Source of the DNA: an archaeon
GTDB taxonomy: Archaea > Iainarchaeota > Iainarchaeia > Iainarchaeales > DATDZZ01
Assembly: GCA_035288565.1 (NCBI GenBank)
Contig: DATDZZ010000052.1
Coordinates: 1 to 57,616 of the forward strand
Length of the DNA: 57,616 bases
Reading direction: 5' to 3'
Part shown: positions 1 through 57,616 of the stretch, one piece after another
Layout: every line of letters begins with the position of its first letter
Numbering within the stretch: the first letter of the stretch is position 1
Made by a program: the position numbers and the translations under genes
The notes under the pieces: generated by a model
Database searches by the model: none
What the model was told of the DNA's origin: nothing
Seen by the model: only the letters and a program-made list of their open reading frames with translations

Positions 1-549
1 TTTTTTTTAATTAAAGCTAAAGAAAAAAAAATTATTCAGGATAAAGGAATAAGGGCTTTTGTTTTGGAGAAAATTCTTGAAAGTTCTTTGGAGAAAGGCT
101 CAGCAATTAATCTTCCTGACGGCAAAACAGTGGAGGTAAGATTGCAGGGAAAGAAAAAAAGCATTGAAAACTTCATTGAAAATCTTAAAAAAGAATTAAT
201 TCAAAAGCTTGGAAATCCAACAGTTTTATTTTCTGAGTTCCATGAAAACGAATTAGAGATTCCTTCTTTAGTGAGATCGTCTCAGGCATTAGTTGTTGGG
301 CAATTAAGCAAAGGAATTCAAGTTAATTTACAAATCTTAAATTCATTTGATAAATTCAATAAAAAATTAAATAAATTAGATGAATTGGATAAATTAAAGG
401 GACTCAACAAGTTGAATAAGTTGAATAAGTTGAGTAAGTTGGATAAACTGGATGAGTTGAGTAAGTTGGATGATTTGGGGTTTAAAGTTGATGCTCTTCC
501 TAAAAAGATTGCTGAAGAATTAAAGAAAGTTCTTTCAAGCAGTAATTAA
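1..549 (+). CDS. hypothetical protein, probably 5'-partial, with a C-terminal x-Leu-x tripeptide repeat
   Basis: ORF track 64..549 starts at TTG. The same frame has no stop back to nt 1, so the gene may begin upstream of the window. No family recognised. Confidence 0.4.
   Translation, partial: FFLIKAKEKKIIQDKGIRAFVLEKILESSLEKGSAINLPDGKTVEVRLQGKKKSIENFIENLKKELIQKLGNPTVLFSEFHENELEIPSLVRSSQALVVGQLSKGIQVNLQILNSFDKFNKKLNKLDELDKLKGLNKLNKLNKLSKLDKLDELSKLDDLGFKVDALPKKIAEELKKVLSSSN
352..477 (+). repeat. in-frame 9-bp tandem repeat (about 13 units) encoding (K/E/D/G)-L-(N/D/K/S)
   Basis: DNA reads aataagttg aataagttg agtaagttg gataaactg gatgagttg agtaagttg gatgatttg. The protein reads KLNKLDELDKLKGLNKLNKLNKLSKLDKLDELSKLDDL. 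Confidence 0.8.
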
Positions 550-561
550 TTTTTTTTTCTT

Positions 562-888
562 TTATTCTCTTTCATTGAATAACTCATTATTGAAATCGTG
601 CTCTGAAAGTTTTCTGCTTGCTCTTTCAAAATCTTTCGGGCATGAATTGCATGCATCTTGTAATTCGTAAACAAACATTTTGTTTTTTTTGCACTGCATT
701 ATTTCTTCTTCGCTTTTATCCAGGCTTCTGAACCAGTCATATTTTTGGTTAAAGAATTTCACTAAAATTTTTAATTTTTTTTGGACTTCTGCCTTGTTGC
801 TTTCGCTTTTATCCGGCTGAAAGCTTTCATAGGTCTTGCACATATTGCATGATTTCTTAATTACCTTTAATTCGTTTTCTAAAATCAT
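562..888 (-). CDS. hypothetical small Cys-containing protein (CxxC ... C ... CxxC)
   Basis: 108-aa ORF with CNMC and CNSC pairs. No family recognised. Confidence 0.4.
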   Translation of the reverse strand: MILENELKVIKKSCNMCKTYESFQPDKSESNKAEVQKKLKILVKFFNQKYDWFRSLDKSEEEIMQCKKNKMFVYELQDACNSCPKDFERASRKLSEHDFNNELFNERE

Positions 889-1001
889 GTAAGAATAGTG
901 TTTCGGAAAAATAAAAAGCTATCTTTTAAGGAATTTAAATAGAAAGCAATAAAAAATTAGAAAAATAAAAAAGAATTAAAAAATAAAGAAAAGAAAAAGT
1001 T

Positions 1002-1102
1002 ATTCGGCTTTAAGCCGAATGTTTTCGTCAACCTTTTTCTAAAAGGTTGTTGTCCTGTTGCAAACAGGAGGGTTTTCGCCAACCTTTTTCTAAAAGGTTG
1101 TT
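1002..1102 (+). repeat. four consecutive perfect hairpins, including two copies of a 31-nt direct repeat (1021-1051, 1072-1102)
   Basis: attcggct/agccgaat (8 bp); caacctttt-tct-aaaaggttg (9 bp, twice); tcctgtt/aacagga (7 bp). The direct repeat gttttcg(t/c)caacctttttctaaaaggttgtt has one mismatch and a 51-nt period. The second copy overlaps the tfb stop codon. Confidence 0.8.
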
Positions 1103-2009
1103 AAGCTGCTACATCGATTTTCAGTCTTTTCTTTAACTCTCTGTACCTGTTCCGGATTGTTACTTCTGTTACGCCTGCAACATTGGCAACTTCTTTTTGA
1201 GTTCTTCTTTCTCCTTTCAAGAGTCCGGCAATGTATACTGCTGCCGCTGCTACTCCTGTTGGCCCTCTTCCGGAAATTAATCCATTGCCTATTGCTTCCT
1301 CTAAAATTTTTCTTCCTTCTTCTTGAACTTCTCCGCTCAAATTTAATTCAGAAGCAAATCTTGGAATGTAGTGGATTGGATTGGTTAAAGGGATTGATAA
1401 TTTTAATTCCCTTACAAGAAATCTGTAAGTTCTTCCAATTTCTTTTTTAGTCAATCCAGAAGCTTCAGCCATTTCATTCAGTGTTCTTGGAACATTGTAT
1501 GTTCTGCACACAGTGTAAAGTACAGCTGCTACGACTGCTTCAATTAATCTTCCTCTGATTAATCCTTTCTTTACAGTTTTTCTGTAAAGCAATGCTGCTG
1601 CTTCAATTAATTCTTCTGGAATATTTAAGTAAGAAGCAACCCTTCTTAATTCAGTTAAAGCTATTGATAAATTTCTCTGCATTGAGCTTGAAATTGAAGC
1701 CCTTTTATGCCATTTAATTAATCTGTACATTTGAGCTCTGCTTTTGCTTGACAGCTTGTTTCCCCTTAAATCAGTTCCTCTTCTGTCAATCATTGTCACT
1801 AAACCTTTATTCAGTTTAACGTATTTCATGGGGCTTCCTGTTCTTGCTCTTTCCTCAAACTGAGAAGAGTCAAAGGATCTCCATTCTTTTCCCACGTCAA
1901 TCATTTCATCCGAAATTACTTCTCCGCACTTCTGGCACACTAATTCCCCTCTTTCCTGATCGTGCTGAAATTTTTCACTATTGCATACAGGGCATTTTGT
2001 TTCGCTCAT
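1101..2009 (-). CDS. tfb: transcription initiation factor IIB (TFB)
   Basis: N-terminal Zn ribbon CPVC...CQKC followed by two cyclin-fold repeats. The ATG at 2009 is preceded by AAAGGTGGT (SD). The ORF track start at 2054 is probably an upstream extension. Confidence 0.93.
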   Translation of the reverse strand: MSETKCPVCNSEKFQHDQERGELVCQKCGEVISDEMIDVGKEWRSFDSSQFEERARTGSPMKYVKLNKGLVTMIDRRGTDLRGNKLSSKSRAQMYRLIKWHKRASISSSMQRNLSIALTELRRVASYLNIPEELIEAAALLYRKTVKKGLIRGRLIEAVVAAVLYTVCRTYNVPRTLNEMAEASGLTKKEIGRTYRFLVRELKLSIPLTNPIHYIPRFASELNLSGEVQEEGRKILEEAIGNGLISGRGPTGVAAAAVYIAGLLKGERRTQKEVANVAGVTEVTIRNRYRELKKRLKIDVAA

Positions 2010-2042
2010 TCGCTTACCACCTTTGTTTTTTGCTGCTAACGC

Positions 2043-2051
2043 TAAAATATA
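2043..2051 (-). promoter_or_regulatory. candidate TATA box for tfb
   Basis: TATATTTTA on the minus strand, about 36 nt upstream of the 2009 ATG. This spacing fits an archaeal TATA plus a short SD-containing leader. Confidence 0.3.
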
Positions 2052-2195
2052 CAAGAATCAATTAAATTTCCCGGAATTAAAAAAAGAGCAAAAATCATTA
2101 GCAACTAATATATAAGCTCCCAGTGTTCTTTATAAATGTTTTGTTAAAATTAGTTGTTTTAATTAAAAAATCAAAAAAAATTGGAAGAAATTTAA

Positions 2196-2618
2196 TTATT
2201 TTTGAACCTTTTCTTCCACTAATATTGCTGAAACGGTTCCTGACTGCCCTGGCCTGCTTGTAACTCTTGCATTTTTTAAGGATTCTCCGTCTTTAACCTG
2301 GATTAAGGCTCCTTTAGTGATGATGTTTCTTCTTACATATAGCCTGTCTGCATTGTTTTCTTTCACGCTTGTAATCTGCATTTTCTTGGTTTTTTTGTGG
2401 CTTAAATCGGTTACGGAAGCGAATTTAGCTTTTTTAGCCTTTAATTTAATGTTGTGGCCTCTTCCTCTTTTTTTGTCTTTTCTTTCTTCATTTCCTGTTT
2501 CCAGCTGTGTTAAGGCAGGGTCTCCGCCTTTCCAGGCAAGCCTTTTATCTGACCTGTTTACTGTGTGGCTTTTCCCGCCGGAAATTTTTTTCTTTGATTT
2601 TAAATGCCATTGAGTCAA
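2196..2618 (-). CDS. rps8e: 30S ribosomal protein S8e
   Basis: N-terminus WHLKSKKKISGGK and basic composition typical of S8e. TTG start preceded by AAGGTGATT. Confidence 0.9.
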   Translation of the reverse strand: MTQWHLKSKKKISGGKSHTVNRSDKRLAWKGGDPALTQLETGNEERKDKKRGRGHNIKLKAKKAKFASVTDLSHKKTKKMQITSVKENNADRLYVRRNIITKGALIQVKDGESLKNARVTSRPGQSGTVSAILVEEKVQK

Positions 2619-2660
2619 AAAATCACCTTAATTTTTAACAGTTAATATCTTTATTTTAAT

Positions 2661-3188
2661 ATGAAATTAAAAAAAATTAATAAATATTACTTGGGAATGG
2701 GTTTTTTTTCCTCTAATAAGTATATTAAAAGTGCAGGTATTAAAAACTTATTAGCCTTTTTAGAGAAAAAAGCTGTTTTCAGCCAGGTTTTTGACTTGAA
2801 TGCAGTAATTTCAGAGAATCAAATTCTTTTAGCTGGTATTCAGACTTTAAGGGTTTTAAATGAAAAGGAATCGAAATCTAAAAATGCTGGAATGGATTTT
2901 TTAATGAAGCTTTTCGCTAAAAAGCAAATAAAGGACATTCCAAAAGAAGCATTCATTGCTGATTCAACTAAGAAACTTGGAGTAATTTTTTGCTGTGAAA
3001 ATGAAAATGACTTGAAGAAAAAATTCAGTGATTTAAGTAAGGAATTCAAGTTAAAAGGAGCATTTTTTTCTCCTGAAAATCTTTTAGAAAAAGTTTTTTT
3101 TTATTTCAATGAATCTGATTTAATTAATTTTAAATTAAATAATGCATTGATTGAGAATTTTGTTTTGGAGAAAATGGCTTTAAATTAA
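2661..3188 (+). CDS. cgi121: KEOPS complex subunit Cgi121-like
   Basis: By-eye alignment to archaeal Cgi121: the segment NAVISENQILLAGIQTL...AGMDFLMKLFAKKQIKD...GVIFCCENEN and the C-terminal VLEKMAL match the pattern of the M. jannaschii protein as I recall it. Confidence 0.55.
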   Translation: MKLKKINKYYLGMGFFSSNKYIKSAGIKNLLAFLEKKAVFSQVFDLNAVISENQILLAGIQTLRVLNEKESKSKNAGMDFLMKLFAKKQIKDIPKEAFIADSTKKLGVIFCCENENDLKKKFSDLSKEFKLKGAFFSPENLLEKVFFYFNESDLINFKLNNALIENFVLEKMALN

Positions 3189-3203
3189 TTTTAAAATGCT
3201 TTT

Positions 3204-4613
3204 ATGCTGTTGTTTTTTATGCAGAAAAAAATTGTTTCAGTTTCTTTGTTTTTCATTTTTTTGCTGGCTTTGCTTATCAGATTGAATCCTTTTTTTGTTG
3301 GAACTTTGGTTGACCCTGACGGCTACTTTCATGTGAGGAACAGCGAGCTTGCCTTGAATGCAAAAGGAGTTCCGGAATTTGATTTGCTGAGCCAGGGAGG
3401 AAGGGCTTATTCTTATGCTCCGGTTTTTCATTTCAATTTTGCTTTGCTTCACTTGGTTTCAGGGCTGTCAATTGAATTTCTTGTTAATGTGTTTCCTGCA
3501 TTTTATGGTGCGTTAACTATTTTTGTTGTATTTATTTTTGCCAGAAAACTTTTTGATGAAAAAACTGCTTTGTTTTCTGCTTTTTCTTTAAGCGTAATGG
3601 TTTTTCATTTTCTTAGGACCGGCTCGAATGCAAGGCCTGATGGGTTGAGCATGCTTTTCATTCCGGTGATTCTTTATCTTGTTTATGTTAAAAGGTTCAG
3701 GGTTGCTGCTTTGCTTTCTGCTTTTCAGTTTCTTTTGCATCCGCTTTCCGGTTTAACAATGCTTGGAGTTCTAGTGCTGTGGATTGCTGTTGCTGGATTT
3801 AAGAAAATGGATTTTGATTTCAAAGCGGTTATTGGAATTATTTTGGTTTCATTGATTGTCTGGTTTATCTGGATTTTTTCTCTGCCTTTTCATTTCACTC
3901 AGTATGTTTCAAAGGTTTCTCTTGAATCGGCTGAGACAGCTAAACTGCTTTTTGTTTCAGTTTTTACTTTTTTTTCTTTCAGCTGGATTTTTGCTTTAAT
4001 TGGCTTATTTAAATCAAAGAAAAATTTTTTTTTGCTTTCATGGATTTTTTTATCTTTCGTTATTGGAATGTGGGCTTTAAGGCTTGCTTTTTACATGACT
4101 GTTCCGATTGCTTTAATTTCCGGTGCAGGGCTTTTTTTTGCTTTAAATAAAATCAAGCCTTATAGAAAAGTTTTTTTTCTGCTTGTTTTTGCTCTTGCCT
4201 TGATTTCTGTAATTCCGTCTTTGTTTGGGCAGGAAAAATATGTTTCGGATTCCGAAAAGAATGCAATGCTTTTCTTGAAAGAAAACTCTGATTTGGATTC
4301 ATTGATTTTCAGCAGATGGGATAGAGGGCATCCGCTTGCTTTTTTTGCTCAGAGAAAGGTTTTGATTGACGGCTACTTTGAGTTTGCGGAAAATTTGGAT
4401 GAAAAGAATAATGCAATGAAGGAAATTATTGTTACTTCTAACTGCAGTAAAATTGAAAGAATTAGAAATGAATTTATTTTTGATTATTTTTTTGTCAATA
4501 AAAATGCTTTAATTGATTCCGCGTACATTAATGGAATTCTTGATTCAAAGCACTGCAGTAATTTTAATTTGATTTATTCAGGCAATGGAGGGAAAATTTT
4601 CAGTTTCCCTTAA
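3204..4613 (+). CDS. GT-C fold membrane glycosyltransferase, short STT3/AglB-like
   Basis: About 11-13 predicted TM helices. DPDGYFH motif in the first loop (STT3 DxD-like) and RWDRGH near the C-terminus (a degenerate WWDYG?). Much shorter than canonical AglB. Confidence 0.55.
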   Translation: MLLFFMQKKIVSVSLFFIFLLALLIRLNPFFVGTLVDPDGYFHVRNSELALNAKGVPEFDLLSQGGRAYSYAPVFHFNFALLHLVSGLSIEFLVNVFPAFYGALTIFVVFIFARKLFDEKTALFSAFSLSVMVFHFLRTGSNARPDGLSMLFIPVILYLVYVKRFRVAALLSAFQFLLHPLSGLTMLGVLVLWIAVAGFKKMDFDFKAVIGIILVSLIVWFIWIFSLPFHFTQYVSKVSLESAETAKLLFVSVFTFFSFSWIFALIGLFKSKKNFFLLSWIFLSFVIGMWALRLAFYMTVPIALISGAGLFFALNKIKPYRKVFFLLVFALALISVIPSLFGQEKYVSDSEKNAMLFLKENSDLDSLIFSRWDRGHPLAFFAQRKVLIDGYFEFAENLDEKNNAMKEIIVTSNCSKIERIRNEFIFDYFFVNKNALIDSAYINGILDSKHCSNFNLIYSGNGGKIFSFP

Positions 4614-4798
4614 CCTGAATTTTGAATGTTCTGCCTGATTGTGTCAAGCTGGCTGTTGATTATTTCTTGTCCGCCTTGAACTGTATTTGATCCGGAGCTT
4701 GAACTTATGGCAAGGATTGATATTCCTACTGCTGCAATCAGAATTGCTCCTCCTAAAATTAAAAGGTATTCAAGAGCTCCTTGTCCTTTTTCATCCAT
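4610..4798 (-). CDS. class III signal peptide protein (archaeal type IV pilin-like)
   Basis: N-terminus MDEKGQGALEYLLILGGAILIA is a prepilin peptidase site (KGQ/G) plus a hydrophobic helix. AGGAGAG SD lies upstream. Confidence 0.7.
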   Translation of the reverse strand: MDEKGQGALEYLLILGGAILIAAVGISILAISSSSGSNTVQGGQEIINSQLDTIRQNIQNSG

Positions 4799-4891
4799 GT
4801 ATTTTCTCTCCTTTTTGATTGAAATTTTTTTATTATAAATTACTGTAATTAGGAGGTAAATTAATTTAAAGGTATTTAATTTATTAGCTTT

Positions 4892-7159
4892 TTAACTTTC
4901 TTCTTCTTTGTATTCTGAGTCAAGCACTTTTCTTATCTGCTTGGCTTTTTTTGGCCCTAAATTTTCTATTTCTTGGAGGTCTTTTTCGCTTGCATCCACT
5001 ATGCCTTTAATTGAGCCGAAGTTTTTCAGCAAATTTTTTGCTAAATTTGGCCCTATTAATGGAAGGCCTTCTACAATGAATCTCTGCTGTTCGCTTAAGC
5101 TTAATCCTTTTCTTCCAATTCTGATTCTGATGTCTTTTTCTTTTCCTAACTGCTCTCTTTTTGCTATTACGTAAATGAATTCAGCTGTTTCTTCTACATT
5201 TTTAGTGAAAAGAATGGGAATCCTGTAATTTAATGCAATCGAAGTCAGTGCTCCGATTATTGCGTTTTTATGAATGTTTCTAAGTGAATAGATTTCCTGC
5301 ATTTCTCCTTCAACCAGTAATAATGGCTGGTCGAAGTTTGCTGCCATTCTTTGAAGCTGGTTAAAGAGCCTTCCGTCAATCATTGAGCTGAGAAAGTCTT
5401 CAATTGTTTTTCTTTCAACTGCAATTGAATCGCTTAAAATGAAGTCCCCGACTTCCAGTTGCTTTACTTGAATCAAAGCTTCTTTTTCGCTTAAAAGCTT
5501 TACAATATTTGAGCTCTGCTCTCTTGTGTCAACATAAATTAAAATTTTTTTTTCGTTTTCGTTTCCGTACTTGAATAATGTTGTCTGTTTCGGCAGCGCT
5601 AAATCATTATTTTTTTTGATTTTGCTTAAAGTTGATTTCATTTTTTTTTCTTTTGCTATTGAAGCCCAGTAAAATCCTTCATCCATTGTTTCTTTTGCAA
5701 TTAAAATTATTACTTTTCCTTTTTCAAATCTTCCTGTTCTGCCAGTTCTTTGAATTGATCTTATTTCGCTTGGAACAGGCTCAAAGAAAACAACTAAATC
5801 TACTTGAGGAATATCAAGTCCTTCTTCTGCAACAGAACTGCACAGCAAGGCATTGAATTTTCCTTCCTTGAATTCATTTATTCTCTGTATTTGCTCTTTT
5901 TGAGTCATTCCCTTGTTTTTGTCTTTTGTTGCCTGTCCAATAAATTTTGCTGCTCTTATTTCTTTAAATTCCGATAAAAATTTTTCTAAGTTTGTTATTG
6001 AATCCCTGTAGTGGTTGAATACAAGCACTTTTGATTCTGGGTTTAATGAAAACCGGTTTACCAGTATTTCTGCTAGTTTTGTCATTTTTGGATGCAGTAT
6101 TTTTTTTTCAAAGCTTTGTTTTGTGAGGTTGAATGCAAATTCAATGTCTTCGTTTTGAAACAGCATCTTTAATGCCTTTGTTGCCCCGCTTTGCTTTGAT
6201 TTTTCCTTCATTCTTTCAAAGTATTCGTGCAATGCTTCTATTCCTTGTGTTTCAATTAATATTTTTGCATGGCTTACCTTAAGCAGGGCGGCAATCTTTG
6301 AAACAGCAGTGTATAAACTTGGATTTTTTTTTGCGTTTGCAATTAAATCTTTTCTTATGTGGCTCTGCAGCAATAGAAGGTCTTTTTTCTTGTAATAATT
6401 TAAGTTAATTCCTCTGCCGTAGCCGAGTTTTTTCAGAAATTCTATTTGCTCTTTAATGAATTTATCTAAATGATTTTTTATTTCTATGAATTCTTTTGGG
6501 AGCTGAACTTTAACCCAGTCAATTTCAATTTCCTTAATGTATGGCTTTACGTCTTCGTCTTCCCTTGTTTTTATTTCAATGTTTTTAATGAATAAGTTTC
6601 TGCATACATCATTTATTTTTTCTTCTTCTGAGCCGGGAGAGGCAGTTAATCCGAGAATTAATCCGTTGGGGTTTTCTTTAATGAATTTTTTTGCAATGAA
6701 TACATAAGAGTAATCTCCTGTTGCTTTATGCGCTTCATCGAAAATAATTAGAGATGTTTCATTTAATTTTAATTTATTTGATAGAAGCTCGCTTTCAATT
6801 GTCTGCGGAGTGGCTGAAACTATTGAGCTTTTGTTCCATAATTCGTTTCTTTTTTCGGATGCAATTGTTCCAGTCAATAAATTTATTTTTTCTTCATCTA
6901 TTTTGAAGAATTTTTTGAATGATTCATGGTGCTGTGCTGCTAAAGGTTTTGTTGGAGAAAGAAAAAGAATTTTTTGGTTTTCATTTTCTTTTAGCTTGAA
7001 AGCTGAAACCAGTGCTGCAATCGCTGTTTTTCCTAAAGCAGTTGGAGCTACTATTAATGTATTTCCGTTTTCAATTGTTCTTGCTGCAAGCACTTCTTGA
7101 TACAGTCTTTTTTCTATTACGTTTTCTTTCAAAAAAGGGTGGGAAATAAATTGATGCAT
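4892..7159 (-). CDS. hef: Hef-type helicase/nuclease (SF2 helicase + ERCC4 nuclease + HhH2)
   Basis: Walker A PTALGKT, DEAH-like FDEAH, motif VI QRTGRTGR. ERCC4 signature VERKT..DF, then a C-terminal helix-hairpin-helix. Confidence 0.9.
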   Translation of the reverse strand: MHQFISHPFLKENVIEKRLYQEVLAARTIENGNTLIVAPTALGKTAIAALVSAFKLKENENQKILFLSPTKPLAAQHHESFKKFFKIDEEKINLLTGTIASEKRNELWNKSSIVSATPQTIESELLSNKLKLNETSLIIFDEAHKATGDYSYVFIAKKFIKENPNGLILGLTASPGSEEEKINDVCRNLFIKNIEIKTREDEDVKPYIKEIEIDWVKVQLPKEFIEIKNHLDKFIKEQIEFLKKLGYGRGINLNYYKKKDLLLLQSHIRKDLIANAKKNPSLYTAVSKIAALLKVSHAKILIETQGIEALHEYFERMKEKSKQSGATKALKMLFQNEDIEFAFNLTKQSFEKKILHPKMTKLAEILVNRFSLNPESKVLVFNHYRDSITNLEKFLSEFKEIRAAKFIGQATKDKNKGMTQKEQIQRINEFKEGKFNALLCSSVAEEGLDIPQVDLVVFFEPVPSEIRSIQRTGRTGRFEKGKVIILIAKETMDEGFYWASIAKEKKMKSTLSKIKKNNDLALPKQTTLFKYGNENEKKILIYVDTREQSSNIVKLLSEKEALIQVKQLEVGDFILSDSIAVERKTIEDFLSSMIDGRLFNQLQRMAANFDQPLLLVEGEMQEIYSLRNIHKNAIIGALTSIALNYRIPILFTKNVEETAEFIYVIAKREQLGKEKDIRIRIGRKGLSLSEQQRFIVEGLPLIGPNLAKNLLKNFGSIKGIVDASEKDLQEIENLGPKKAKQIRKVLDSEYKEEES

Positions 7160-7266
7160 AAATTTACCTGAATTTATTGCTTTTAAAACAATTCGGGGGC
7201 AGATTTCCCCTTATTTTTGCTTATTAAATTGAGTTCAGACATAAATTTAAATTAAGAACTTAGTTC

Positions 7267-7274
7267 TATAAAAT
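7267..7274 (+). promoter_or_regulatory. candidate TATA box for the histone gene
   Basis: TATAAAAT ends 34 nt before the ATG at 7308, with no SD. This is consistent with a leaderless or short-leader mRNA. Confidence 0.35.
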
Positions 7275-7307
7275 TTGGGTTCATTTTGATGAATTTTGAG
7301 TGTTTTT

Positions 7308-7526
7308 ATGAGTGAGATTCCTTTGGCGGCAGTTTTAAGGCTGATTAAGAAAGCTGATCCTTCTTTCAGGGTTTCAGAGGATGCTGGAAAAGAGCTCAGA
7401 GAATGGCTTGAAGGCATTTCAAAAGAAGTTTCTCTGAATGCAAGGGATTTTGCAGGCCATGCAAACAGGAAAACGATTAATGCTTTGGATGTAAGGCTTG
7501 CTTTAAAGGACAAAAAACTGCGTTAA
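7308..7526 (+). CDS. archaeal histone (HMfA/B family)
   Basis: MSEIPLAAVLRLIKKA...RVSEDA...A...A.HA.RKT resembles the HMfB histone fold. The ORF track start at 7296 is a TTG four codons upstream. Confidence 0.9.
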   Translation: MSEIPLAAVLRLIKKADPSFRVSEDAGKELREWLEGISKEVSLNARDFAGHANRKTINALDVRLALKDKKLR

Positions 7527-7571
7527 TTTGATTATTTTTTTTAGTGAATGAATTTTTTTTTGAGTGAATGA

Positions 7572-8381
7572 ATGAGCAATGAAAATTTATTGGATAAAAG
7601 GACTCAGGATTTGCTTAAGAAATTGGAATCAAAATCAAGGCATAAAAAAGAGGTTCCGCTTGAGTTTTTGAAGAAGAAAGTGGCTTTGTATGTTAAAGCC
7701 GGCTACCTTGATTCAGAGGTTGTTGAAAAATTAAAGGACTATGATTTAAGCGAATATGAGATGGAGAAAGAGCTTCATAGAATGAGGACGGAAAAGAAAG
7801 CCAGAAAAATCAGGATTAGATTGAATCCTTTTTTTATCCTTGCCTTAGCAGTAATAATTGTGCTGAGTTTTTTTGCAGGAAGCTTTTTTTATGGCACGCA
7901 ATACTCTACAAATGTCTGTTCAACCAGCTCATTTGTTGTTTCAGTTGAAGGGGACTTGGATTTCAGAGTAAGGGTCCAGGATGCGTTCAATTTTCTTCAG
8001 GGAAAGGATTGCGCGAATTTTCTTTTAATCAGCGATAACATTAAATTAATTAAATTTGGTTCAAGGCAGAATTTCACTGTTGACGAGAATGAATTCGTTT
8101 TTACTTCAAGCAGGGATGCTTTAACCAGGCACCAAATAATCGGGGAAACCGTTTCGGCTTCGTGTTTAATTAAAGCAATGAAGGAAGAAAAAGAAATTGA
8201 CCTCACTCAAAATTCTTTATGCTATTCAAGAGGAGTTAAAGCAATGCTTAACACTGAAACGCCTTCTTATGAATTAACTTTCTTTATTGAAAAAAATCCA
8301 AAAGAATTTTTTTATGACATTAGCAAGGCAGTTTCAGATTACTTGGAAGAACAACATGTAAACGGAAATCCATTAAATTAA
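7572..8381 (+). CDS. hypothetical single-pass membrane protein with a Cys-containing extracytoplasmic domain
   Basis: One TM (FFILALAVIIVLSFFAGSFFY) after a charged N-terminal region. No family recognised. Confidence 0.5.
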   Translation: MSNENLLDKRTQDLLKKLESKSRHKKEVPLEFLKKKVALYVKAGYLDSEVVEKLKDYDLSEYEMEKELHRMRTEKKARKIRIRLNPFFILALAVIIVLSFFAGSFFYGTQYSTNVCSTSSFVVSVEGDLDFRVRVQDAFNFLQGKDCANFLLISDNIKLIKFGSRQNFTVDENEFVFTSSRDALTRHQIIGETVSASCLIKAMKEEKEIDLTQNSLCYSRGVKAMLNTETPSYELTFFIEKNPKEFFYDISKAVSDYLEEQHVNGNPLN

Positions 8382-8969
8382 TTTCCTTAAAAATTCTTCA
8401 ACTTTTCCTGTGACTTCTTCCAGGCTTAAATCATTTGTGTTTAAAATTAAGCCAAATACTTTTTCGTCTTTTCCAAAATCAAAGCCGTATAAATTTTTAT
8501 ATAACTCAATTGTTTTCCTTTCTTTTTCCTTTACTTTTTTCAATGCTTCTTTTTCAGAAATTTTGTCTCTTTCAGCAATTCTTCTTGCTCTTTCTTTGTC
8601 TGAAACTTCCAGCCATATTTTGATTCCTTTTTTTGAAAGCCAAGGCATTGTCCATGAATCCATTACAACATTTCCTTTTTCAATTACTTCCAAAAGCTTT
8701 TTGTCCAGGATTTTGTCAAGCGATTCTTTGGAATGAGCTGTTTCAATTCTTTTCTGAAATAGTTTTTCTCCTTCCTTGCTTTCCCAGAAACCTTGATTCT
8801 TTTTTGCTTTCGTTTCATCAATCTTTTTTTCTTTTATCAGCTGAAGGTATATCCCGCTGGAATGAACTACCTTTAAATTAAAGGTTTTCCCAATATTGTC
8901 TGCCACAGAGCTTTTTCCGCAGCCACTCCAGCCGCAAAGCAATACAATCATTTTTTTCATTACAAACAA
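8373..8969 (-). CDS. cmk: cytidylate kinase, archaeal type (AAA/NMP kinase)
   Basis: P-loop GWSGCGKSS. IWLEVSDKERARRIAERD...E.Y..YGFD resembles archaeal CMP kinases. The true start may be an internal Met (MKKMIV). Confidence 0.7.
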   Translation of the reverse strand: MFVMKKMIVLLCGWSGCGKSSVADNIGKTFNLKVVHSSGIYLQLIKEKKIDETKAKKNQGFWESKEGEKLFQKRIETAHSKESLDKILDKKLLEVIEKGNVVMDSWTMPWLSKKGIKIWLEVSDKERARRIAERDKISEKEALKKVKEKERKTIELYKNLYGFDFGKDEKVFGLILNTNDLSLEEVTGKVEEFLRKLI

Positions 8970-9013
8970 TAGGCAAGTGGAATATTTAAATATTTTAAAA
9001 TCGTTATTTATTT

Positions 9014-9427
9014 ATGCATAAAGGGAAATCTCATAAAAGAGGTGGTCAGGCCCCTAAAGATGACACGGTTTTTATTGGATACAGAATGGAAGGCAGGATA
9101 AGGGTTCCTGTAAGGGTTTCAAAAGAGGTTTTTGAAGCTCAGAAAAAAGGAATGCTAACTCAGCAGTTTATGCATGAAAAGGGAGAGCAGCCATGGGAGA
9201 TTGAAGATCCAAAAAAAAGAATGGAAGCCTTTATTAAAAACAGAATTGAAAGGCAGAAATCAACTAGGAAAGCTGCTTTAACTGCTTGGCTTCAATATTT
9301 AGAAAATCCACGGCTGTCTGAAGAATTTAGGGAAGAGGGAAAGAGAATTGCATTAGAGGAATTAAAATCAGAAAGAAAACCAACTTCTAAAAAAAGAAGA
9401 AATTTAACAGCTGAAGAAAGCCATTAA
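9014..9427 (+). CDS. hypothetical basic protein
   Basis: 137-aa Lys/Arg/Glu-rich ORF. No family recognised. Confidence 0.4.
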   Translation: MHKGKSHKRGGQAPKDDTVFIGYRMEGRIRVPVRVSKEVFEAQKKGMLTQQFMHEKGEQPWEIEDPKKRMEAFIKNRIERQKSTRKAALTAWLQYLENPRLSEEFREEGKRIALEELKSERKPTSKKRRNLTAEESH

Positions 9428-9446
9428 TTTTTTTTAATTTAATTTT

Positions 9447-10742
9447 TTATTTTGGATGCAGTCTTCCCCATTTCTCTAAAGCCTGCTTTAATTCAGTGCT
9501 TGTTTTTGCTTTTTCTTCTAAAGTTATTTTGTCGAGAGTTGCTTCTATTGCCTGCATTGTTGCTATTGCTCCTGCTTTAGTTCCTTTTGGGTGCCCGTGA
9601 ATGCCTCCGCTTACAAGCAATACAAATTCGTTGCCGAATAAATTCATTACATCAGGCACTAATCCCGGATGCAGTCCTCCGCTGGAAACAGGGAATGCTG
9701 GTTTAATGCTGTGCCACTCCTGGTTTAATAAAAATCCCTTTGATTCCTTTACTTTTGTTTCTCTTAAGGTTTCAGCAATTGATAGAACTTCTTTTTTGTC
9801 TCCCACTAATTTTCCAACTGCTGTTCCTGAATGAATTTGGTCCACTCCAATGATTCTCATTAGCTTTGCAAGGAACTGCATTGAAACTCCATGCTTTGGA
9901 TTTCTGTCAAAGCTTGCATGCATTGCTCTGTGCGCATGAATTGCCATTCCATAATCTCCTAAAACATTTCTTAAAGTTTGAACTGAAGCTGTTCCCGCTA
10001 CAACTACATCAATCATTGCATACTTCCATCCATTGTCGTGCAATAATTTTGCTCGTTTAATCATTTCATTTGTTTCTCCAGTGATATTAAGCAAAGCGTC
10101 TTTTACTTCTCCTGTTTCTTTTTCTGCTTTATCTCTGAGTCTAGTCATTAATTCAACTCTTTTATTGAAGTTATTGAATTTAGTTGATGTAAGGTTTTCG
10201 TCATCTTTAGTTAAATCAAATCCTCCAGTCCAAGTTTGAAAAGCAATGTCTGCGTGCTCTGCTGCCGAGAATCCGATTTTTGGTTTTGGCACTGCTCCAG
10301 TTAAAGGCCTTTTGTTTACTTTAAACAATTTCCTTAAACCTTTAGTTCCATGTTTTGGTCCTTTAAATGCATTCAAGTATTCCTTTGGAAAAGAAACATC
10401 AATTAATCTTAAATTATTCAATGCCTTCATTCCAAAAATGTTTCCAGCAATTCCGCTCAGCAATTGAGGAGCATTTCCTTTCTCCCATAAATCCAATGGA
10501 TAAGCAACTTTCACATAATTTCCGTTGACTTCAAAGCCAGTTGCCTGAAGCTTTTTCATTCTTGGAGGAAGCTTAAACAAAGTAGTCCAAGTTCCCGTAG
10601 AACTTTCACTTGCTATTCTTCCAATTGCTTCTTCTTTGCTTATTCCTTTTGCAGGTTCAAAATAAAACAAGCACACTAAATCAGTTTTCGAAGGCTTATA
10701 ATTATTATCAACAAAATCCAGATACCATTCAACTTTTTTCAT
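9447..10742 (-). CDS. rbcL: ribulose-1,5-bisphosphate carboxylase large subunit, form III
   Basis: GGFDLTKDDENL (carbamylated Lys region), HAHRAMHA, SGGLHPG. About 430 aa with no small subunit gene nearby. Confidence 0.93.
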   Translation of the reverse strand: MKKVEWYLDFVDNNYKPSKTDLVCLFYFEPAKGISKEEAIGRIASESSTGTWTTLFKLPPRMKKLQATGFEVNGNYVKVAYPLDLWEKGNAPQLLSGIAGNIFGMKALNNLRLIDVSFPKEYLNAFKGPKHGTKGLRKLFKVNKRPLTGAVPKPKIGFSAAEHADIAFQTWTGGFDLTKDDENLTSTKFNNFNKRVELMTRLRDKAEKETGEVKDALLNITGETNEMIKRAKLLHDNGWKYAMIDVVVAGTASVQTLRNVLGDYGMAIHAHRAMHASFDRNPKHGVSMQFLAKLMRIIGVDQIHSGTAVGKLVGDKKEVLSIAETLRETKVKESKGFLLNQEWHSIKPAFPVSSGGLHPGLVPDVMNLFGNEFVLLVSGGIHGHPKGTKAGAIATMQAIEATLDKITLEEKAKTSTELKQALEKWGRLHPK

Positions 10743-10793
10743 GCAAAGAAAAGGGTTTTTTTTCTATTTAAATTTATCCCGGCATAGAGGGTT

Positions 10794-11249
10794 TCATTTT
10801 CTTGGCCTTCTTTGCAGCCTGTCTTTATTTTCCGTTCTTGGTTTTTTCTGCTGTGCTCTTTTTTTACTGATTTTTTTTTGAATGGTGGCTATATCGAAAA
10901 CAACGTGGTTTTGCCTTGCAGTCAATGGATTTGTTTCCATGAAATTTTGCTTTAAGTGAAGCACGATTTCATCAGCTTTTTTTTCTTCACTTGACAGTTT
11001 TTCAATTGCTTTCTGTACTTTGAAGTTTAAGGAATTTTCAGAGAAACGCACATTATTTCTTTGATTGACTTCTCGGACATGCTGCTCTGTTGTATTGCAG
11101 ATATTTGCTATTCCCGGGAAAGTGAATAAAGTGTTTGAAAGAAATTTTGAAATAATTTCTTCAATTTCTTTTCTGTTGAATTCTTTTGTTACGGCTTTTT
11201 TTTGTTCATCAAGTATTCTGACAGCGAATTTTTCTTTTCTTTCAGCCAT
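10794..11249 (-). CDS. hypothetical protein with a C-terminal basic RRPRK tail
   Basis: Last gene of three overlapping minus-strand genes. Ends ...KKPRTENKDRLQRRPRK. Confidence 0.45.
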   Translation of the reverse strand: MAERKEKFAVRILDEQKKAVTKEFNRKEIEEIISKFLSNTLFTFPGIANICNTTEQHVREVNQRNNVRFSENSLNFKVQKAIEKLSSEEKKADEIVLHLKQNFMETNPLTARQNHVVFDIATIQKKISKKRAQQKKPRTENKDRLQRRPRK

Positions 11250-11811
11250 TTTTTTTTCCTTCTTTTCTTTTCTCTTTTAATTTTTCTTCGATTTTTTTGA
11301 ATTCAAGTTCATGCAATTGCTTTGAGCAGAACTCAAAAAATTTTTTAAGGTCTTTTTCATTTCTTTTTTCTTTCACATATAAGTGTGTTTGAAATAATAA
11401 ATCTAATCTGTCCAACTGCCTTACAAGCTTTGCTTCCTTTGATTCGTTTTCTTCAAATTCAAGCCATAAATCAATTATTTCCTTTCCTGTTACTGGGTCA
11501 AGGTTTTCAGTTATTTTTTCTAATGCTTCTTTTTCCATTAAAAATTTTTGTTCACTGCTGATGTTATTATTTTTTTGATCCTGCGGAGTGATGTCTCCGA
11601 CAACTACTTCAGCTAAGTCATGAATTAAAGCCATTTTAATGCATTTCAATTCATTTAACTGAAACTGTTTTGCAAAAACGAAAGCCATTAAAGCAGTGCT
11701 CCATGAATGATCGGCAACGCTTTCACTGTCTTTCACTGGAAACTGAATCCAGCCCTGTCTATTTAAATCCTTTAATTTAATTGCCTGCAAAAAAAATTCA
11801 ATCAAATTCAT
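11242..11811 (-). CDS. HD-domain phosphohydrolase (YfbR-like 5'-deoxynucleotidase family)
   Basis: ESVADHSW ... IHDLAEVVVGDITP match the H...HD...D metal-binding motifs. Confidence 0.8.
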   Translation of the reverse strand: MNLIEFFLQAIKLKDLNRQGWIQFPVKDSESVADHSWSTALMAFVFAKQFQLNELKCIKMALIHDLAEVVVGDITPQDQKNNNISSEQKFLMEKEALEKITENLDPVTGKEIIDLWLEFEENESKEAKLVRQLDRLDLLFQTHLYVKEKRNEKDLKKFFEFCSKQLHELEFKKIEEKLKEKRKEGKKNG

Positions 11812-12382
11812 TTTCTTCCTCTTCTTCCTTTTCTTTTTTCCTTTCTTGAATTTCTTTCTTTATTGCTTCTTCCTGTTTTAGTCTTTTTGCTCTGATAATT
11901 CCTGCTCTCCTGTAAATTTCTTCTAATGTTAAAGGAGCCCCTGAAAAATGCACGTCATATTTACTTTCTTCCCTTATTTTTTTCGTTTCTTTGCTTTTTT
12001 TTAAGGAATTAAATCTCAGTCTTACATATTTTAATGGAACATCTGTGCCTTCAGCTATTTGTTCTAAGCTGAATCCTTTTTCAATTAACTCCGTTACAAG
12101 TTGTTTCATTTCATTAGTCACTCTTGGAATTACAGATCTATTGAATTCTAGTCGCAGTACATGCCTTTCATTTAATTGCTTTATTTTTGTTAAAATCGAT
12201 GAATTTGCATAACTAATTCCTTTTGATGCAAGCAGTGAATTAATTCTTGATGCATATGACTTTAATGATTCGTTTCTTGGAGGGTTGGCATTAATTATAT
12301 TTATTATTGTTTGATTTATTTCTTCAATTCTTTGTCTTAATTTTTTTACTCTTCCAAAAAATCTTTTTGTCATAAGTTTCAA
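11798..12382 (-). CDS. hypothetical protein, possible HTH, acidic C-terminus
   Basis: GFSLEQIAEGTDVPLKYVRLRF looks like a helix-turn-helix. Overlaps the HD gene by 14 nt. Confidence 0.45.
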   Translation of the reverse strand: MKLMTKRFFGRVKKLRQRIEEINQTIINIINANPPRNESLKSYASRINSLLASKGISYANSSILTKIKQLNERHVLRLEFNRSVIPRVTNEMKQLVTELIEKGFSLEQIAEGTDVPLKYVRLRFNSLKKSKETKKIREESKYDVHFSGAPLTLEEIYRRAGIIRAKRLKQEEAIKKEIQERKKEKEEEEENEFD

Positions 12383-12417
12383 ATAATTTAATGAGTTGTT
12401 TGTATTTATTTATTTGT

Positions 12418-12648
12418 ATGAATTTCAATGAAAAGGTTTACAGTAAACTTAAATTGATTCCGGAAGGAAAGGTAACCACTTACAAAGAAATAGCGAAAGC
12501 CATTGGAAACCCGAAAGCTTTCAGGGCAGCGGGAAATGCCTGTAATAAAAATCCTTTTGCTCCTCAGGTTCCGTGCCATAGAGTTGTTTCAAGCAGTGGA
12601 AGCATTGGAGGATATGCTTTTGGGTTGAAAAAAAGATTGCTTTATTGA
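12418..12648 (+). CDS. ogt: methylated-DNA--protein-cysteine methyltransferase (MGMT/Ogt DNA-binding domain), apparently frameshifted near its 3' end
   Basis: Active-site PCHRVV and the NPFAPQVPCHRVV context. The conserved C-terminal LLKKEGIEF... continues in the -1 frame to 12728 after an A7 run (12628-12634). Confidence 0.75.
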   Translation: MNFNEKVYSKLKLIPEGKVTTYKEIAKAIGNPKAFRAAGNACNKNPFAPQVPCHRVVSSSGSIGGYAFGLKKRLLY

Positions 12649-12724
12649 AGAAAGAAGGAATTGAATTTAAAAATAATAAAGTAATTGATTTTGAAGAAAA
12701 ATTATATAGATTTAAAATTTTTCA

Positions 12725-13126
12725 TTAATTCTTTTTTTTCTGTTTCTGTTTTTTTAAGAGGATTGCTCCAATAAAAACTAAAATAATTCCAATAAAAATT
12801 TGTGCTGAAAAGAATAAATTCCAGCCTTCTTCAAGAATGTTTCCAGCTCCAAGAAATATTTGGCTTAAGCCAAGTAAAACCAAAACCCAATATTTTAATT
12901 TCTTGGAATGCCTTGAAGTAAATTCAGGGAATTTAATTGCTGTTAATGTTCCTATTCCCATTGCAATAAATATTATAAATGACATTAAAAAAAATGCTTG
13001 AAATGAAACCTGAGTGCCAGTGAAAAATAAGAAGCCAGCTGCCAGCAGAACTGTAAATACATAAGAAGCAAATAAAAAAAGAATTCTTTGATTTGATGAA
13101 ATTGAATTTTTTTTATTTTTTTTCAT
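12725..13126 (-). CDS. hypothetical membrane protein (4 TM)
   Basis: Hydrophobic segments. No family recognised. Confidence 0.5.
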   Translation of the reverse strand: MKKNKKNSISSNQRILFLFASYVFTVLLAAGFLFFTGTQVSFQAFFLMSFIIFIAMGIGTLTAIKFPEFTSRHSKKLKYWVLVLLGLSQIFLGAGNILEEGWNLFFSAQIFIGIILVFIGAILLKKQKQKKKN

Positions 13127-13232
13127 AAAAATTTCTCTAAAATCTTTGATTAACTAAGGTAATTCAAATCTTATATTAATACTTCACTTTTAAAGTCAGT
13201 TTTAAATACTTCTTTTTCTTTTAAAGTATTGC

Positions 13233-14417
13233 ATGAATACCTCGAAGTTTTTGCTTTCAAAGAGAACTTATGAGTTGCCTGAAAGCATTTTCGCTAAATT
13301 GTTTCATTTAGCTGAAACTCAGAAAGAAATTATTTCTCTTGGCCCCGGGGAGCCTGATTTTGATACTCCAAAGCACGTAATCGAGGCTTCAAAAAAATAT
13401 TTGGATAAAGGCTTCACTCATTATTCTTCTTCTCAGGGAAGACCTGAATTAATTGAAGAAATTGGAAAAAAACTCAAAAAAGAAAATAAAATTAATTTAA
13501 GTGATCCTCAAAAGCAGGTTATTGTTACTTGCGGTTCAACTGAAGCTTTATTGCTTAGCTACATGACTGTAACTGATGTGACTGAAGAAATTATTGTTCC
13601 TAATCCGGGGTTTCTTGCTTACAAGCCGGGAGTGGAATTCATTGACGGTGTTCCAGTTGACTTGAATTTAAATGAAGAAGACGGCTTTCAGGTTAATCCA
13701 GATGAATTAACGAAATTAATTTCTCCTAAAACAAGAGGAATTATTGTTAACACGCCAAGCAATCCTACAGGAACTGTTTTAAAGAAAAAATTATTGGAGG
13801 AAATAGCAGACATTGCAGTGGAAAAAAATTTAATGATTTTTTCTGATGAAGCTTACGAGAAATTTGTTTTTGGAAAAGGAAAGCATTATTCAATTGGTTC
13901 ATTTAATGGAATGCAAAACAATGTAGTTACTCTTCAATCTTTTTCAAAGACCTATGCAATGCCGGGCTTTAGAGTTGGTTATGCGGCAGGCCCTGAATGG
14001 ATGATTAAGGAAATGACTCACACTCACATTTATTCAACTTTAAGTGCTCCAACAATAAGCCAGCTGGCTGCTTTCACTGCTTTGAAAGACAAAAGAAGCA
14101 TTAAGTCGATTGAAGCAATGAGAAAAGAGTATGAAAGAAGAAATAAATTGATTACTAAAAGGATTTCAGAAATAGATAAACTGCATATGAGTGTAAAGCC
14201 TGAAGGAGCTTTTTATGCTTTTCCGAAATTTGATTCAAAAATGAATTCAATTGAGTTCACTGAATGGCTGATAAAGCATGCAGGAGTAATTGCAATTCCA
14301 GGAACTGAGTTTGGAACTAATGGAGAAGGCTTGATTAGGTTCAGTTATGCAACAGAATATTCATTAATTGAAAAAGCAATGAACAAAATTGAAGAAGCTT
14401 TAAAGAAATTAAAATGA
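13233..14417 (+). CDS. class I/II PLP-dependent aminotransferase (aspartate aminotransferase-like)
   Basis: SFSKTYAMPGFRVGY (PLP lysine), NPSNPTG, GPGEPDF motifs. Confidence 0.88.
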   Translation: MNTSKFLLSKRTYELPESIFAKLFHLAETQKEIISLGPGEPDFDTPKHVIEASKKYLDKGFTHYSSSQGRPELIEEIGKKLKKENKINLSDPQKQVIVTCGSTEALLLSYMTVTDVTEEIIVPNPGFLAYKPGVEFIDGVPVDLNLNEEDGFQVNPDELTKLISPKTRGIIVNTPSNPTGTVLKKKLLEEIADIAVEKNLMIFSDEAYEKFVFGKGKHYSIGSFNGMQNNVVTLQSFSKTYAMPGFRVGYAAGPEWMIKEMTHTHIYSTLSAPTISQLAAFTALKDKRSIKSIEAMRKEYERRNKLITKRISEIDKLHMSVKPEGAFYAFPKFDSKMNSIEFTEWLIKHAGVIAIPGTEFGTNGEGLIRFSYATEYSLIEKAMNKIEEALKKLK

Positions 14418-14444
14418 ATAAAAGTAAATAAAAGTGATTAATTA

Positions 14445-15002
14445 ATGGCTGAAAAAAAATTATTGCTTGATGTGCTTTTAGATTCTCCTGATAAATTAAA
14501 TAAAAAAGAAAAAGAATTGCAGAAATTATTAAGAGACACTATTGCTGGGAGAAAAAAAGTTAAACCGCCCTACAGTATTATTACTAGATCTATTCTAATG
14601 GAAATTCCAATAAACTATGATTTTGATAATTCAAATAAGTTTCCAGAAAAAAATGAACAATTATTTTTTAGTTTTTCTAATTCAAGTATTCGCGAGGCAT
14701 TAGAATATTTTTCTCTTAAAGATAGAAAAATTTCGGTTAGGGATTTAGTGGATTTGTTTTTGTTTGCAAAAAAATATTTTCACCCTGTTTTTACAAATGA
14801 TTCAATTGAATTTACTGACAGGTTGTATAGGGCAGATATTGATGAATTTCCTTTATCTAAAGAAACCTCTGATTTTTTGAAATCGCTTTGTCGGGGAATT
14901 GAAAGAATGGCTTTAGAGCATGAAAGAAATATGTTTAAGCCTAAGACTCCTGAAAAGGGAAAAGGAGGTGGGCCTGTCAGGAAAAGAAGACCAAGAAAAT
15001 AA
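14445..15002 (+). CDS. hypothetical protein with a C-terminal basic RRPRK tail
   Basis: Ends ...GKGGGPVRKRRPRK. Followed by the hairpin aaggc/gcctt and a T7 tract. Confidence 0.45.
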   Translation: MAEKKLLLDVLLDSPDKLNKKEKELQKLLRDTIAGRKKVKPPYSIITRSILMEIPINYDFDNSNKFPEKNEQLFFSFSNSSIREALEYFSLKDRKISVRDLVDLFLFAKKYFHPVFTNDSIEFTDRLYRADIDEFPLSKETSDFLKSLCRGIERMALEHERNMFKPKTPEKGKGGGPVRKRRPRK

Positions 15003-15130
15003 GAATTCAAGGCTTTAAGCTTTGCCTTTAAATTCATTTTTTTCGCAAGTCAGTTATTTAAACTTTTTGAGCTTTCCACTAATTAATATTCAAATATTAT
15101 TGCATTAATTTTTTTGTTGAGGGGAAGATT

Positions 15131-15784
15131 TTGAAGTTTTTCATTGATTCAGCGGATGTAAAGGAAATCAGGGAAGCTAGTTCTTGGGGAATTGTTGATG
15201 GAGTAACCACAAATCCTTCTCTTGTAGCTAAAACAGGAAGAGATTTCAAGGAAGTTATTAAGGAAATTGTTTCAATTGTTGATGGTCCAATAAGTGCGGA
15301 AGTTGTTGCAACTGATTTTAACAAAATTGTTGAAGAAGGAAGAAAACTGGCGAAAATTCACGACAATATTGTTGTAAAGGTTCCAATGATTAAGGATGGA
15401 TTGAAGGCAATCAAGGAATTTTCAAACACAGGAATTAAAACTAATTGCACTTTGATTTTCAGTTCAACTCAGGCTTTAATGGCTGCAAAGGCTGGAGCAA
15501 CTTATTTGAGCCCTTTTGTAGGAAGGCTTGATGACATTGGATGCAATGGAATGAAATTAATTCAGGAATGCGTTGCAATGAAGCAGAACTATCCAAATTT
15601 GAAATCTGAAATTCTTGTTGCAAGCATAAGGCATCCATTGCACGTAATTGAGTCTCTTGAAATGGGTGCGGATGTAGCCACTCTTCCGTTTAGTGTAATG
15701 GAGCAGTTAATGAAGCATCCTTTAACTGACAAAGGTTTAAGTAAATTTTTAGAGGATGCAAAGAAAGCGAATATTCAAATTTAA
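15131..15784 (+). CDS. tal: transaldolase / fructose-6-phosphate aldolase (short type)
   Basis: [15 protein letters not shown]...GVTTNPSL and the VKVP Schiff-base Lys region. TTG start after GAGGGG. Confidence 0.92.
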
Positions 15785-15820
15785 TTATTAAAATTTAATG
15801 ACTGTTAATGATTTGATGCA

Positions 15821-16663
15821 ATGAAAAAAGTTGAATCAATTAAAGAGCTGAAAAAAATTTCTTTTGAATTAAGGAAAAAGGTTCTTGAAATGACGTTTGC
15901 TGCCGGGTGCGGCCATCCAGGAGGCCCTCTTGGAGAAGCTGATGTTTTCACTGCATTGTTTTTCAATAAAATGAATTTAAATCCATTAAATCCAAAAGAT
16001 GATTTGAGGGACAGGTTTATTTTAAGCAACGGCCACTGCGCTCCAATTCTTTACGCCTGCCTGGCAAAACAGGGTTTTTTTCCTGAAAAAGAATTAATGA
16101 ATTTAAGAAAAATGGGAAGCTTTCTTGCAGGCCATCCTGAAAGAATTTTATGCAAAGGAATTGAAACCACTACTGGAGCGTTAGGGCAGGGCTTAAGTGT
16201 GGGCAACGGAATGGCTTTAGCTGCCAAACTTGACAAGAAAAAGCATAAAATTTTTGTTCATTTAAGTGACGGAGAAATCCAGGAAGGCCAGTCATGGGAA
16301 GCGGCAATGCTTGCAGGCTTCTATAAATTAAATAATGTAATTGCTTTCATTGATGTTAATGGAATTCAAATTGATGGCTATTCAAAGAATGTAATGGATC
16401 CCGCTCCTGTAGCGGATAAATTTAAGGCATTTAATTGGAATGCAATGGAAATCAATGGAAACAATTTTGAAGAAATATTCAATGCACTGGAAGCAGCATA
16501 TAAAAGCGACAAACCTTTTGCTGTTGTCTATAAATCAGTTTTAGGGAAAGGGGTTTCTTTTATGGAAAATGTTCCTGAGTTTCATGGAAGGGCTTTAACT
16601 AAAGAAGAAATGGAGAAGGCCTTGCCTGAATTAAATAAATCAATTAATGAGTTGAGTAAATGA
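15821..16663 (+). CDS. transketolase, N-terminal (TPP-binding) subunit
   Basis: GHPGGPLG, SNGH, GDGE.QEG motifs. Overlaps the next gene by 4 nt (ATGA). Confidence 0.92.
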   Translation: MKKVESIKELKKISFELRKKVLEMTFAAGCGHPGGPLGEADVFTALFFNKMNLNPLNPKDDLRDRFILSNGHCAPILYACLAKQGFFPEKELMNLRKMGSFLAGHPERILCKGIETTTGALGQGLSVGNGMALAAKLDKKKHKIFVHLSDGEIQEGQSWEAAMLAGFYKLNNVIAFIDVNGIQIDGYSKNVMDPAPVADKFKAFNWNAMEINGNNFEEIFNALEAAYKSDKPFAVVYKSVLGKGVSFMENVPEFHGRALTKEEMEKALPELNKSINELSK

Positions 16664-17622
16664 ATTTTTTAAGGGAAAATTTTAATGAAAGCCAGGCAAC
16701 AAGAAACTCTTACGGAGAAGCTCTTGCAGAGCTTGGAGGAGATGAAAAAATTGTTGTATTGGATGCTGATTTAAGCTGCAGCACTAAAACAGCTTCATTC
16801 AAGAAAAAGTTTCCTGACAGATTTTTTAATGTCGGAGTCGCGGAAATGAATTTAATTGGAACATCAGCAGGCCTGTCCTTGGAGGGAAAGCAGGTTTTTG
16901 CTTCAACTTTTTCTGCTTTCTTAACTGGACTGCCTTACAACACTATCAGGCAAAGCATTTGCATTAATGAAGCGAATGTAAAGCTCTGCGGAACCCATTC
17001 AGGCCTTGGAGTAGGAGAAGACGGCCCAACTCATCAAATGCTTGAAGACATTTCTTTAATGCGCGGCCTGCCTAACATGAAAGTAATTGTTCCTGCAGAT
17101 GACGAGGAAACAAAGCAGGTAATAAAATTTTTATCAAAAGAAAAAGGAGCTTTTTATGTCAGGCTTACAAGACAGAATGTCCCTAAATTGTTTAATGACA
17201 AATATAAATTTGAATTAGGAAAAGCTGCAACTTTAAAGGAAGGAAATGATTTGACTTTAATTGGCTGCGGTTCATTGGTTGCTCCATGCCTGGAAGCAGC
17301 AATTGAATTGGAGAAAGAAGGAATTCACTGCAGGGTTATTAACATGAGCTCAATTAAGCCAATTGATAAGGAAGCAATAATTAAAGCAGCAAAAGAAACC
17401 AAAGCATTAATTACAGCTGAAGACCATCAAATTATTGGAGGGCTTGGCTCAGCAGTAGCTGAAGTGCTTGCAGAAAATCATCCAAAGAAATTGCTTAGAA
17501 TTGGAATGAATGACAGGTTTGGAGAAACTGGAAGCAATAAAGATTTATATAAAAAATTTGGCTTCACTAAAGAAGGAGTAATTGAAAAAGTAAAAGAATT
17601 TTATAAAAATTTAAATGAATGA
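16660..17622 (+). CDS. transketolase, C-terminal (pyrimidine-binding) subunit
   Basis: GVAEMNLIG, GEDGPTHQ motifs. Split tkt is typical of archaea. Confidence 0.92.
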   Translation: MNFLRENFNESQATRNSYGEALAELGGDEKIVVLDADLSCSTKTASFKKKFPDRFFNVGVAEMNLIGTSAGLSLEGKQVFASTFSAFLTGLPYNTIRQSICINEANVKLCGTHSGLGVGEDGPTHQMLEDISLMRGLPNMKVIVPADDEETKQVIKFLSKEKGAFYVRLTRQNVPKLFNDKYKFELGKAATLKEGNDLTLIGCGSLVAPCLEAAIELEKEGIHCRVINMSSIKPIDKEAIIKAAKETKALITAEDHQIIGGLGSAVAEVLAENHPKKLLRIGMNDRFGETGSNKDLYKKFGFTKEGVIEKVKEFYKNLNE

Positions 17623-17670
17623 ATTTAATGAAGTGAACGAATTAAAAAAAAATTAATTAAATGAATTTAG

Positions 17671-18141
17671 GTGAATGAATTGAAGTATTTTCTTGGAGCT
17701 GATCACGGGGGATTTGAATTAAAGGAAAAAATCAAGAAAAAATTATTTGGTAAAGGACTTGAAGTTGAAGATTTGGGAACAGATTCAAATGAAAGTGTTG
17801 ATTACCCTGATTTTGCTGAAAGGGTTGCAAGAAAAGTTGTTTCAGAAAAAGGAAAAGGAATTCTTGTATGCGGAACAGGAATCGGAATGAGCGTTGCAGC
17901 AAACAAAGTTCCCGGAGCAATTGCAACACTTGTGTTTGATGAAAACACTGCAAAGATGAGCAGGAATCACAATAATTCAAACATTTTATGTTTAGGGGCA
18001 AGAACAACTGATTCAGAGAAAGCTCTGCATTTAGTTGATGTCTGGCTTTCAGAGGCCTTTGAAGGCGAAAAAAAAGAAGGTTTAAGGCATAAAAAAAGAG
18101 TTGAAAAGTTTTCTGAAATAGAAAAAAAGTTTTTCAAATAA
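17671..18141 (+). CDS. rpiB: ribose-5-phosphate isomerase B (RpiB/LacAB family)
   Basis: GADHGG...CGTGIGMS...N.NILCLG. GTG start after AGGTGAA. Confidence 0.9.
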   Translation: MNELKYFLGADHGGFELKEKIKKKLFGKGLEVEDLGTDSNESVDYPDFAERVARKVVSEKGKGILVCGTGIGMSVAANKVPGAIATLVFDENTAKMSRNHNNSNILCLGARTTDSEKALHLVDVWLSEAFEGEKKEGLRHKKRVEKFSEIEKKFFK

Positions 18142-18152
18142 ACTTATTTTTT

Positions 18153-18854
18153 TTATTCTTTTTTAACTTCTTTTTTCCAATCCTCCATTTTGTTGTAAAT
18201 TTCATTCCAGAATTTTTCAAAAGTATAATCAATTTTATATAATTCAGTTTCAGAACCTATTAAGCGTACTAAAAAAAACCTGTAAAATTTCCTTAAATTA
18301 TTAAAAAAGTCTCCATTAACTTGAATCGATTTTCTTCTTTTTAATTCAGATTCAATTTTTTCCTGTAGGGCGGTAACTCTTCTCTGCATGCTTTCAACTA
18401 CTTTAAAGCTTTTTGCTTCCCTGTATTGTGCTTCAATTACATAAAATAAATCAATTTTTTCTTGAAGTTTTTTTAGTAATTTATTTAATTCAATTGTGTT
18501 AATTTCAGTGCTAGGAAAAGACGGGTTATGAAAATGCATTGAAGTTTCATAATTTGCCAATAGATCAAGAAATAATCCTGTTTCCTTTTCTGGGTGTGGA
18601 ATTCTGTCTATTAAATATTCAATCATAAAAGAAATTGAACCCAGATTAAACAATTCCGAGTTATTGAAATTGACTTTGAAATTTTTTTTAATTTGTTTAT
18701 CTATTATTTCAGTTCTTTCTTTTTTTTGCTGTTTTTGTTCAGCCCAATCTTTTGCCTTTTCCTGCTCTTCAGTTAAGTTTCCTCTTTGTTTAATTATATT
18801 TTCCCTTTCTTTTTTGAAATGAAAAAATCTTTTTTTGAAACTTCTTGGAAGCAT
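18153..18854 (-). CDS. hypothetical coiled-coil protein
   Basis: 233-aa Lys/Glu-rich ORF. No family recognised. Confidence 0.45.
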   Translation of the reverse strand: MLPRSFKKRFFHFKKERENIIKQRGNLTEEQEKAKDWAEQKQQKKERTEIIDKQIKKNFKVNFNNSELFNLGSISFMIEYLIDRIPHPEKETGLFLDLLANYETSMHFHNPSFPSTEINTIELNKLLKKLQEKIDLFYVIEAQYREAKSFKVVESMQRRVTALQEKIESELKRRKSIQVNGDFFNNLRKFYRFFLVRLIGSETELYKIDYTFEKFWNEIYNKMEDWKKEVKKE

Positions 18855-18905
18855 TACAGATTACTAATGCCAGCATTTATATTTTTTATCTTCTTCAATG
18901 TTATT

Positions 18906-19547
18906 ATGCCTGAAGTAAAGATTTCTCCAAGCATTTTAAGCGCTGATTTTGGTAAAATTAATGAAGAAATTGCTTTAGTTGAAGAACATGCTGACTTAAT
19001 TCACATGGATGTAATGGATGGCAGGTTTGTTCCGAATATTACTTTCGGCCAAGCTGTTTTAAAGAAAATAAAGTCAAAGAAGCCTTTTGATGTTCATTTA
19101 ATGATTGTTGAGCCTGAAAAGTATTTAGAGGATTTCAAGAATGCGGGTGCAAGCATATTAACTGTTCATGCAGAGGCATGCATTCATTTGCATAGAACAA
19201 TTCAGCAGATAAAGGATTTAGGGTGCAAGGCAAGTGTTTCAATTAATCCAAGCACTCCTATTTCAGCGATTGAAAATGTTTTGGATGAGCTTGACATGGT
19301 TCTTGCAATGAGTGTTAATCCAGGCTTTGGAGCCCAGAAATTTATTCCAAGTGTTTTAAGCAAGGTTAAAAAAATCAGGGAACTGGCTCCTGAAATTGAT
19401 ATTGAAATTGATGGGGGAATTTCTTCTGAAACAATTAATGAAGCATTTCATGCTGGCGCAAATGTTTTTGTGGCAGGAAACGCAATTTTTGGAAAACAAG
19501 ACAGAGTTAAAGCAATTCAAGAGCTGAGGAATGCAATTAAACCTTGA
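18906..19547 (+). CDS. rpe: ribulose-phosphate 3-epimerase
   Basis: KISPSILSADF, HMDVMDGRFVPN, VNPGFGAQKF, DGG. The ORF track start at 18786 adds a hydrophobic extension overlapping the upstream gene; the Met at 18906 gives the canonical N-terminus. Confidence 0.9.
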   Translation: MPEVKISPSILSADFGKINEEIALVEEHADLIHMDVMDGRFVPNITFGQAVLKKIKSKKPFDVHLMIVEPEKYLEDFKNAGASILTVHAEACIHLHRTIQQIKDLGCKASVSINPSTPISAIENVLDELDMVLAMSVNPGFGAQKFIPSVLSKVKKIRELAPEIDIEIDGGISSETINEAFHAGANVFVAGNAIFGKQDRVKAIQELRNAIKP

Positions 19548-19554
19548 ATTTTTT

Positions 19555-20955
19555 TTATGGATTTATTTTTTTCACTTTGACTCCTTCATTTGAATCAAGC
19601 AATTGAAATCCTTTTTCAACTAGAATATTTCTTATTTTGTCAGCTTCATTGAATTTTTTTTCCTTTCTAAATTGCTCTCTTTCATTCACTAATTTTTTAA
19701 TTTCTTCAGGAATTTTTAATTCTTTTTTTTCAAAAGTAAAAGCACTGTAAATTGAATCAATTTCTTTCAAGAAATCTAAAGCTTCTTCTGCATTTTTTTT
19801 GCTTAAATTTTTTTCTGAAATTAGTTTGTTTATTTCCCTCACAAAATCGAATAAAGAAGCAACAGCATTGGGAGAAGAAAAATCATCATCCATTGAATTA
19901 ATGAATTTGGTTTTACTGCTTTCAATTAATTCATGAATTTCATCGTTGTGCTCTCCGTTTTCAATTCCATTCAATGATTCAATTAAATTGTTTATTCTTT
20001 CAAGCGACTGAGCTGCATTATGCATTGCTTTTTCGCTGAAATCAACTCCTGACCTGTAATGCTGCATTGCAACAAAGAACCTGAAAACTTTCGCATCAAA
20101 TTTTTCAAGCATTTCAGGGATTTCAATATAATTGCCGAGGCTTTTGCTCATCTTTTCTCCTTCAACTGTAAGAAAGCCTGCGTGAATCCAGTACTTTACA
20201 AAAGGAGCATCATTTGCGTTAACGCTTTGAGCAATTTCATTTTCGTGATGAGGAAAAATTAAGTCTTGCCCCCCTCCATGGATGTCAATTGTTTTTCCCA
20301 ATTCTTTTTTTGCCATTGCACTGCATTCTATGTGCCAGCCCGGCCTTCCTTTTCCCCATTGACTGCTCCAAAAAGGTTCATTCGGCTTCTGTTTTTTCCA
20401 TAAAGCAAAATCATGAGGGTTTTCCTTATCATATTTGTCTGTTTCAACTCTTGTCCCTGTTTTGCTTTCAATTACTTTGATTTTTGAAAGCCTGCCATAA
20501 TCAGGAAATTTGCTTATCTTAAAGTAAACTCCGTCTTCTGTTTCATAAGAAAAGCCTTTTTTTTCAAGCTCTTGAATCATTTCAATTATTTCTGGAATGA
20601 CTTCCGTTACTCTTGGATTTGAATCAGCTTCTTTAACTCCAAGTTCTTTCATGTCTTTAAAAAAAAGTTTAATGTTTTTTTCAGCTAAATCAAAGATTGT
20701 TGTATTCAGCTCCTGAGCTCTTTTAATCATGTCGTCATGCACATCAGTAATATTAACTATGAATCTTACTTTGAATCCTTTGAATTCAAGGTATCTTCTG
20801 ATTATGTCATAAGCAACATAGGTTCTTGCATGCCCTATATGCCCAGGCCCATAAACTGTTGGCCCGCATACATACATTTTGACTTTATTTTTCTCTAAAG
20901 GAATGAATTCCTCTTTTGCTTTTGAAATAGAGTTATATACCTGCATTTTGCTCAT
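19555..20955 (-). CDS. cysS: cysteinyl-tRNA synthetase
   Basis: HIGHARTY and KMSKSLGN class I signatures. WHIECS zinc site. Confidence 0.95.
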
Positions 20956-20992
20956 TAAAGAAGAAGAAGTTAGTAATTAAATAATTACTTTT

Positions 20993-21187
20993 TCAGCTTT
21001 CATCGTAGTATTCTTCTAATGAATAGTTGTCATACTTTGAAGATTCAGGCTTTAAAACGAATTTGCCGCTTTTGACCTTTAAAATGTACTCTGAATTGCA
21101 TTCAGGGCAGTCAAAGTTGTCGCCTTCTTCGAATTCATTTACATTTATGTCAATTCTTTCCTCGCAGCTTGGGCACTTAACTTTCAT
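20993..21187 (-). CDS. small zinc-ribbon protein with an acidic C-terminal tail (LysW-like architecture)
   Basis: CPSC...17 aa...CPEC, then an extended segment and the tail SLEEYYDES. Layout parallels the amino-group carrier protein LysW (CPxC..CxxC..acidic tail). The start could also be 21196. Confidence 0.6.
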   Translation of the reverse strand: MKVKCPSCEERIDINVNEFEEGDNFDCPECNSEYILKVKSGKFVLKPESSKYDNYSLEEYYDES

Positions 21188-21257
21188 TAAGATCACTTTT
21201 ATTTATCTTAAAGAATTATATTCTAGGAGTAACTTTTTTAATAATATCATTAAGGCA

Positions 21258-21893
21258 TTAAAAAGGCAGAATCAGAGTCCTAATAAGCATTATTACTAAA
21301 TAAAGGGCAAAAGAGGCAATAAAAAGCCCTAAATTAGGCCAAAAGCGCCTTTTGAACAATTCGTCTGCTGCAAAAAACCATGAAATGAATAAGTAGGCAA
21401 ATGATAATAGAGCTATAACAGCTGCTAAAACCAATAAAACTATGTTAAATCCTTCTCCTAGCGGACTGATTGCATTGCTTAGATTACTCATTAATTGAAC
21501 ATTATTGATGCTTTGATTTGAGTAATCCCTTAAACTGCCAATGTATGCTGGATTAGTTAAAAACAGAAAAATAAAAAATAAAACGATTAAAACCTGATAA
21601 AATCCTCCTAATGAAACTGCCCTAAAAATATTCAGATAATTGAATTCTTTTTTTACTTTTACAAACTTTGTTACTGCAAATAATGACAGTGAAAAAAGCA
21701 GCACCATTAAAACTCTTCCAAGCAAATCAGAAAACAAAATAAATAAATTTAAAGAAATTCCAAAAACTAATAATAAAACAGCAATTAAAATTGTGGGAGT
21801 TAACAAGAAAATCAAAGTATTAGTAAAAGACTTTGACTTTAACTCTTCTTTAACAATCTTTTTTGGATTTACAAATACTTCAATGAAATTCAC
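21258..21893 (-). CDS. hypothetical polytopic membrane protein (possibly Yip1-like)
   Basis: Five hydrophobic helices after a short polar N-terminus. Weak family guess only. Confidence 0.45.
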   Translation of the reverse strand: MNFIEVFVNPKKIVKEELKSKSFTNTLIFLLTPTILIAVLLLVFGISLNLFILFSDLLGRVLMVLLFSLSLFAVTKFVKVKKEFNYLNIFRAVSLGGFYQVLIVLFFIFLFLTNPAYIGSLRDYSNQSINNVQLMSNLSNAISPLGEGFNIVLLVLAAVIALLSFAYLFISWFFAADELFKRRFWPNLGLFIASFALYLVIMLIRTLILPF

Positions 21894-22038
21894 TTCAAAT
21901 CAGTTTAATATAAGCTGATTCTTTTATTTAAAAGTATTCATCCAGTTTTTGCTCATCTATCAACTGTTCTTAGACCCAGACCTTCAACTGCTGCATTATA
22001 TTTAGAATTATTTAAATTTGCCTGTTATTTTTTCGAAT

Positions 22039-23028
22039 TTATTTGAGTTTTTTTCTCATTGGAGCAAGAATTTTGTTTAAGTCTCTTGCAACTGCGTTTT
22101 TTAAGTCCATTGGATGCAGTTCTTTTTCTTCAAAGGATTTTTCTAATTCATTGTAATTATTGAATTCAATGTCTCCGCCGAATTTTTGGTCTCTTTCAAT
22201 TTTAATTTTATTTAAATGAGGAAATAGAATTAATTTAGTGATTTCCAGCATTGGATTGTTTTCTGTTACTCCTTCAAGGCAGTGGGCTTTTGCAATTTTT
22301 TTCTTTATTTCTGCTTCTTCATCCTGCACTGAAATTAAGCTTCCTTCAACTGAAGAGCTCATTTTTTTTCCAGGGCCTTGAAGGGAATTGATTAAAGGAG
22401 TGTGAACAAACAAAGGTTTCCTGAAATTAATTTTATTCATTATTTCCCTTGCAAGTGCATGAATTTTTCTCTGCTCTATTCCTGCTTCAGTTAAATCAAC
22501 ATCCAAGTATTTAATGTCATTAATCTGCATTAAGGGATAAATCATCTGGCTTACTGTTGCATGCTCGAAATCCCTTGCAACTTCCTGCATTGATCTCAGG
22601 CTTCTGTTCACTGTTGTGTTCAATGAAAGTGTAAGCAGATCATCTATGTATGCCTGTGTTCTTTGAAAGCTTGAGCCTAAAACATATTCAGCTTTTTCCA
22701 ATCCTAATGCCTTGAAGGCCTTTTCCCATTTTTTTATCATTTCGTGAATGAAGCTCCATTCTCCTTTCTTGTTCAGCCATGTGTGCCAGTCAGCAAACAA
22801 TACTTTTACATGAAACCCTGCTTTCTGCAAGTCAAGTAGTTTAGTGATTGTAACTAAGTGCCCTAAATGAACTTCTCCTGAAACTTCGTATCCGCAATAA
22901 GTTACTGGATTCTTTTTTTCTTCCAGTAGTTTTCTTATTTCTTCTTCTGTAATCAGCTCAGCTGAGTTTCTTTTAATTAACTCAAATTTTTCTTCCTGTT
23001 TTAAAGCCATAATTCTTTGAATTATCAT
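22039..23028 (-). CDS. tyrS: tyrosyl-tRNA synthetase, archaeal type
   Basis: HLGH and KMSSS motifs; about 320 aa with no bacterial C-terminal S4 domain. Alternative start at Met-7 (23010). Confidence 0.93.
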   Translation of the reverse strand: MIIQRIMALKQEEKFELIKRNSAELITEEEIRKLLEEKKNPVTYCGYEVSGEVHLGHLVTITKLLDLQKAGFHVKVLFADWHTWLNKKGEWSFIHEMIKKWEKAFKALGLEKAEYVLGSSFQRTQAYIDDLLTLSLNTTVNRSLRSMQEVARDFEHATVSQMIYPLMQINDIKYLDVDLTEAGIEQRKIHALAREIMNKINFRKPLFVHTPLINSLQGPGKKMSSSVEGSLISVQDEEAEIKKKIAKAHCLEGVTENNPMLEITKLILFPHLNKIKIERDQKFGGDIEFNNYNELEKSFEEKELHPMDLKNAVARDLNKILAPMRKKLK

Positions 23029-23076
23029 TAACTTTAAAAAACGATTTCAAAGGAAAATTTCTAGGAAGTTATTAAA

Positions 23077-23508
23077 ATGAAAATTAAAACGAAAAAAGTT
23101 CTTGCTTTCGGGACATTTGACTTGCTTCATTTAGGGCATCTGCATTATTTGAATGAAGCTAAAAAGCTCGGCAGTCACTTGACTGTGATTGTTGCAAGAG
23201 ATGAAAATGTTGAAAAATTCAAGAAAAAAAAGCCAGTGCATAAAGAGGGTTTTCGGCTTGAAATTGTTGGCTCTTTGAAAGCCGTGGACAATGCAGTGCT
23301 TGGATGCAGGGAAGACATTTTTGAAAAAGTAGTTGAATTGAATCCTGATGTGATTGCTCTTGGCTATGACCAGATTCCCGGAGAACCTGAAGTTAAAGCA
23401 GAAATTAAAAGAAGAAACCTTAAATGCAGAGTTATTACAGTAAGCGCGTTCAAAGAAGCAGAGCAAAAATCTAGTTTAATTAAATCTAAAATCAGAAATG
23501 AGTGCTAA
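23077..23508 (+). CDS. ribL: FAD synthase RibL-like cytidylyltransferase
   Basis: GTFDLLHLGHLHYL nucleotidyltransferase motif. About 140 aa, like archaeal RibL. Confidence 0.8.
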   Translation: MKIKTKKVLAFGTFDLLHLGHLHYLNEAKKLGSHLTVIVARDENVEKFKKKKPVHKEGFRLEIVGSLKAVDNAVLGCREDIFEKVVELNPDVIALGYDQIPGEPEVKAEIKRRNLKCRVITVSAFKEAEQKSSLIKSKIRNEC

Positions 23509-23531
23509 GTTAAATGGAATGAAAACAAATT

Positions 23532-24362
23532 TCAATATTCTCTGTGGAATTTCATTTCAAGGAATTTGATTATTTCTTCTGCCACATTAATTTTTGGGTG
23601 GGTTTCCTGAAATGCCTTGAATTGCGGAGTTCTGTTTGCTTCCAATACATAAAGCTTTTTTTTGTATAATGCAAGATCAACTCCGGCTATTTCCAGCTTT
23701 GCTGATCTTGCTGCAACTAAAGCAGTTTCTTCATGGCTTTTAGTTAATTTTTCCTTTTTTGCTTTTCCGCCTTTAGAGATATTTTTAATCCAGTTTCTTC
23801 CATGTTTTGAAAACATTCCGAGGACTTTTGCTCCAACGACAAGCACTCTGAATTCTTTTTCAAATTGAATGAATTCCTGTGCAATAAAATCTTTTTTTTT
23901 GTCAATTTTTTTAAGCAGTTCCTCAAGATTTTCCGGCTTTGTTCTGTACACTCCAGCGCCTCTTTTTCCCCCGATTTCTTTTACAACAATTTCTTTTGCA
24001 AAGCTTCCTTTTTTAATTAATTCAATTCCTGCTTTGTTTAAAAAAATTGTTTTAGGGATATTTAATCCTGCCTGCTTGAATTCACTGTAATGATTGAATT
24101 TATTTCCGCCTGATTCGTAGGCAATTTTTTCGTCAACTACATCAATGTTTTTTGAAATAAAGCTTTTTGCAATTGCTCTTCCCTGCACTGCCTTGCCTGC
24201 CAAGGGCCTGAATAAAACAATGTCATAAGATTCTTTTGAATCGAAGTCTGCAATAATTTCTTCAGGCTTTAAAACTGAAACAAAGTGCCCTCTTTTCAAG
24301 GCTTCTTTTTCTAATTGATTTATTTCCCATTGCTGTTCATTTGAAACAATTAAAATATTCAT
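23532..24362 (-). CDS. RimK/LysX-family ATP-grasp ligase (paralogue A1)
   Basis: VVKEIGGKRGAGV (Gly-rich loop), IAQEFI, NWIKNISKGGKA, VDLAL...YVLEANRTPQ (E-x-N Mg site). Confidence 0.85.
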   Translation of the reverse strand: MNILIVSNEQQWEINQLEKEALKRGHFVSVLKPEEIIADFDSKESYDIVLFRPLAGKAVQGRAIAKSFISKNIDVVDEKIAYESGGNKFNHYSEFKQAGLNIPKTIFLNKAGIELIKKGSFAKEIVVKEIGGKRGAGVYRTKPENLEELLKKIDKKKDFIAQEFIQFEKEFRVLVVGAKVLGMFSKHGRNWIKNISKGGKAKKEKLTKSHEETALVAARSAKLEIAGVDLALYKKKLYVLEANRTPQFKAFQETHPKINVAEEIIKFLEMKFHREY

Positions 24363-24366
24363 TTAA

Positions 24367-25239
24367 TCACTTTTTCTTCAATGCTTTTTTATACATTGTT
24401 TCCATTGCTTCTCTTGCAAACCTGCTTCCAAAATATTTTATTATGAATCCAGGAGCAAAGTTTATTTCAATTATTACTGGCCCTTTATCTGATTTAATGA
24501 AATCAACTGCGCATATATCTAATCCAAGCAGCTTAGCTGCATTAATTGCAATCTGTCTTTCCTTGTCAGTTACTTGCATTATTTTTGCCTGGCCTCCTCT
24601 GGAAACATTTGCCCTCCAGTCTCCTTTAGCTGCTTTTCTTTCCACTCCAATTGTTTTTGACCCAAAAACGTAAACTCTTTTGTCCGTTCCGTCATTTGGA
24701 ATAAATTTTTGTATTGTGACAAATTCCTTGAATACTTTCAATGTGTCGAGAACCGGCTTGAATTCTTTTTCTGACTGAGAAAGCATCACTCCTTTTCCTC
24801 CAAATCCTGCAACGAGCTTCACAACTAAAGGAAAATTAATTTTGCTTGAAATGGTTAAAGCAGTTTCAGGAGTAATACTCAAACCTGTTTCTGGAACAGG
24901 GAGATTTAATTCGCTTAAAACTTTAACTGCATAGTATTTATGGTTGGCAATTTGAAATCCCTGCACTGAATTAGGCGTGTAAACATTCGAGTTTTCCAGT
25001 AAATCAAGTATTATCTGCCCTAAAACAAAATCATTGCCGAAAAACCTTGCATAGCAGACATCGAATTCAGTTAAATCCATATTTTTGAACAAAATTTTTG
25101 TTTTTCCTGCCTCGCAATGGATTCTTATTTTTTCAATTGGGACAAATAAAACCGTGTCAAAGTATTTTTTCGCTGCTTCCAGAATCCTTTTTCTTGATTC
25201 CTTTGTTGACTTTGCCCCTGCAATCATTACAAACTTCAT
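24367..25239 (-). CDS. RimK/LysX-family ATP-grasp ligase (paralogue A2, most canonical)
   Basis: VVKLVAGFGGKGV, DWRANVSRGGQA (compare RimK FRSNLHRGG and LysX HWITNTARGGQAE), VDFIKSDKGPVIIEINFAPG. Confidence 0.88.
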   Translation of the reverse strand: MKFVMIAGAKSTKESRKRILEAAKKYFDTVLFVPIEKIRIHCEAGKTKILFKNMDLTEFDVCYARFFGNDFVLGQIILDLLENSNVYTPNSVQGFQIANHKYYAVKVLSELNLPVPETGLSITPETALTISSKINFPLVVKLVAGFGGKGVMLSQSEKEFKPVLDTLKVFKEFVTIQKFIPNDGTDKRVYVFGSKTIGVERKAAKGDWRANVSRGGQAKIMQVTDKERQIAINAAKLLGLDICAVDFIKSDKGPVIIEINFAPGFIIKYFGSRFAREAMETMYKKALKKK

Positions 25240-25243
25240 TTAA

Positions 25244-26077
25244 TCACTGAATTTTTTTTAAGTAAAAATTTGCCACTGCTCTGTATAAGTCTTTTCCTGA
25301 AGCTTTATTGAATAACTCAAAATCGATTAATGTTCTTATTCCAGTCACTTTTTCATTAATCATTTTAACTACTGCTATGTCAAGTCCGAGAACTTTTGCT
25401 GCGCTTACTGCAATACTTATTTGTTTTTCGCTTAAAATTGTTGAGGAGACTTTTTTTTCATGTTCAAATTTTTCAACGTTCCATTTTTTTTGAATTGCAA
25501 AAACTTCTTCTCCAATCACGGCAGCATAAACTAGGTCTCCTTCAATGAAGTCCTGCACAGTTACTGCATCTAACTCTGTTTTGATTCCGTTTGCAATAGC
25601 CATTAAGTTTCTTTTTGATTCAGCGACAAAGCTTTGAGTTTTGCTTGTCTTGACAAATGTTTTGAATATAACTGGAAAATTGAATTCATCTGAAATTGAA
25701 TCCAGTTGAGTTAAATCCTTTGTTATAACTGTTTTAGCCACCTTAATTCCTTTTGAGTTTAAGACAACATACTGGAAAGGAATATTTGAATTAATGTAAA
25801 AAGACTCTGGCTTCATCTGGCAGTAAATGCCTTTCTTCACAAGCTCATCAAGAAATGGTTCAGCGAAATCAACAAAGCTTGCATCAAGCTGCAGGAAGCA
25901 GCCATTAAATTTACTGAAGTCAAGCGACCCAAAAAAAATGCTGGTGTTTTTTCCTTTTGTATGCAGTGCAATATTTCCAATTTTTACATATGGAGCCTTA
26001 ACATTCACTTCCTCAAATGCTTTCTGCAGACGCTCGATTTCCTCTGTTTTTTTTTCTGAAACTAAAACTACTTCCAT
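25244..26077 (-). CDS. divergent ATP-grasp-like protein, probably catalytically degenerate (paralogue A3)
   Basis: Same length and position as its neighbours and keeps TVQDFI. The Gly-rich loop is TFVKTSKTQSF, the R.N..RGG motif is absent (KKWNVEKFEHEKK), and there is no E-x-N. Confidence 0.6.
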   Translation of the reverse strand: MEVVLVSEKKTEEIERLQKAFEEVNVKAPYVKIGNIALHTKGKNTSIFFGSLDFSKFNGCFLQLDASFVDFAEPFLDELVKKGIYCQMKPESFYINSNIPFQYVVLNSKGIKVAKTVITKDLTQLDSISDEFNFPVIFKTFVKTSKTQSFVAESKRNLMAIANGIKTELDAVTVQDFIEGDLVYAAVIGEEVFAIQKKWNVEKFEHEKKVSSTILSEKQISIAVSAAKVLGLDIAVVKMINEKVTGIRTLIDFELFNKASGKDLYRAVANFYLKKIQ

Positions 26078-26088
26078 AAACTGAACCT

Positions 26089-27645
26089 TTAACTGTTTTC
26101 TAATTCTTTTTCAGGATCCCAGATCTTTTTAACTCCCTTTTTTTCTTTCCTCATTTTTTCAAAAACAGGCTCTGAGAGAAGCTCATGAATTGTTGATCTT
26201 TTTCTGAGCAATTTAGTTAAATACCTTTCAAATGTTTTGCTTAAATTCTTGTAAGCTGAAATTTCATTGTATAAAAGCCCTTCTTTTATTCTCCAGTAAG
26301 AAGAAGTTCCTTTTTTTCCGAAAACCAAGTAGCCTCTTGATCTATCATCATGGTAGTCCGCCATTGCTTCTTCCATTAACCTGTAATCAATAAGGAATAC
26401 TCCGCTTGTCTGAGGAGAGGGGTCCATTATAATTAATTCGTCTCCTTCAATCCCAACACATAAAACATAGTGTCCTGATTTAGAAGATTTTTCAGGAAAC
26501 AGAACCGGTTTCTTAAACCACATTATCAGCATTGCTCCTTCCGAAAGCCAGTTCTTTGCTTCTTCCTTTAAATTATAAATTTTTTCAAAATTAATTTTTG
26601 CTCCAATGACATTTCCTTCTGTGAACTGCTTAACTGCTTCAATTAATTTATTCGGCTTTACTCCTCCCGGCTGTTTTGTTTCGCTTAAATTTCCAAGAAT
26701 TTCTTGAGTTGCTTTGTCAAATCCATAAAAGTTCAGCATCATTGCCGCGCTTGCGGGGCCGCAGTAGCTTCTGAGCTGAGTGACATAGTTTGCCCTGATA
26801 TTTTCAAGCCTTGATAAATCAGTGTTTGCTCTCTGGAAATAAATGTGTTTTGACAGCACTTCCTTGTTCGGAATTAAAATATTTGAGCCTGAGTCAAGCT
26901 TTATTAAAACGCCGTGGCTTGTAATTGAAAGAATTTCTCCTGAAAAATTCCCGATTCTGGTTCTCTGCCCCGCTTTAAACAAATTTTTTTCAATGTAAAT
27001 CCCTAAAAGAAAGTTTGCCATAGGGTCTTTGAAAACATAATAAGTCATTCCGCCCGCAATCAAAACGAACACAACAATTACTGAGGTAATAACTAATTCC
27101 ACGCTTGGAATATTTAAGCCGACAAAATTCAATGAAGAAATCAAAACAATCAGGAACAAGAAAATCTTCAATACAATTGATGAATTTGAGATAAACCTAT
27201 TGGTTAATCCGATGTTGCTTAAATAATTTCCGAATCCAAGCCTAAAAAATAAACCAATAATTAAATCCACAAACAAATTAATGAAAATCAGTCCAAGAAA
27301 CAATATTAAGATTAAACTCAATAAAGGGGGGATTAAGCTTAGGAGGTTTTCTAAAATAATTGTTGCCTGATTTACTCCAACATACCCTAAAGCAAGAACC
27401 GTAAAAGTAACCAGAAAAAACAATTCTAAAAGATTAGTGAAGGCGGTGACTGCGCTTCTGTTGACAAAATTAAATCTGTTATTTATTGCAATAAAAGCAA
27501 GCTTTAAAATTCTTCCAATAAGTATTCCTAAAACTATTGCCAAAACGGCCAAACCTATATTGGTTAAAACTGTTCCTGAAGCAATTGAATCAACCATAAT
27601 AAACAACTTTAATTGAATTACTTTAATTGAATTAATTGAAATCAT
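26089..27645 (-). CDS. fusion protein: MscS-like mechanosensitive channel core + C-terminal papain-like (peptidase C39-like) domain
   Basis: Five or more N-terminal TMs. MscS TM3/beta-domain pattern FKDPMANFLLGIYI...AGQRTRIGNFSGEILSITSHGVLIKLDSGSNILIPNKEVL. Then SYCGPASAAMMLNFYG (Cys), SGHYVLCVG (His) and IIMDPS (Asp). Confidence 0.75.
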   Translation of the reverse strand: MISINSIKVIQLKLFIMVDSIASGTVLTNIGLAVLAIVLGILIGRILKLAFIAINNRFNFVNRSAVTAFTNLLELFFLVTFTVLALGYVGVNQATIILENLLSLIPPLLSLILILFLGLIFINLFVDLIIGLFFRLGFGNYLSNIGLTNRFISNSSIVLKIFLFLIVLISSLNFVGLNIPSVELVITSVIVVFVLIAGGMTYYVFKDPMANFLLGIYIEKNLFKAGQRTRIGNFSGEILSITSHGVLIKLDSGSNILIPNKEVLSKHIYFQRANTDLSRLENIRANYVTQLRSYCGPASAAMMLNFYGFDKATQEILGNLSETKQPGGVKPNKLIEAVKQFTEGNVIGAKINFEKIYNLKEEAKNWLSEGAMLIMWFKKPVLFPEKSSKSGHYVLCVGIEGDELIIMDPSPQTSGVFLIDYRLMEEAMADYHDDRSRGYLVFGKKGTSSYWRIKEGLLYNEISAYKNLSKTFERYLTKLLRKRSTIHELLSEPVFEKMRKEKKGVKKIWDPEKELENS

Positions 27646-27714
27646 TTAAGTTAGTAATAAATATATTTAAAGAAAGCCCTTTTTAAAATCATTTAAAAAA
27701 ATTAAGTGAATTGA

Positions 27715-28530
27715 ATGAAGATATTAATTGTTTCAAATGAAAAGCAGTGGGAAGTTAAGCAGATTAAGAAAGAAGCAGTCAAGAGAAATCACAAAGCCGT
27801 AATGGTTTCACCAAAAAACCTTTCCAGCAAATTTTTGAATAAAAAAGTTGACGCAGTAATTGTCAGGGCAATAAGAGGAAACGGGGAATTAGTAAGAAAA
27901 AAGCTTCAAAAATTGCATTCAAGTTCAGTGAAATTGTTGGATGAATCATTATTGAAAGAAAAACCCAGAAACAAGTACTCAAATTTTTTATTATTTAAAA
28001 AAAATAAATTGTTTCAGCCGAAAACTTTTTTGTTTTCAAAGAAAAGAATTAATTTTTTTGAAAAGCAGTTCAACGAATTTGCTGTAATTAAAAATGTTTC
28101 AGGGAAGAGGGGTGAAGAAGTCTTCAAAGTCAATGTAAATGATTTGAGAAAATTTTCAAAAACACTTTCAAAAAGAAAAAAATATTTGATCCAGGAATTC
28201 GTTCCAATAAAAAAAGAGCTGAGGGTTTTAGTTTTAGGCAAAAAAGTTCTCGGAGTCTATGAAAAAAAATCATTTAACTGGAAAAAAAATATTGCGTTGG
28301 GGGCAGAAGCAAAAAAATTTACTTTAACCAATGAATTAAAGAAATTGTCATTAAGAGCTGCTTTAATTGTTCGAAGAGATTTTCTTGGGCTTGATTTGGC
28401 TTTAACCACTTCAGGGTACTTTATTTTAGAGGCAAACAGAAGCCCTCAATTTAAGGGATTTCAAAAACTTTATCCAAAAATCAATGTTGCGAAGGAATTG
28501 ATTCTTTTTTTGGAAAAACTCAAGGTTTAA
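27715..28530 (+). CDS. RimK/LysX-family ATP-grasp ligase (paralogue A4, closest to A1)
   Basis: MKILIVSNEKQWEVKQIKKEAVKR versus A1 MNILIVSNEQQWEINQLEKEALKR. VIKNVSGKRGEEV, LIQEFV, NWKKNIALGAEA, ILEANRSPQFKGF. Divergently transcribed from the A3-A1 operon. Confidence 0.8.
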   Translation: MKILIVSNEKQWEVKQIKKEAVKRNHKAVMVSPKNLSSKFLNKKVDAVIVRAIRGNGELVRKKLQKLHSSSVKLLDESLLKEKPRNKYSNFLLFKKNKLFQPKTFLFSKKRINFFEKQFNEFAVIKNVSGKRGEEVFKVNVNDLRKFSKTLSKRKKYLIQEFVPIKKELRVLVLGKKVLGVYEKKSFNWKKNIALGAEAKKFTLTNELKKLSLRAALIVRRDFLGLDLALTTSGYFILEANRSPQFKGFQKLYPKINVAKELILFLEKLKV

Positions 28531-28549
28531 ATATATTTTAATTGTTTTT

Positions 28550-29275
28550 TTGTTTATGAAATTTGACAAGCTTCTTGTTACAATTCCTCATTGGAGCAAA
28601 AAAATTCCAAAAGGATATGAAAAAAGGATTCTGGAAAGAAGTGCGATATGGAAGCACATAGACCCCGGTACAGACCAGTTGTTCAATTTGGATAAAGCAA
28701 AGATAATCAAAGCCAAGTATACAAGATTCGTTGTTGATTTGAACAGGAGAAGAAACGATTTCTCTAATAAAGGAGTTTTAATTAAAGTTGCCTGGGACGG
28801 AGAAAAAGTATGGAAAAATTATCCTGATAAACAGGAAATCGAATTATTGCTTCAAACTCATTATGATCCTTTTTTTGAAAGCTTAAAGAAATGGATTGCA
28901 AAACAGAATGGAACAGTTCTTCATGTTGACGGCCATTCAATGAATCCTTTTGGGGGAAGTCATTCAATTGATGTAAGAAAAGAAAGACCGGACATCTGCT
29001 TAATGGACAACCACCAAAGCACGTGCTTGGGAGAATTTTCAAGGGAGCTGAAAGAAGATTTTGAAAAGCTCGGCTACTGGACTGAGATAGGGCTTCCTTA
29101 CAGTGGAAGAAAGTCAGCTATAATAAACAAGCTTTCAGACAAAGAAAAAATTCATTCAATTGGAATTGAAGTAAACAAAAGGCTTTACATGGGGGGAATA
29201 GAAATTCTTTACCCAAAAAAGATTAAGGTAGTCAGAAATCAAATAAATAAAGTTATACTGAAGCACGTCAAATAA
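28550..29275 (+). CDS. N-formylglutamate amidohydrolase (FGase) family hydrolase
   Basis: IPHWS..IP, DPGTD, TRFVVDLNR, LHVDGHSM follow the FGase-family motif order. An ATG at 28556 is the likelier start. Confidence 0.75.
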   Translation: MFMKFDKLLVTIPHWSKKIPKGYEKRILERSAIWKHIDPGTDQLFNLDKAKIIKAKYTRFVVDLNRRRNDFSNKGVLIKVAWDGEKVWKNYPDKQEIELLLQTHYDPFFESLKKWIAKQNGTVLHVDGHSMNPFGGSHSIDVRKERPDICLMDNHQSTCLGEFSRELKEDFEKLGYWTEIGLPYSGRKSAIINKLSDKEKIHSIGIEVNKRLYMGGIEILYPKKIKVVRNQINKVILKHVK

Positions 29276-29339
29276 TTTTTTCTGAGTGCTTGAACATAAC
29301 TAAAGCAACTTTTATTAACCTTTGGATTCCTAAGGTATT

Positions 29340-30812
29340 ATGGGAATAAAACTAGATTTAAGTGATTTAATCAAGAAAGGAAACGGCTTAACTTTTGATG
29401 ATGTTTCCTTAATTCCGAATTACTCTGAAATTCTTCCGAATGAAGTAAAAGTCAGAACTAGTTTAACTAAAAATCTTCCATTAAATATTCCTTTGATTTC
29501 CTCTGCAATGGACACTGTCACTGAAGCAAATTTAGCTATTTCAATTGCGCATTTAGGCGGAGTAGGAATTATTCACAAGAACATGTCAATTGAATCCCAG
29601 GTAGCTGAAGTTGAAAAAGTAAAAAAATCTGAATTCTTAGTAATCAGGAATCCTGTAACTGTCAGGCCAGAAGATACTTTGGATGAAATTTTTTCAATCC
29701 AGAAATCTAAAAGCATTTCAAGTTTTCCCGTAGTTGAAAACGGAAAATTGGTTGGAATAATTACTAACAGGGATTTATTGTTTCAGGAAAACCCGAAAAC
29801 TAAAGTAAAGGAAATAATGACTTCAGATTTAGTTGTAGCGGAAGAAAATGTTTCAATAAATGATGCAAAAAAAATGCTTAGAACACACAAGCTTGAAAAG
29901 CTTCCATTGTTGAATAAGAAAAATGAATTGGTTGGATTAATTACAATGAAGGACATCAGAAGCAAAATTGATTTCCCTGAATCAAATAAAGATTCAAAAG
30001 GAAGGCTCATAGTTGGAGCTGCTGTCGGACCGAAAGATTTTAACAGGGTTCAAGCACTCGCTGAAGCTGAAACTGATGTAATAGTTTTAGATACTGCGCA
30101 TGGTCATTCAAAGAATGTAATTGAGGCAGTGAAAAAAATAAAAAAAGATTTTAATATTCAAGTCATTGCAGGAAACATTGCCACAAAAGAAGGAGCAGAA
30201 GCTTTAATTAAAGCCGGAGCTGATGCAGTCAAATGCGGTGTTGGTCCTGGAAGCATCTGCACTACAAGAGTAATTTCCGGAGTCGGGGTTCCACAGATCA
30301 CTGCTATTTTTGATGCGGCCCAGGCATGCAAAAAAGCCGGCATTCCATTAATTAGTGATGGCGGAATAAGGCATAGCGGAGATATTGTGAAGGCAATTGC
30401 GGCTGGAGCCGATTCAGTGATGATCGGAAGCCTTTTTGCAGGAACAGATGAGTCTCCTGGAAGAACAATTTTTTTGAACAACAGAAGATACAAGCAGTAC
30501 AGGGGAATGGGAAGCTTGGGGGCAATGACTAAAGGATCAAAAGATAGATACGGTCAGGAAAATGTTTCAGACCAGGCCAAATTTGTTCCCGAAGGAATTG
30601 AAGGAGTGGTTCCATATAAAGGAAAATTAGAGGAAGTTGTTTACCAGTTAATCGGAGGATTGAAATCTGGAATGGGTTACTGCGGAGCAAAAAATATTCA
30701 TGAATTAAAGAAAGCTTCAATGGTTAAAATTTCTTTGGCAGGATTAAAGGAAAGCCATCCTCATGACGTGCAGATTACAGAAGAAAGCCCTAATTACAGC
30801 ATTTTAAGGTAA
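29340..30812 (+). CDS. guaB: inosine-5'-monophosphate dehydrogenase with a CBS pair
   Basis: [26 protein letters not shown] (catalytic Cys loop), GGIR.SGD, YRGMGS. Confidence 0.95.
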
Positions 30813-30883
30813 TAAGCGAACCAAAAAGTTTTTAATAATAAAAAAAATAGTAAATAATAAGGCATTTACTGGGAGGAAAAAGC

Positions 30884-31138
30884 ATGGGACTTTATATTTT
30901 AAGGCATGACAGGCCTAACTGCATTGGATGCTCAGCCTGCGCCAATGTTGCACCAAAATTCTGGGAAATGAATGATGACGGAAAATCAGACATTATTGGC
31001 GGAAAAGATGTTGCAGAAGGATGGCAGGAATTGGAAATAAAAGATGAAGATTTTGCATTAAACAAAGAAGCAGCTGACTCCTGTCCTGTAAATGTAATTC
31101 ACATTGATAAGAAAGATTCAAAAGAAAGAATTATTTAA
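30884..31138 (+). CDS. small ferredoxin
   Basis: CIGCSACANVAP ... DSCPV cluster ligands. 84 aa. Confidence 0.8.
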   Translation: MGLYILRHDRPNCIGCSACANVAPKFWEMNDDGKSDIIGGKDVAEGWQELEIKDEDFALNKEAADSCPVNVIHIDKKDSKERII

Positions 31139-31159
31139 TAAGTCAAAGACATATTCTTT

Positions 31160-31912
31160 ATGCAAAAACCTTTCTTTGCTTTTTTTCTTTTAGCGGCATT
31201 GGTTTTGTTTTTTGGCTGCATTCAGCAAAGCGAAAAAGGTGAATTAACTGAATTGGAGGGGCCTGCAATGGAAAAAGTTTCTTTTCAAACAAATGATGGA
31301 GTGACTATTGCAGCAAATTTTTTTTCCCCAAAAAAATCTAATGGAAAAGCAGTAATTTTGCTTCACATGATGCCTGCAGTAAAGGAAAGCTGGAATGCTT
31401 TTGCAAAAAAATTAACTGAAAAAGGCTTTACAGTCATTGCTCCTGACTTAAGAGGCCACGGAGAATCAAATAAAAAAGGCAATGAAGTTCTTGATTTTCA
31501 AAAATTTTCTGATAAAGAGCACAAAGAGTCGATTCAGGATGTTTATGCTTCAATGAGTTTCCTTGAAGAAAAAGGCTTTCAAAAAGAAAACACTTTCATT
31601 ATCGGGGCAAGCATTGGAGCGAACCTTGCACTGCAGTTTGCCGCAGAAAACCCTGAAATAAAAAGAACTGCATTGCTCTCGCCTGGATTGGATTACAGAG
31701 GAGTGAATGCAGAAAAATTTATTGAGAAATTTAAAGGAAGTTTATTTATCGCTTCAAGCAAAGAAGATGCTTACAGTTATTCAAGCTCTGAAACTCTTGC
31801 AAAAAAATCAGCTAATGCAGTGAACAAGCAGTACAATAATGCTGGACACGGAACAACAATGTTTAATTCAACAGATTTAATGAACGAATTACTTGAGTGG
31901 ATAGCAAAATGA
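31160..31912 (+). CDS. alpha/beta hydrolase, probable lipoprotein
   Basis: Signal peptide ending LFFGC (lipobox-like). GASIGAN nucleophile elbow (G-x-S-x-G) and a late GHG. Confidence 0.7.
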   Translation: MQKPFFAFFLLAALVLFFGCIQQSEKGELTELEGPAMEKVSFQTNDGVTIAANFFSPKKSNGKAVILLHMMPAVKESWNAFAKKLTEKGFTVIAPDLRGHGESNKKGNEVLDFQKFSDKEHKESIQDVYASMSFLEEKGFQKENTFIIGASIGANLALQFAAENPEIKRTALLSPGLDYRGVNAEKFIEKFKGSLFIASSKEDAYSYSSSETLAKKSANAVNKQYNNAGHGTTMFNSTDLMNELLEWIAK

Positions 31913-32076
31913 CTAACTTTCTTTCATTTGGATTCATTTCAGGAACAGTGGCAATTGTTTCTTTTGTAATTGCTTCCTTAATAATTTCAGGCGAAGCGTT
32001 TCTCTACAACGCAATTCTCACAGGATTAATTGCAGGAATTTTATTTGCCCTGTTAAAGAAAAAAGAAATCTTCTAA
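31909..32076 (+). CDS. possible small 2-TM membrane protein (55 aa, below the ORF-track cutoff)
   Basis: Its ATG overlaps the upstream stop (ATGA). Translation: MTNFLSFGFISGTVAIVSFVIASLIISGEAFLYNAILTGLIAGILFALLKKKEIF. Confidence 0.3.
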   Translation: MTNFLSFGFISGTVAIVSFVIASLIISGEAFLYNAILTGLIAGILFALLKKKEIF

Positions 32077-32088
32077 TAATTTTTAATT

Positions 32089-32445
32089 TCAGTTTTTGTT
32101 TTCAAATTCTTTTTCAAAAACTTCATCTGCTTTGGCTGCAAAAATAAAATCAGAATCAAACAAGCCGTTAATTTTATGAGTAAACAATTTCACTTTAACC
32201 AATCCCCAGCTCAAGAATAAGTCAGGGTGGTGCCCTTCTCTTTCAGCAACTTCACCCAATAAATTTACAAATTTTAATGCAATTGCAAAATTCTTGAACT
32301 TAAATTCCTTCTCTAAATGATGGTTTTCAATTGCCTTCCAGTTTCCTGCAAGCTTCTGCATCCATTCAATAATTTGCTTTTCATTAAACGGGGGAGTTCC
32401 TCCCTTGCAGGCAATGCAGACTTTTTTAGCTAACTCAGAAGCCAT
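32089..32445 (-). CDS. pterin-4-alpha-carbinolamine dehydratase (PCD/DCoH)
   Basis: EREGHHPDL motif and N-terminal C.AC...PP, typical of the family. Confidence 0.85.
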   Translation of the reverse strand: MASELAKKVCIACKGGTPPFNEKQIIEWMQKLAGNWKAIENHHLEKEFKFKNFAIALKFVNLLGEVAEREGHHPDLFLSWGLVKVKLFTHKINGLFDSDFIFAAKADEVFEKEFENKN

Positions 32446-32509
32446 TGAATCACTTAGAATAAAAAGAATTTCAATTATTTAATGATTTGCTTAATGTTTT
32501 GATTTTTTT

Positions 32510-33169
32510 TTATTTCAGAACCTTTCCGGTTTCCAAAAACCATAGATAAAGATCAAGAGAAGCTAAATTCAGTCCGGCTTTCTTTCCTAATTTTCCTAAA
32601 ACTTTTTCTATCTCCAAATATTTTTTCTTTGTAATTGTTTTAGGCCTTTCAATTAATTTATGCTTTTCAAGCAAATCAATTATATGAAAATCAATTATTG
32701 CCACATTCTTTCTTCCAATGTTTCTTAAAAAATGGCTTGCTTCCTTCATTCCAAGTCCTTTAATGTTTTCTGCAAGCCAGTTTCTTGCACTTAAATCCTC
32801 TTCAAAAGAATCAACAATTTTTTTAATTGAATTTTTATGCTTTTGTGCTTCAAATAAAAAGTCAGCTCTTGTATTAGGAAACCTGTGCCCTGATTTCTTT
32901 AATTCTATTGCAAGATTTTTTTCACTTAAAACTCCAAACTTCTTTTTAAGTTTATTTTGAATTATTATGGCTCTTTCTGCATTGAAATTTGAAGTCATTA
33001 AGCAAAAGCAAAGCTCATAGTAAACCAAACTGTTTTTGTTTCCCCATAATTCGAATTCATTGATTCTTCCTTTAATTAATTTCTTTGTTTCTTCATCAAC
33101 TAAATTTATTTCTTTAATTAGTTTCTGCATAAAAAGAAAAAGAAGAATAAATTTAAAAGAATAAATCAA
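32510..33169 (-). CDS. ogg: 8-oxoguanine DNA glycosylase / AP lyase (archaeal Ogg, HhH-GPD)
   Basis: GLGMKEASHFLRNIG...IDFHI helix-hairpin-helix with catalytic Lys and Asp. The likely start is the MQKLIKE Met at 33130. Confidence 0.8.
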   Translation of the reverse strand: MIYSFKFILLFLFMQKLIKEINLVDEETKKLIKGRINEFELWGNKNSLVYYELCFCLMTSNFNAERAIIIQNKLKKKFGVLSEKNLAIELKKSGHRFPNTRADFLFEAQKHKNSIKKIVDSFEEDLSARNWLAENIKGLGMKEASHFLRNIGRKNVAIIDFHIIDLLEKHKLIERPKTITKKKYLEIEKVLGKLGKKAGLNLASLDLYLWFLETGKVLK

Positions 33170-34081
33170 TTAAGTCTGGTCAACATAATCCTGAAGGCCT
33201 TTAAATTTTTTTATAATGTCAATTGCTGCATTGCATGCCTCTCCCATTGACTTTGCCACCTGCTGGTTGCCTCCAGTGCATCCTCCGGCAGCCCAGATTC
33301 CTTCAGCATTTGTTTTAGAATTTCTGTCTATTACTAGAAAACCATTTTTCTGCATTAAGCCAATTTTGTTTGCAAATGTAATGCTTGAAGCACTTCCTAA
33401 AGCCAAAAAAATTCCATCCAATTCTTCTTTTTTTCCGTCAATGAATTCAATTGATTTCAGAAATTTTTCCCCTAAGGCTTTCTTCACTTTTGTTTTCTCT
33501 ACCTGAATTTTTTCTTCTTTAATTCTTTTCATTAATTGCTGGCTTGCCTCAAACTCTTTTCCTTGAGTAACAATTCTGACTTTTTTTGTGTAAGTTAAAA
33601 GCTCTAATGCTTCCTGTGCTGCATGGCTTCCATTTCCTAAAACAATTACTTTTTTTTCTTTAAACAAAGGACCGTCGCAGGCAACACATGTCTGAATTCC
33701 CCTGCCAAAAAAATCTTTTTCATTCTGAATTCCTGCATTCACCATTGCCCGTCCTGTTGCAATAATTACTCCTTTAGATGAAACCTTTTTTCCATCAGAT
33801 AAAGTAGTTTCAAACACTTCCTTTTTCTGCAAATCAATTACTTCTTCTTTAAGGAATTTAACTCCATAGCTTTCACTCAGCTTTAATGTGCTTTCAAGCA
33901 ATTTTTTTCCTGAAGAAATTTCAGGAAAGCCGAAAACATTTCCTACTTTTTCTCCGTAAAATAAGCCACTGCCTTCAATTCTTCCAATAACCAAGCAAGA
34001 AATTTTCGCCCTGCCTAAAAAAAGGGATGCCTGCAGTCCTGCAGGGCCAGCTCCAATAATAACAATGTCGCAATCAGTCAT
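33170..34081 (-). CDS. trxB: thioredoxin-disulfide reductase-like flavoprotein
   Basis: GAGPAG FAD motif, redox CVAC-DG, second GNGSHAAQEA dinucleotide motif. Confidence 0.85.
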   Translation of the reverse strand: MTDCDIVIIGAGPAGLQASLFLGRAKISCLVIGRIEGSGLFYGEKVGNVFGFPEISSGKKLLESTLKLSESYGVKFLKEEVIDLQKKEVFETTLSDGKKVSSKGVIIATGRAMVNAGIQNEKDFFGRGIQTCVACDGPLFKEKKVIVLGNGSHAAQEALELLTYTKKVRIVTQGKEFEASQQLMKRIKEEKIQVEKTKVKKALGEKFLKSIEFIDGKKEELDGIFLALGSASSITFANKIGLMQKNGFLVIDRNSKTNAEGIWAAGGCTGGNQQVAKSMGEACNAAIDIIKKFKGLQDYVDQT

Positions 34082-34237
34082 CGAATCAGAAAAAGAATGG
34101 TTTAAGTGGTTAATAAGATTAACACAGGTAATTAATTATTTAAGTGTAATTTGCATTGTTTTGAAAATTTTGAAAAAAGTTTTTTTAAAAAATTTATTCA
34201 TTTTTTAAAGGAAAATAAAATTTCCATATATCAAAAT

Positions 34238-34639
34238 TTAAAGCTGTTTTGCTTTGATGATTTTTCTGCAATTTTTGCTTCCGCATTTGCATTTCATAAA
34301 TTCATCAATGTTCATTGTTTCTGAATAATTAGCAGTAATTTCTTCTCCTTTCCTGATATCCCGCTTTGCAATGTCGCAAAAATTTTCAGCATACGTATTT
34401 GCATTACAGGAGTGATTAACATATTTTGCAGGTGCCTGCATTAAGATATTTTTTTCCCTGAAATAAACAAGGAATCTTTTTTCTGATTCTGGGAGTTTTT
34501 TTGCTTCTTCTGGTGCCAACTGATGAGAAATATTCCATTTAATAATAATTTCTCCTTTCTTAAAATCTCGGTCTGCAAATACGCCTTTTCCTTCAATTTT
34601 TGATTTTTTTACTGCAAGATCATTGGTCATACTTAACAC
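34238..34639 (-). CDS. SET-domain protein lysine methyltransferase
   Basis: GKGVFA, NHSCNAN, GEEITANY, post-SET CKCGSKNC. Confidence 0.85.
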   Translation of the reverse strand: MLSMTNDLAVKKSKIEGKGVFADRDFKKGEIIIKWNISHQLAPEEAKKLPESEKRFLVYFREKNILMQAPAKYVNHSCNANTYAENFCDIAKRDIRKGEEITANYSETMNIDEFMKCKCGSKNCRKIIKAKQL

Positions 34640-34680
34640 CCAAATTTAATAAAAGTTAATAAAAGGGCATTATTTTGAAA

Positions 34681-34751
34681 TGCGGCTACCGGGATTCGAA
34701 CCCGGGCTAAAAGCTTGGGAAGCTCTTATGCTGCCACTACACCATAGCCGC
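34681..34751 (-). tRNA. tRNA-Gly (anticodon CCC)
   Basis: Hand-folded cloverleaf: acceptor GCGGCTA/TAGCCGC, anticodon stem AGAGC/GCTTT, loop TTCCCAA, T arm CCGGG-TTCGAAT-CCCGG, discriminator A. No encoded CCA and no intron. Confidence 0.9.
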
Positions 34752-34784
34752 GATCAAAACTGAACACTTGGCAGTAGCCGATAA

Positions 34785-34868
34785 TGCAGGAGGCAGGATT
34801 CGAACCTGCGAAGGCACTAAGCCAACAGATCTTGAGTCTGTCCCCTTTGGCCGCTTGGGTACTCCTGC
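34785..34868 (-). tRNA. tRNA-Leu (anticodon CAA)
   Basis: Acceptor GCAGGAG/CTCCTGC, anticodon stem ACAGA/TCTGT, loop CTCAAGA, long variable arm, T arm GCAGG-TTCGAAT-CCTGC. Confidence 0.9.
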
Positions 34869-35084
34869 AAACTTTTAAGAAAAGTTTGATCAAAACGCAC
34901 CACTTTCAGTGCTGCAAACTTTTAAGAAAAGTTTGATCAAAAATCAGAACCTTTGGTTCCGATACCTTCCTTTCAACCTTTAAAAAAGGTTGGCGAAAAT
35001 ACATCACCTTTGTGCAACTTAATCTATTTCAGCCACGTATTGACTGAAAGGAAATACGTGTCTTCAGACCGTCCGGCTGGACGG
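34865..35084 (-). repeat. hairpin-rich spacer between tRNA-Ser and tRNA-Leu, with a 31-nt direct repeat (34865-34895, 34912-34942) and about seven stem-loops
   Basis: ctgcaaacttttaagaaaagtttgatcaaaa occurs twice (47-nt period). Hairpins: caaactttt/aaaagtttg (twice), gaacc/ggttc, caaccttt/aaaggttg + gcgaaaat, cacgtatt/aatacgtg, ccgtcc/ggacgg. Confidence 0.75.
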
Positions 35085-35085
35085 A

Positions 35086-35168
35086 CGCAGGGAGAGGGAT
35101 TCGAACCCTCGTAGCCCGAAAGCTCCAGCTTAGCAGGCTGGCCCGTTTGACCACTCCGGCATCCCTGC
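35086..35168 (-). tRNA. tRNA-Ser (anticodon GCT)
   Basis: Acceptor GCAGGGA/TCCCTGC, anticodon stem CCAGC/GCTGG, loop CTGCTAA, long variable arm, T arm GAGGG-TTCGAAT-CCCTC, discriminator G. Confidence 0.9.
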
Positions 35169-35221
35169 ATTAATTAATTGCTAAGTATTTAGGAGAACTT
35201 TAACTTTAAAAAACAAATTGA

Positions 35222-35385
35222 ATCCGCCGTCCCGCCGGCAAGGCGGAAGCACAGCCTTTGCGTGCTGCAGATTGCCAGCGAATTTATTCATTGAAGTGGT
35301 GTCGAGCCTGAAAGGCGAAGACAGCACGGATTGCCAGCGAATCTGTTCGCTGCGCCGGATCTCTCCGGCGAAGGAAAGCTTTTTT
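35222..35385 (+). ncRNA. GC-rich structured RNA candidate (independent sRNA or a long 5' leader of the 35409 gene); class unknown
   Basis: About 58% G+C by hand count over 35221-35380, in a genome of roughly 30%. Contains a 14-nt direct repeat, several GC stems and a terminal T6. An A/T-rich TATA-like stretch lies upstream. The ORFs on both strands here look like GC artefacts. Confidence 0.45.
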
Positions 35386-35408
35386 AATTTCAAGCTGGTT
35401 TAAGGTGT

Positions 35409-35933
35409 ATGGCAGAAGAATTAAGGCATGTTCATGAAGAGGAGCCTGAAACTAAGGAGCAGGTTGCTGAGGAGCTTGTAATTGAATTAAAAAAAGACTT
35501 TGAAGAAGAAATGAAGTCAATTGATATTAGGTTGAAGGATTTGGCTTTAATTCTTTTGGGTTCTATTTTGGGTTTTTCAGGTAATTCATTGCTTGGCTTG
35601 TTTGATTATTTTTTTCCAGAATTTTATGGAACAGCTATTTTAGTTCTTTTGTTTTTCTCTATTTCGGCAGCCATAATGATTATTTACTCTTTTTACTTTT
35701 ATCAAGGCAAGAAGAAAAAGGTTGCAGAGATGTTTGAGAACATTCAAAAGATTGAAAGAAAGCTAAAAGAGGAAGGGGAAACAGTTGAAGAGATGTCAAA
35801 AAAAATCCCAGATCCAGAGTTCAGTGCTTTAAAGAAAGTGGAAGAAGAAGTGAAATTTGCAAAAGAAAAAGCAATTGAAGCAGAAGCAAAAAAAGTAAAA
35901 GAAGAAATGAAAAAAACAATAAATAAAAAATAA
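35409..35933 (+). CDS. hypothetical membrane protein (2 TM) with charged coiled-coil flanks
   Basis: ATG preceded by AAGGTG. No family recognised. Confidence 0.5.
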   Translation: MAEELRHVHEEEPETKEQVAEELVIELKKDFEEEMKSIDIRLKDLALILLGSILGFSGNSLLGLFDYFFPEFYGTAILVLLFFSISAAIMIIYSFYFYQGKKKKVAEMFENIQKIERKLKEEGETVEEMSKKIPDPEFSALKKVEEEVKFAKEKAIEAEAKKVKEEMKKTINKK

Positions 35934-36037
35934 ACAAGATAATTCAGTTAATAGTCGAATTCTTATTCGTCGATTATCAAAATGTTTTTATATGGGTTGA
36001 GTTAATCTATGTCAGGTCCTTGAACTGAGGTGAAACT

Positions 36038-36946
36038 TTGAATGATTTGCTTAACTTTGTTGGGAGAACACCTTCCATAATGGTTGACAATGTATTTGTT
36101 AAACTTGAATACTTTAATCCAAGCGGCTCTACAAAAGACAGGATTGCAAAAAAAATTTTATTGGATGCAATTGAATCAGGAAAATTGAAGCAGGGAATGG
36201 AGGTAATTGAAGCTACTTCAGGAAACAGCGGAATTGCTTTTTCAATGGTTTGCGCTTTGCTTGGCTTTAAAATGAATGTAATAATGCCTGAAGGGCTAAG
36301 CAATGAAAGAACTGAATACATTAAGGCTTACGGAGCAAACATTATTTTAACTCCAAAAAAGGACAGTGTTTTCGGCGCAGTGAAAAAAGAAATGGAGCTC
36401 GCAAAAAACCCTAAATATTTTTCTGTTTCGCAGTTTGATTCAGATTTAAATCCTGAAGCTTTTTATGAAACTCTTGGCCAGGAAATAATTAATGAATATG
36501 GAAAAAGAATTGATGCTTTTGTTGCAGGAGTTGGAACCGGAGGAACTATTGCAGGAGTGGGAAAAGCAATTAAAGAAAAATTTCCTAAAGCAAAAATTTT
36601 TGCGGTTGAACCAATTGAAAGCCCTGTATTGATTGGGGGAAAGCATTCAGAGCATAAAATTGAAGGCATAGGAGATGGTTTCATTCCAGGAATTTACAAA
36701 AAGTATGAGGATTTATTTGACGGAGTAATTCAGATTTCTTCTGAAGAAGCAATTGAAGAGACTGTGAAGCTTGCAAGGAAAGGAATTCTTGCAGGAATTT
36801 CAAGCGGAGCAAATTTATTGGCTGCAAAGAAACTGAAAAAGCAGTTCAGGAACGTTGCCACAATCTTTCCAGACGGAGGGCAGAGATACTTTTCAATGAA
36901 CATTTACAGGGAAAAGCATTCAATTCCAGTGACTGCCAGAAAATGA
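36038..36946 (+). CDS. cysK: cysteine synthase (O-acetylserine sulfhydrylase family)
   Basis: NPSGSTKDR (PLP Lys), TSGNSG, GVGTGGTI motifs. TTG start. Confidence 0.9.
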   Translation: MNDLLNFVGRTPSIMVDNVFVKLEYFNPSGSTKDRIAKKILLDAIESGKLKQGMEVIEATSGNSGIAFSMVCALLGFKMNVIMPEGLSNERTEYIKAYGANIILTPKKDSVFGAVKKEMELAKNPKYFSVSQFDSDLNPEAFYETLGQEIINEYGKRIDAFVAGVGTGGTIAGVGKAIKEKFPKAKIFAVEPIESPVLIGGKHSEHKIEGIGDGFIPGIYKKYEDLFDGVIQISSEEAIEETVKLARKGILAGISSGANLLAAKKLKKQFRNVATIFPDGGQRYFSMNIYREKHSIPVTARK

Positions 36947-37020
36947 TTTTTCTTTTCTTATTCTTCTTTTATTCTTCTAATTTTTTTATTTCCCGCTTAA
37001 TGAAGTTAGATTTTTAAATC

Positions 37021-37245
37021 ATGAATGCGTATTATATAATTCTTCCAAGAAGTGAAATAATGAGATTCGCGAAAGTAATCTTAGACCAGAATGAAAAAAA
37101 ATTCGAGCAAAAAGTCTCAGATGAAATAAAGGTAATGCAGGAAGTGGGTTTAATGCTTTCCGACTTCAAATACACAACCTATTTCTGCGAAGACAATCAG
37201 GGAGAAATGATCTGCGGAATACTTTTATTTGTTCAAAGGCATTGA
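37021..37245 (+). CDS. hypothetical small protein
   Basis: 74-aa ORF (an internal Met would give about 61 aa). No confident family. Confidence 0.3.
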   Translation: MNAYYIILPRSEIMRFAKVILDQNEKKFEQKVSDEIKVMQEVGLMLSDFKYTTYFCEDNQGEMICGILLFVQRH

Positions 37246-37248
37246 AAT

Positions 37249-37737
37249 TCATTTATTTTCTCTTTTTCTTCTGTTAAGCAGAACTTTATTTGAAGGATCT
37301 TCAAAAAAGGAAGGAGTTTGGGAAATGATGTAGTTGTTTTTTTTCCCGTCATAAGTAACTGAATACCCAAGCATTGCTAAACTTGAATATAATGAACCTT
37401 CATTTTTTCCTTCTTCTAATAAAATTCTTTTAATAATATTTCCAGAAAAACCCAATTCATTTAAAGCAATAATTTTTTCGCTGATATTTAATCCATTCCA
37501 ATTAAGTTTTCCTAATCGCAGAAAAAATTCGCCTTGATCAAATTTCTTGATTTCTGGATTTCTTTTCAAGTCAATGCGGGCAAGGTATGCTTCAATTGAA
37601 GCTTCAGGCTTTTCTTTTTTCACTTCTCTTATTTCTGGTTCAAGGGCTTCTTCTTTAGGAATGCTTAAGTCAGCCAATCGCTTGCTTCTTTCTTTTGGCC
37701 TTTGTCTTCTGCCCCTCATAGAATTAAGATATTTCAA
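37249..37737 (-). CDS. hypothetical protein with a basic N-terminus (MRGRRQRPKERSKR)
   Basis: 162-aa ORF. No family recognised. Confidence 0.45.
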   Translation of the reverse strand: MKYLNSMRGRRQRPKERSKRLADLSIPKEEALEPEIREVKKEKPEASIEAYLARIDLKRNPEIKKFDQGEFFLRLGKLNWNGLNISEKIIALNELGFSGNIIKRILLEEGKNEGSLYSSLAMLGYSVTYDGKKNNYIISQTPSFFEDPSNKVLLNRRKRENK

Positions 37738-37772
37738 CTAATATTAATAACTTTTCTAAACAAATCAATAAT

Positions 37773-38117
37773 ATGGAAAAAGATTTTGATTTAGCTTCAA
37801 AAGAAGCATTAAATTTGTTGAAGAAAAAAAATGCAAGGGTAGTTGATGTAAGGGAACCAGATGAATTTATTTATGGGCATTTAAATGAAAGCGAATCAAT
37901 TCCTTTATCTGAATTAAATCCAGAAAATGCCGAAAAAAGGTTTCAAAAGAATGAAAAAATTTTATTTGTCTGCAGGTCAGGAAACAGGTCCAGGAATTTA
38001 GCAGTTTTTTTAAGAGAAAAAGGATTTGAAAATGTCTTCAACCTTGGAGGCGGATTAATTGCATTAAATTCTTTACTGGAAAAAAAAGTCAAAGTTCTGG
38101 GTTCAGTTTATGAATAA
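37773..38117 (+). CDS. rhodanese-domain sulfurtransferase
   Basis: Active-site loop CRSGNRS. Single rhodanese domain of about 110 aa. Confidence 0.85.
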   Translation: MEKDFDLASKEALNLLKKKNARVVDVREPDEFIYGHLNESESIPLSELNPENAEKRFQKNEKILFVCRSGNRSRNLAVFLREKGFENVFNLGGGLIALNSLLEKKVKVLGSVYE

Positions 38118-38694
38118 AAAAGAATTATTGGAAGAATTGAAAGAAAAAATTTTGAAAGAGCAATTGCCTTTAAGGGAATCCGCTAAAAATCTGGTTTTCG
38201 GAAAAGGAAGTGAGGAAGCAAAAATTTTTTTCATTGGAGAGGCTCCTGGAGAGAATGAAGATCTTCAGGGAAAGCCTTTTGTAGGGCAAGCAGGAAAAGA
38301 ATTAGATAAATTGCTTCATTCAATTAACCTTTCATTGGAACTGGTTTACATTGCAAATATTTTAAAGTACAGGCCTCCGAATAACAGGAATCCGAATAAG
38401 AAAGAAATTGAATCCCACACCCCTTTCTTAATTGAGCAGATTAAAATAATCCAGCCAAAGGTAATTATTACTCTGGGAAATTATGCAACAAAATTTGTGT
38501 TAAATAACTTTAATGCAGAAGGGATGAACAAAGTGCTGGGAATAGCTCAATTGCATGGCCAGTTTAAAGAAATTCAATTGGATTCAATGCATTTCAAAGT
38601 AATGCCTTCCTTTCATCCTGCGGCAATCCTTTACAATCCAAATTTAAGAAAGGAAATTGAAAAAGATTTTCAGAAAATCAAGGAATTAATTTAA
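38110..38694 (+). CDS. udg: uracil-DNA glycosylase, family 4
   Basis: GEAPGENED, GKPFVGQAGKELD, HPAAILY motifs. Overlaps the rhodanese gene by 8 nt. Confidence 0.9.
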   Translation: MNKKELLEELKEKILKEQLPLRESAKNLVFGKGSEEAKIFFIGEAPGENEDLQGKPFVGQAGKELDKLLHSINLSLELVYIANILKYRPPNNRNPNKKEIESHTPFLIEQIKIIQPKVIITLGNYATKFVLNNFNAEGMNKVLGIAQLHGQFKEIQLDSMHFKVMPSFHPAAILYNPNLRKEIEKDFQKIKELI

Positions 38695-38750
38695 TTGAAT
38701 TAATTAATTCATTTATTTAAAAATTAATTTTCAAAATTTGTTTACTGTTT

Positions 38751-40052
38751 TTAATTTTCAATTATTTGAAATGGGCTTTTTTGAATTAAGTCTTCTGAAG
38801 CAGGCAGAATCAAATAAACTTTATCATTTGCCCTGACTGTTTTCAAAACTTTTAATGCTGCTCTTTTTCCTTTTTCAATTCTTGAAACAAAATTGTTGCT
38901 GACCTGAATTTCTTCAACTTTTTGCCTGAAATAGCCTGTTGTGTTTCCAATAAATGCAATAACTGAATTTACTTCCAGGCCGCGTGTTTCAAAAAGAATT
39001 TCAGCAGCATTAACTTTCTGATAATAATTCAATACTTTTCCTAAATAAATTTTCCTTTCAGTTGCCTTGCTTCCATAAGTTTTGCTCCAGAAATCCAAAG
39101 GCCTTCCCATGTAATAGCCTTCAGTGAATCCCCTGTTGAAAACTTTTTCAAGCCTTGAATAAAGCTCTCTTCTTTTTTCGAGAGTGTAATTGTTTTGCTT
39201 GATTAAATCCAGCGCTTCCCTGTAAGCACTAACAACTTCAAAAACATAATCAGCAGTTCTGCCTCTCCCCTCAATTTTTAATACCTTAATTCCTGCTCCA
39301 ATTAACTGGTCTAAAAAATCAATTGTGCATAAGTCATTAGGGCTTAAAATAAATTCATTATCTATTTTCAATTGCTTCCCTTCATCATCAGTTATAGTGT
39401 AAGGCCTTCGGCAGTTCTGAAGACACACCCCCTTATTTGCGCTTTTATTTGAAGTGAATTCACTCATCTGGCATCTTCCGGAAACTGCAATGCATAAAGC
39501 TCCATGGGCAAAGCACTCAATCTCAATTAAATTTCCTGAAACCCCTAAAATTTTTTCTTTTTCAATTCTTTCAATAATTTTTTGCACTTGCCCTAAATTG
39601 AGTTCTCTCGCCAAAACAATTCTGTCAGAAAACTGAGAAAAAAATTTAACTGAATCAAAATTGCTGATGCTTTTTTGCGTTGAAATATGCACGCTCAACC
39701 CAAGTTCTCTGGCTTTCAAAATAACTGAAAAATCTGAAGCAATTACAGCATCAGCACCGGCATCCTTTATCTGCTTTAAAAGATTTTCCAGCAGCTTTGA
39801 TTCAGAATCATAAACAATTGAATTCAATGCAACATAGCATTTTACATTATTTTCATGGCAGAGCTTTACTGCTTTTGGAAGCTCTTTAACTGAAAAATTT
39901 TTAGCGCTTGCAGTTCTCATGTTAAGAAAAGGAATCCCTAAATAAACTGCATCAGCCTTTGCATCAATCGCTGCATGCAATGAACTGAAGTCCCCTGCAG
40001 GAGCAAGCAATTCAATTGAATCAATCAATCCGCTTAATTCTTTTAACTGCAT
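38751..40052 (-). CDS. peptidase U32 family protein
   Basis: TIM-barrel-like N-terminal part with E.F.HGALC...SGRC and a Cys-rich CLQNCRRPY, typical of U32. Confidence 0.85.
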   Translation of the reverse strand: MQLKELSGLIDSIELLAPAGDFSSLHAAIDAKADAVYLGIPFLNMRTASAKNFSVKELPKAVKLCHENNVKCYVALNSIVYDSESKLLENLLKQIKDAGADAVIASDFSVILKARELGLSVHISTQKSISNFDSVKFFSQFSDRIVLARELNLGQVQKIIERIEKEKILGVSGNLIEIECFAHGALCIAVSGRCQMSEFTSNKSANKGVCLQNCRRPYTITDDEGKQLKIDNEFILSPNDLCTIDFLDQLIGAGIKVLKIEGRGRTADYVFEVVSAYREALDLIKQNNYTLEKRRELYSRLEKVFNRGFTEGYYMGRPLDFWSKTYGSKATERKIYLGKVLNYYQKVNAAEILFETRGLEVNSVIAFIGNTTGYFRQKVEEIQVSNNFVSRIEKGKRAALKVLKTVRANDKVYLILPASEDLIQKSPFQIIEN

Positions 40053-40135
40053 AATTAAATTGCAATCTAAACAAATAAAAACCTTTAATTACGGATATAA
40101 TTGAAAATTGAAAGATTAATTTCATTGATTATGCA

Positions 40136-41314
40136 GTGAATGATTTTATGAATGGTTTAAGCAAAAAAGCAATTCAATTGAATGAAAACAGTTCAATAAT
40201 TCGGTTCATGTTCAGCAAAGCAAATGAATTAAAAAAGAAGTCAAAAGATGTTTCAGATTTGTCTTTAGGCAATCCTGTTTCAGAGCCCCCGAAAGAATTC
40301 ATTAAAGGAATTGAAAAAGCTTTGAAAGAAAAAGGAATTCACAGATACATGGATTCTCAGGGCTTTCTTTCCGCAAGAAAAAAAATTTCGCAATGGATCA
40401 ATAAAAAAAATTGGTTCAAGTGCACGCCGGAAAACATTTTAATGACTGCAGGAGCAGCAACAGGAATTGTTTCAGCACTTTTTTCTTTAATAGAGAAAAA
40501 CGAAGAAGTAATTGTTTTCAAGCCATATTTTGTTGATTATTTGAATTTTATTAAAGTAGTGGAAGGCAAAGCAAAATTAGTTGATTTGAATGAAGATTTT
40601 TCAATTGATTTCAATAAATTAGAGAAAGCCTTTTCAAAGAAAATAAAAGCAGTTATTTTTAATTCTCCAAACAATCCAACAGGAAAAATTTATTCAAAAA
40701 AAGAACTGCAGGAGTTAAGTTTATTTTTGAATAAAATGCAGAAAAAATTCAGGAAAAATTTTTTTGTTTTAAGCGATGAACTTTACATGGATATAAATTT
40801 TTCAAACAAAAAAGTTCATTCAATTGCGGAATTCTATTCAAATACAGCTGTAATTTATTCCTGGAGCAAGATTTACAGCATTCCGGGGGAAAGAATCGGC
40901 TTTGTTGCCGTGCCAAGAAATTTTTCAATTCAAAAATTTATTCAAGGAATTGTCTCAATACAAAGATCTTTAGGAGTAATTAATGCAAATGCATTAATGC
41001 AGAAAGCGATTGAATACAGCTTGAATGCAAAAACAGGAAAAACAATTAATTTGTATAAAAAATTCAGGAACAAGCTGATTAAAGCTTTGCAGAAAGCAGG
41101 ATTTGAAGTATTCATTCCTGAAGGAACTTTTTATTTAACTGCAAAGATCCCGAAAAAATTCAAGTCAGAGCAGCAGTTCATTAAAAAAGCCTTGAAGCAG
41201 AAACTTGTTGTCGCTCCAGGTTCTTTTTTTGGATTAAAAAACTGGATCAGAATTGCTTTTTGCTTGAATGAAAAACAAATTAATTCTGCTGTAAAAAAAA
41301 TTGAAAATCTTTAG
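40136..41314 (+). CDS. class I/II PLP aminotransferase (probable aromatic/aspartate aminotransferase)
   Basis: NSPNNPTG, YSWSKIYSIPGERIGF (PLP Lys). Sits directly upstream of the shikimate operon. GTG at 40136 or ATG at 40148. Confidence 0.85.
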   Translation: MNDFMNGLSKKAIQLNENSSIIRFMFSKANELKKKSKDVSDLSLGNPVSEPPKEFIKGIEKALKEKGIHRYMDSQGFLSARKKISQWINKKNWFKCTPENILMTAGAATGIVSALFSLIEKNEEVIVFKPYFVDYLNFIKVVEGKAKLVDLNEDFSIDFNKLEKAFSKKIKAVIFNSPNNPTGKIYSKKELQELSLFLNKMQKKFRKNFFVLSDELYMDINFSNKKVHSIAEFYSNTAVIYSWSKIYSIPGERIGFVAVPRNFSIQKFIQGIVSIQRSLGVINANALMQKAIEYSLNAKTGKTINLYKKFRNKLIKALQKAGFEVFIPEGTFYLTAKIPKKFKSEQQFIKKALKQKLVVAPGSFFGLKNWIRIAFCLNEKQINSAVKKIENL

Positions 41315-41325
41315 TTGCCGATAAG

Positions 41326-41333
41326 TATTTAAA
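41326..41333 (+). promoter_or_regulatory. candidate TATA box ahead of the mini-ORF and shikimate operon
   Basis: TATTTAAA ends 30 nt before the ATG at 41363. Confidence 0.3.
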
Positions 41334-41362
41334 CAATTCAATCCATAATTTTTTTGATTTAA

Positions 41363-41443
41363 ATGGACTCAAAAGTTTCAATTAAAGCAACTGATTTGTT
41401 TTCTGTTAGTCCATGCTATGCTTTTCAATATTACTATCTTTAA
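41363..41443 (+). other. 26-codon upstream mini-ORF rich in aromatic codons (MDSKVSIKATDLFSVSPCYAFQYYYL)
   Basis: Translated by hand. Six of the last 14 codons are Phe or Tyr, including YYY. Followed by T6, T5 and T8 tracts (41460-41489), then GGAGTG and the chorismate mutase ATG. Confidence 0.25.
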
Positions 41444-41510
41444 GCAATGCAGCAATATATTTTTTGTTGTTTTTGCCTGAATTTTTTTTAAAAGCTTATG
41501 GAGTGAAAAA

Positions 41511-41798
41511 ATGAATTTAAAAGATGAGAGAAAAAAAATAAATGAAATTGACAGAAAAATTTTATTTTTGCTTAACCAAAGAATTAATGTTTCCAAAGCA
41601 ATAGCCAAAATAAAGCTGGAAAAAGGTTTGCCTGTTTTCCTGCCGGAAATTGAATCGAAAAAAATCAATGCTTTGAAAAAAGAGAATAAAAAAATTAATT
41701 CCGGCTTTTCAGAAAAAACACTTGAAGCAATTTTTAAAGAAATTTTTTCTGCAGGCAAAAAAATTCAAAAGAATTTAATTAAGGGGGAAGAAAAATGA
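41511..41798 (+). CDS. chorismate mutase (AroQ type)
   Basis: R..I..ID..I..LL..R...S..I...K pattern. 95 aa. Confidence 0.88.
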
Positions 41799-42808
41799 TT
41801 GTAGTGTTAAAGCCTTCAATAACCAAAGAACAGTTAAATCATTTAATTAAATCAATTGAAGATTTGGGTTTCAAAACCCATTACAACAAAGGACAGGAAA
41901 GGTCCATTGTAGGAATCATTGGAGATGAAAGAAACCTTTCAAAGAACAAGCTGGAGGCCTTTGAAGGAGTGGAAAAAGTTTTAACTGTGCTAAAGCCATA
42001 CAAACTGGCTTCAAGAGAATTCCATCCTCAAGATACTGTAATTGAAGTTGACGGAGTAAAGCTCGGAGGAAAAGAAGTTATTGCTCTTGCCGGGCCCTGC
42101 TCTGTTGAATCAGAAGAGCAATTAATGACTATCGCTGAATCAGTTAAAAAAAGCGGTGCAAAAATTCTCAGAGGATCTGTTTACAAGCCAAGAACTTCTC
42201 CTTATGATTTTCAGGGTTTAGGCGATGAAGGGTTGAAATTACTTGCCAAAGCAAAAGAAGAAACAGGGTTGGTTGTTGAAACAGAAGTAATGGATCCAAG
42301 AAAAGTTGAAATAGTTGCCGAGCATGTTGATATTCTCAGAGTAGGGGCAAGAAATTTCCAGAATTATGATTTGCTTAAAGAACTGGGAAAAATAAACAAG
42401 CCAGTAATTTTAAAGAGAGGAATTTCCGGCTACATTAATGAATGGCTTTTGGCTGCAGAATACATTATGAATGAAGGCAATCAACAAGTTATTTTGTGTG
42501 AAAGGGGGATAAGAACTTTTGAAATTGAAACAAGAAATACACTGGATTTGAATGCTGTTCCATTCATTAAAGGAACTTCTCACCTGCCGGTAATTGTTGA
42601 CCCTTCACATGGAACAGGAAAAAGAGAATTAGTTATTCCTATGAGCAAGGCAGCTATTGCAGCTGGAGCAGACGGATTAATTGTTGAAGTGCACAATAAA
42701 CCGGAAGAAGCTTTAAGCGACGGAAAGCAGTCCCTTACATTAAATTTGTTTGAGCAGTTAATGAATGAATGCAGGCCAGTAGCAAAAGCAATTAACAGAA
42801 AAATGTGA
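41795..42808 (+). CDS. aroG: 3-deoxy-7-phosphoheptulonate (DAHP) synthase, type I-beta, with an N-terminal ferredoxin-like regulatory domain
   Basis: Very close by eye to the Thermotoga maritima enzyme as I recall it (MIVVLKP..., [37 protein letters not shown]). Confidence 0.9.
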
Positions 42809-42812
42809 ATAA

Positions 42813-44075
42813 ATGAATTTTAAAAAAATTAATCCAATTAAACTCAAAAGAAATGCTGTTGCAGTAGCTCCTCCATCAAAAAGTCTTTCTCACAGGGCAT
42901 TAATTTTGGCTTCATTAAGCAAAGGAAATTCAAAAATTTTTAATTTTCTTGAATCAGAGGACACTTTTTACACAAAGAAAGCACTGCAAAGCTTTGGAGT
43001 AAAAATTAATGGAAAAAAAAATTTAACTGTTGAAAGTTCAGGTAAATTAATTCCTTCAAAAAAAGAAATTAATTGCGGCAATAGCGGAACAACTTTAAGG
43101 TTTTTAGTGGGCTTAAGTGCATTGGTTGAAGGCAAAACAATAATTACAGGAAACAAAGCAATGCAGAAAAGGCCCGTAAAAGATTTGCTAATAGCATTAA
43201 ATGATTTAGGGGTAAAGGGAAGAGCATTAAATAGAAGTGGCTGTCCTCCGGTTGAAATGCATGGAGGGAATTTTTTTGGCGGAAAAACGAATTTAAAGGG
43301 AAGCATTTCTTCGCAATTTTTTTCATCAATTTTAATTGCCGCTCCTTTTGCAGAAAAAGATGTAATAATTAATTCAAATGGAGAGCTTAAATCAAAGCCT
43401 TACATTGATTTAACAATTGCAATAATGAATGATTTTGGAGTAAAGGTTCAAAAAAAAGGTTATAAAAAATTCATTGTTAAAAAAGGACAGAAATACAAAA
43501 AAAGAAATTATTTTGTTGAAGGAGATTACAGCAATGCTGCCTATTTTTTTGCTTTGGCTGCAATCTTAAAAGAAAAAATTAAAGTAAAAAACCTGAATCC
43601 CAAAAGCCTTCAGGCTGATAAGATTTTCTTAAACTGCATTAAAAGAATGGGCTGTGAAGTTAGATTTGGAAATGATTTTATTGAAGTGCAGGGAAATGAC
43701 TTGAAGGCAATTAATGCTAATTTAAGCAATGCTCCTGACATAGTCCAGCCTCTAAGCATAGTGGCAAGCTATGCGAAAGGAAAAACAAGAATCAATGGGG
43801 TAAGCCATTTAAGATTCAAAGAAACCGACAGGCTCAAAGCCTTGGAAAAAGAATTAATTAGAGCAGGAATAAAAGTTAAAACAGGAAAAAACTTCATTGA
43901 AATATTTGGAGGAAAACATAAAAAAGCAGCTTTCAGGACCTACAATGACCACAGAATGGCTATGAGTTTTTCGTTAATTGGCTTTAAAGAAAAAGGCTTT
44001 TCAATTGAAAATCCTTCATGCGTAAGCAAAAGCTTTCCAGATTATTTTAAGGAAATGAAAAAAATCAGTGATTAA
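42813..44075 (+). CDS. aroA: 3-phosphoshikimate 1-carboxyvinyltransferase (EPSP synthase)
   Basis: PSKSLSHRAL, NSGTTLRFL, KETDRL, DHRMAMSF motifs. Confidence 0.92.
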   Translation: MNFKKINPIKLKRNAVAVAPPSKSLSHRALILASLSKGNSKIFNFLESEDTFYTKKALQSFGVKINGKKNLTVESSGKLIPSKKEINCGNSGTTLRFLVGLSALVEGKTIITGNKAMQKRPVKDLLIALNDLGVKGRALNRSGCPPVEMHGGNFFGGKTNLKGSISSQFFSSILIAAPFAEKDVIINSNGELKSKPYIDLTIAIMNDFGVKVQKKGYKKFIVKKGQKYKKRNYFVEGDYSNAAYFFALAAILKEKIKVKNLNPKSLQADKIFLNCIKRMGCEVRFGNDFIEVQGNDLKAINANLSNAPDIVQPLSIVASYAKGKTRINGVSHLRFKETDRLKALEKELIRAGIKVKTGKNFIEIFGGKHKKAAFRTYNDHRMAMSFSLIGFKEKGFSIENPSCVSKSFPDYFKEMKKISD

Positions 44076-45728
44076 ATGGCTGAAAAAGAAAAAAATTTAT
44101 CGGAAAAAAAAACAAACATTGTTTTAATTGGCTTAAGAGGCTCCGGCAAAAGTTTTGTTGGCATTGAATTGGCAAAAAAATTGAATAAAAATTTTTTTGA
44201 TTCAGATGAATTAATTGAAAAAAAGTTGAACAAAAAAATTTCTGAAATTTTTAAAGATTATGGAGAAAGCTTTTTCAGAAAAAAAGAAGCTGATTTAATT
44301 AATTTTTTATCAAAGAAAAAAAATGCAGTAATTTCTTGCGGCGGAGGAGTTGTTTTAAATGAAAGCAATATGAAAGCACTGCAAAAAAACGGAGTAATTT
44401 TTTTTCTTTCAGTTGATCCAAAAAAAGCCTGGAAGAGAATTAAAAAGGATTTAAACAGGCCTCAGCTGACTAAATTTAATGCAGAAAAAGATTTAGAGGA
44501 AACCTTAAGAAAAAGAAAAAGACTTTACAATAAATACTCTGATTTTTTCATTGATGTGAACAGCAGTAATTTAAAAAGAAAAGCAATTCAGATAAAAGAA
44601 TTATTTTTAGCTGTTAAAGGTTTAAAGAAATTTAATTACAAAGTAAAAGAAGAAAAAACAGATATTTTTATTGGGGAAAATCTTTCTTCATTAATTGTTT
44701 CAGAATTAATTAAAGAAAATTATTCTAAAACTTTAATTGTAACCGACTCAGTTATTAAACGCCTTTACTTAAACCCATTCACTAAGCTGCTGAAGGAAAA
44801 CCAAATCCCCTTCAAAGTTTTTTCAATCAAGCCAGGAGAACAAAGCAAGTCTTTCTCTAATTATAAAAAATTAATTGAATTTGCTTTCAAGGAAAGGCTT
44901 GACAGAAATTCCTGTATTCTTGGTTTTGGCGGAGGGGTTGTAAATGATTTGGCTAATTTTACTGCTTCCACTTACATGAGAGGAATTGATTTCTTAAGCA
45001 ATTCAACAACTCTCCTTTCTGTTGATTCATCAATTGGAGGAAAAAACGGAATTAATTTAAGTTCTGGAAAAAATATTATTGGCACAATAACTCAGCCGAA
45101 AAAGATTTTTTTTGATATTGATTTTTTTTCAACTCTTCCTGATAAGGAAATCAGGAATGGTTTAGCTGAAATAATTAAGCAGGCGCTGGTTTTTGATTCA
45201 AAAACTTTTTCTTTTATTGAAAGAAATGCAGAAAAAATAAAGAAAATGAATTCAAATGCATTAATTGAATTAATTGAAAAAAGCATTAAAATTAAAGCCC
45301 AGATAATTGAAAAGGATTCAAATGAAAAAGGATTAAGAAAAATACTCAATTTAGGGCACACATTAGGGCATGCAATTGAGTCATTCACAAAATACAAGAA
45401 ATATTCCCATGGAGAAGCCATAGTGATGGGAATGAATTACTCATTTAAGTTATCAGAGAAGCTGGGGTTAATGAATGAAAATCAAACAAAAAGAATCCTT
45501 GAATTATTCAAAAAATTTAATTTAAATTATTTTATTCCGGCTCTGCCAATTGAAAAATTAATTTTTTTAATGAGCAAAGACAAGAAAGCCGAAAAAAATA
45601 CCATTAATTTCACTCTGTTAAGTGGAATTGGGAAAGCTCACAGTAAAGGAAAGAAATTCGTTGTTTCAGTAGAAAAAAAGACATTAATTGAAGCCTGGAA
45701 AGAATTAGCCTGGAAGGAATTCAAATGA
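44076..45728 (+). CDS. aroKB: bifunctional shikimate kinase (P-loop AroK type) / 3-dehydroquinate synthase
   Basis: N-terminus IVLIGLRGSGKS...DSD...GGGVV...RP (AroK). C-terminus GGGVVNDL, GGKNGIN, LNLGHTLGHAIE, HGEAI (AroB). Confidence 0.88.
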   Translation: MAEKEKNLSEKKTNIVLIGLRGSGKSFVGIELAKKLNKNFFDSDELIEKKLNKKISEIFKDYGESFFRKKEADLINFLSKKKNAVISCGGGVVLNESNMKALQKNGVIFFLSVDPKKAWKRIKKDLNRPQLTKFNAEKDLEETLRKRKRLYNKYSDFFIDVNSSNLKRKAIQIKELFLAVKGLKKFNYKVKEEKTDIFIGENLSSLIVSELIKENYSKTLIVTDSVIKRLYLNPFTKLLKENQIPFKVFSIKPGEQSKSFSNYKKLIEFAFKERLDRNSCILGFGGGVVNDLANFTASTYMRGIDFLSNSTTLLSVDSSIGGKNGINLSSGKNIIGTITQPKKIFFDIDFFSTLPDKEIRNGLAEIIKQALVFDSKTFSFIERNAEKIKKMNSNALIELIEKSIKIKAQIIEKDSNEKGLRKILNLGHTLGHAIESFTKYKKYSHGEAIVMGMNYSFKLSEKLGLMNENQTKRILELFKKFNLNYFIPALPIEKLIFLMSKDKKAEKNTINFTLLSGIGKAHSKGKKFVVSVEKKTLIEAWKELAWKEFK

Positions 45729-47239
45729 AGGTTCTTTCAGTAATTCCGCAAAGCTTCAATGATTTGAAAAAAATCCTTAAACAAAGGCATGAAACAGATT
45801 TAATTGAATTAAGGCTGGATAACATAAATTTCAATGATTTAATTTCCTTTAATTTTGATTCAATTTTTTCTTCAATGCCTTTGATTTTAACTCTGCGAAG
45901 CAAACAAGAAGGAGGCTTTTTTTCTGAAGGAGAAGAAAAAAGAATTCAATTAATTAAAAAAATAATCAATTCAGAAAATAAAAGAATTGAATTCATTGAC
46001 TTAGAGCATTCAATTCAAGAAAATACTTTAAAGAAATTAATTGAATCAGCGGCTGAAAAAAACAAGAAAATTATTTTGTCTTCGCACAATTTAAAAAAAG
46101 CTTTTTCAAAACAAGAGCTGAAAAAAAAATTCCTTGAAATGAAAAAATTTAATGCTGAAGTGATTAAAATTATTGGAACAGCTTCAAAGTTAACAGACAA
46201 CCTGATTTTGATTGACCTTTTAAAAGAATTAAATCAGAAAAAAAATCAGCAAAAAGTTTCATTGGCTTTAATGGCGGAGAAAGGCCAGCCTTCAAGAATT
46301 TTAGGGGCATTATTCGGAAATTATTTAACTTACTGCGCTTTAAACGAAGAAAGTTTAACTGCTTCAGGGCAGATAACTTTGAAAGAATTGAATGAATTCT
46401 ATGTCCTTGAAAGGTTTAAAGAAATTCCAAAATTATTTTCAGTTATAGGCAATCCAGTAAAGCATTCAAAAGGAAACATTATTCACAACCTTGCAATGAT
46501 TAATCAAAAAATCAACGGTTTATACATAAAATTATTTGTTGATGATTTGCATGATTTTTTTATTTTTTTCAATGAATTAAATTTTTCGGGTGCTTCAATT
46601 ACTTCTCCTCACAAAGAAGCAGTCATTCCTTTCCTTGATTCCTTGGATCCTTTAGCTGAAAAAATCCAGTCAGTGAATACTATTGCAAGGGAAAACGGAA
46701 AACTAAAAGGATTTAACACTGACTGCTTTGGAGCAATTAATTCCTTAAAAGAATTAACTGAATTAAAAGGAAAAAAAGTTGCTTTAATTGGCGCTGGAGG
46801 AGCCGCCAATGCAGTTGCGTTTGGATTAAAAAAAGAGAAAAGCAATTTAACTATTGTCAACAGGGATGAATTTAAAGGAAGAAAGCTTGCAGAAGAAAAT
46901 AATGCAAAATTCTTAAGCCTAAAAGAATTTCAGGAAAAAGAAAAACTTGAATTTGATGTTATCATTAATGCAACAACCATTGGAATGACTCCAAATATTA
47001 ATGAATCATTAATTAAAAAAAGCCAGTTAAATGAGAATCAAATAGTTTTTGATTTAATTTACTCACCTCCCGAAACTAAATTGCTTAAAGAAGCAAAGGA
47101 AGCCGGATGCAAAACAATAAATGGATTTAGAATGCTTGTTTTGCAGGCAGCAAAGCAGTTTGAGTTATGGCATAAAAAGCCGGCTCCAATTGAATTAATG
47201 CAGAAAATATTAAATGAAATCTTTGAGGCAAAAAAATGA
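45725..47239 (+). CDS. aroDE: bifunctional 3-dehydroquinate dehydratase (type I) / shikimate 5-dehydrogenase
   Basis: N-terminus ELRLD...LTLR...GG..., SSHN, KIIG (AroD). C-terminus GNPVKHSK, TSPHKE, NTD, GAGGAA (AroE). Confidence 0.88.
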   Translation: MKVLSVIPQSFNDLKKILKQRHETDLIELRLDNINFNDLISFNFDSIFSSMPLILTLRSKQEGGFFSEGEEKRIQLIKKIINSENKRIEFIDLEHSIQENTLKKLIESAAEKNKKIILSSHNLKKAFSKQELKKKFLEMKKFNAEVIKIIGTASKLTDNLILIDLLKELNQKKNQQKVSLALMAEKGQPSRILGALFGNYLTYCALNEESLTASGQITLKELNEFYVLERFKEIPKLFSVIGNPVKHSKGNIIHNLAMINQKINGLYIKLFVDDLHDFFIFFNELNFSGASITSPHKEAVIPFLDSLDPLAEKIQSVNTIARENGKLKGFNTDCFGAINSLKELTELKGKKVALIGAGGAANAVAFGLKKEKSNLTIVNRDEFKGRKLAEENNAKFLSLKEFQEKEKLEFDVIINATTIGMTPNINESLIKKSQLNENQIVFDLIYSPPETKLLKEAKEAGCKTINGFRMLVLQAAKQFELWHKKPAPIELMQKILNEIFEAKK

Positions 47240-48324
47240 GTTTCAATTCATTCGGAAAGCTTTTCAGGATAACTTCTTTTGGAGAAAGCCACGGCCCGTT
47301 AATTGGGGTTGTAATTGACGGCTGTCCTTCAGGAATTAAGTTAAGTGAAAAAGAAATTCAAAAAGAATTAAATAAAAGAAAGCCAGGGCAAAGCAGGCTT
47401 GTTTCTTTAAGAAAAGAAGAAGACAAGGCGAAAATTGCAAGCGGAGTCTTTCAAGGCAAGACAACAGGGCATCCAATTGCATTAATTATTGAAAACAAAG
47501 ACATTCAGGGGCAAAAATACGAAAAAATTAAGGATTTATTCAGGCCCGGCCACGCAGATTACACTTATTCATTGAAATACGGTTTAAGGGATTATTTTGG
47601 GGGAGGAAGAAGCTCAGCAAGAGAAACAGCTGCAAGAGTTGCAGCAGGAGCAATTGCAAAAAAAATTCTTTCAAAAAACAAAATTAAAATAATTGGAAGC
47701 GTAATTCAAATTGGAAACATTAAAGCTGAAATATTTGATGAAAAAGAAATTCAAAAAAACTTAGTTTTTTGTGCAGATAAAAGAGCTGCAAAAAAAATGG
47801 AAAAATTAATTGATGAAACAAGAAGAGAAGGCGATTCAATTGGCGGAATAATTGAAGTCAAAGTAAAAAACCCTGTTGCAGGTTTAGGCAACCCAGTGTA
47901 TGAAAAGCTTTCAAGCCAGTTAGGAAACGCAATTTTAAGCATTAATGCAGTGAAAGGAATTGAGTTCGGAAAAGGCTTTGAGCTTGCTTCAATGAAGGGA
48001 AGCGAAAGCAATGACCAGCTTTCAGCGAAGGGATTCAAATCAAACAACATGGGAGGAATTCTTGGAGGAATTTCTTCCGGGCAGGAAATTGTTTTCCGTG
48101 CTGTAGTTAAGCCTGCTTCCTCAATTTTAAAAGAACAGGAAACAATTTCAGTTAAAGGAAGGAAAGCAAAAATTAAAGTTGAAGGAAGGCACGATCCATG
48201 CATTGCAATTAGGGCTGTTCCAGTGCTTGAAGCAATGACAGCAATAGTGCTTGCAGACAATTTAATTCAATTAAAGGGATATGAAAAATTAAATGAAAAA
48301 TTTAAAGGCAAAAAAATAAAATAA
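47236..48324 (+). CDS. aroC: chorismate synthase
   Basis: FGESHG, RPGHAD, GGGRSSARET, GRHDPC motifs. Confidence 0.93.
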   Translation: MSFNSFGKLFRITSFGESHGPLIGVVIDGCPSGIKLSEKEIQKELNKRKPGQSRLVSLRKEEDKAKIASGVFQGKTTGHPIALIIENKDIQGQKYEKIKDLFRPGHADYTYSLKYGLRDYFGGGRSSARETAARVAAGAIAKKILSKNKIKIIGSVIQIGNIKAEIFDEKEIQKNLVFCADKRAAKKMEKLIDETRREGDSIGGIIEVKVKNPVAGLGNPVYEKLSSQLGNAILSINAVKGIEFGKGFELASMKGSESNDQLSAKGFKSNNMGGILGGISSGQEIVFRAVVKPASSILKEQETISVKGRKAKIKVEGRHDPCIAIRAVPVLEAMTAIVLADNLIQLKGYEKLNEKFKGKKIK

Positions 48325-48345
48325 AAAAACAGTAAATGAAAAAAC

Positions 48346-49173
48346 ATGAAAACAATAGGAATAATTGGCGGAACAGGGGCAATGGGTAAAGCCTTTTCAG
48401 TTTTTTTTAAAAAAAACGGATTCAAAGTAATTGCCAGCAGCAGGAAAACAAAGTTAAGCAATAAAGAATTGATTGAAAAAAGCGACATAGTAATTTACAG
48501 CCTGCCAATTTATTCAGCTGAAAAAATAATCAAGGAAACAGCGCCTTTTGCTAAAAAAGGAACGATTTTAGCTGACTTCACTTCATTAAAAGAAAAAACA
48601 GTCAAAGCAATGAAAAAGAATTCAAACAAAGAAGTTGAAGTTCTTGGCATTCATCCGATGTTCGGCCCTTCAGTTAAAAACTTTGAAAATAAATTAATTG
48701 TTTTATGCAAAGGCAGAGGCATCAAAGGACTGAATTTTTTTGAAAAATTGTTTAAAAAAAATAAAGTTAAAGTAAAAATTGTTTCTCCTGAAAAGCATGA
48801 CAAGATTTCAGCAATAATTCAGGCAATGATTCACATTAATAATTTAAGCTTGGCAAAAACTTTTGCAGCTTCAGGCTTTACAGTAAAGGAACTGCAAAGC
48901 TATTCCACTCCAATGTTTAATTTTTCGCTGAATTCAATTGGAAGAATGACTGCGCAGAATCCTGAAATTTACAGGGACATTGCATTCAAAAACCTTGAAG
49001 TAAAAAAAATTTTAAAAAAATATTCCGAGTCTTTCAATGAACTGAACAAAATAGTTCTTTCAAAAAACGAAAAAAAATTTGATGAAATGTTCAAGGATTT
49101 GAATAATTACTTTAAACCAATTTCAAAGAAAAAATTAGCTTTAACTGACAAAATTATCAGCGAATTTTTTTAA
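48346..49173 (+). CDS. tyrA: prephenate dehydrogenase
   Basis: GIIGGTGAMG Rossmann motif, HPMFGP, and H..N helix typical of TyrA. Confidence 0.85.
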   Translation: MKTIGIIGGTGAMGKAFSVFFKKNGFKVIASSRKTKLSNKELIEKSDIVIYSLPIYSAEKIIKETAPFAKKGTILADFTSLKEKTVKAMKKNSNKEVEVLGIHPMFGPSVKNFENKLIVLCKGRGIKGLNFFEKLFKKNKVKVKIVSPEKHDKISAIIQAMIHINNLSLAKTFAASGFTVKELQSYSTPMFNFSLNSIGRMTAQNPEIYRDIAFKNLEVKKILKKYSESFNELNKIVLSKNEKKFDEMFKDLNNYFKPISKKKLALTDKIISEFF

Positions 49174-49194
49174 TGATTTTTTTCAATACTTCTT

Positions 49195-49956
49195 TTAATT
49201 TAAAGTTAATTTAACCGGGCAGTGATCCGAGCCCATTACTTTATCCAAAATTTCTGTTTTTTTAACTCTTTTCATGAAATTTTTTGACACTAAAAAATAA
49301 TCTATTCGCCACCCAATGTTTTTCTTTCTTGCATTAAACATGTAGCTCCACCAAGTGTATTGCTTTGGCTCTTTATTGAATTCCCTGAAAGAATCAACAA
49401 AATCATTTTCAACAAGTTTGTCAAAGCCTGCTCTTTCTTCTGGAGTGAAGCCTGCATTTTTTGCATTGCTTTTAGGATTAGCTAAATCAATTTCTTTATG
49501 AGCAACATTAAAGTCTCCGCAGACAATTACCGGCTTATTTTTCTCCAATTTTTTTAAGTATTTTAAAAAATCTTCATCCCATTTCTCTCTGTATTTTAAT
49601 CTTGTTAAGCCTCTCTGAGAATTAGGAGTGTAAACATTAACTAAAATAAAATCCTCAAACTCTAAAGCAATAACTCTTCCTTCTTTGCCATGCTCTTTGA
49701 TTTCCATATCATATGCAACACTTAAAGGCTTTTTTTTAGTGAAAACAGCTGTTCCTGCATAGCCTTTCTTTTCAGCAGCATTCCAGTAATGCTCGTAATC
49801 TTTAAGCATTTCATCCACCTGGTCAGGATGAGCTTTAGTTTCCTGAACGCATAAAATGTCAGGCTTCTCATTTTCAACAAATTCAAGGAAATTTTTCTGC
49901 ATTACTGCTCTAATCCCATTAACATTCCAGGAAATTATTTTCATTGCATCACGCAA
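49195..49956 (-). CDS. xth: exodeoxyribonuclease III (AP endonuclease)
   Basis: SWNVNG, CVQETK, GDFN, SDHCP motifs. The start is probably the MKIISW Met at 49944. Confidence 0.92.
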   Translation of the reverse strand: MRDAMKIISWNVNGIRAVMQKNFLEFVENEKPDILCVQETKAHPDQVDEMLKDYEHYWNAAEKKGYAGTAVFTKKKPLSVAYDMEIKEHGKEGRVIALEFEDFILVNVYTPNSQRGLTRLKYREKWDEDFLKYLKKLEKNKPVIVCGDFNVAHKEIDLANPKSNAKNAGFTPEERAGFDKLVENDFVDSFREFNKEPKQYTWWSYMFNARKKNIGWRIDYFLVSKNFMKRVKKTEILDKVMGSDHCPVKLTLN

Positions 49957-49992
49957 TTAAAGAAGAAGATAATGAATAAAAATTAATCACAC

Positions 49993-51027
49993 TCAATCAG
50001 AATCATCTGGATACTTTGTTTTTCCTGTATTAACAATTAAAATTTTTTTATCTTTTTTGACTTCTTTTTTCATCTGCAGCAGCATGGCAAGCCCTGCAAT
50101 TCCTGATGGCTCGCAGTTTATTTCCTGCCTTTCAGCTAAAGCAATTGCTTCATCCAAATAATTTTCCTGAACTAATTTAACATTTGAATTTGGTCCGCAG
50201 AATCCGGAATACTTGTATAAAGTCATCCATTGCTCGTCAAAATGAACAAAAGGCAAATGGGGAGAGTAAAGCTTGTCTGCTTTTGAATTTGGATTGTTGC
50301 TTGTCGCTCCAACAAAATTGCATGCCCTGAGCTTTTTTATGTCTCCTGAAAATCTTGGATCATGGTTTTTTGTTGAAACTTCTTTTTTGTTTATGTTTAA
50401 AATATTTTCAAACAAGTTTCCTGTTCCAAAAGGAATGAAGCAGTAATCAGGAGAACTATTGATTATTTCGTAGCTCATCCAATCATAAAATCTAGTTGTT
50501 GGGTCAAGGGCTTCGCTTGACGTAATATCAAAACCATTTTCGTTTTTAGTCAGAGCAAGAATTTCTTTCCAGTTTAATGCTTTTCTGCTTAAATCAAATT
50601 CATATACTTCACAGCCAATTTTTTTCATTGACTTTAAAATAAATGCGTCAATGTTATGGTCCACTAATACTTTTAAGTCAGGCAAACCATGCTTTCTGAA
50701 CTGGGTTTGAATAGCTATTGCAGCTGACCCTGAAGAAATTAAGGACATTTGAGGCAACAAAGTTTCAACCTGGCCTCTTTTTTTTGCAAGCAAAAAATCC
50801 CTGTAAGTTACAACCATTTCCCAAGCCATTCTGTCTTTATGGGTGCCGGTAAGATTAACTGATTCATCTTTAAGCCAGACATCTGAAAAGCTGGGAACTT
50901 CAATTTCATAAGTGGGAGTGGCAGGAAATTTAGGGTTATCAGCAGGAAATTCAGGATTGCTTGGGTCATTTTCAGAGTTGACTTTAATTGATTTCAAAAT
51001 CTTTTCTTCTTTATTGCTTAAACTCAT
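49993..51027 (-). CDS. fold-type II PLP-dependent enzyme (threonine synthase / Trp synthase beta-like), specificity unknown
   Basis: KDESVNLTGTHKDR (PLP Lys motif), GSAA, CEPSGIAGLA. Unusual N-terminal NPEFPADNPKFPATP. Confidence 0.6.
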   Translation of the reverse strand: MSLSNKEEKILKSIKVNSENDPSNPEFPADNPKFPATPTYEIEVPSFSDVWLKDESVNLTGTHKDRMAWEMVVTYRDFLLAKKRGQVETLLPQMSLISSGSAAIAIQTQFRKHGLPDLKVLVDHNIDAFILKSMKKIGCEVYEFDLSRKALNWKEILALTKNENGFDITSSEALDPTTRFYDWMSYEIINSSPDYCFIPFGTGNLFENILNINKKEVSTKNHDPRFSGDIKKLRACNFVGATSNNPNSKADKLYSPHLPFVHFDEQWMTLYKYSGFCGPNSNVKLVQENYLDEAIALAERQEINCEPSGIAGLAMLLQMKKEVKKDKKILIVNTGKTKYPDDSD

Positions 51028-51268
51028 TTAATCTCCTGAAGAAATTTACTTTGAAAAATTTTTTAAATGAGTTAGGGGAAATTCGGAGTTACTTGAATGC
51101 TTTAAATGCTTCTTAAAAGCCATTTTTTAGGTGATATTATGGTTGAGCATTTAAGTTTTAATTCACAAAAGAAAAAATCACATTGAATTCAGTCAATTAA
51201 CGAATTTTGTTTCTTTTTTTTGAGAGTTTTTATATATATCTTCTGCGATTTTAAAGTGAGGTGATTTC

Positions 51269-51490
51269 TTGAAAGGAAAAGAAAAAAAGTCTTTGGACAT
51301 GGCTGCTTGGCTTTTGCTGATAGTGGGCGGATTAAATTGGGGATTAGTCGGCTTGGGAAGCCTAGCTAACTCAGGGTCTTGGAATGTAGTTGAAATAGTT
51401 TTAGGATCAGTTCCAGTAGCAAGAGACTTAGTCTATCTATTAGTCGGATTGTCAGCTCTTTACTTGGCTTGGATGGAACTTTCAAAATAA
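51269..51490 (+). CDS. DUF378-family small membrane protein
   Basis: WLLLIVGGLNWGLVGL...VYLLVGLSALY pattern. TTG start after a strong GAGGTGAT SD (alternative ATG at 51299). Confidence 0.75.
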   Translation: MKGKEKKSLDMAAWLLLIVGGLNWGLVGLGSLANSGSWNVVEIVLGSVPVARDLVYLLVGLSALYLAWMELSK

Positions 51491-51530
51491 AGTTCCACTT
51501 TTTTTTATTTAACTATTTCCTTAAACAATT

Positions 51531-52229
51531 CTATTTTAAGTATTTTAAAATTTCCTTGAAATTTTCTTTTCCTTTTTCCTGATTAATGGAATAAGTTGAA
51601 ACTTCCTGCAATTCTTTTGCAGCATTAAAGGCAATAGACAAGCCGACGGCTTTAGCGAAAGGAATATCGTTTCTTCCATCTCCAACAAAAGCGCATTCGC
51701 TTGCATTCAACCCGTGTTCTTTCATTATTAAGTTCATGAAATCAAGTTTTCCTTCATAATCACATGGAAGCAGATTCCAATGCGCAATTGACCCATCTTC
51801 ATTCCAGTAATACTCGCATGCAGCAAAAGCATGATTTATCTTCAAATCTTTTACAGCTCTGTCAGCCTGGGATTTGAATCCTCCGGAAATCAAAGCAGTC
51901 CTTAAACCCTTCTTGTTTAATTCCTTAAAACTTTCTTTCACTCCTTCATGAAACTCAATTGACTGCATTATTTCTTCAAAAAAATCTTTTTTCAAGCCAT
52001 ACTTTTTATGGATTTCAATTGTATCTTCCATCCATTCAACATAGCCGTTGTATTCTCCTTTGCTCCATTTCTCTTTAGTTTTTTCTTCTTCTTCAAAAGC
52101 TTTTTCTCCAAGATGCTTTGCAATCAAAGTCCATGCGCTAGGAGAAGTATTTCCTTGAGAGTCATGAAAAGTTTTCTTGAATAAAGTGCCTTCCATATCA
52201 AAAAAAATCAATTTAATTTTAGAATTCAT
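51531..52229 (-). CDS. HAD-superfamily hydrolase, phosphoserine phosphatase-like
   Basis: IFFDMEGTL (DxDxT-like nucleophile motif), SGGF, GDGRND. Confidence 0.75.
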   Translation of the reverse strand: MNSKIKLIFFDMEGTLFKKTFHDSQGNTSPSAWTLIAKHLGEKAFEEEEKTKEKWSKGEYNGYVEWMEDTIEIHKKYGLKKDFFEEIMQSIEFHEGVKESFKELNKKGLRTALISGGFKSQADRAVKDLKINHAFAACEYYWNEDGSIAHWNLLPCDYEGKLDFMNLIMKEHGLNASECAFVGDGRNDIPFAKAVGLSIAFNAAKELQEVSTYSINQEKGKENFKEILKYLK

Positions 52230-52277
52230 AAAAGAAAATAGTTAAACAAAAATAAATTTGTATGCCTTGAATTCAAT

Positions 52278-52892
52278 TTACAATTTTTTTTTAAAAAAAT
52301 CAAAGAAAAAAGTTAATGAAAGGTATTCAGTAAGTAAATGGGCTAAAGCGTCAACTGCATTGCTTGCAATTAAATTGTCATGTTCAGATAATCTTTCTTT
52401 ATTTTGTTTTTCCCTAATTTCATTGATTTTTTCATTTAGTTCTTCAGCATTTTTTTGAATTAACTCAAGACTTTTTTTCACTTTTTCAAGCGCTTCTTCT
52501 GTAGGAATATTTAGGTTAGACTTAATTTGTGTTAAAGCGTCATTAAACTTTTGTTTTTTGATTTCAGGGCCTTGAATAAAAAAACTTTTAATTAATGGTT
52601 CAAGAAAAATCTGTGAAAGTTTTGAATCCTTATAAAGCTCCGTTCTTGTTCTTGATTCAAAAATTTCTCTTATTGGATGAACCATCCACATCTTGCCTTC
52701 CGCATCAGGTATTTCATGATATGAAGGATAATCAAATGCTTTCAATAAAGCCTCCATTAAATCCATTATTCCTTTACTGTCTAAGTTTTCAATTGAAAAA
52801 ACTTTTTGAATAGCTTCTGTTCTTTTTCTTTGAAAATCAGGGTCTTGTTCATGAAAATAAATTTTTCTTTTTTTAGGATTTCTTCCTGGCAT
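52278..52892 (-). CDS. hypothetical protein with a basic N-terminus (MPGRNPKKRK)
   Basis: 204-aa ORF. No family recognised. Confidence 0.45.
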   Translation of the reverse strand: MPGRNPKKRKIYFHEQDPDFQRKRTEAIQKVFSIENLDSKGIMDLMEALLKAFDYPSYHEIPDAEGKMWMVHPIREIFESRTRTELYKDSKLSQIFLEPLIKSFFIQGPEIKKQKFNDALTQIKSNLNIPTEEALEKVKKSLELIQKNAEELNEKINEIREKQNKERLSEHDNLIASNAVDALAHLLTEYLSLTFFFDFFKKKL

Positions 52893-52969
52893 AAAATCAA
52901 GTATAAATTATTTTATATAAATATAAACTTAAATCATGTTTATATTTCTTTTTAGTTAAATGGATTATT

Positions 52970-53245
52970 ATGCAAAAAAGCTTGAAAATTAACATTGAAG
53001 CAGAAATTAAGAAAATTCAAGAAAGAAATGAAAGAGTTGAAGCAGACAAGGCTTGGGAGACAAGCAATGCAAGAAAGGCTTTGATTTTTGTTTTAACTTA
53101 CCTTGTGATTGTTGTTTTTTTCTTTGCAGCTGGCCTGCCTAATCCATTCGTTAATTCCGTTGTGCCTGCTGTTGGATTTCTTTTGTCAACTTTAACAATT
53201 CCTTTATTCAAAGGTTACTGGATTAAAAATTTTTATAAAAAATAG
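52970..53245 (+). CDS. hypothetical small membrane protein (2 TM)
   Basis: Charged N-terminal helix followed by two hydrophobic helices. Confidence 0.45.
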   Translation: MQKSLKINIEAEIKKIQERNERVEADKAWETSNARKALIFVLTYLVIVVFFFAAGLPNPFVNSVVPAVGFLLSTLTIPLFKGYWIKNFYKK

Positions 53246-53280
53246 ATTATGAAATGCTTTTTTTAAAAAAAAAGAAAGTT

Positions 53281-53302
53281 TAAAGGAATTTTCATTCCTT
53301 TA
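53281..53302. terminator. 9-bp perfect hairpin between convergent genes, flanked by T/A runs
   Basis: taaaggaat-tttc-attccttta, preceded by tttttttaaaaaaaaa. Overlaps the stop codon of the 53300..53710 gene. Confidence 0.3.
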
Positions 53303-53710
53303 AAGCCATGCTGCAAGGATTGCGCCCATTACTGCAAAGGACACTAATTGATGTGCAGCGTTCAACAGGAATAATTCGTTTGATTTTTTTTCCCATAGAA
53401 CTGCTCCGTACTGAGTTGTTGCTACAAATCCAAGCCAAACCCAGAATCCTGCAGTAGCTCCTTCAACATAAGTTGCAGCTCCCCACAATTGCACTACATA
53501 TGCTAGAACGTATGCAGAAACAAGTGTAGCAATGAATGCAAGAAGCATCATTTGCCCCATTCCTTCCTTTTTCTTGCCTGCAACCTTCATTCCAGATAAT
53601 TTCACCCATTTAGTTCCCATAACACTTGGATGAAACCAAATGAAACCAATTATCATTGATGCAACTGATGCTGCAACAACTGCCGTGTAGTTTACGTCAA
53701 AGAAAACCAT
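53300..53710 (-). CDS. DUF1761-family membrane protein
   Basis: N-terminus VNYTAVVAASVASMIIGFIWFHPSVMGTKWVKLSG fits the DUF1761 pattern. 4 TM. Confidence 0.65.
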   Translation of the reverse strand: MVFFDVNYTAVVAASVASMIIGFIWFHPSVMGTKWVKLSGMKVAGKKKEGMGQMMLLAFIATLVSAYVLAYVVQLWGAATYVEGATAGFWVWLGFVATTQYGAVLWEKKSNELFLLNAAHQLVSFAVMGAILAAWL

Positions 53711-53833
53711 TTTCTCCCTCCTCCTTTAAAGTTAAATAATTGCTAAAGCAATCAGCAAAAAGCTGTTTATATTTTTAACCTTCAGCACTTAAACATAAAA
53801 AAGCTTAAAAATATCAAAAATAATTAAACTTCA

Positions 53834-54196
53834 ATGGCTTTAGAAGATTTGATTATTGCTTCCGAGTTTTGGATCAATGTTCTTGTTTATTTAGCAATAG
53901 CAGTTAACTTATTCAAAGCAAAGGGAAACAAAAAATTTCATTTCATTGTAGTTGTCATTGGGTTTTTTGCAATAAATTATTTCATTCAAAACTTTTTTCT
54001 TGCATCAGCTTTGCTTGCTGCGTGGTTTGTGTTTGAAGGAATGGAGTCGCTGGTATCAAAGCAGTTAATGGTTTTAATGATTGCAGTAATGATTGTAATA
54101 AGCCCTTCAAGTCCTTACTTTTACTTAATTGCATTAATGCTTTACCTAATAACAATCTTTGACTTTCTGTATCATGCACTAAAAAAAATCAGCTAA
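53834..54196 (+). CDS. hypothetical membrane protein (4 TM)
   Basis: Hydrophobic 120-aa ORF. No family recognised. Confidence 0.45.
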   Translation: MALEDLIIASEFWINVLVYLAIAVNLFKAKGNKKFHFIVVVIGFFAINYFIQNFFLASALLAAWFVFEGMESLVSKQLMVLMIAVMIVISPSSPYFYLIALMLYLITIFDFLYHALKKIS

Positions 54197-54214
54197 ATAA
54201 TTTAAAACAGGAAA

Positions 54215-54838
54215 TCAAACTTTGATTTTTTTCTTTGAAAACAATCCAAGAACTATGGTTAAAGCTCTTAAAAATAAAATTAGTAAAATGAAGGAAATTG
54301 CTATCTGGCCAGTGATTCTTGTCAGGAAAACGCCGTTTTCAAGCAAAGCCACGTGGAATGCCACAAAAAGTATTGCTAAATAGCCAAGCCTCTGCAAGTT
54401 TTTCCAGTTTTCATAACCCAAAGAACTCATCCATTTCTGAGTTGAAGTTAAAGCCATTAACGTGAAAATCATGAAAGCGATTCCAGCAAAAGCTAAACTG
54501 GAAAGATCAGATAAATTAACTTCAGTTTTACTGCTTACAGTAATAAAAACTACAAGCAAAGTGTGCAGTGCAGCTAACCCGAATCCAATTAATCCAAAAG
54601 GCTTTCTGTACCATAAAAATTTGTCGAAGAAAATAAAGAATTTAGCTAATGGGCCGAGAATAAAAGAAAACCCTAAAATGAAAAGAGAAGAAAAAGCAAT
54701 TACTGCATTAGCAGTTGAAAGCAGGCCAGCCCTTAAATGAAGCTGCACAGCAAAAAAATAATAAAAGGCAAGAACTGCAATTGCAATTAATGAATAAAGA
54801 TAAGGCTCAAATTTTCTCATGCATTTTTCCCCATACAT
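54215..54838 (-). CDS. ferric-reductase-like / MsrQ-like transmembrane protein
   Basis: Six TM with conserved-looking His residues (LHLRAG, AALHTLLV, VAFHVALL). RKPFGLIGF motif. Confidence 0.5.
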   Translation of the reverse strand: MYGEKCMRKFEPYLYSLIAIAVLAFYYFFAVQLHLRAGLLSTANAVIAFSSLFILGFSFILGPLAKFFIFFDKFLWYRKPFGLIGFGLAALHTLLVVFITVSSKTEVNLSDLSSLAFAGIAFMIFTLMALTSTQKWMSSLGYENWKNLQRLGYLAILFVAFHVALLENGVFLTRITGQIAISFILLILFLRALTIVLGLFSKKKIKV

Positions 54839-54863
54839 TTAATCAATGCTTTTTCTGCTATTT

Positions 54864-54880
54864 ATTTCTATCATAGAAAT
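54864..54880. promoter_or_regulatory. perfect 8+1+8 palindrome in a divergent promoter region (candidate operator)
   Basis: ATTTCTAT-C-ATAGAAAT lies between the 54838 (-) and 54999 (+) starts. The (+) gene encodes a winged-helix protein. Confidence 0.35.
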
Positions 54881-54998
54881 GTTTTCTATAATAAATAAAT
54901 TAAATAAATTAAAAAGAAAAGAGAAGAAGTGAAAAAAGGAATTTTTTTTCAAAACATGTTCTAACCATGAAGTAAATGAATAAAGCGAATAAATTCAA

Positions 54999-55541
54999 AT
55001 GCTTACGCTTAAATATCTTTTTAGACAAGAAAATTCTATGAATTACCCTTTAAATAAAAAAATTTTGTTAGGAATTTTAATTGTTGTAAGTTTTTTGTTC
55101 ATTGTATTCAATGTTTCGCAGTACATCAGCTTTGCAGGCACTGACCAAATTTGCGACGTGCAGGGCTTCTGCCCGCATGAAACTCAATTGAATTTCATTA
55201 AATCAGCAGTTCCTTTGCTTGCAGCTGTTTCAGTGTTAATTGGAGCAGGAGTTTATTATTTTATGAGCTCAAAAGTTGAAGTAAAAGAAAAATCTTTAAA
55301 GAAAAATACTGATGTTTTTTTGAGATTTTTAAGTCCTGATGAAAAAAAGGTGGTGGATAAATTAATTGAAGGCCATGGAAAAGTTCTTCAAGCTGAACTA
55401 ACAAGGCTTCCTGGATTGAATAAAGTGAAAAGCCACAGAATTGTTCAGAAGCTTATTGACAGGGGAGTAATTAAAATAGAAAAACTAGGAAAAACAAATG
55501 TAGTTGAATTTCCTCAAGAAATAAAGGAAGGAATGCTTTAA
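54999..55541 (+). CDS. membrane-anchored winged-helix (MarR/TrmB-like) transcriptional regulator
   Basis: Two TM, then LSPDEKKVVDKLIEGHGKVLQAELTRLPGLNKVKSHRIVQKLIDRGVIKIEKLGKTNVV (wHTH). The likely start is the MNYPL Met at 55038. Confidence 0.6.
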   Translation: MLTLKYLFRQENSMNYPLNKKILLGILIVVSFLFIVFNVSQYISFAGTDQICDVQGFCPHETQLNFIKSAVPLLAAVSVLIGAGVYYFMSSKVEVKEKSLKKNTDVFLRFLSPDEKKVVDKLIEGHGKVLQAELTRLPGLNKVKSHRIVQKLIDRGVIKIEKLGKTNVVEFPQEIKEGML

Positions 55542-55632
55542 AGCTTTAAATACTGCAGGCAATGTTTTCATTTAAAATAGCTTCCAATGTATTAATCATT
55601 TAATTTAATTCATTTTTTTGGGGGGATGAATC

Positions 55633-56343
55633 TTGAAGTTGAATGACTATTTGAATGCAAAAGGAATTTTTTTTATTGCATTATTTACAGTATTAACATA
55701 TGTTGGAATGGGAATTAATTTCTCTAAATTAGTTGGAGCAGAAAACCAGTTTTTTACATTGTTTCAATTCTTCGGGCCGATAGCAGGAAGCTTTTTGGGC
55801 CCGATTGCAGGGGCAGTCACAGTTTTATTTGCACAGGTAATCAATTTTGTTTTAACAGGAAAACAAGTTGAATTAATTAACCTGCTTAGATTAACTCCAA
55901 TGATTTTTGCGGCAATTTACTTCGGAATGAAAAAAGATCAATTGAAGGCAAGTGCAGTAATTCCAATTCTTGCAATGGCTGCTTTTGTATTGCACCCAGT
56001 TGGACAGCAAGTGTGGTTCTTCAGCTTGTATTGGGCTATTCCAGTCTTGGCAAGAATTTTCTTAAGCAATAACTTGTTTGTTAAAAGCTTGGGGGCAACT
56101 TTCACTGCACATGCAGTCGGAGGAGCTATATGGATCTGGACAATTCCAATGACTGCAGAAGCATGGATTGCATTAATTCCTGTAGTGTTTGTTGAAAGAA
56201 TTGCATTTGCATTTGGAATAAGTGCAAGCTACATTGCAATGAACTTAGTATTAAATGCATTTGAATCAAAAATTCCAGGCAAACTGGTTTCATTGGACAA
56301 AAACTATTCATGGAAAAATGTTGTGTCAGTAAAAGCACAATGA
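55633..56343 (+). CDS. hypothetical polytopic membrane protein
   Basis: Six or seven TM. TTG start after GGGGGATGA. No confident family. Confidence 0.45.
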   Translation: MKLNDYLNAKGIFFIALFTVLTYVGMGINFSKLVGAENQFFTLFQFFGPIAGSFLGPIAGAVTVLFAQVINFVLTGKQVELINLLRLTPMIFAAIYFGMKKDQLKASAVIPILAMAAFVLHPVGQQVWFFSLYWAIPVLARIFLSNNLFVKSLGATFTAHAVGGAIWIWTIPMTAEAWIALIPVVFVERIAFAFGISASYIAMNLVLNAFESKIPGKLVSLDKNYSWKNVVSVKAQ

Positions 56344-56408
56344 ATTTCCATTCTTTTTCTTTTTTATTTATTTAAGTTTTTTTGCTAAATTCTTTTTATT
56401 TAGTTTTC

Positions 56409-57616
56409 TTAATAATTTTCAGAAAGTTTTCGTAATTCTCTTATTTTTGCATTTGAAGATTCAATGATTGACAAAATTTCAATGAACGCAGAATCAGGGA
56501 TTTCATTTACATTTGATACTCTGCCCAAATAAATTTTGTAACCTGAATTAATTTTGCTTCTAAGCTCCTCGTTTTTTTCTCTTATTTCTTTAATAGTTTT
56601 TTTCGAAATAAAAGGGTATTCTTCATGAAGCAATAAAATGCTTTGCTCTAAAACAAGAAATGATTCTTTTACTTCATTTAAAATTTCCTTGTGTTGAACA
56701 GGGTTTTGCGTTACATACTTTATTGTTATTTCCCCCATGCTTCTTGCCCAGTCACTCAGCCTTTCAATTTCATTAGACATTCTTGTCAATAAAATTAATT
56801 TTCTTGCCTCTTCCTCAGCTATCTCTTTTTTTGAAAGCTCAAAGATTGCTTTTTCAATTCTTTCATTCAGGTAATCCGCCAAATTTTCCAGTTTTGATAT
56901 CTGCTGAAACTCGCCTAATTTTTTTAATTCAAGAATTTCCATTCCTTTTTTGAATAAATCCAGGCTTTTCTCCAATGCATACTGCAATTCTTTTTCAATT
57001 AACGAGAAGCTTTTTTTAATGCTGTCTGGAAGTTTTTTCTCTAAAAATTTTGTCTGGAAAAGAATCTCTTCTTCTTCTCCTTTAACAAAAAATTCAATTA
57101 CGGCCTTGAATTGAGTGATGAAAATCAAAAAAATTAATGCAATGAATAAATTGAAAAATAAATGAAAATTTGCTATCTGCTGTGCTTCGCTTCCTCCAAT
57201 GCTTAAAATAAATGATTGAAAGTAATTCAAAAAAGGAAGAATAATTATTACTCCTCCAAAATTAAAAATTAAATGCGCGAAAGCGGCTCTTTTAGCGTGA
57301 AGACTCATTCTATATGAACTTAAAAGTGCAGTGAAAGTTGTTCCAATGTTTGCCCCTAAAAGCAAAGGAATTCCTTGGTAAAAGGAAATCAGCCCGGCCT
57401 GAGACAAAACAATAACTATTCCTGAAGTAACAGAACTTGAATGAACCACTGCAGAAAAAATTACTCCAAGCAAAAAAAGCAATGGAAGAAACTGTATTCC
57501 TGAAATCAATGAAGTTATTTCAGGATTATCCTTAAACGGAGCAACTGTTGCTGAAATAAGATTCAAACTGAAAAAAACCAGGCCAAAATAAAAAATTGGT
57601 TTTCCAAAAAAACTGA
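56409..57616 (-). CDS. Na/Pi cotransporter family protein with a PhoU-like C-terminal domain, 5'-partial (runs off the window)
   Basis: HSSSVTSG and GANIGTTFTA motifs. The frame stays open from 57566 to the window end. The C-terminal helical repeats resemble PhoU. Confidence 0.8.
   Translation of the reverse strand, partial: SFFGKPIFYFGLVFFSLNLISATVAPFKDNPEITSLISGIQFLPLLFLLGVIFSAVVHSSSVTSGIVIVLSQAGLISFYQGIPLLLGANIGTTFTALLSSYRMSLHAKRAAFAHLIFNFGGVIIILPFLNYFQSFILSIGGSEAQQIANFHLFFNLFIALIFLIFITQFKAVIEFFVKGEEEEILFQTKFLEKKLPDSIKKSFSLIEKELQYALEKSLDLFKKGMEILELKKLGEFQQISKLENLADYLNERIEKAIFELSKKEIAEEEARKLILLTRMSNEIERLSDWARSMGEITIKYVTQNPVQHKEILNEVKESFLVLEQSILLLHEEYPFISKKTIKEIREKNEELRSKINSGYKIYLGRVSNVNEIPDSAFIEILSIIESSNAKIRELRKLSENY

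What the first reader, a model, noticed from the sequence alone, without database searches (positions are those of the whole stretch)
23532..29275. Island of four RimK/LysX-type ATP-grasp paralogues, an MscS::papain-like peptidase fusion and an FGase-family hydrolase: candidate undescribed amidoligase system
Seen in sequence: a minus-strand operon with 4-11 nt gaps runs MscS::peptidase (26089-27645), then degenerate ATP-grasp A3, then A2, then A1. It is transcribed divergently, across a 69-bp gap, from A4 followed by an FGase-like hydrolase (19-nt gap). A1, A2 and A4 keep the Gly-rich loop, the W..N...GG motif and the E-x-N metal site. A1 and A4 are clear paralogues (about 17 of the first 26 residues identical by eye). 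Established knowledge: RimK adds alpha-Glu tails to ribosomal protein S6. LysX/ArgX ligate an amino acid to the C-terminal Glu of the carrier LysW. CofF and MptN glutamylate cofactors. FGase-family enzymes hydrolyse N-acyl-glutamate-type amides. Comparative genomics has repeatedly tied such ligases to peptidases in predicted peptide-tagging or small-peptide synthesis systems. Inference: none of the usual partners (lysYZJK, F420 or methanopterin genes, rpsF) is present in this window. The combination of several ligases, a thiol peptidase anchored to a channel and an amide hydrolase suggests a write/trim/erase module. It could act on an oligo-amino-acid product or on a protein tail, possibly coupled to membrane tension or solute release.
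Basis: partly seen in the sequence, partly recalled or inferred. Interest (0 to 1): 0.8.

Follow-up and report, generated by a model that had tools for sequence, protein, structure and literature searches.

The report
Archaeal RimK ligases with channel-tethered protease
This gene cluster from a tiny symbiotic (DPANN) archaeon pairs RimK-type amino-acid ligases with a thiol protease fused to a mechanosensitive-channel-like membrane protein; it looks like an undescribed archaeal version of the bacterial RimK/RimB system that adds and trims glutamate tails, but what it acts on is unknown.

Summary
All six ORFs, their gaps and their domains are as described.

The six genes are not one conserved unit. 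The conserved unit is three genes: the MscS-like::papain-like fusion (FUS), then A3, then A2. FUS sits directly upstream of A3 (followed by A2 wherever the contig continues) in 49 loci from Iainarchaeota, Micrarchaeota and Nanohaloarchaea.

- **A2** is a complete RimK-like ligase.
- **A3** is a catalytically dead paralogue in every lineage.
- **FUS** keeps its Gln/Cys/His/Asp catalytic set in all 54 orthologues. Its peptidase domain is found essentially only in this fusion: 58 clusters among 1.84 billion representatives. Its nearest solved relative is the Nostoc phytochelatin-synthase-like enzyme, not a classical C39 peptidase.
- **A1/A4 ligases, FGase, M20, M29, AstE/AspA and GCS2** are interchangeable accessories.

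In locus L071 the A3-A2 pair lies next to a RimB-type retropepsin instead of FUS. This points to a RimK/RimB-like write-and-trim system.

The substrate and any coupling to the channel part are untested. I found no publication describing it. I rate it a new variant of a known kind.

The parts
26089..27645 (-). FUS: 518-aa fusion protein. Five TM helices and an MscS-type pore-helix/beta-domain are followed by a cytoplasmic papain-fold (C39_2 / phytochelatin-synthase-like) thiol peptidase and a conserved helical C-terminal extension.
   Evidence: Pfam hits. MscS alignment. AF2 model with pLDDT 80. Foldseek matches Alr0975 at 1e-7 and MscS/YnaI at about 1e-6. Q290, C295, H392 and D408 are invariant in 54 orthologues.
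26980..27645 (-). FUS residues 1-222: membrane domain with 5 predicted TM helices, N-terminus outside and C-terminus inside. The last helix corresponds to MscS TM3.
   Evidence: Hydropathy analysis. Helices in the AF2 model. phmmer alignment to MscS residues 29-97 and 96-176. Foldseek aligns YnaI (a 5-TM MscS relative) over 283-287 columns.
26833..26964 (-). FUS residues 228-271: MscS beta-domain. The MscS alpha/beta domain and C-terminal barrel are absent.
   Evidence: PF00924 scores 21.9 bits against a cut-off of 20.2. PF21088 and PF21082 are not matched. Strands 228-271 appear in the model.
26311..26817 (-). FUS residues 277-445: papain-fold catalytic domain with Q290 (oxyanion), C295, H392, D408 and an invariant RGY at 437-439.
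26092..26310 (-). FUS residues 446-518: family-specific conserved C-terminal extension (W451-R452, Y465, L468, W509-x-P511), followed by a variable charged tail.
   Evidence: Alignment. Invariance. No significant match in the PDB.
25244..26077 (-). A3: conserved pseudo-ATP-grasp, a catalytically dead RimK paralogue. It is always the gene after FUS.
   Evidence: Pfam RimK hit of only 8.5e-9. No PDB hit. The equivalents of the Gly loop, R189, N213, D248, E260 and N262 are lost in all 29 orthologues. Adjacency shown.
24367..25239 (-). A2: complete RimK-family ligase with a pre-ATP-grasp domain. It is the presumed catalytic partner of A3.
   Evidence: TIGR00768 scores 164 bits, above the 143.4 cut-off. 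Best PDB hits are Pseudomonas and E. coli RimK at 1e-34 and 4e-33. All catalytic residues are kept in 33-34 of 35 orthologues.
23532..24362 (-). A1: accessory ATP-grasp ligase of a DPANN-restricted clade, with catalytic residues intact.
   Evidence: An A1/A4-clade ligase follows A2 in 13 other loci.
27646..27714 (.). AT-rich divergent intergenic region with TATA-like boxes about 20-30 nt upstream of each start codon. It probably holds two archaeal promoters.
   Evidence: Sequence read. This is inference only. The sigma-70 scan does not apply to archaea.
27715..28530 (+). A4: accessory ATP-grasp ligase, a paralogue of A1 (41% identity), transcribed divergently from FUS.
   Evidence: A divergent A1/A4-type ligase sits upstream of FUS in 9 other loci.
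28550..29275 (+). FGase-family amidohydrolase. It is not a HutG equivalog.
   Evidence: PF05013 3.8e-35. TIGR02017 scores 44.9 bits against a cut-off of 278. The motifs PH.S, D.NR, DGHS and E.N are invariant in 6 orthologues. In 6 other loci the FGase gene directly follows A2.
20993..21196 (-). Possible, unproven partner: a 67-aa zinc-ribbon protein with an acidic, aromatic C-terminal tail and weak similarity to LysW.
   Evidence: NF041070 LysW/ArgW domain at E 2e-5, 24 bits against a cut-off of 75. Orthologues lie 4-8 kb from FUS in 5 other loci, always inside the TyrRS-membrane protein-Zn ribbon-CysRS synteny block, and the C-terminal residue is not conserved.

Best explanation
The cluster is an archaeal, membrane-tethered counterpart of the bacterial RimK/RimB system.

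**Proposed mechanism.**
- A2, an intact RimK-family alpha-L-amino-acid (most likely glutamate) ligase, works together with its catalytically dead paralogue A3. Together they add acidic residues in an ATP-dependent way, either to the C-terminus of an unidentified acceptor or as free oligo/poly-alpha-glutamate.
- The cytoplasmic papain-fold domain of FUS plays the RimB role: it cleaves or remodels that product. It is held at the membrane on an MscS-derived scaffold, probably a heptamer.
- The variable genes add further writers (A1, A4, and GCS2 in relatives) and exo-acting erasers or recyclers. In this window the eraser is the FGase-type amidohydrolase. In relatives it is an ArgE/DapE-type M20, M29 or AstE/AspA enzyme.

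**Shown:** gene content, conserved gene order, which catalytic sites are intact or dead, the fold of FUS, and the swap between FUS and a RimB-type protease.

**Inferred:** glutamate as the substrate, an A2/A3 hetero-oligomer, FUS acting on the ligase product, and the roles of the accessory enzymes.

**Speculative (about 0.2):** that the channel-like part links the system to glutamate or osmotic homeostasis.
For: **Conserved core.** FUS>A3 adjacency, with A2 next wherever the contig continues, is found in 49 non-duplicate loci from three DPANN lineages, with FUS identity down to 32%. The gaps are tiny or the genes overlap.

**A search that did not use FUS.** A metagenome scan seeded only on A3 found FUS directly upstream in all 12 new loci that have upstream DNA, plus the window's own contig and AR10.

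**The one exception.** In L071 the orthologous dead-A3/active-A2 pair lies beside a divergent RimB-type retropepsin (PF05618, 7.5e-13, DTGA motif) instead of FUS, in the same TyrRS-RibL...IMPDH synteny.

**A2 resembles RimK.** Its best solved relatives are RimK at 1e-34. It passes the TIGR00768 cut-off and keeps all catalytic residues.

**A3 is dead but conserved** in 29 orthologues.

**FUS is an active enzyme.** Its catalytic Gln/Cys/His/Asp set is invariant in 54 orthologues. The domain is predicted to be cytoplasmic.

**Accessory enzymes.** The accessory hydrolases FGase, ArgE/DapE-type M20 and AstE/AspA-DoeB-like are N-acyl-amino-acid or terminal-residue amidohydrolases; M29 is an aminopeptidase family. 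FGase directly follows A2 in 6 loci that have no extra ligase.

**Literature.**
- RimB removes Glu from polyglutamylated RpsF and stimulates poly-alpha-Glu synthesis by RimK. The authors link poly-Glu synthesis to the glutamate pool and osmolality (PMC11957791).
- Pseudomonas RloABC combines a protease, a 7-TM protein fused to a papain-fold (inactive transglutaminase) domain and an ATP-grasp enzyme. It is needed for tolerance of hypo-osmotic stress (PMC11957051).
- Locus L003 places the module beside an ordinary MscS gene and sucrose-phosphate synthase and phosphatase genes.
Against: - No acceptor has been identified. Archaea lack bS6, the only proven RimK target.
- FUS occurs without adjacent ligases in about 20 Woesearchaeota-type loci. 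In one of them (L058) a separate RimB-RimK pair lies 9.4 kb away. FUS may therefore have a function that does not depend on the ligases.
- The replacement of FUS by a RimB-type protease rests on a single locus.
- The nearest solved relative of the peptidase acts on a gamma-glutamyl tripeptide, not on alpha-poly-Glu.
- A2 scores far below the S6-ligase equivalog cut-off (128 vs 331 bits), so its amino-acid specificity is not established.
- There is no evidence that the MscS-like part conducts solutes or senses tension. The pore-lining Gly/Ala pattern of MscS TM3a is poorly kept.
Confidence: 0.45

Rival explanations
1. The module makes and processes a small gamma-glutamyl peptide, a glutathione- or phytochelatin-like compound. 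GCS2 and the ATP-grasp ligases would build the peptide. The FUS domain would act as a phytochelatin-synthase-like dipeptidyl transpeptidase or hydrolase on it. The metallohydrolases would recycle the fragments.
For: - The best structural match of the FUS domain is Nostoc Alr0975, solved as its gamma-Glu-Cys acyl-enzyme (E 1e-7, TM 0.64). It is also the best profile match (3.4e-5, against 0.05 for ComA C39).
- One orthologue carries a precomputed PF05023 (phytochelatin synthase) hit.
- GCS2-family ligases are present in 9 related loci.
- The ligases give secondary hits to the GSH-S_ATP family.
Against: - GCS2 is absent from this window and from most loci.
- A2 is much closer to RimK (1e-34) than to glutathione synthetase (1e-17).
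- The residues of the phytochelatin-synthase second-substrate site, Lys206 and Tyr207, are not conserved (Q-T in FUS), and Arg173 is Lys (alignment; residues from PMC3855540).
- PF05023 does not match the window protein.
- The swap with a RimB-type protease in L071 fits alpha-Glu chemistry better.
Confidence: 0.12
2. FUS is functionally independent of the ligases. It would be a DPANN-specific channel or membrane scaffold whose peptidase cage processes some other substrate, such as imported or membrane-proximal peptides. The ligase genes would sit next to it for regulatory or historical reasons.
For: - FUS stands alone in about 20 Woesearchaeota and Nanohalarchaeota loci with its catalytic residues fully conserved.
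- In Woesearchaeota loci it often lies beside large secreted proteins.
- L058 has its own RimB-RimK pair elsewhere in the locus.
Against: - The strict FUS>A3>A2 order, with gaps of 4-11 nt or overlaps, holds in 49 loci across lineages that have diverged to 32% identity.
- The A3-seeded search recovers FUS nearly every time.
- Conservation of that kind usually reflects co-translation or a physical complex.
Confidence: 0.12
3. The module is a LysW-type carrier-protein system. A1/A4 (LysX-like) would load an amino acid onto the acidic tail of the zinc-ribbon protein, and an M20/FGase-type hydrolase (LysK-like) would release it.
For: - A4's best solved relatives are ArgX and LysX (1e-13 to 2e-9).
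- The zinc-ribbon protein at 20993 has a weak LysW-domain hit and an acidic tail. Orthologues lie 4-8 kb from FUS in 5 other loci.
- The M20 accessories belong to the ArgE/DapE family. That LysK also belongs to this family is my own recollection, not tested here.
Against: - LysX and LysW scores are far below their cut-offs (79-90 vs 275.6 bits; 24 vs 75 bits).
- None of the window ORFs I profiled is a LysZ, LysY or LysJ homologue (only about 18 of the 72 ORFs were profiled).
- The zinc-ribbon gene is separated from the ligases by housekeeping genes and is absent from most loci.
- Its C-terminal residue varies (S, D, E, A), unlike the terminal Glu of LysW (from my own recollection; not tested here).
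- The core A2/A3/FUS genes are left unexplained.
Confidence: 0.07
4. The module makes a RiPP or graspetide-like product. The ATP-grasp enzymes would cross-link a ribosomal precursor peptide, the C39-like domain would remove its leader, and the channel would export it.
For: - FUS has C39-family Pfam hits.
- C39 peptidases and transporters are the genes most commonly associated with graspetide ligases (PMC8939145).
- A conserved small zinc-ribbon ORF follows the A1-type ligase in 9 related loci.
Against: - No conserved small ORF belongs to the core, and none lies next to the cluster in this window.
- Graspetide-maturase models score 15-22 bits against cut-offs of 350-425.
- The ligases are RimK-like and have a pre-ATP-grasp domain.
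- An MscS-type pore is not known to export peptides.
Confidence: 0.04

Closest known systems
Bacterial RimK/RimB(/RimA) ribosomal protein S6 polyglutamylation system (Pseudomonas, E. coli)
   Same: - A RimK-family ATP-grasp ligase is encoded next to a dedicated protease.
- A2's best solved relatives are RimK.
- A RimB-type retropepsin replaces FUS beside the orthologous A3-A2 pair in L071.
- In the bacterial system the protease both trims Glu tails and modulates poly-alpha-Glu synthesis (PMC11957791).
   Different: - The protease here has a papain fold, not a retropepsin fold.
- It is fused to an MscS-like membrane domain.
- The ligase comes as an active plus dead paralogue pair.
- The known target bS6 does not exist in archaea.
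- A2 is below the S6-ligase equivalog cut-off.
- Extra ligases and metallo-amidohydrolases are attached.
Pseudomonas RloABC (retropepsin RloA, 7-TM::inactive-transglutaminase RloB, ATP-grasp RloC)
   Same: A RimK-related ATP-grasp enzyme is combined with a polytopic membrane protein that carries a papain-fold domain, plus a peptidase activity. The bacterial system is genetically tied to tolerance of hypo-osmotic stress (PMC11957051).
   Different: - In RloB the papain-fold domain is catalytically inactive and periplasmic, and a separate secreted aspartic protease supplies the activity.
- Here the papain-fold domain is active and predicted to be cytoplasmic, and the membrane part is MscS-derived rather than 7-TM.
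- The two systems share no sequence relationship beyond the ATP-grasp fold.
Nostoc Alr0975 / phytochelatin synthase (gamma-glutamylcysteine dipeptidyl transpeptidase)
   Same: It is the nearest solved fold and profile match of the FUS catalytic domain. Both have Gln/Cys/His/Asp catalytic residues and an aligned R-G-[YF] motif. Alr0975 acts on a non-ribosomal Glu-containing peptide made by ATP-dependent ligases.
   Different: - The second-substrate residues Lys206 and Tyr207 are not conserved, and Arg173 is Lys.
- Pfam PF05023 is not matched.
- FUS has its own C-terminal extension and a membrane domain.
- The substrate is unknown.
MscS-family mechanosensitive channels (MscS, YnaI)
   Same: FUS has five TM helices like YnaI, a TM3-type helix and the beta-domain.
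   Different: The cytoplasmic alpha/beta domain and C-terminal barrel that complete the MscS vestibule are replaced by a peptidase domain. The Gly/Ala pattern of the pore helix is poorly conserved. Channel activity is untested.
LysX/ArgX-LysW-LysK amino-group carrier protein pathway
   Same: A1 and A4 are about as close to LysX/ArgX as to RimK. ArgE/DapE-type M20 hydrolases occur in related loci. A weakly LysW-like zinc-ribbon protein lies nearby.
   Different: None of the ORFs I profiled is a kinase, reductase or aminotransferase partner of that pathway. All scores are far below the equivalog cut-offs. The zinc-ribbon gene is not in the operon.

Membership tests
RimK family alpha-L-glutamate ligases (TIGR00768 / PF08443) | Profile score above the curated cut-off (TIGR00768: 143.4 bits) | tested here: met
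   A2 scores 164.2 bits, so it is met. A1 (138.5) and A4 (132.1) fall just below. A3 (43) fails. All four pass the PF08443 cut-off of 21 bits.
RimK family alpha-L-glutamate ligases (TIGR00768 / PF08443) | Intact ATP-grasp catalytic residues: K141, the Gly loop, R189, N213 and the Mg ligands D248/E260/N262 (E. coli RimK numbering) | tested here: met
   Met for A2, A1 and A4. Not met for A3, which has K, G/S/D and R/K/D at the three Mg-ligand positions in 29 orthologues.
30S ribosomal protein S6--L-glutamate ligase (RimK proper, NF007764) | Equivalog score of at least 331 bits, and presence of the substrate bS6 | tested here: not met
   A2 scores 128.5 bits, A1 57.6 and A4 40.5. That archaea lack bS6 is established knowledge. 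No rpsF gene was seen among the window ORFs I profiled.
LysX / ArgX (TIGR02144) | Equivalog score of at least 275.6 bits, and neighbouring lysW/Z/Y/J/K genes | tested here: not met
   Scores are 79-108 bits. None of the window ORFs I profiled is a LysZ, LysY or LysJ homologue.
MptN (NF040720) and CofF (TIGR04443) | Equivalog scores of at least 350 and 300 bits respectively | tested here: not met
   MptN scores are 37-129 bits. CofF scores are 62-76 bits.
Graspetide / microviridin ATP-grasp maturases (TIGR04185, TIGR04187) | Equivalog or subfamily score of at least 350-425 bits, and an adjacent precursor peptide | tested here: not met
   Scores are 15-22 bits. No conserved precursor ORF lies in the core.
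RimK/RimB-type system | A RimK-family ligase encoded next to, and working with, a dedicated protease that trims its product | tested here: inconclusive
   The gene adjacency is met in 49 loci. A RimB-type protease (PF05618) substitutes for FUS in L071. The biochemical link cannot be tested with these tools.
MscS mechanosensitive channel family | TM3 pore helix plus beta-domain (PF00924) | tested here: met
   PF00924 scores 21.9 bits against a cut-off of 20.2, which is marginal. Supported by phmmer to MscS residues 96-176 and by Foldseek to MscS/YnaI at E about 1e-6.
MscS mechanosensitive channel family | Cytoplasmic alpha/beta domain (PF21082) completing the vestibule, and tension-gated conductance | tested here: not met
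   PF21082 is not matched and that region is occupied by the peptidase domain. Conductance cannot be tested here.
Peptidase C39-like (PF13529 / PF03412) | Profile score above the cut-off, and a Gln/Cys/His/Asp catalytic set | tested here: met
   PF13529 scores 42.3 bits (cut-off 24) and PF03412 scores 25.8 bits (cut-off 22). Q290, C295, H392 and D408 are invariant in 54 sequences.
Bacteriocin-processing C39 peptidase (PCAT type) | N-terminal domain of an ABC exporter that cleaves double-glycine leader peptides | tested here: not met
   FUS has no ABC transporter domain. The profile match to ComA is weak (0.05). Foldseek to 6mpz is 2e-4, weaker than the match to Alr0975.
Phytochelatin synthase (PF05023, MEROPS C83) | PF05023 match, the catalytic triad, and the second-substrate site Arg173/Lys206/Tyr207 (NsPCS numbering, PMC3855540) | tested here: not met
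   The triad and the oxyanion Gln are present. PF05023 is not matched. K379 aligns with Arg173, and Q-T replaces Lys206-Tyr207 (alignment). The fold similarity is real.
FGase family (PF05013) / HutG N-formylglutamate deformylase (TIGR02017) | PF05013 score above its cut-off; HutG equivalog score of at least 278.75 bits | tested here: met
   PF05013 scores 122.4 bits against a cut-off of 28.9, so it is a member of the family. HutG scores 44.9 bits, so it is not a HutG equivalog. Polar motifs are invariant in 6 orthologues.
LysW/ArgW carrier protein (NF041070) | Domain score of at least 75 bits, and a conserved C-terminal acidic motif ending in Glu | tested here: not met
   The zinc-ribbon protein at 20993 scores 24.4 bits. 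The orthologues end in S, D, E, A, E and E.

The most novel reading that the evidence does not exclude
The MscS-derived scaffold forms a heptamer whose cytoplasmic cage is built from seven active thiol-peptidase domains and docks the A2/A3 synthetase. Polymerisation of glutamate (the main counter-ion of K+) into osmotically inert oligo-glutamate, and its depolymerisation, would then be switched by membrane tension. This would be an enzymatic osmotic buffer. It would let metabolically dependent DPANN cells survive osmotic shifts without losing amino acids they cannot make.
Probability: 0.1. Interest if true: 0.9.

Novelty: new variant of a known kind. Interest (0 to 1): 0.62.

Why it matters
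**RimK in archaea.** RimK-type ligases are widespread in archaea, but no function is known for those outside the LysX, ArgX, MptN and CofF families, and the only proven RimK target (bS6) is bacterial. This module gives a defined and conserved handle on that question: an active/dead ligase pair with a dedicated protease, in organisms with very small genomes that keep few dispensable genes.

**A new architecture.** A mechanosensitive-channel scaffold with an active papain-fold enzyme in place of the vestibule domain is not described in the literature I could search. In 1.84 billion representative proteins its peptidase domain occurs in only 58 clusters at E <= 1e-10, nearly all with the fusion architecture.

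**What it would show if confirmed.** If the peptidase trims the ligase product, RimK/protease write-and-trim pairs would be an ancient, cross-domain design with interchangeable proteases. Whether membrane tension or glutamate homeostasis controls such peptide tagging would become directly testable.

Tried and rejected
**Searches that gave nothing useful.**
- The Iyer et al. 2009 amidoligase survey (PMC3268129) is not held, so I could not check whether it mentions this arrangement.
- Full-text searches for RimK + FGase, mechanosensitive + C39 + ATP-grasp, RimK + DPANN, and phytochelatin synthase + mechanosensitive channel + archaea found nothing relevant.
- The homology search with the 67-aa zinc-ribbon protein returned only itself. 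That was a wasted search.
- phmmer of FGase and of A3 against the PDB found nothing.
- The conserved P-loop protein P344 of the Nanohaloarchaea loci has no PDB or NCBIfam match and only weak MobB/CbiA hits.
- The A3 alignment that included the Nanohaloarchaea sequences was too divergent to seed a metagenome scan. A narrower alignment worked.
- The sigma-70 promoter scan was no better than shuffled sequence and does not apply to archaea.

**Readings I considered and rejected.**
- *Horizontally acquired island:* the composition matches the rest of the window and the synteny is conserved within the lineage.
- *Membership of CofF, MptN, LysX or S6-RimK:* rejected on the equivalog cut-offs.
- *Graspetide/RiPP cluster:* see the rival explanations.
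- *eS6 as the target in Nanohaloarchaea:* the module lies just downstream of the adjacent rps6e and aIF2-gamma genes there. I take the acidic eS6 tails to reflect the generally acidic proteins of halophiles, and they are not uniform.
- *The FUS C-terminal tail as acceptor:* its terminal residue is not conserved.

Full report
**1. Observation**

The ORF list reproduces the six genes exactly:

| Gene | Coordinates | Strand | Length |
|---|---|---|---|
| A1 | 23532-24362 | - | 276 aa |
| A2 | 24367-25239 | - | 290 aa |
| A3 | 25244-26077 | - | 277 aa |
| FUS (fusion) | 26089-27645 | - | 518 aa |
| A4 | 27715-28530 | + | 271 aa |
| FGase | 28550-29275 | + | 241 aa |

The gaps are 4, 4 and 11 nt within the minus-strand operon, 69 nt across the divergent starts, and 19 nt between A4 and FGase.

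Pfam confirms every domain call.
- RimK ATP-grasp is found in all four ligases, but only weakly in A3 (8.5e-9).
- FUS has Peptidase_C39_2 (1.4e-10) and the MscS beta-domain (1.9e-4, just over the cut-off).
- FGase matches PF05013 at 3.8e-35 over the whole profile.

A1 and A4 are 41% identical.

There are three minor corrections. A4 has GA rather than GG in the N...GG motif. The FUS start could be M17 rather than M1. The cluster has the same GC content as the rest of the window, so it is not an island by composition.

**2. Which organism**

TyrRS, IMPDH and CysRS in the window are 42-67% identical to those in Iainarchaeota (Diapherotrites) MAG loci. Those loci share the same gene order: IMPDH ... 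module ... RibL-TyrRS ... CysRS. The window therefore comes from a DPANN archaeon of that lineage, and the module is inherited vertically there.

**3. What is conserved**

The fusion protein has 37 close homologues, all from DPANN archaea. A scan of one genome per species found 55 loci. ORF-based and HMM-based labelling sorts them into three classes.

| Class | Lineages | Arrangement |
|---|---|---|
| I | Iainarchaeota, Micrarchaeota | FUS>A3>A2 in every locus with enough DNA, plus variable extras |
| II | Nanohaloarchaea, Asbonarchaeum | FUS>A3>A2, followed by a convergent uncharacterised P-loop protein (P344), sometimes with an AstE/AspA-type deacylase |
| III | Woesearchaeota-type MAGs and two Nanohalarchaeota | FUS alone |

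The class I extras are:
- an A1-type ligase after A2 in 13 other loci, followed by a small zinc-ribbon protein in 9 of them;
- an FGase directly after A2 (6 loci);
- an ArgE/DapE-type M20 hydrolase;
- an M29 peptidase plus a GCS2 ligase upstream;
- a divergent A1/A4-type ligase upstream (9 loci).

A metagenome scan seeded only on A3 returned 17 loci. FUS lies directly upstream of A3 in all 12 new loci that have upstream sequence, and also in the window's own contig and AR10.

In total, 49 non-duplicate loci show FUS directly followed by A3, and by A2 wherever the contig continues. The exact six-gene set of the window occurs only on the window's own contig (L060).

**4. The parts**

*A2.* A2 is a complete RimK-family enzyme. 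It passes the TIGR00768 cut-off. Its best solved relatives are Pseudomonas and E. coli RimK (1e-34 and 4e-33). All catalytic residues are kept in its orthologues.

*A3.* A3 is a conserved pseudo-enzyme. In 29 orthologues from both classes, the three Mg ligands, R189, N213 and the Gly loop are all replaced.

*A1 and A4.* These form a small DPANN-only clade. They have intact catalytic residues and are roughly equidistant from RimK and from LysX/ArgX.

*No known equivalog.* None of the ligases reaches the equivalog cut-offs for S6-RimK, LysX, MptN or CofF.

*FUS membrane part.* FUS has five TM helices with the N-terminus outside and the C-terminus inside. An MscS TM3/beta-domain follows.

*FUS peptidase part.* The AF2 model (pLDDT 80) places a papain-fold domain at residues 277-445 and a helical extension after it.
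- Foldseek's top hit is the Nostoc phytochelatin-synthase-like enzyme Alr0975, solved as its glutathione acyl-enzyme (E 1e-7, TM 0.64 over 200 columns). MscS/YnaI follow, then the pseudomurein endoisopeptidase PeiR, and only then a PCAT C39 domain.
- A sequence profile of the domain agrees: Alr0975 at 3.4e-5 against ComA C39 at 0.05.
- The phytochelatin-synthase second-substrate residues Lys206 and Tyr207 are not conserved (PMC3855540; alignment). It is therefore not a true phytochelatin synthase.
- Q290, C295, H392, D408, R437-G-Y and W509 are invariant in all 54 full-length orthologues, including the stand-alone ones.
- Against 1.84 billion representative proteins, the 247-aa C-terminal region finds only 58 clusters at E <= 1e-10. 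Nearly all are about 500 aa long with the domain at about 255-500. This domain therefore exists essentially only in this fusion.

*FGase.* It is a full-length PF05013 member but not a HutG equivalog. Its polar motifs are invariant in six orthologues.

**5. The key comparative result**

Locus L071 has the same lineage synteny (TyrRS, RibL, IMPDH) and an orthologous pair of dead A3 and active A2. It has no FUS. In its place, divergently transcribed from A3, is a RimB-type retropepsin (PF05618 7.5e-13, DTGA motif) together with a GNAT acetyltransferase. A polytopic membrane protein follows A2.

RimB is the dedicated protease partner of bacterial RimK. It removes Glu from polyglutamylated RpsF and stimulates poly-alpha-Glu synthesis (PMC11957791).

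This non-orthologous replacement is the strongest argument that the FUS peptidase plays the RimB role for the A2/A3 ligase. It rests on one locus.

A Woesearchaeota locus (L058) has FUS and, 9.4 kb away, a separate RimB-RimK pair. RimK/RimB systems therefore exist in DPANN archaea, and FUS may not always depend on adjacent ligases.

**6. Mechanism proposed**

- A2, with A3 as a non-catalytic partner, adds acidic residues (most likely alpha-linked Glu) to an unknown acceptor or makes free oligo-glutamate.
- The membrane-tethered cytoplasmic thiol peptidase of FUS cleaves or remodels the product.
- A1, A4 and GCS2 are additional writers.
- FGase, the M20 enzymes and the AstE/AspA-type enzymes are N-acyl-amino-acid or terminal-residue amidohydrolases, and M29 is an aminopeptidase family. 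I read all four as erasers or recyclers.
- FGase follows A2 directly in loci that have no extra ligase. This suggests it acts on the A2 product.

A link to osmotic or glutamate homeostasis is suggested only by four indirect points:
- the MscS ancestry of the scaffold;
- the RloABC analogue in Pseudomonas, which is needed for tolerance of hypo-osmotic stress (PMC11957051);
- the discussion in PMC11957791;
- one locus (L003) where the module sits beside an MscS gene and sucrose-phosphate synthase and phosphatase genes.

I treat that link as speculative.

**7. Rivals**

- *Gamma-glutamyl peptide (glutathione or phytochelatin-like) metabolism.* It fits the fold match and the GCS2 neighbours. It does not fit the RimK-likeness of A2, the missing phytochelatin-synthase residues, or the rarity of GCS2.
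- *Independent role for FUS.* It fits the stand-alone class III loci. It does not fit the strict operon order elsewhere.
- *LysW-type carrier system.* It fits the similarity of A4 to ArgX, the M20 enzymes and the weakly LysW-like zinc-ribbon protein. It fails on cut-offs, on missing pathway genes, on loose linkage and on a variable C-terminus.
- *RiPP/graspetide cluster.* It fails on model scores and on the absence of a precursor.

**8. Novelty and verdict**

I found no paper describing this architecture or module. The 2009 amidoligase survey could not be read.

The logic of the system, a RimK-type ligase with a dedicated protease, is known from bacteria. Four things are new:
- the MscS::papain-fold fusion;
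- the obligatory active/dead ligase pair;
- the set of interchangeable deacylases and ligases;
- the archaeal (DPANN) setting, which lacks the known substrate.

I class it as a new variant of a known kind and score interest at 0.62.

Noticed in passing
window 20993-21196 (-); orthologues at L005:17663-17893, L007:6674-6883, L016:16669-16890, L025:6896-7099, L026:9204-9419: A 67-aa CxxC...CxxC zinc-ribbon protein with an acidic, aromatic C-terminal tail (…LEEYYDES). It has a weak LysW-domain hit (24 bits against a cut-off of 75). It recurs 4-8 kb from FUS in five other Iainarchaeota loci, always within the TyrRS-membrane protein-Zn ribbon-CysRS block. These loci tend to lack the other small zinc-ribbon gene that follows A1.
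   Followed up: partly
L001:14130-14378, L002:14103-14366, L011:5317-5571, L017:4319-4594, L019:14138-14407, L022:13780-14061 (also L023, L067, L070): A conserved 82-93-aa zinc-ribbon protein (F.FCP.CGS.NLKP.IYG.GK..AALSPQM.C..CGFYGF) directly follows the A1-type ligase in 9 loci. It has no Pfam or NCBIfam family and is absent from this window by tblastn. It could be an acceptor or adaptor protein.
   Followed up: partly
L071:2162-5793: A related archaeon has the dead-A3/active-A2 pair without FUS. Instead it has a divergent RimB-type retropepsin (2623-3042, -) and a GNAT acetyltransferase (2162-2626, -). A 288-aa polytopic membrane protein with a Cys-rich tail follows A2 (4927-5793, +).
   Followed up: yes
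L058:9794-10380: A Woesearchaeota contig with stand-alone FUS also carries a RimB-type protease gene. It is immediately followed by the start of a RimK-like gene, 9.4 kb downstream, cut off by the contig end.
   Followed up: partly
L036:12990-14024 (-) and orthologues in L028-L033, L035, L052, L053, L057: A conserved protein of about 340 aa with a P-loop (RMDAGKTT) converges on A2 in every Nanohaloarchaea-type locus. It gives only weak MobB/CbiA-like hits and has no PDB or NCBIfam match. In L029 and L031 an AstE/AspA (DoeB-like) deacylase follows it.
   Followed up: partly
L028-L036, L052, L057 (for example L036:8092-9666): In Nanohaloarchaea the module lies directly downstream of the adjacent rps6e and aIF2-gamma genes. 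Some eS6 proteins end in …LLEEE. The echo of RimK's bacterial target 'S6' is probably a coincidence, because eS6 and bS6 are unrelated.
   Followed up: partly
L003:190-3439: In one Iainarchaeota genome, an ordinary MscS channel gene and sucrose-phosphate phosphatase and synthase genes (compatible-solute synthesis) lie immediately upstream of the divergent A4-type ligase and FUS.
   Followed up: no
L034:4342-7080, L041:5723-9286 and other Woesearchaeota loci: Stand-alone FUS genes are often followed by very large, Asn-rich secreted proteins. These end in a conserved G-I-T-G-[FL]-L-[AS]-G-P-P motif plus a TM anchor, which may be a sorting signal. A conserved 476-aa membrane protein with no Pfam match follows.
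   Followed up: no
window 9447-10742 (-), 15131-18141 (+), 41795-49173 (+), 38751-40052 (-): For a DPANN archaeon, the window encodes a notable amount of metabolism. A RuBisCO large subunit and a U32 peptidase are confirmed by Pfam. From reading the ORF translations only, I also recognise likely transaldolase, transketolase halves, RpiB and Rpe genes and an apparent shikimate-pathway operon; these were not profiled.
   Followed up: no
window 27597-27645: Orthologues of FUS align only from about residue 17 of the window ORF (MVDS…). The true start may therefore be M17. A TATA-like element about 20 nt upstream of the M1 ATG argues the other way.
   Followed up: partly

What the first reader, a model, noticed from the sequence alone, without database searches (positions are those of the whole stretch)
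35222..35385. About 160 nt island of ~58% G+C with stem-loops and internal repeats: uncharacterised structured RNA or riboswitch-like leader
Seen: hand counting gives 93 G+C in 35221-35380, against a visibly AT-rich background. The only other comparably GC-rich stretches I noticed are the tRNAs. Elements: ccgcc...ggcgg (35224-35245); gcac/gtgc hairpin (35249-35265); an imperfect 32-nt hairpin at 35296-35327 with apical GCC-UGAAA-GGC and an AGCA on its 3' side; a perfect 14-nt direct repeat gattgccagcgaat (35270-35283 and 35329-35342), both copies able to pair with the single ttcgctg at 35346-35352, which allows mutually exclusive helices; the hairpin gccgga-tctc-tccggc (35354-35369); and then aaggaaagc-TTTTTT. 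An A/T-rich TATA-like stretch (ctttaactttaaaaaac, 35198-35214) precedes it. The next gene (35409) has an SD but no obvious promoter of its own. Inference: it is either a stand-alone sRNA ending at the T6, or a 5' leader with terminator/antiterminator logic controlling the downstream 2-TM protein. I see loose resemblance to SRP RNA helix 8 (GNRA-like loop plus AGCA). I also see loose resemblance to the P4-P5 arm of TPP riboswitches (CCGGAUCUCUCCGGCGAAGGAAA versus CUGGAUAAUGCCAGCGUAGGGAA). I cannot confirm either by eye.
Basis: partly seen in the sequence, partly recalled or inferred. Interest (0 to 1): 0.65.

Follow-up and report, generated by a model that had tools for sequence, protein, structure and literature searches.

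The report
Mosaic hairpin repeat, not a riboswitch
The GC-rich island is real and strongly hairpin-forming, but it matches no known RNA family; its central hairpin is a repeated sequence found at many other places in the same metagenomes and is missing from this very spot in sister strains, so it looks like a cluster of lineage-specific palindromic repeat units, not a riboswitch or SRP/TPP-like RNA.

Summary
Observation confirmed.

Interpretation mostly not supported.
- Rfam 15 finds nothing credible, even at E<=10. There is no hit to SRP, TPP or RNase P, on either the window allele or a shorter strain allele.
- The overlapping ORFs have no homologues.
- The island folds as five independent hairpins in a row, not as a multi-helix junction.
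- The central 59-nt unit (core hairpin 35296-35327 plus one copy of the 14-nt repeat) is absent at this locus in about 99.5%-identical strains, seen in three independent data sets.
- The core hairpin is multicopy: depth 280-330 against 8-12 for its flanks in four runs, with at least 8 different flanking contexts. Long contigs carrying other copies track this genome's depth.
- Copies are mosaic. The same hairpin modules, joined by GATTGCC-like linkers, occur in different orders.
- Two hairpin types differ by three compensatory pairs.
- The "switch" helices arise from the duplication. The T6 sits where other genes in the window have their TATA box.

Best reading (about 0.55): a REP/BIME-like or MITE-like mosaic of lineage-specific palindromic repeats in an AT-rich, DPANN-like archaeon, possibly transcribed. 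A multicopy small-RNA gene family remains a live rival (about 0.25). No transcript data exist.

The parts
35202..35214 (.). A/T-rich TATA-like box AACTTTAAAAAAC between tRNA-Ser (minus strand) and the island. It could serve either direction.
   Evidence: Read directly. An identical 13-mer lies at 23030-23042, but two matches are what chance gives.
35224..35246 (+). Module X: CCGCC...GGCGG hairpin. The tighter form is ccgcc-GGCAA-ggcgg at 35232-35246, with a GNRA-like GCAA loop on the plus strand.
   Evidence: Another copy (R6) has CCGU-CGGCGAA-ACGG, which is one compensatory C-G to U-A change.
35249..35265 (+). Hairpin P1a: GCACAGC-CUUU-GCGUGC. It is related to GCACCACTTTCAGTGC in the 47-nt repeat upstream of tRNA-Leu.
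   Evidence: (family D10).
35270..35283 (+). Direct repeat copy 1, GATTGCCAGCGAAT. It consists of the linker GATTGCC plus the 5' arm of an H3-type hairpin.
35284..35342 (+). 59-nt presence/absence unit, equivalently 35270-35328. It holds TTATTC-ATTGAAG, the core hairpin, CAC(G/A), and repeat copy 2. It is missing in strains L097 and L101 and in run X8.
   Evidence: Alignment. Joint 35269->35329 'skips 59, both 14'. The deletion junction appears as a loose end in X3.
35296..35327 (+). Core hairpin, the multicopy module: GUGGUGUC-GA-GCC-UGAAA-GGC-GAA-GACAGCAC.
   Evidence: Fold z -4.4 on plus (-16.3 kcal/mol) against -11.5 on minus. Depth is 280-330 against 8-12 for the flanks in X1-X4.
35335..35352 (+). 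Hairpin H3: cagcgaa-UCUG-uucgcug. The loop is UCUU in all other strains.
35353..35370 (+). Hairpin H4: cgccgga-UCUC-uccggcg. It is the same hairpin type as H3, with three compensatory pairs. The loop's fourth base varies (C, U or G) between copies.
35380..35390 (+). TTTTTTAATTT. It is a possible oligo-T terminator for a plus-strand island transcript, and it sits at the TATA position (-29 to -19) of the downstream gene.
   Evidence: Copy R5 also ends in ...GC-TTTTTT.
35409..35933 (+). It is context only, not part of the element.
   Evidence: No Pfam family. No homologue outside its own 90% cluster.
35083..35169 (-). tRNA-Ser(GCU), divergent neighbour. Context only.

Best explanation
The island is a mosaic cluster of short, GC-rich palindromic repeat units. 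They belong to a family specific to this AT-rich, DPANN-like archaeal lineage.

Architecture. Five independent stem-loops stand in a row: X, P1a, core, H3 and H4. They are joined by a recurring 7-nt linker, GATTGCC or GATCACC. The core hairpin is the high-copy member of the family. At this locus it sits inside hairpin H3 as a 59-nt unit bounded by a 14-16 nt direct repeat.

Dynamics (shown). The unit is gained or lost between near-identical strains. Modules are found recombined in different orders at other loci.

Mechanism (inferred). The units behave like REP/BIME-type or very small MITE-type non-autonomous elements. They persist and spread through one of two routes: a trans-acting enzyme that recognises the hairpin, or ectopic recombination, gene conversion or slippage at the shared linkers and repeats. 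When transcribed they would form stable stem-loops, which could punctuate or protect transcripts.

What it is not. It is not a ligand-sensing leader for the downstream gene, and it is not a member of any described RNA family.
For: 1. No family match. Rfam at gathering score finds only the three tRNAs. At E<=10, neither the window allele nor the deletion allele gives a credible hit.
2. No coding signal. The overlapping ORF translations have no homologue at E<=10.
3. Beads-on-a-string structure. The deletion allele folds into four consecutive local hairpins, and the window allele adds the core hairpin.
4. Presence/absence polymorphism of exactly 59 nt, between direct repeats, in strains about 99.4-99.7% identical over 1.2 kb. 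L097 (a JGI assembly) and L101 (an ENA assembly) lack it. L092-L096 and L100 have it. A Logan contig in run X8 shows the same joint, and X3 shows the deletion junction.
5. Multicopy. Logan word depth over 35292-35331 is 280-330 against 8-12 in unique flanks, in runs X1-X4.
6. At least 8 different flanking sequences abut diverged copies.
7. Long contigs carrying other copies have this genome's depth in each run. X1: 7.7, 9.9 and 9.2 against 8.3-11.7. X2: 5.35, 4.0, 4.5 and 5.4 against 5.4. X4: 5.2, 6.4, 6.7 and 5.7 against 5.7. X8: 3.1 against 2.7.
8. Mosaicism. Copy R5 reads GATTGCC-H3, a 42-nt linker, core, GATCACC-H4type, a tail, then T6. Copy R6 reads H4type, CAGCGAAT, core, GATTGCC, then an X-like hairpin.
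9. H3-type and H4-type units keep all 35 cells paired, with 3 of 7 pairs changed on both sides.
10. Clustered SNPs. The window differs from all other strains at 35328 and 35345, two differences within 18 nt. That is half of the 4 differences seen in 1218 nt. This pattern fits conversion from a paralogue.
11. The surrounding tRNA spacer region shows further module-level indels between strains.
12. Lineage restriction. The core words occur only in the same groundwater/soil runs. No GTDB species representative carries the 20-mer.
Against: - No complete second copy could be fetched. Copy number rests on unitig depth in metagenomes.
- The copy-number estimate is unstable: about 30 copy equivalents in X1-X4 but only 2-4 in the low-coverage runs X5, X6 and X8. 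In X7, copy R5 is present while this locus is not. Some copies may therefore sit in related genomes.
- About 25 kb of extra sequence adjoining the window held no further copy.
- The core lacks the GTAG or CGTC tag of RAYT-type REPs (PMC3733652).
- No transposase, integrase or cas gene lies in the window.
- The indel could be simple slippage between repeats rather than mobility.
- Three features fit RNA-level selection, and so a real small RNA: GNRA-like loops on the plus strand (GCAA or GCGA in X, UGAAA in the core), a more stable plus-strand core fold, and compensatory pairs. The island also has a TATA-like box upstream and a T6 downstream.
Confidence: 0.55

Rival explanations
1. A stand-alone small RNA gene on the plus strand, about 150 nt and running from roughly 35233 to 35385. 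It would belong to a multicopy family of modular small RNAs. Members would share the core hairpin as a protein- or RNA-binding handle and differ in accessory hairpins. Transcription would start from the A/T box at 35202-35214 and end at the T6.
For: - A TATA-like box lies about 25 nt upstream of the first stems, with a T6 at the end.
- Copy R5 also ends in hairpin H4, a tail and T6. It is preceded by a palindromic A/T module like the one in front of tRNA-Leu here.
- GNRA-like loops occur only on the plus strand, and the plus-strand core fold is stronger.
- Compensatory pairs separate the H3 and H4 types.
- The island is as GC-rich as the tRNAs in a 33% GC genome.
Against: - No RNA run holds it.
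- The A/T box matches chance expectation and could equally serve tRNA-Ser on the other strand.
- The T6 coincides with the downstream gene's TATA position.
- The most conserved module is dispensable at this locus in sister strains.
- Module order is shuffled between copies, which is unusual for a functional RNA scaffold.
- Whole-transcript folding is barely better than shuffles (z -1.6).
Confidence: 0.25
2. A cis-regulatory 5' leader or riboswitch that controls the downstream 2-TM gene, by alternative pairing of the two 14-nt repeats with TTCGCTG.
For: Alternative helices are possible in the window allele. The island lies directly upstream of gene 35409, on the same strand.
Against: - The alternative helix exists only in the insertion allele. 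Strains with the same gene have a single plain hairpin.
- No riboswitch family matches.
- The element recurs beside unrelated flanks, and the gene has no homologue outside its own 90% cluster.
- The gene has its own TATA-like box after the island.
- The architecture is a row of simple hairpins with no junction or pocket.
- Hairpin-dependent intrinsic termination is not the established archaeal mechanism (general knowledge).
Confidence: 0.04
3. A degenerate or orphan CRISPR-like mini-array. The repeat would be GATTGCCAGCGAAT..ATTGAAG (27 nt), followed by a 32-nt spacer and a second repeat, giving a 59-nt period.
For: The 59-nt period is typical CRISPR geometry. The first repeat ends in ATTGAAG, like the 8-nt crRNA handle of type I and III systems (from memory). 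H3 looks like a repeat hairpin. Strains differ by exactly one repeat-plus-spacer unit.
Against: - There are only two repeats, alike over 14-20 nt only.
- The 'spacer' is itself the multicopy conserved element.
- No cas gene was found among the roughly 40 larger ORFs scanned with Pfam, out of 61 ORFs of at least 120 aa in the window.
- Other copies show different module orders.
Confidence: 0.04
4. A tRNA-related feature: a split, permuted or multi-intron tRNA gene, or a BHB-bounded intron-like insert.
For: - It lies in a tRNA cluster.
- TTGAATCCGCC-GTCCCGC-C at 35218-35237 resembles a tRNA T-loop to 3'-end fragment.
- Elsewhere in the runs, tRNA 3'-half-like sequences abut the A/T palindromic module.
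- ARAGORN at 80% threshold proposes a tRNA-Ala with a 65-nt intron.
- A BHB-like pairing exists between the 14-nt repeat and 35386-35402.
Against: - The ARAGORN model has a mismatched acceptor stem and no T-loop consensus. At the default threshold nothing is found.
- BHB-like hits are as frequent as in shuffles and elsewhere in the window: 2 observed against 0.4-0.8 expected.
- There is no GGTTCGAAT T-arm in the island.
Confidence: 0.05

Closest known systems
REP elements and their mosaic clusters (BIMEs) of bacteria. REP-like palindromes have also been reported in archaea (PMC12306157, PMC3733652, PMC2817692).
   Same: Short (32-40 nt), imperfect, GC-rich palindromes. Extragenic, highly similar between copies and multicopy. 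Found in clusters with other short conserved motifs in varying order. Species- or lineage-specific.
   Different: No GTAG or CGTC tag. No RAYT gene seen (only 57 kb plus about 25 kb examined). Units here all lie on one strand rather than in alternating orientation. The host is an AT-rich DPANN-like archaeon. The unit is bounded by a 14-16 nt direct repeat.
MITEs and modular mini-repeats, such as Neisseria Correia elements and pneumococcal BOX and RUP elements. Named from memory, not tested here.
   Same: Non-autonomous and intergenic. Presence/absence polymorphism between strains. Direct repeats flank the variable unit. Modular composition, as in boxA-(boxB)n-boxC.
   Different: The variable unit is only 45 nt plus the repeat. 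The only inverted repeat is the hairpin stem itself. A 14-16 nt duplication is atypical for DDE transposition. No parent IS has been identified.
Multicopy small-RNA families found as GC-rich islands in AT-rich archaea, such as the Hgc RNAs of Klein, Misulovin and Eddy 2002. Cited from memory; those families are in Rfam.
   Same: A GC-rich island in an AT-rich archaeal genome. Stable hairpins. Several paralogous copies.
   Different: No Rfam family matches. There is no transcript evidence. The core is dispensable at this locus.
CRISPR repeat-spacer units
   Same: A 59-nt period, a repeat with an internal hairpin, and strain differences of one unit.
   Different: Only two partial repeats. The spacer is the conserved part. 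No cas genes.

Membership tests
TPP riboswitch (RF00059) | Covariance-model match at or near the gathering score | tested here: not met
   No TPP hit, even at E<=10 with permissive filters, on 35150-35450 or on the deletion allele.
TPP riboswitch (RF00059) | Conserved CUGAGA junction and a three-way junction architecture (from memory) | tested here: not met
   The sequence has no CUGAGA. Folds give a row of separate hairpins.
Archaeal SRP RNA (RF01857) | Covariance-model match. About 300 nt with helices 5, 6 and 8. | tested here: not met
   No hit at E<=10. The island is about 160 nt.
Archaeal SRP RNA (RF01857) | Helix 8 with a GNAR tetraloop and a symmetric loop carrying AGCA (from memory). 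A single essential copy. | tested here: not met
   The hairpin has a UGAAA pentaloop and a 2x3 GA/GAA loop, and its AGCA lies inside the paired lower stem. The hairpin is absent in sister strains and multicopy elsewhere.
REP/BIME-like repeats (criteria as listed in PMC12306157) | Extragenic, palindromic stem-loop, short (about 14-40 nt) | tested here: met
   Intergenic between tRNA-Ser and gene 35409. A 32-nt imperfect palindrome with z -4.4.
REP/BIME-like repeats (criteria as listed in PMC12306157) | Highly similar copies, many per genome | tested here: inconclusive
   Diverged copies (1-8 differences in 40-60 nt) with at least 8 flank contexts. About 30 copy equivalents in X1-X4 but 2-4 in X5, X6 and X8. 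The same-genome inference rests on matching contig depths. No second copy lies in the window.
RAYT-type REPs (PMC3733652) | GTAG or CGTC tetranucleotide at one end of the palindrome | tested here: not met
   Neither tag occurs in or next to 35290-35335 on either strand.
RAYT-type REPs (PMC3733652) | A cognate RAYT (IS200/IS605-like Y1 transposase) in the genome | not testable with these tools
   Only the window and about 25 kb of neighbouring sequence could be read. None was found there.
MITE | Terminal inverted repeats plus target-site duplication | tested here: inconclusive
   The variable unit is flanked by a 14-nt direct repeat (16 nt in other strains). The only inverted repeat is the hairpin stem.
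MITE | Presence/absence polymorphism at a locus | tested here: met
   L097, L101 and run X8 lack the 59-nt unit. L092-L096, L100 and the window have it. The direction of change (gain or loss) is not resolved.
CRISPR array | Three or more regularly spaced near-identical repeats with unique spacers, and cas genes nearby | tested here: not met
   Two repeats alike over 14-20 nt. The spacer is multicopy. No cas domains were found among the roughly 40 larger ORFs scanned, out of 61 ORFs of at least 120 aa in the window.
Archaeal C/D-box or H/ACA guide RNA | C (RUGAUGA) and D (CUGA) boxes at the ends, or an ACA box 3' of a pocket hairpin (from memory) | tested here: not met
   Only an 8.5-bit chance alignment to sR28. 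There is no terminal C/D pair and no ACA after the hairpins.
BHB-bounded archaeal intron | Helix, 3-nt bulge, 4-bp helix, 3-nt bulge, helix at both boundaries | tested here: inconclusive
   One BHB-like pairing (14-nt repeat with 35386-35402) was found. The frequency equals chance: 0.43 per shuffle and 0.79 per 300 nt of the window.
Stand-alone archaeal sRNA gene | A discrete transcript with defined ends | not testable with these tools
   No RNA run holds the stretch.

The most novel reading that the evidence does not exclude
The core is a new kind of very small mobile hairpin element in DPANN-like archaea. The unit is about 45 nt plus a 14-16 nt attachment or duplication site. It inserts site-specifically into the loop of a cognate H3-type hairpin and has recently amplified in one strain: about 30 copy equivalents against about 4 in the strain that lacks it at this locus. 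The unit's two ends (CAGCGAAT... and ...CAGATTGCC) are a circular permutation of the target (CAGATTGC|CAGCGAAT). That is the signature of integration of a circular intermediate, or of an RNA-mediated event. Alternatively, the modules could be pieces of a new multicopy family of modular small RNAs processed at GAUUGCC linkers.
Probability: 0.2. Interest if true: 0.7.

Novelty: new variant of a known kind. Interest (0 to 1): 0.42.

Why it matters
DPANN-type archaea have small, streamlined genomes, and their non-coding content is almost unexplored. A GC-rich, structure-conserving, multicopy hairpin family that is gained or lost between 99.5%-identical strains would be a marker of ongoing genome dynamics in such organisms. 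It would also be a practical cause of assembly breaks: Logan contigs end at the core.

If the family is transcribed, it would be a candidate new small-RNA family.

For annotation pipelines there is a caution. A GC-rich island with nice hairpins and alternative helices upstream of a gene is not enough to call a riboswitch. Here population variation shows the 'switch' to be a by-product of an insertion or duplication.

Tried and rejected
- Known RNA families. Rfam at gathering score on the whole window, and at E<=10 on the island and on the deletion allele: nothing credible.
- tRNA. ARAGORN at default finds only tRNA-Ser. At 80% threshold it proposes an intron-containing tRNA-Ala with a bad acceptor stem and T-arm. 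Rejected.
- BHB intron search on both strands: hits at chance frequency.
- K-turn, C/D, H/ACA, hammerhead and SRP helix-8 motifs, checked by eye against remembered consensus: the registers do not fit.
- Coding. A concatenated translation of the open frames over the island has no homologue at E<=10.
- Orthologues through the downstream protein. None in GTDB, and none in the protein collection beyond its own 90% cluster.
- Collection scans, early patterns. GAAGACAGCACGGATTGCC and TGAAAN{1,4}GAAGACAGCACGGAT in genome, metagenome and viral contigs gave only chance hits in unrelated bacteria and coding genes. Both patterns contain the window's minority allele G35328, as I learned later. These negatives are therefore weak.
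- Collection scans, SNP-free pattern. The 20-mer CCTGAAAGGCGAAGACAGCA in GTDB also gave only chance hits.
- Nearest GTDB relatives by CysRS are only 54-57% identical.
- Genome walking outside the window, through cluster members and encoding contigs, covered about 25 kb. It found no further copy, only ordinary tRNAs.
- The identical 13-mer AACTTTAAAAAAC at 23030 is not more than chance.
- No other GC-rich hairpin of the H3, H4, X or core loop types exists elsewhere in the window. There is no diverged second copy either.
Full report

Yes. Positions 35222-35380 hold 93 G+C in 159 nt (58.5%). The window averages 32.9%. Apart from the three tRNA genes on the minus strand (34681-34751 Gly, 34784-34869 Leu, 35083-35169 Ser), only a few stretches reach 0.52, the cut-off used, and those were not examined further.

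- the CCGCC/GGCGG pairings;
- the GCAC/GTGC hairpin;
- the 32-nt imperfect hairpin at 35296-35327;
- the perfect 14-nt direct repeat at 35270 and 35329;
- the two tetraloop hairpins at 35335-35352 and 35353-35370;
- the T6.

The core hairpin and H4 fold far better than shuffles (z -4.4 and -4.1); H3 is weaker (z -3.0, 2 of 200 shuffles fold as well). The island as a whole does so only modestly (z -2.3 on plus, -2.9 on minus).

**2. Host and neighbourhood**

The window encodes Hef (helicase plus ERCC4), TFIIB, a histone, form-III-like RuBisCO, pentose-phosphate and shikimate enzymes, and aminoacyl-tRNA synthetases. This is an AT-rich uncultivated archaeon.
- Its sequence occurs in groundwater and soil metagenome runs.
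- Its nearest GTDB representatives are only 54-57% identical in CysRS and are unnamed or DPANN-type MAGs.
- No transposase, integrase or cas gene was found among the roughly 40 larger ORFs scanned with Pfam, out of 61 ORFs of at least 120 aa in the window.
- The downstream 174-aa protein has no Pfam family and no homologue outside its own 90% cluster.

**3. Known families**

Rfam 15 at gathering score finds only the tRNAs. At E<=10 with permissive filters, the island gives only 8-17-bit chance alignments to unrelated families. Nothing matches SRP, TPP, RNase P, 5S or any riboswitch. The same holds for the naturally occurring shorter allele.

The other checks were also negative:
- ARAGORN at default finds no tRNA. 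Its low-threshold intron-containing 'tRNA-Ala' has a mismatched acceptor stem and no T-loop.
- A bulge-helix-bulge search gave hits at chance frequency.
- The overlapping ORFs (35218-35403 plus, 35181-35393 minus) have no homologues.

**4. The decisive evidence: population and paralogue data**

*(a) Depth.* Logan contigs from four runs were laid on the region. Word depth jumps from 8-12 in the unique flanks to 280-330 over 35292-35331, then falls off on both sides.
- Contigs break at this core.
- At least eight different sequences abut diverged copies.
- The long contigs that carry other copies have the same depth as this genome in every run: X1 7.7-9.9 against 8.3-11.7; X2 4.0-5.4 against 5.4; X4 5.2-6.7 against 5.7; X8 3.1 against 2.7.

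This argues that they belong to the same population genome rather than to unrelated organisms. High depth is seen only in short unitigs, as expected for a collapsed repeat.

*(b) Mosaic copies.*
- Copy R5 reads: A/T palindrome, GATTGCC-H3, a 42-nt linker, core, GATCACC-(H4-type hairpin), a tail, then T6.
- Copy R6 reads: H4-type hairpin, CAGCGAAT-TTATTC, core, GATTGCC, then an X-like hairpin.
- Another copy shortens the apical GCC/GGC stem to G/C.

The modules of the island therefore recur in different orders, joined by GAT(T/C)(G/A)CC linkers.

*(c) Strain alleles.* A strain variant of the downstream protein gave access to ten assemblies of the same locus, 99.3-99.7% identical in nine of them; the tenth, L092, scores 97% only because it lacks one copy of the 47-nt repeat.
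- Two of them (L097 from JGI, L101 from ENA) lack exactly 59 nt between the direct repeats. They read ...GTGCTGCA-GATTGCCAGCGAAT-CTTTTCGCTG-CGCCGGATCTCTCCGGCG..., which is one intact H3 hairpin followed by H4.
- The same joint appears as 'skips 59' in a Logan contig of run X8.
- It also appears as a junction fragment in X3.

The most conserved, most abundant part of the island is thus dispensable at this locus.

*(d) Clustered differences.* The window differs from all other strains at 35328 (G against A, which extends the repeat to 16 nt in the others) and at 35345 (the H3 loop). These two differences lie within 18 nt and make up half of the 4 differences seen in 1218 nt. That pattern suggests conversion from a paralogue.

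*(e) A dynamic spacer region.* The tRNA spacer next door is equally unstable. A 47-nt repeat is present once or twice, and about 86 nt of alternative mosaic sequence lies between tRNA-Gly and tRNA-Leu in some strains.

**5. Structure**

The deletion allele folds as four consecutive local hairpins (X, P1a, H3, H4). The window allele adds the core hairpin.

H3-type and H4-type units are one hairpin type: a 7-nt linker, a 7-bp stem and a UCUN loop. They differ by three compensatory pairs, with all 35 cells paired. The X hairpin shows one further compensatory change between copies.

This indicates selection for the hairpins themselves, in RNA or in single-stranded DNA. It cannot tell which. There are no G-U pairs to fix the strand.

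Weak hints favour the plus strand: GNRA-like loops (GCAA or GCGA in X, UGAAA in the core) and a stronger plus-strand core fold (-16.3 against -11.5 kcal/mol).

**6.

- The 'mutually exclusive helices' are a by-product of the 59-nt unit sitting inside H3. They are absent in strains with the same downstream gene.
- The T6 plus AATTT sits at -29 to -19 of ATG 35409. That is where RuBisCO and several other genes of the window carry their TATA-like box. The gene therefore does have a plausible promoter, and the T6 is not necessarily a terminator.
- The upstream A/T box could serve tRNA-Ser as well. Its exact repeat at 23030 is no more than chance.
- No RNA data exist for these communities in the index.

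**7. Best explanation and rivals**

I conclude, with confidence of about 0.55, that the island is a mosaic cluster of lineage-specific palindromic repeat units. It is REP/BIME-like in behaviour, or a very small MITE-like unit. The core hairpin unit is gained or lost between strains.

*Shown:* multicopy status, mosaicism, the indel, the compensatory pairs, and the absence of any family match.

*Inferred:* that most copies are in one genome, that the unit is mobile or spreads by recombination at the shared linkers, and any role in transcripts.

It fails the RAYT-REP tag test (no GTAG or CGTC), and no cognate enzyme was seen. I therefore file it as 'works like', not as a member.

Rivals:
- The main rival (about 0.25) is a transcribed multicopy small-RNA family. 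It is not mutually exclusive with the best explanation.
- The leader/riboswitch, CRISPR-like and tRNA-related readings each get about 0.05 or less.

**8. Caveats**

- Copy number is uncertain: about 30 equivalents in X1-X4 but only 2-4 in X5, X6 and X8. This could be a strain-specific burst, or extra carriers in the richer samples.
- In X7, copy R5 is present without this locus.
- No complete second copy could be fetched, and about 25 kb of adjoining sequence had none.
- My first collection scans used patterns containing the window's minority base at 35328. They are weak negatives. The SNP-free GTDB scan was also negative, and the core words occur only in the same set of runs. The family therefore appears lineage-restricted.

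Noticed in passing
window 34865-34958 (also 34974-35000): A 47-nt tandem repeat lies directly upstream of tRNA-Leu on the minus strand. Each unit holds the A/T palindrome AAACTTTTAAGAAAAGTTT, then GATCAAAA and a small hairpin (GCACCACTTTCAGTGC). The palindrome module has depth 200-650 against about 8-20 for its flanks in runs X1 and X3, so it is itself a high-copy intergenic module. Strain L092 has one copy instead of two.
   Followed up: partly
window 1019-1099: Two copies, 51 nt apart, of GTTTTCG(T/C)CAACCTTTTTCTAAAAGGTT lie just downstream of the TFIIB gene (1101-2054, minus strand), flanked by further small palindromes. Nearly the same 30-mer precedes copy R5 of the repeat family. In run X3 the related A/T palindromic module (the 34914-34946 form) also follows a stop codon. 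It may be a bidirectional oligo-T terminator or promoter cassette.
   Followed up: partly
window 34760-34783, versus L093, L094 and L100: Between tRNA-Gly and tRNA-Leu, some near-identical strains carry about 86 nt of different mosaic sequence. It includes a copy of the module GATCAAAAATCAGAACCTTGGTTCCGATACC..., which the window has at 34935-34974.
   Followed up: no
loose ends next to window 34864 and 34946 in runs X1 and X3: At other loci the A/T palindromic module directly abuts tRNA 3'-half-like sequences, starting about at tRNA position 38. One example is ...GCAGGATGGAGGTCGTGTGTTCAAATCACACCGGGC. Another is truncated in its T-loop. These could be split or intron-containing tRNA genes, or tRNA fragments used as repeat modules.
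   Followed up: no
window 35218-35237: TTGAATCCGCC-GTCCCGC-C, at the left edge of the island, has the spacing of a tRNA T-loop, T-stem 3' arm, acceptor 3' arm and discriminator. Copy R6 has GGATTGCC-GTCCCGT-C in the same arrangement. The GATTGCC linker might therefore derive from a tRNA 3' fragment.
   Followed up: no
window 35031-35086 (minus strand, downstream of tRNA-Ser): Two stable hairpins follow the tRNA-Ser 3' end: GUCCGUCCAGCCGGACGGUC at 35067-35086, and an 8-bp CACGUAUU/AAUACGUG hairpin at 35031-35063. The word CAATACGTGGC recurs in the linker of copy R5.
   Followed up: no
window 23532-28530: A cluster of four RimK-like ATP-grasp genes (23532-24362, 24367-25239, 25244-26077, 27715-28530) surrounds a 518-aa protein that combines a mechanosensitive-channel beta domain with a C39-like peptidase domain (26089-27645). 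An 81%-identical 93-nt inverted repeat links 24301-24388 and 27685-27776.
   Followed up: no
L123 11343-12137; L122 6945-7021 and 9639-9721: Contigs that share an identical HhH-GPD glycosylase with the window's left-hand neighbourhood show a different gene order on one side. They also carry a DDE_Tnp_1 transposase, a tRNA-Met and a second, different tRNA-Ser(GCU). This points to a rearrangement between strains, or to a closely related second genome in the samples.
   Followed up: no
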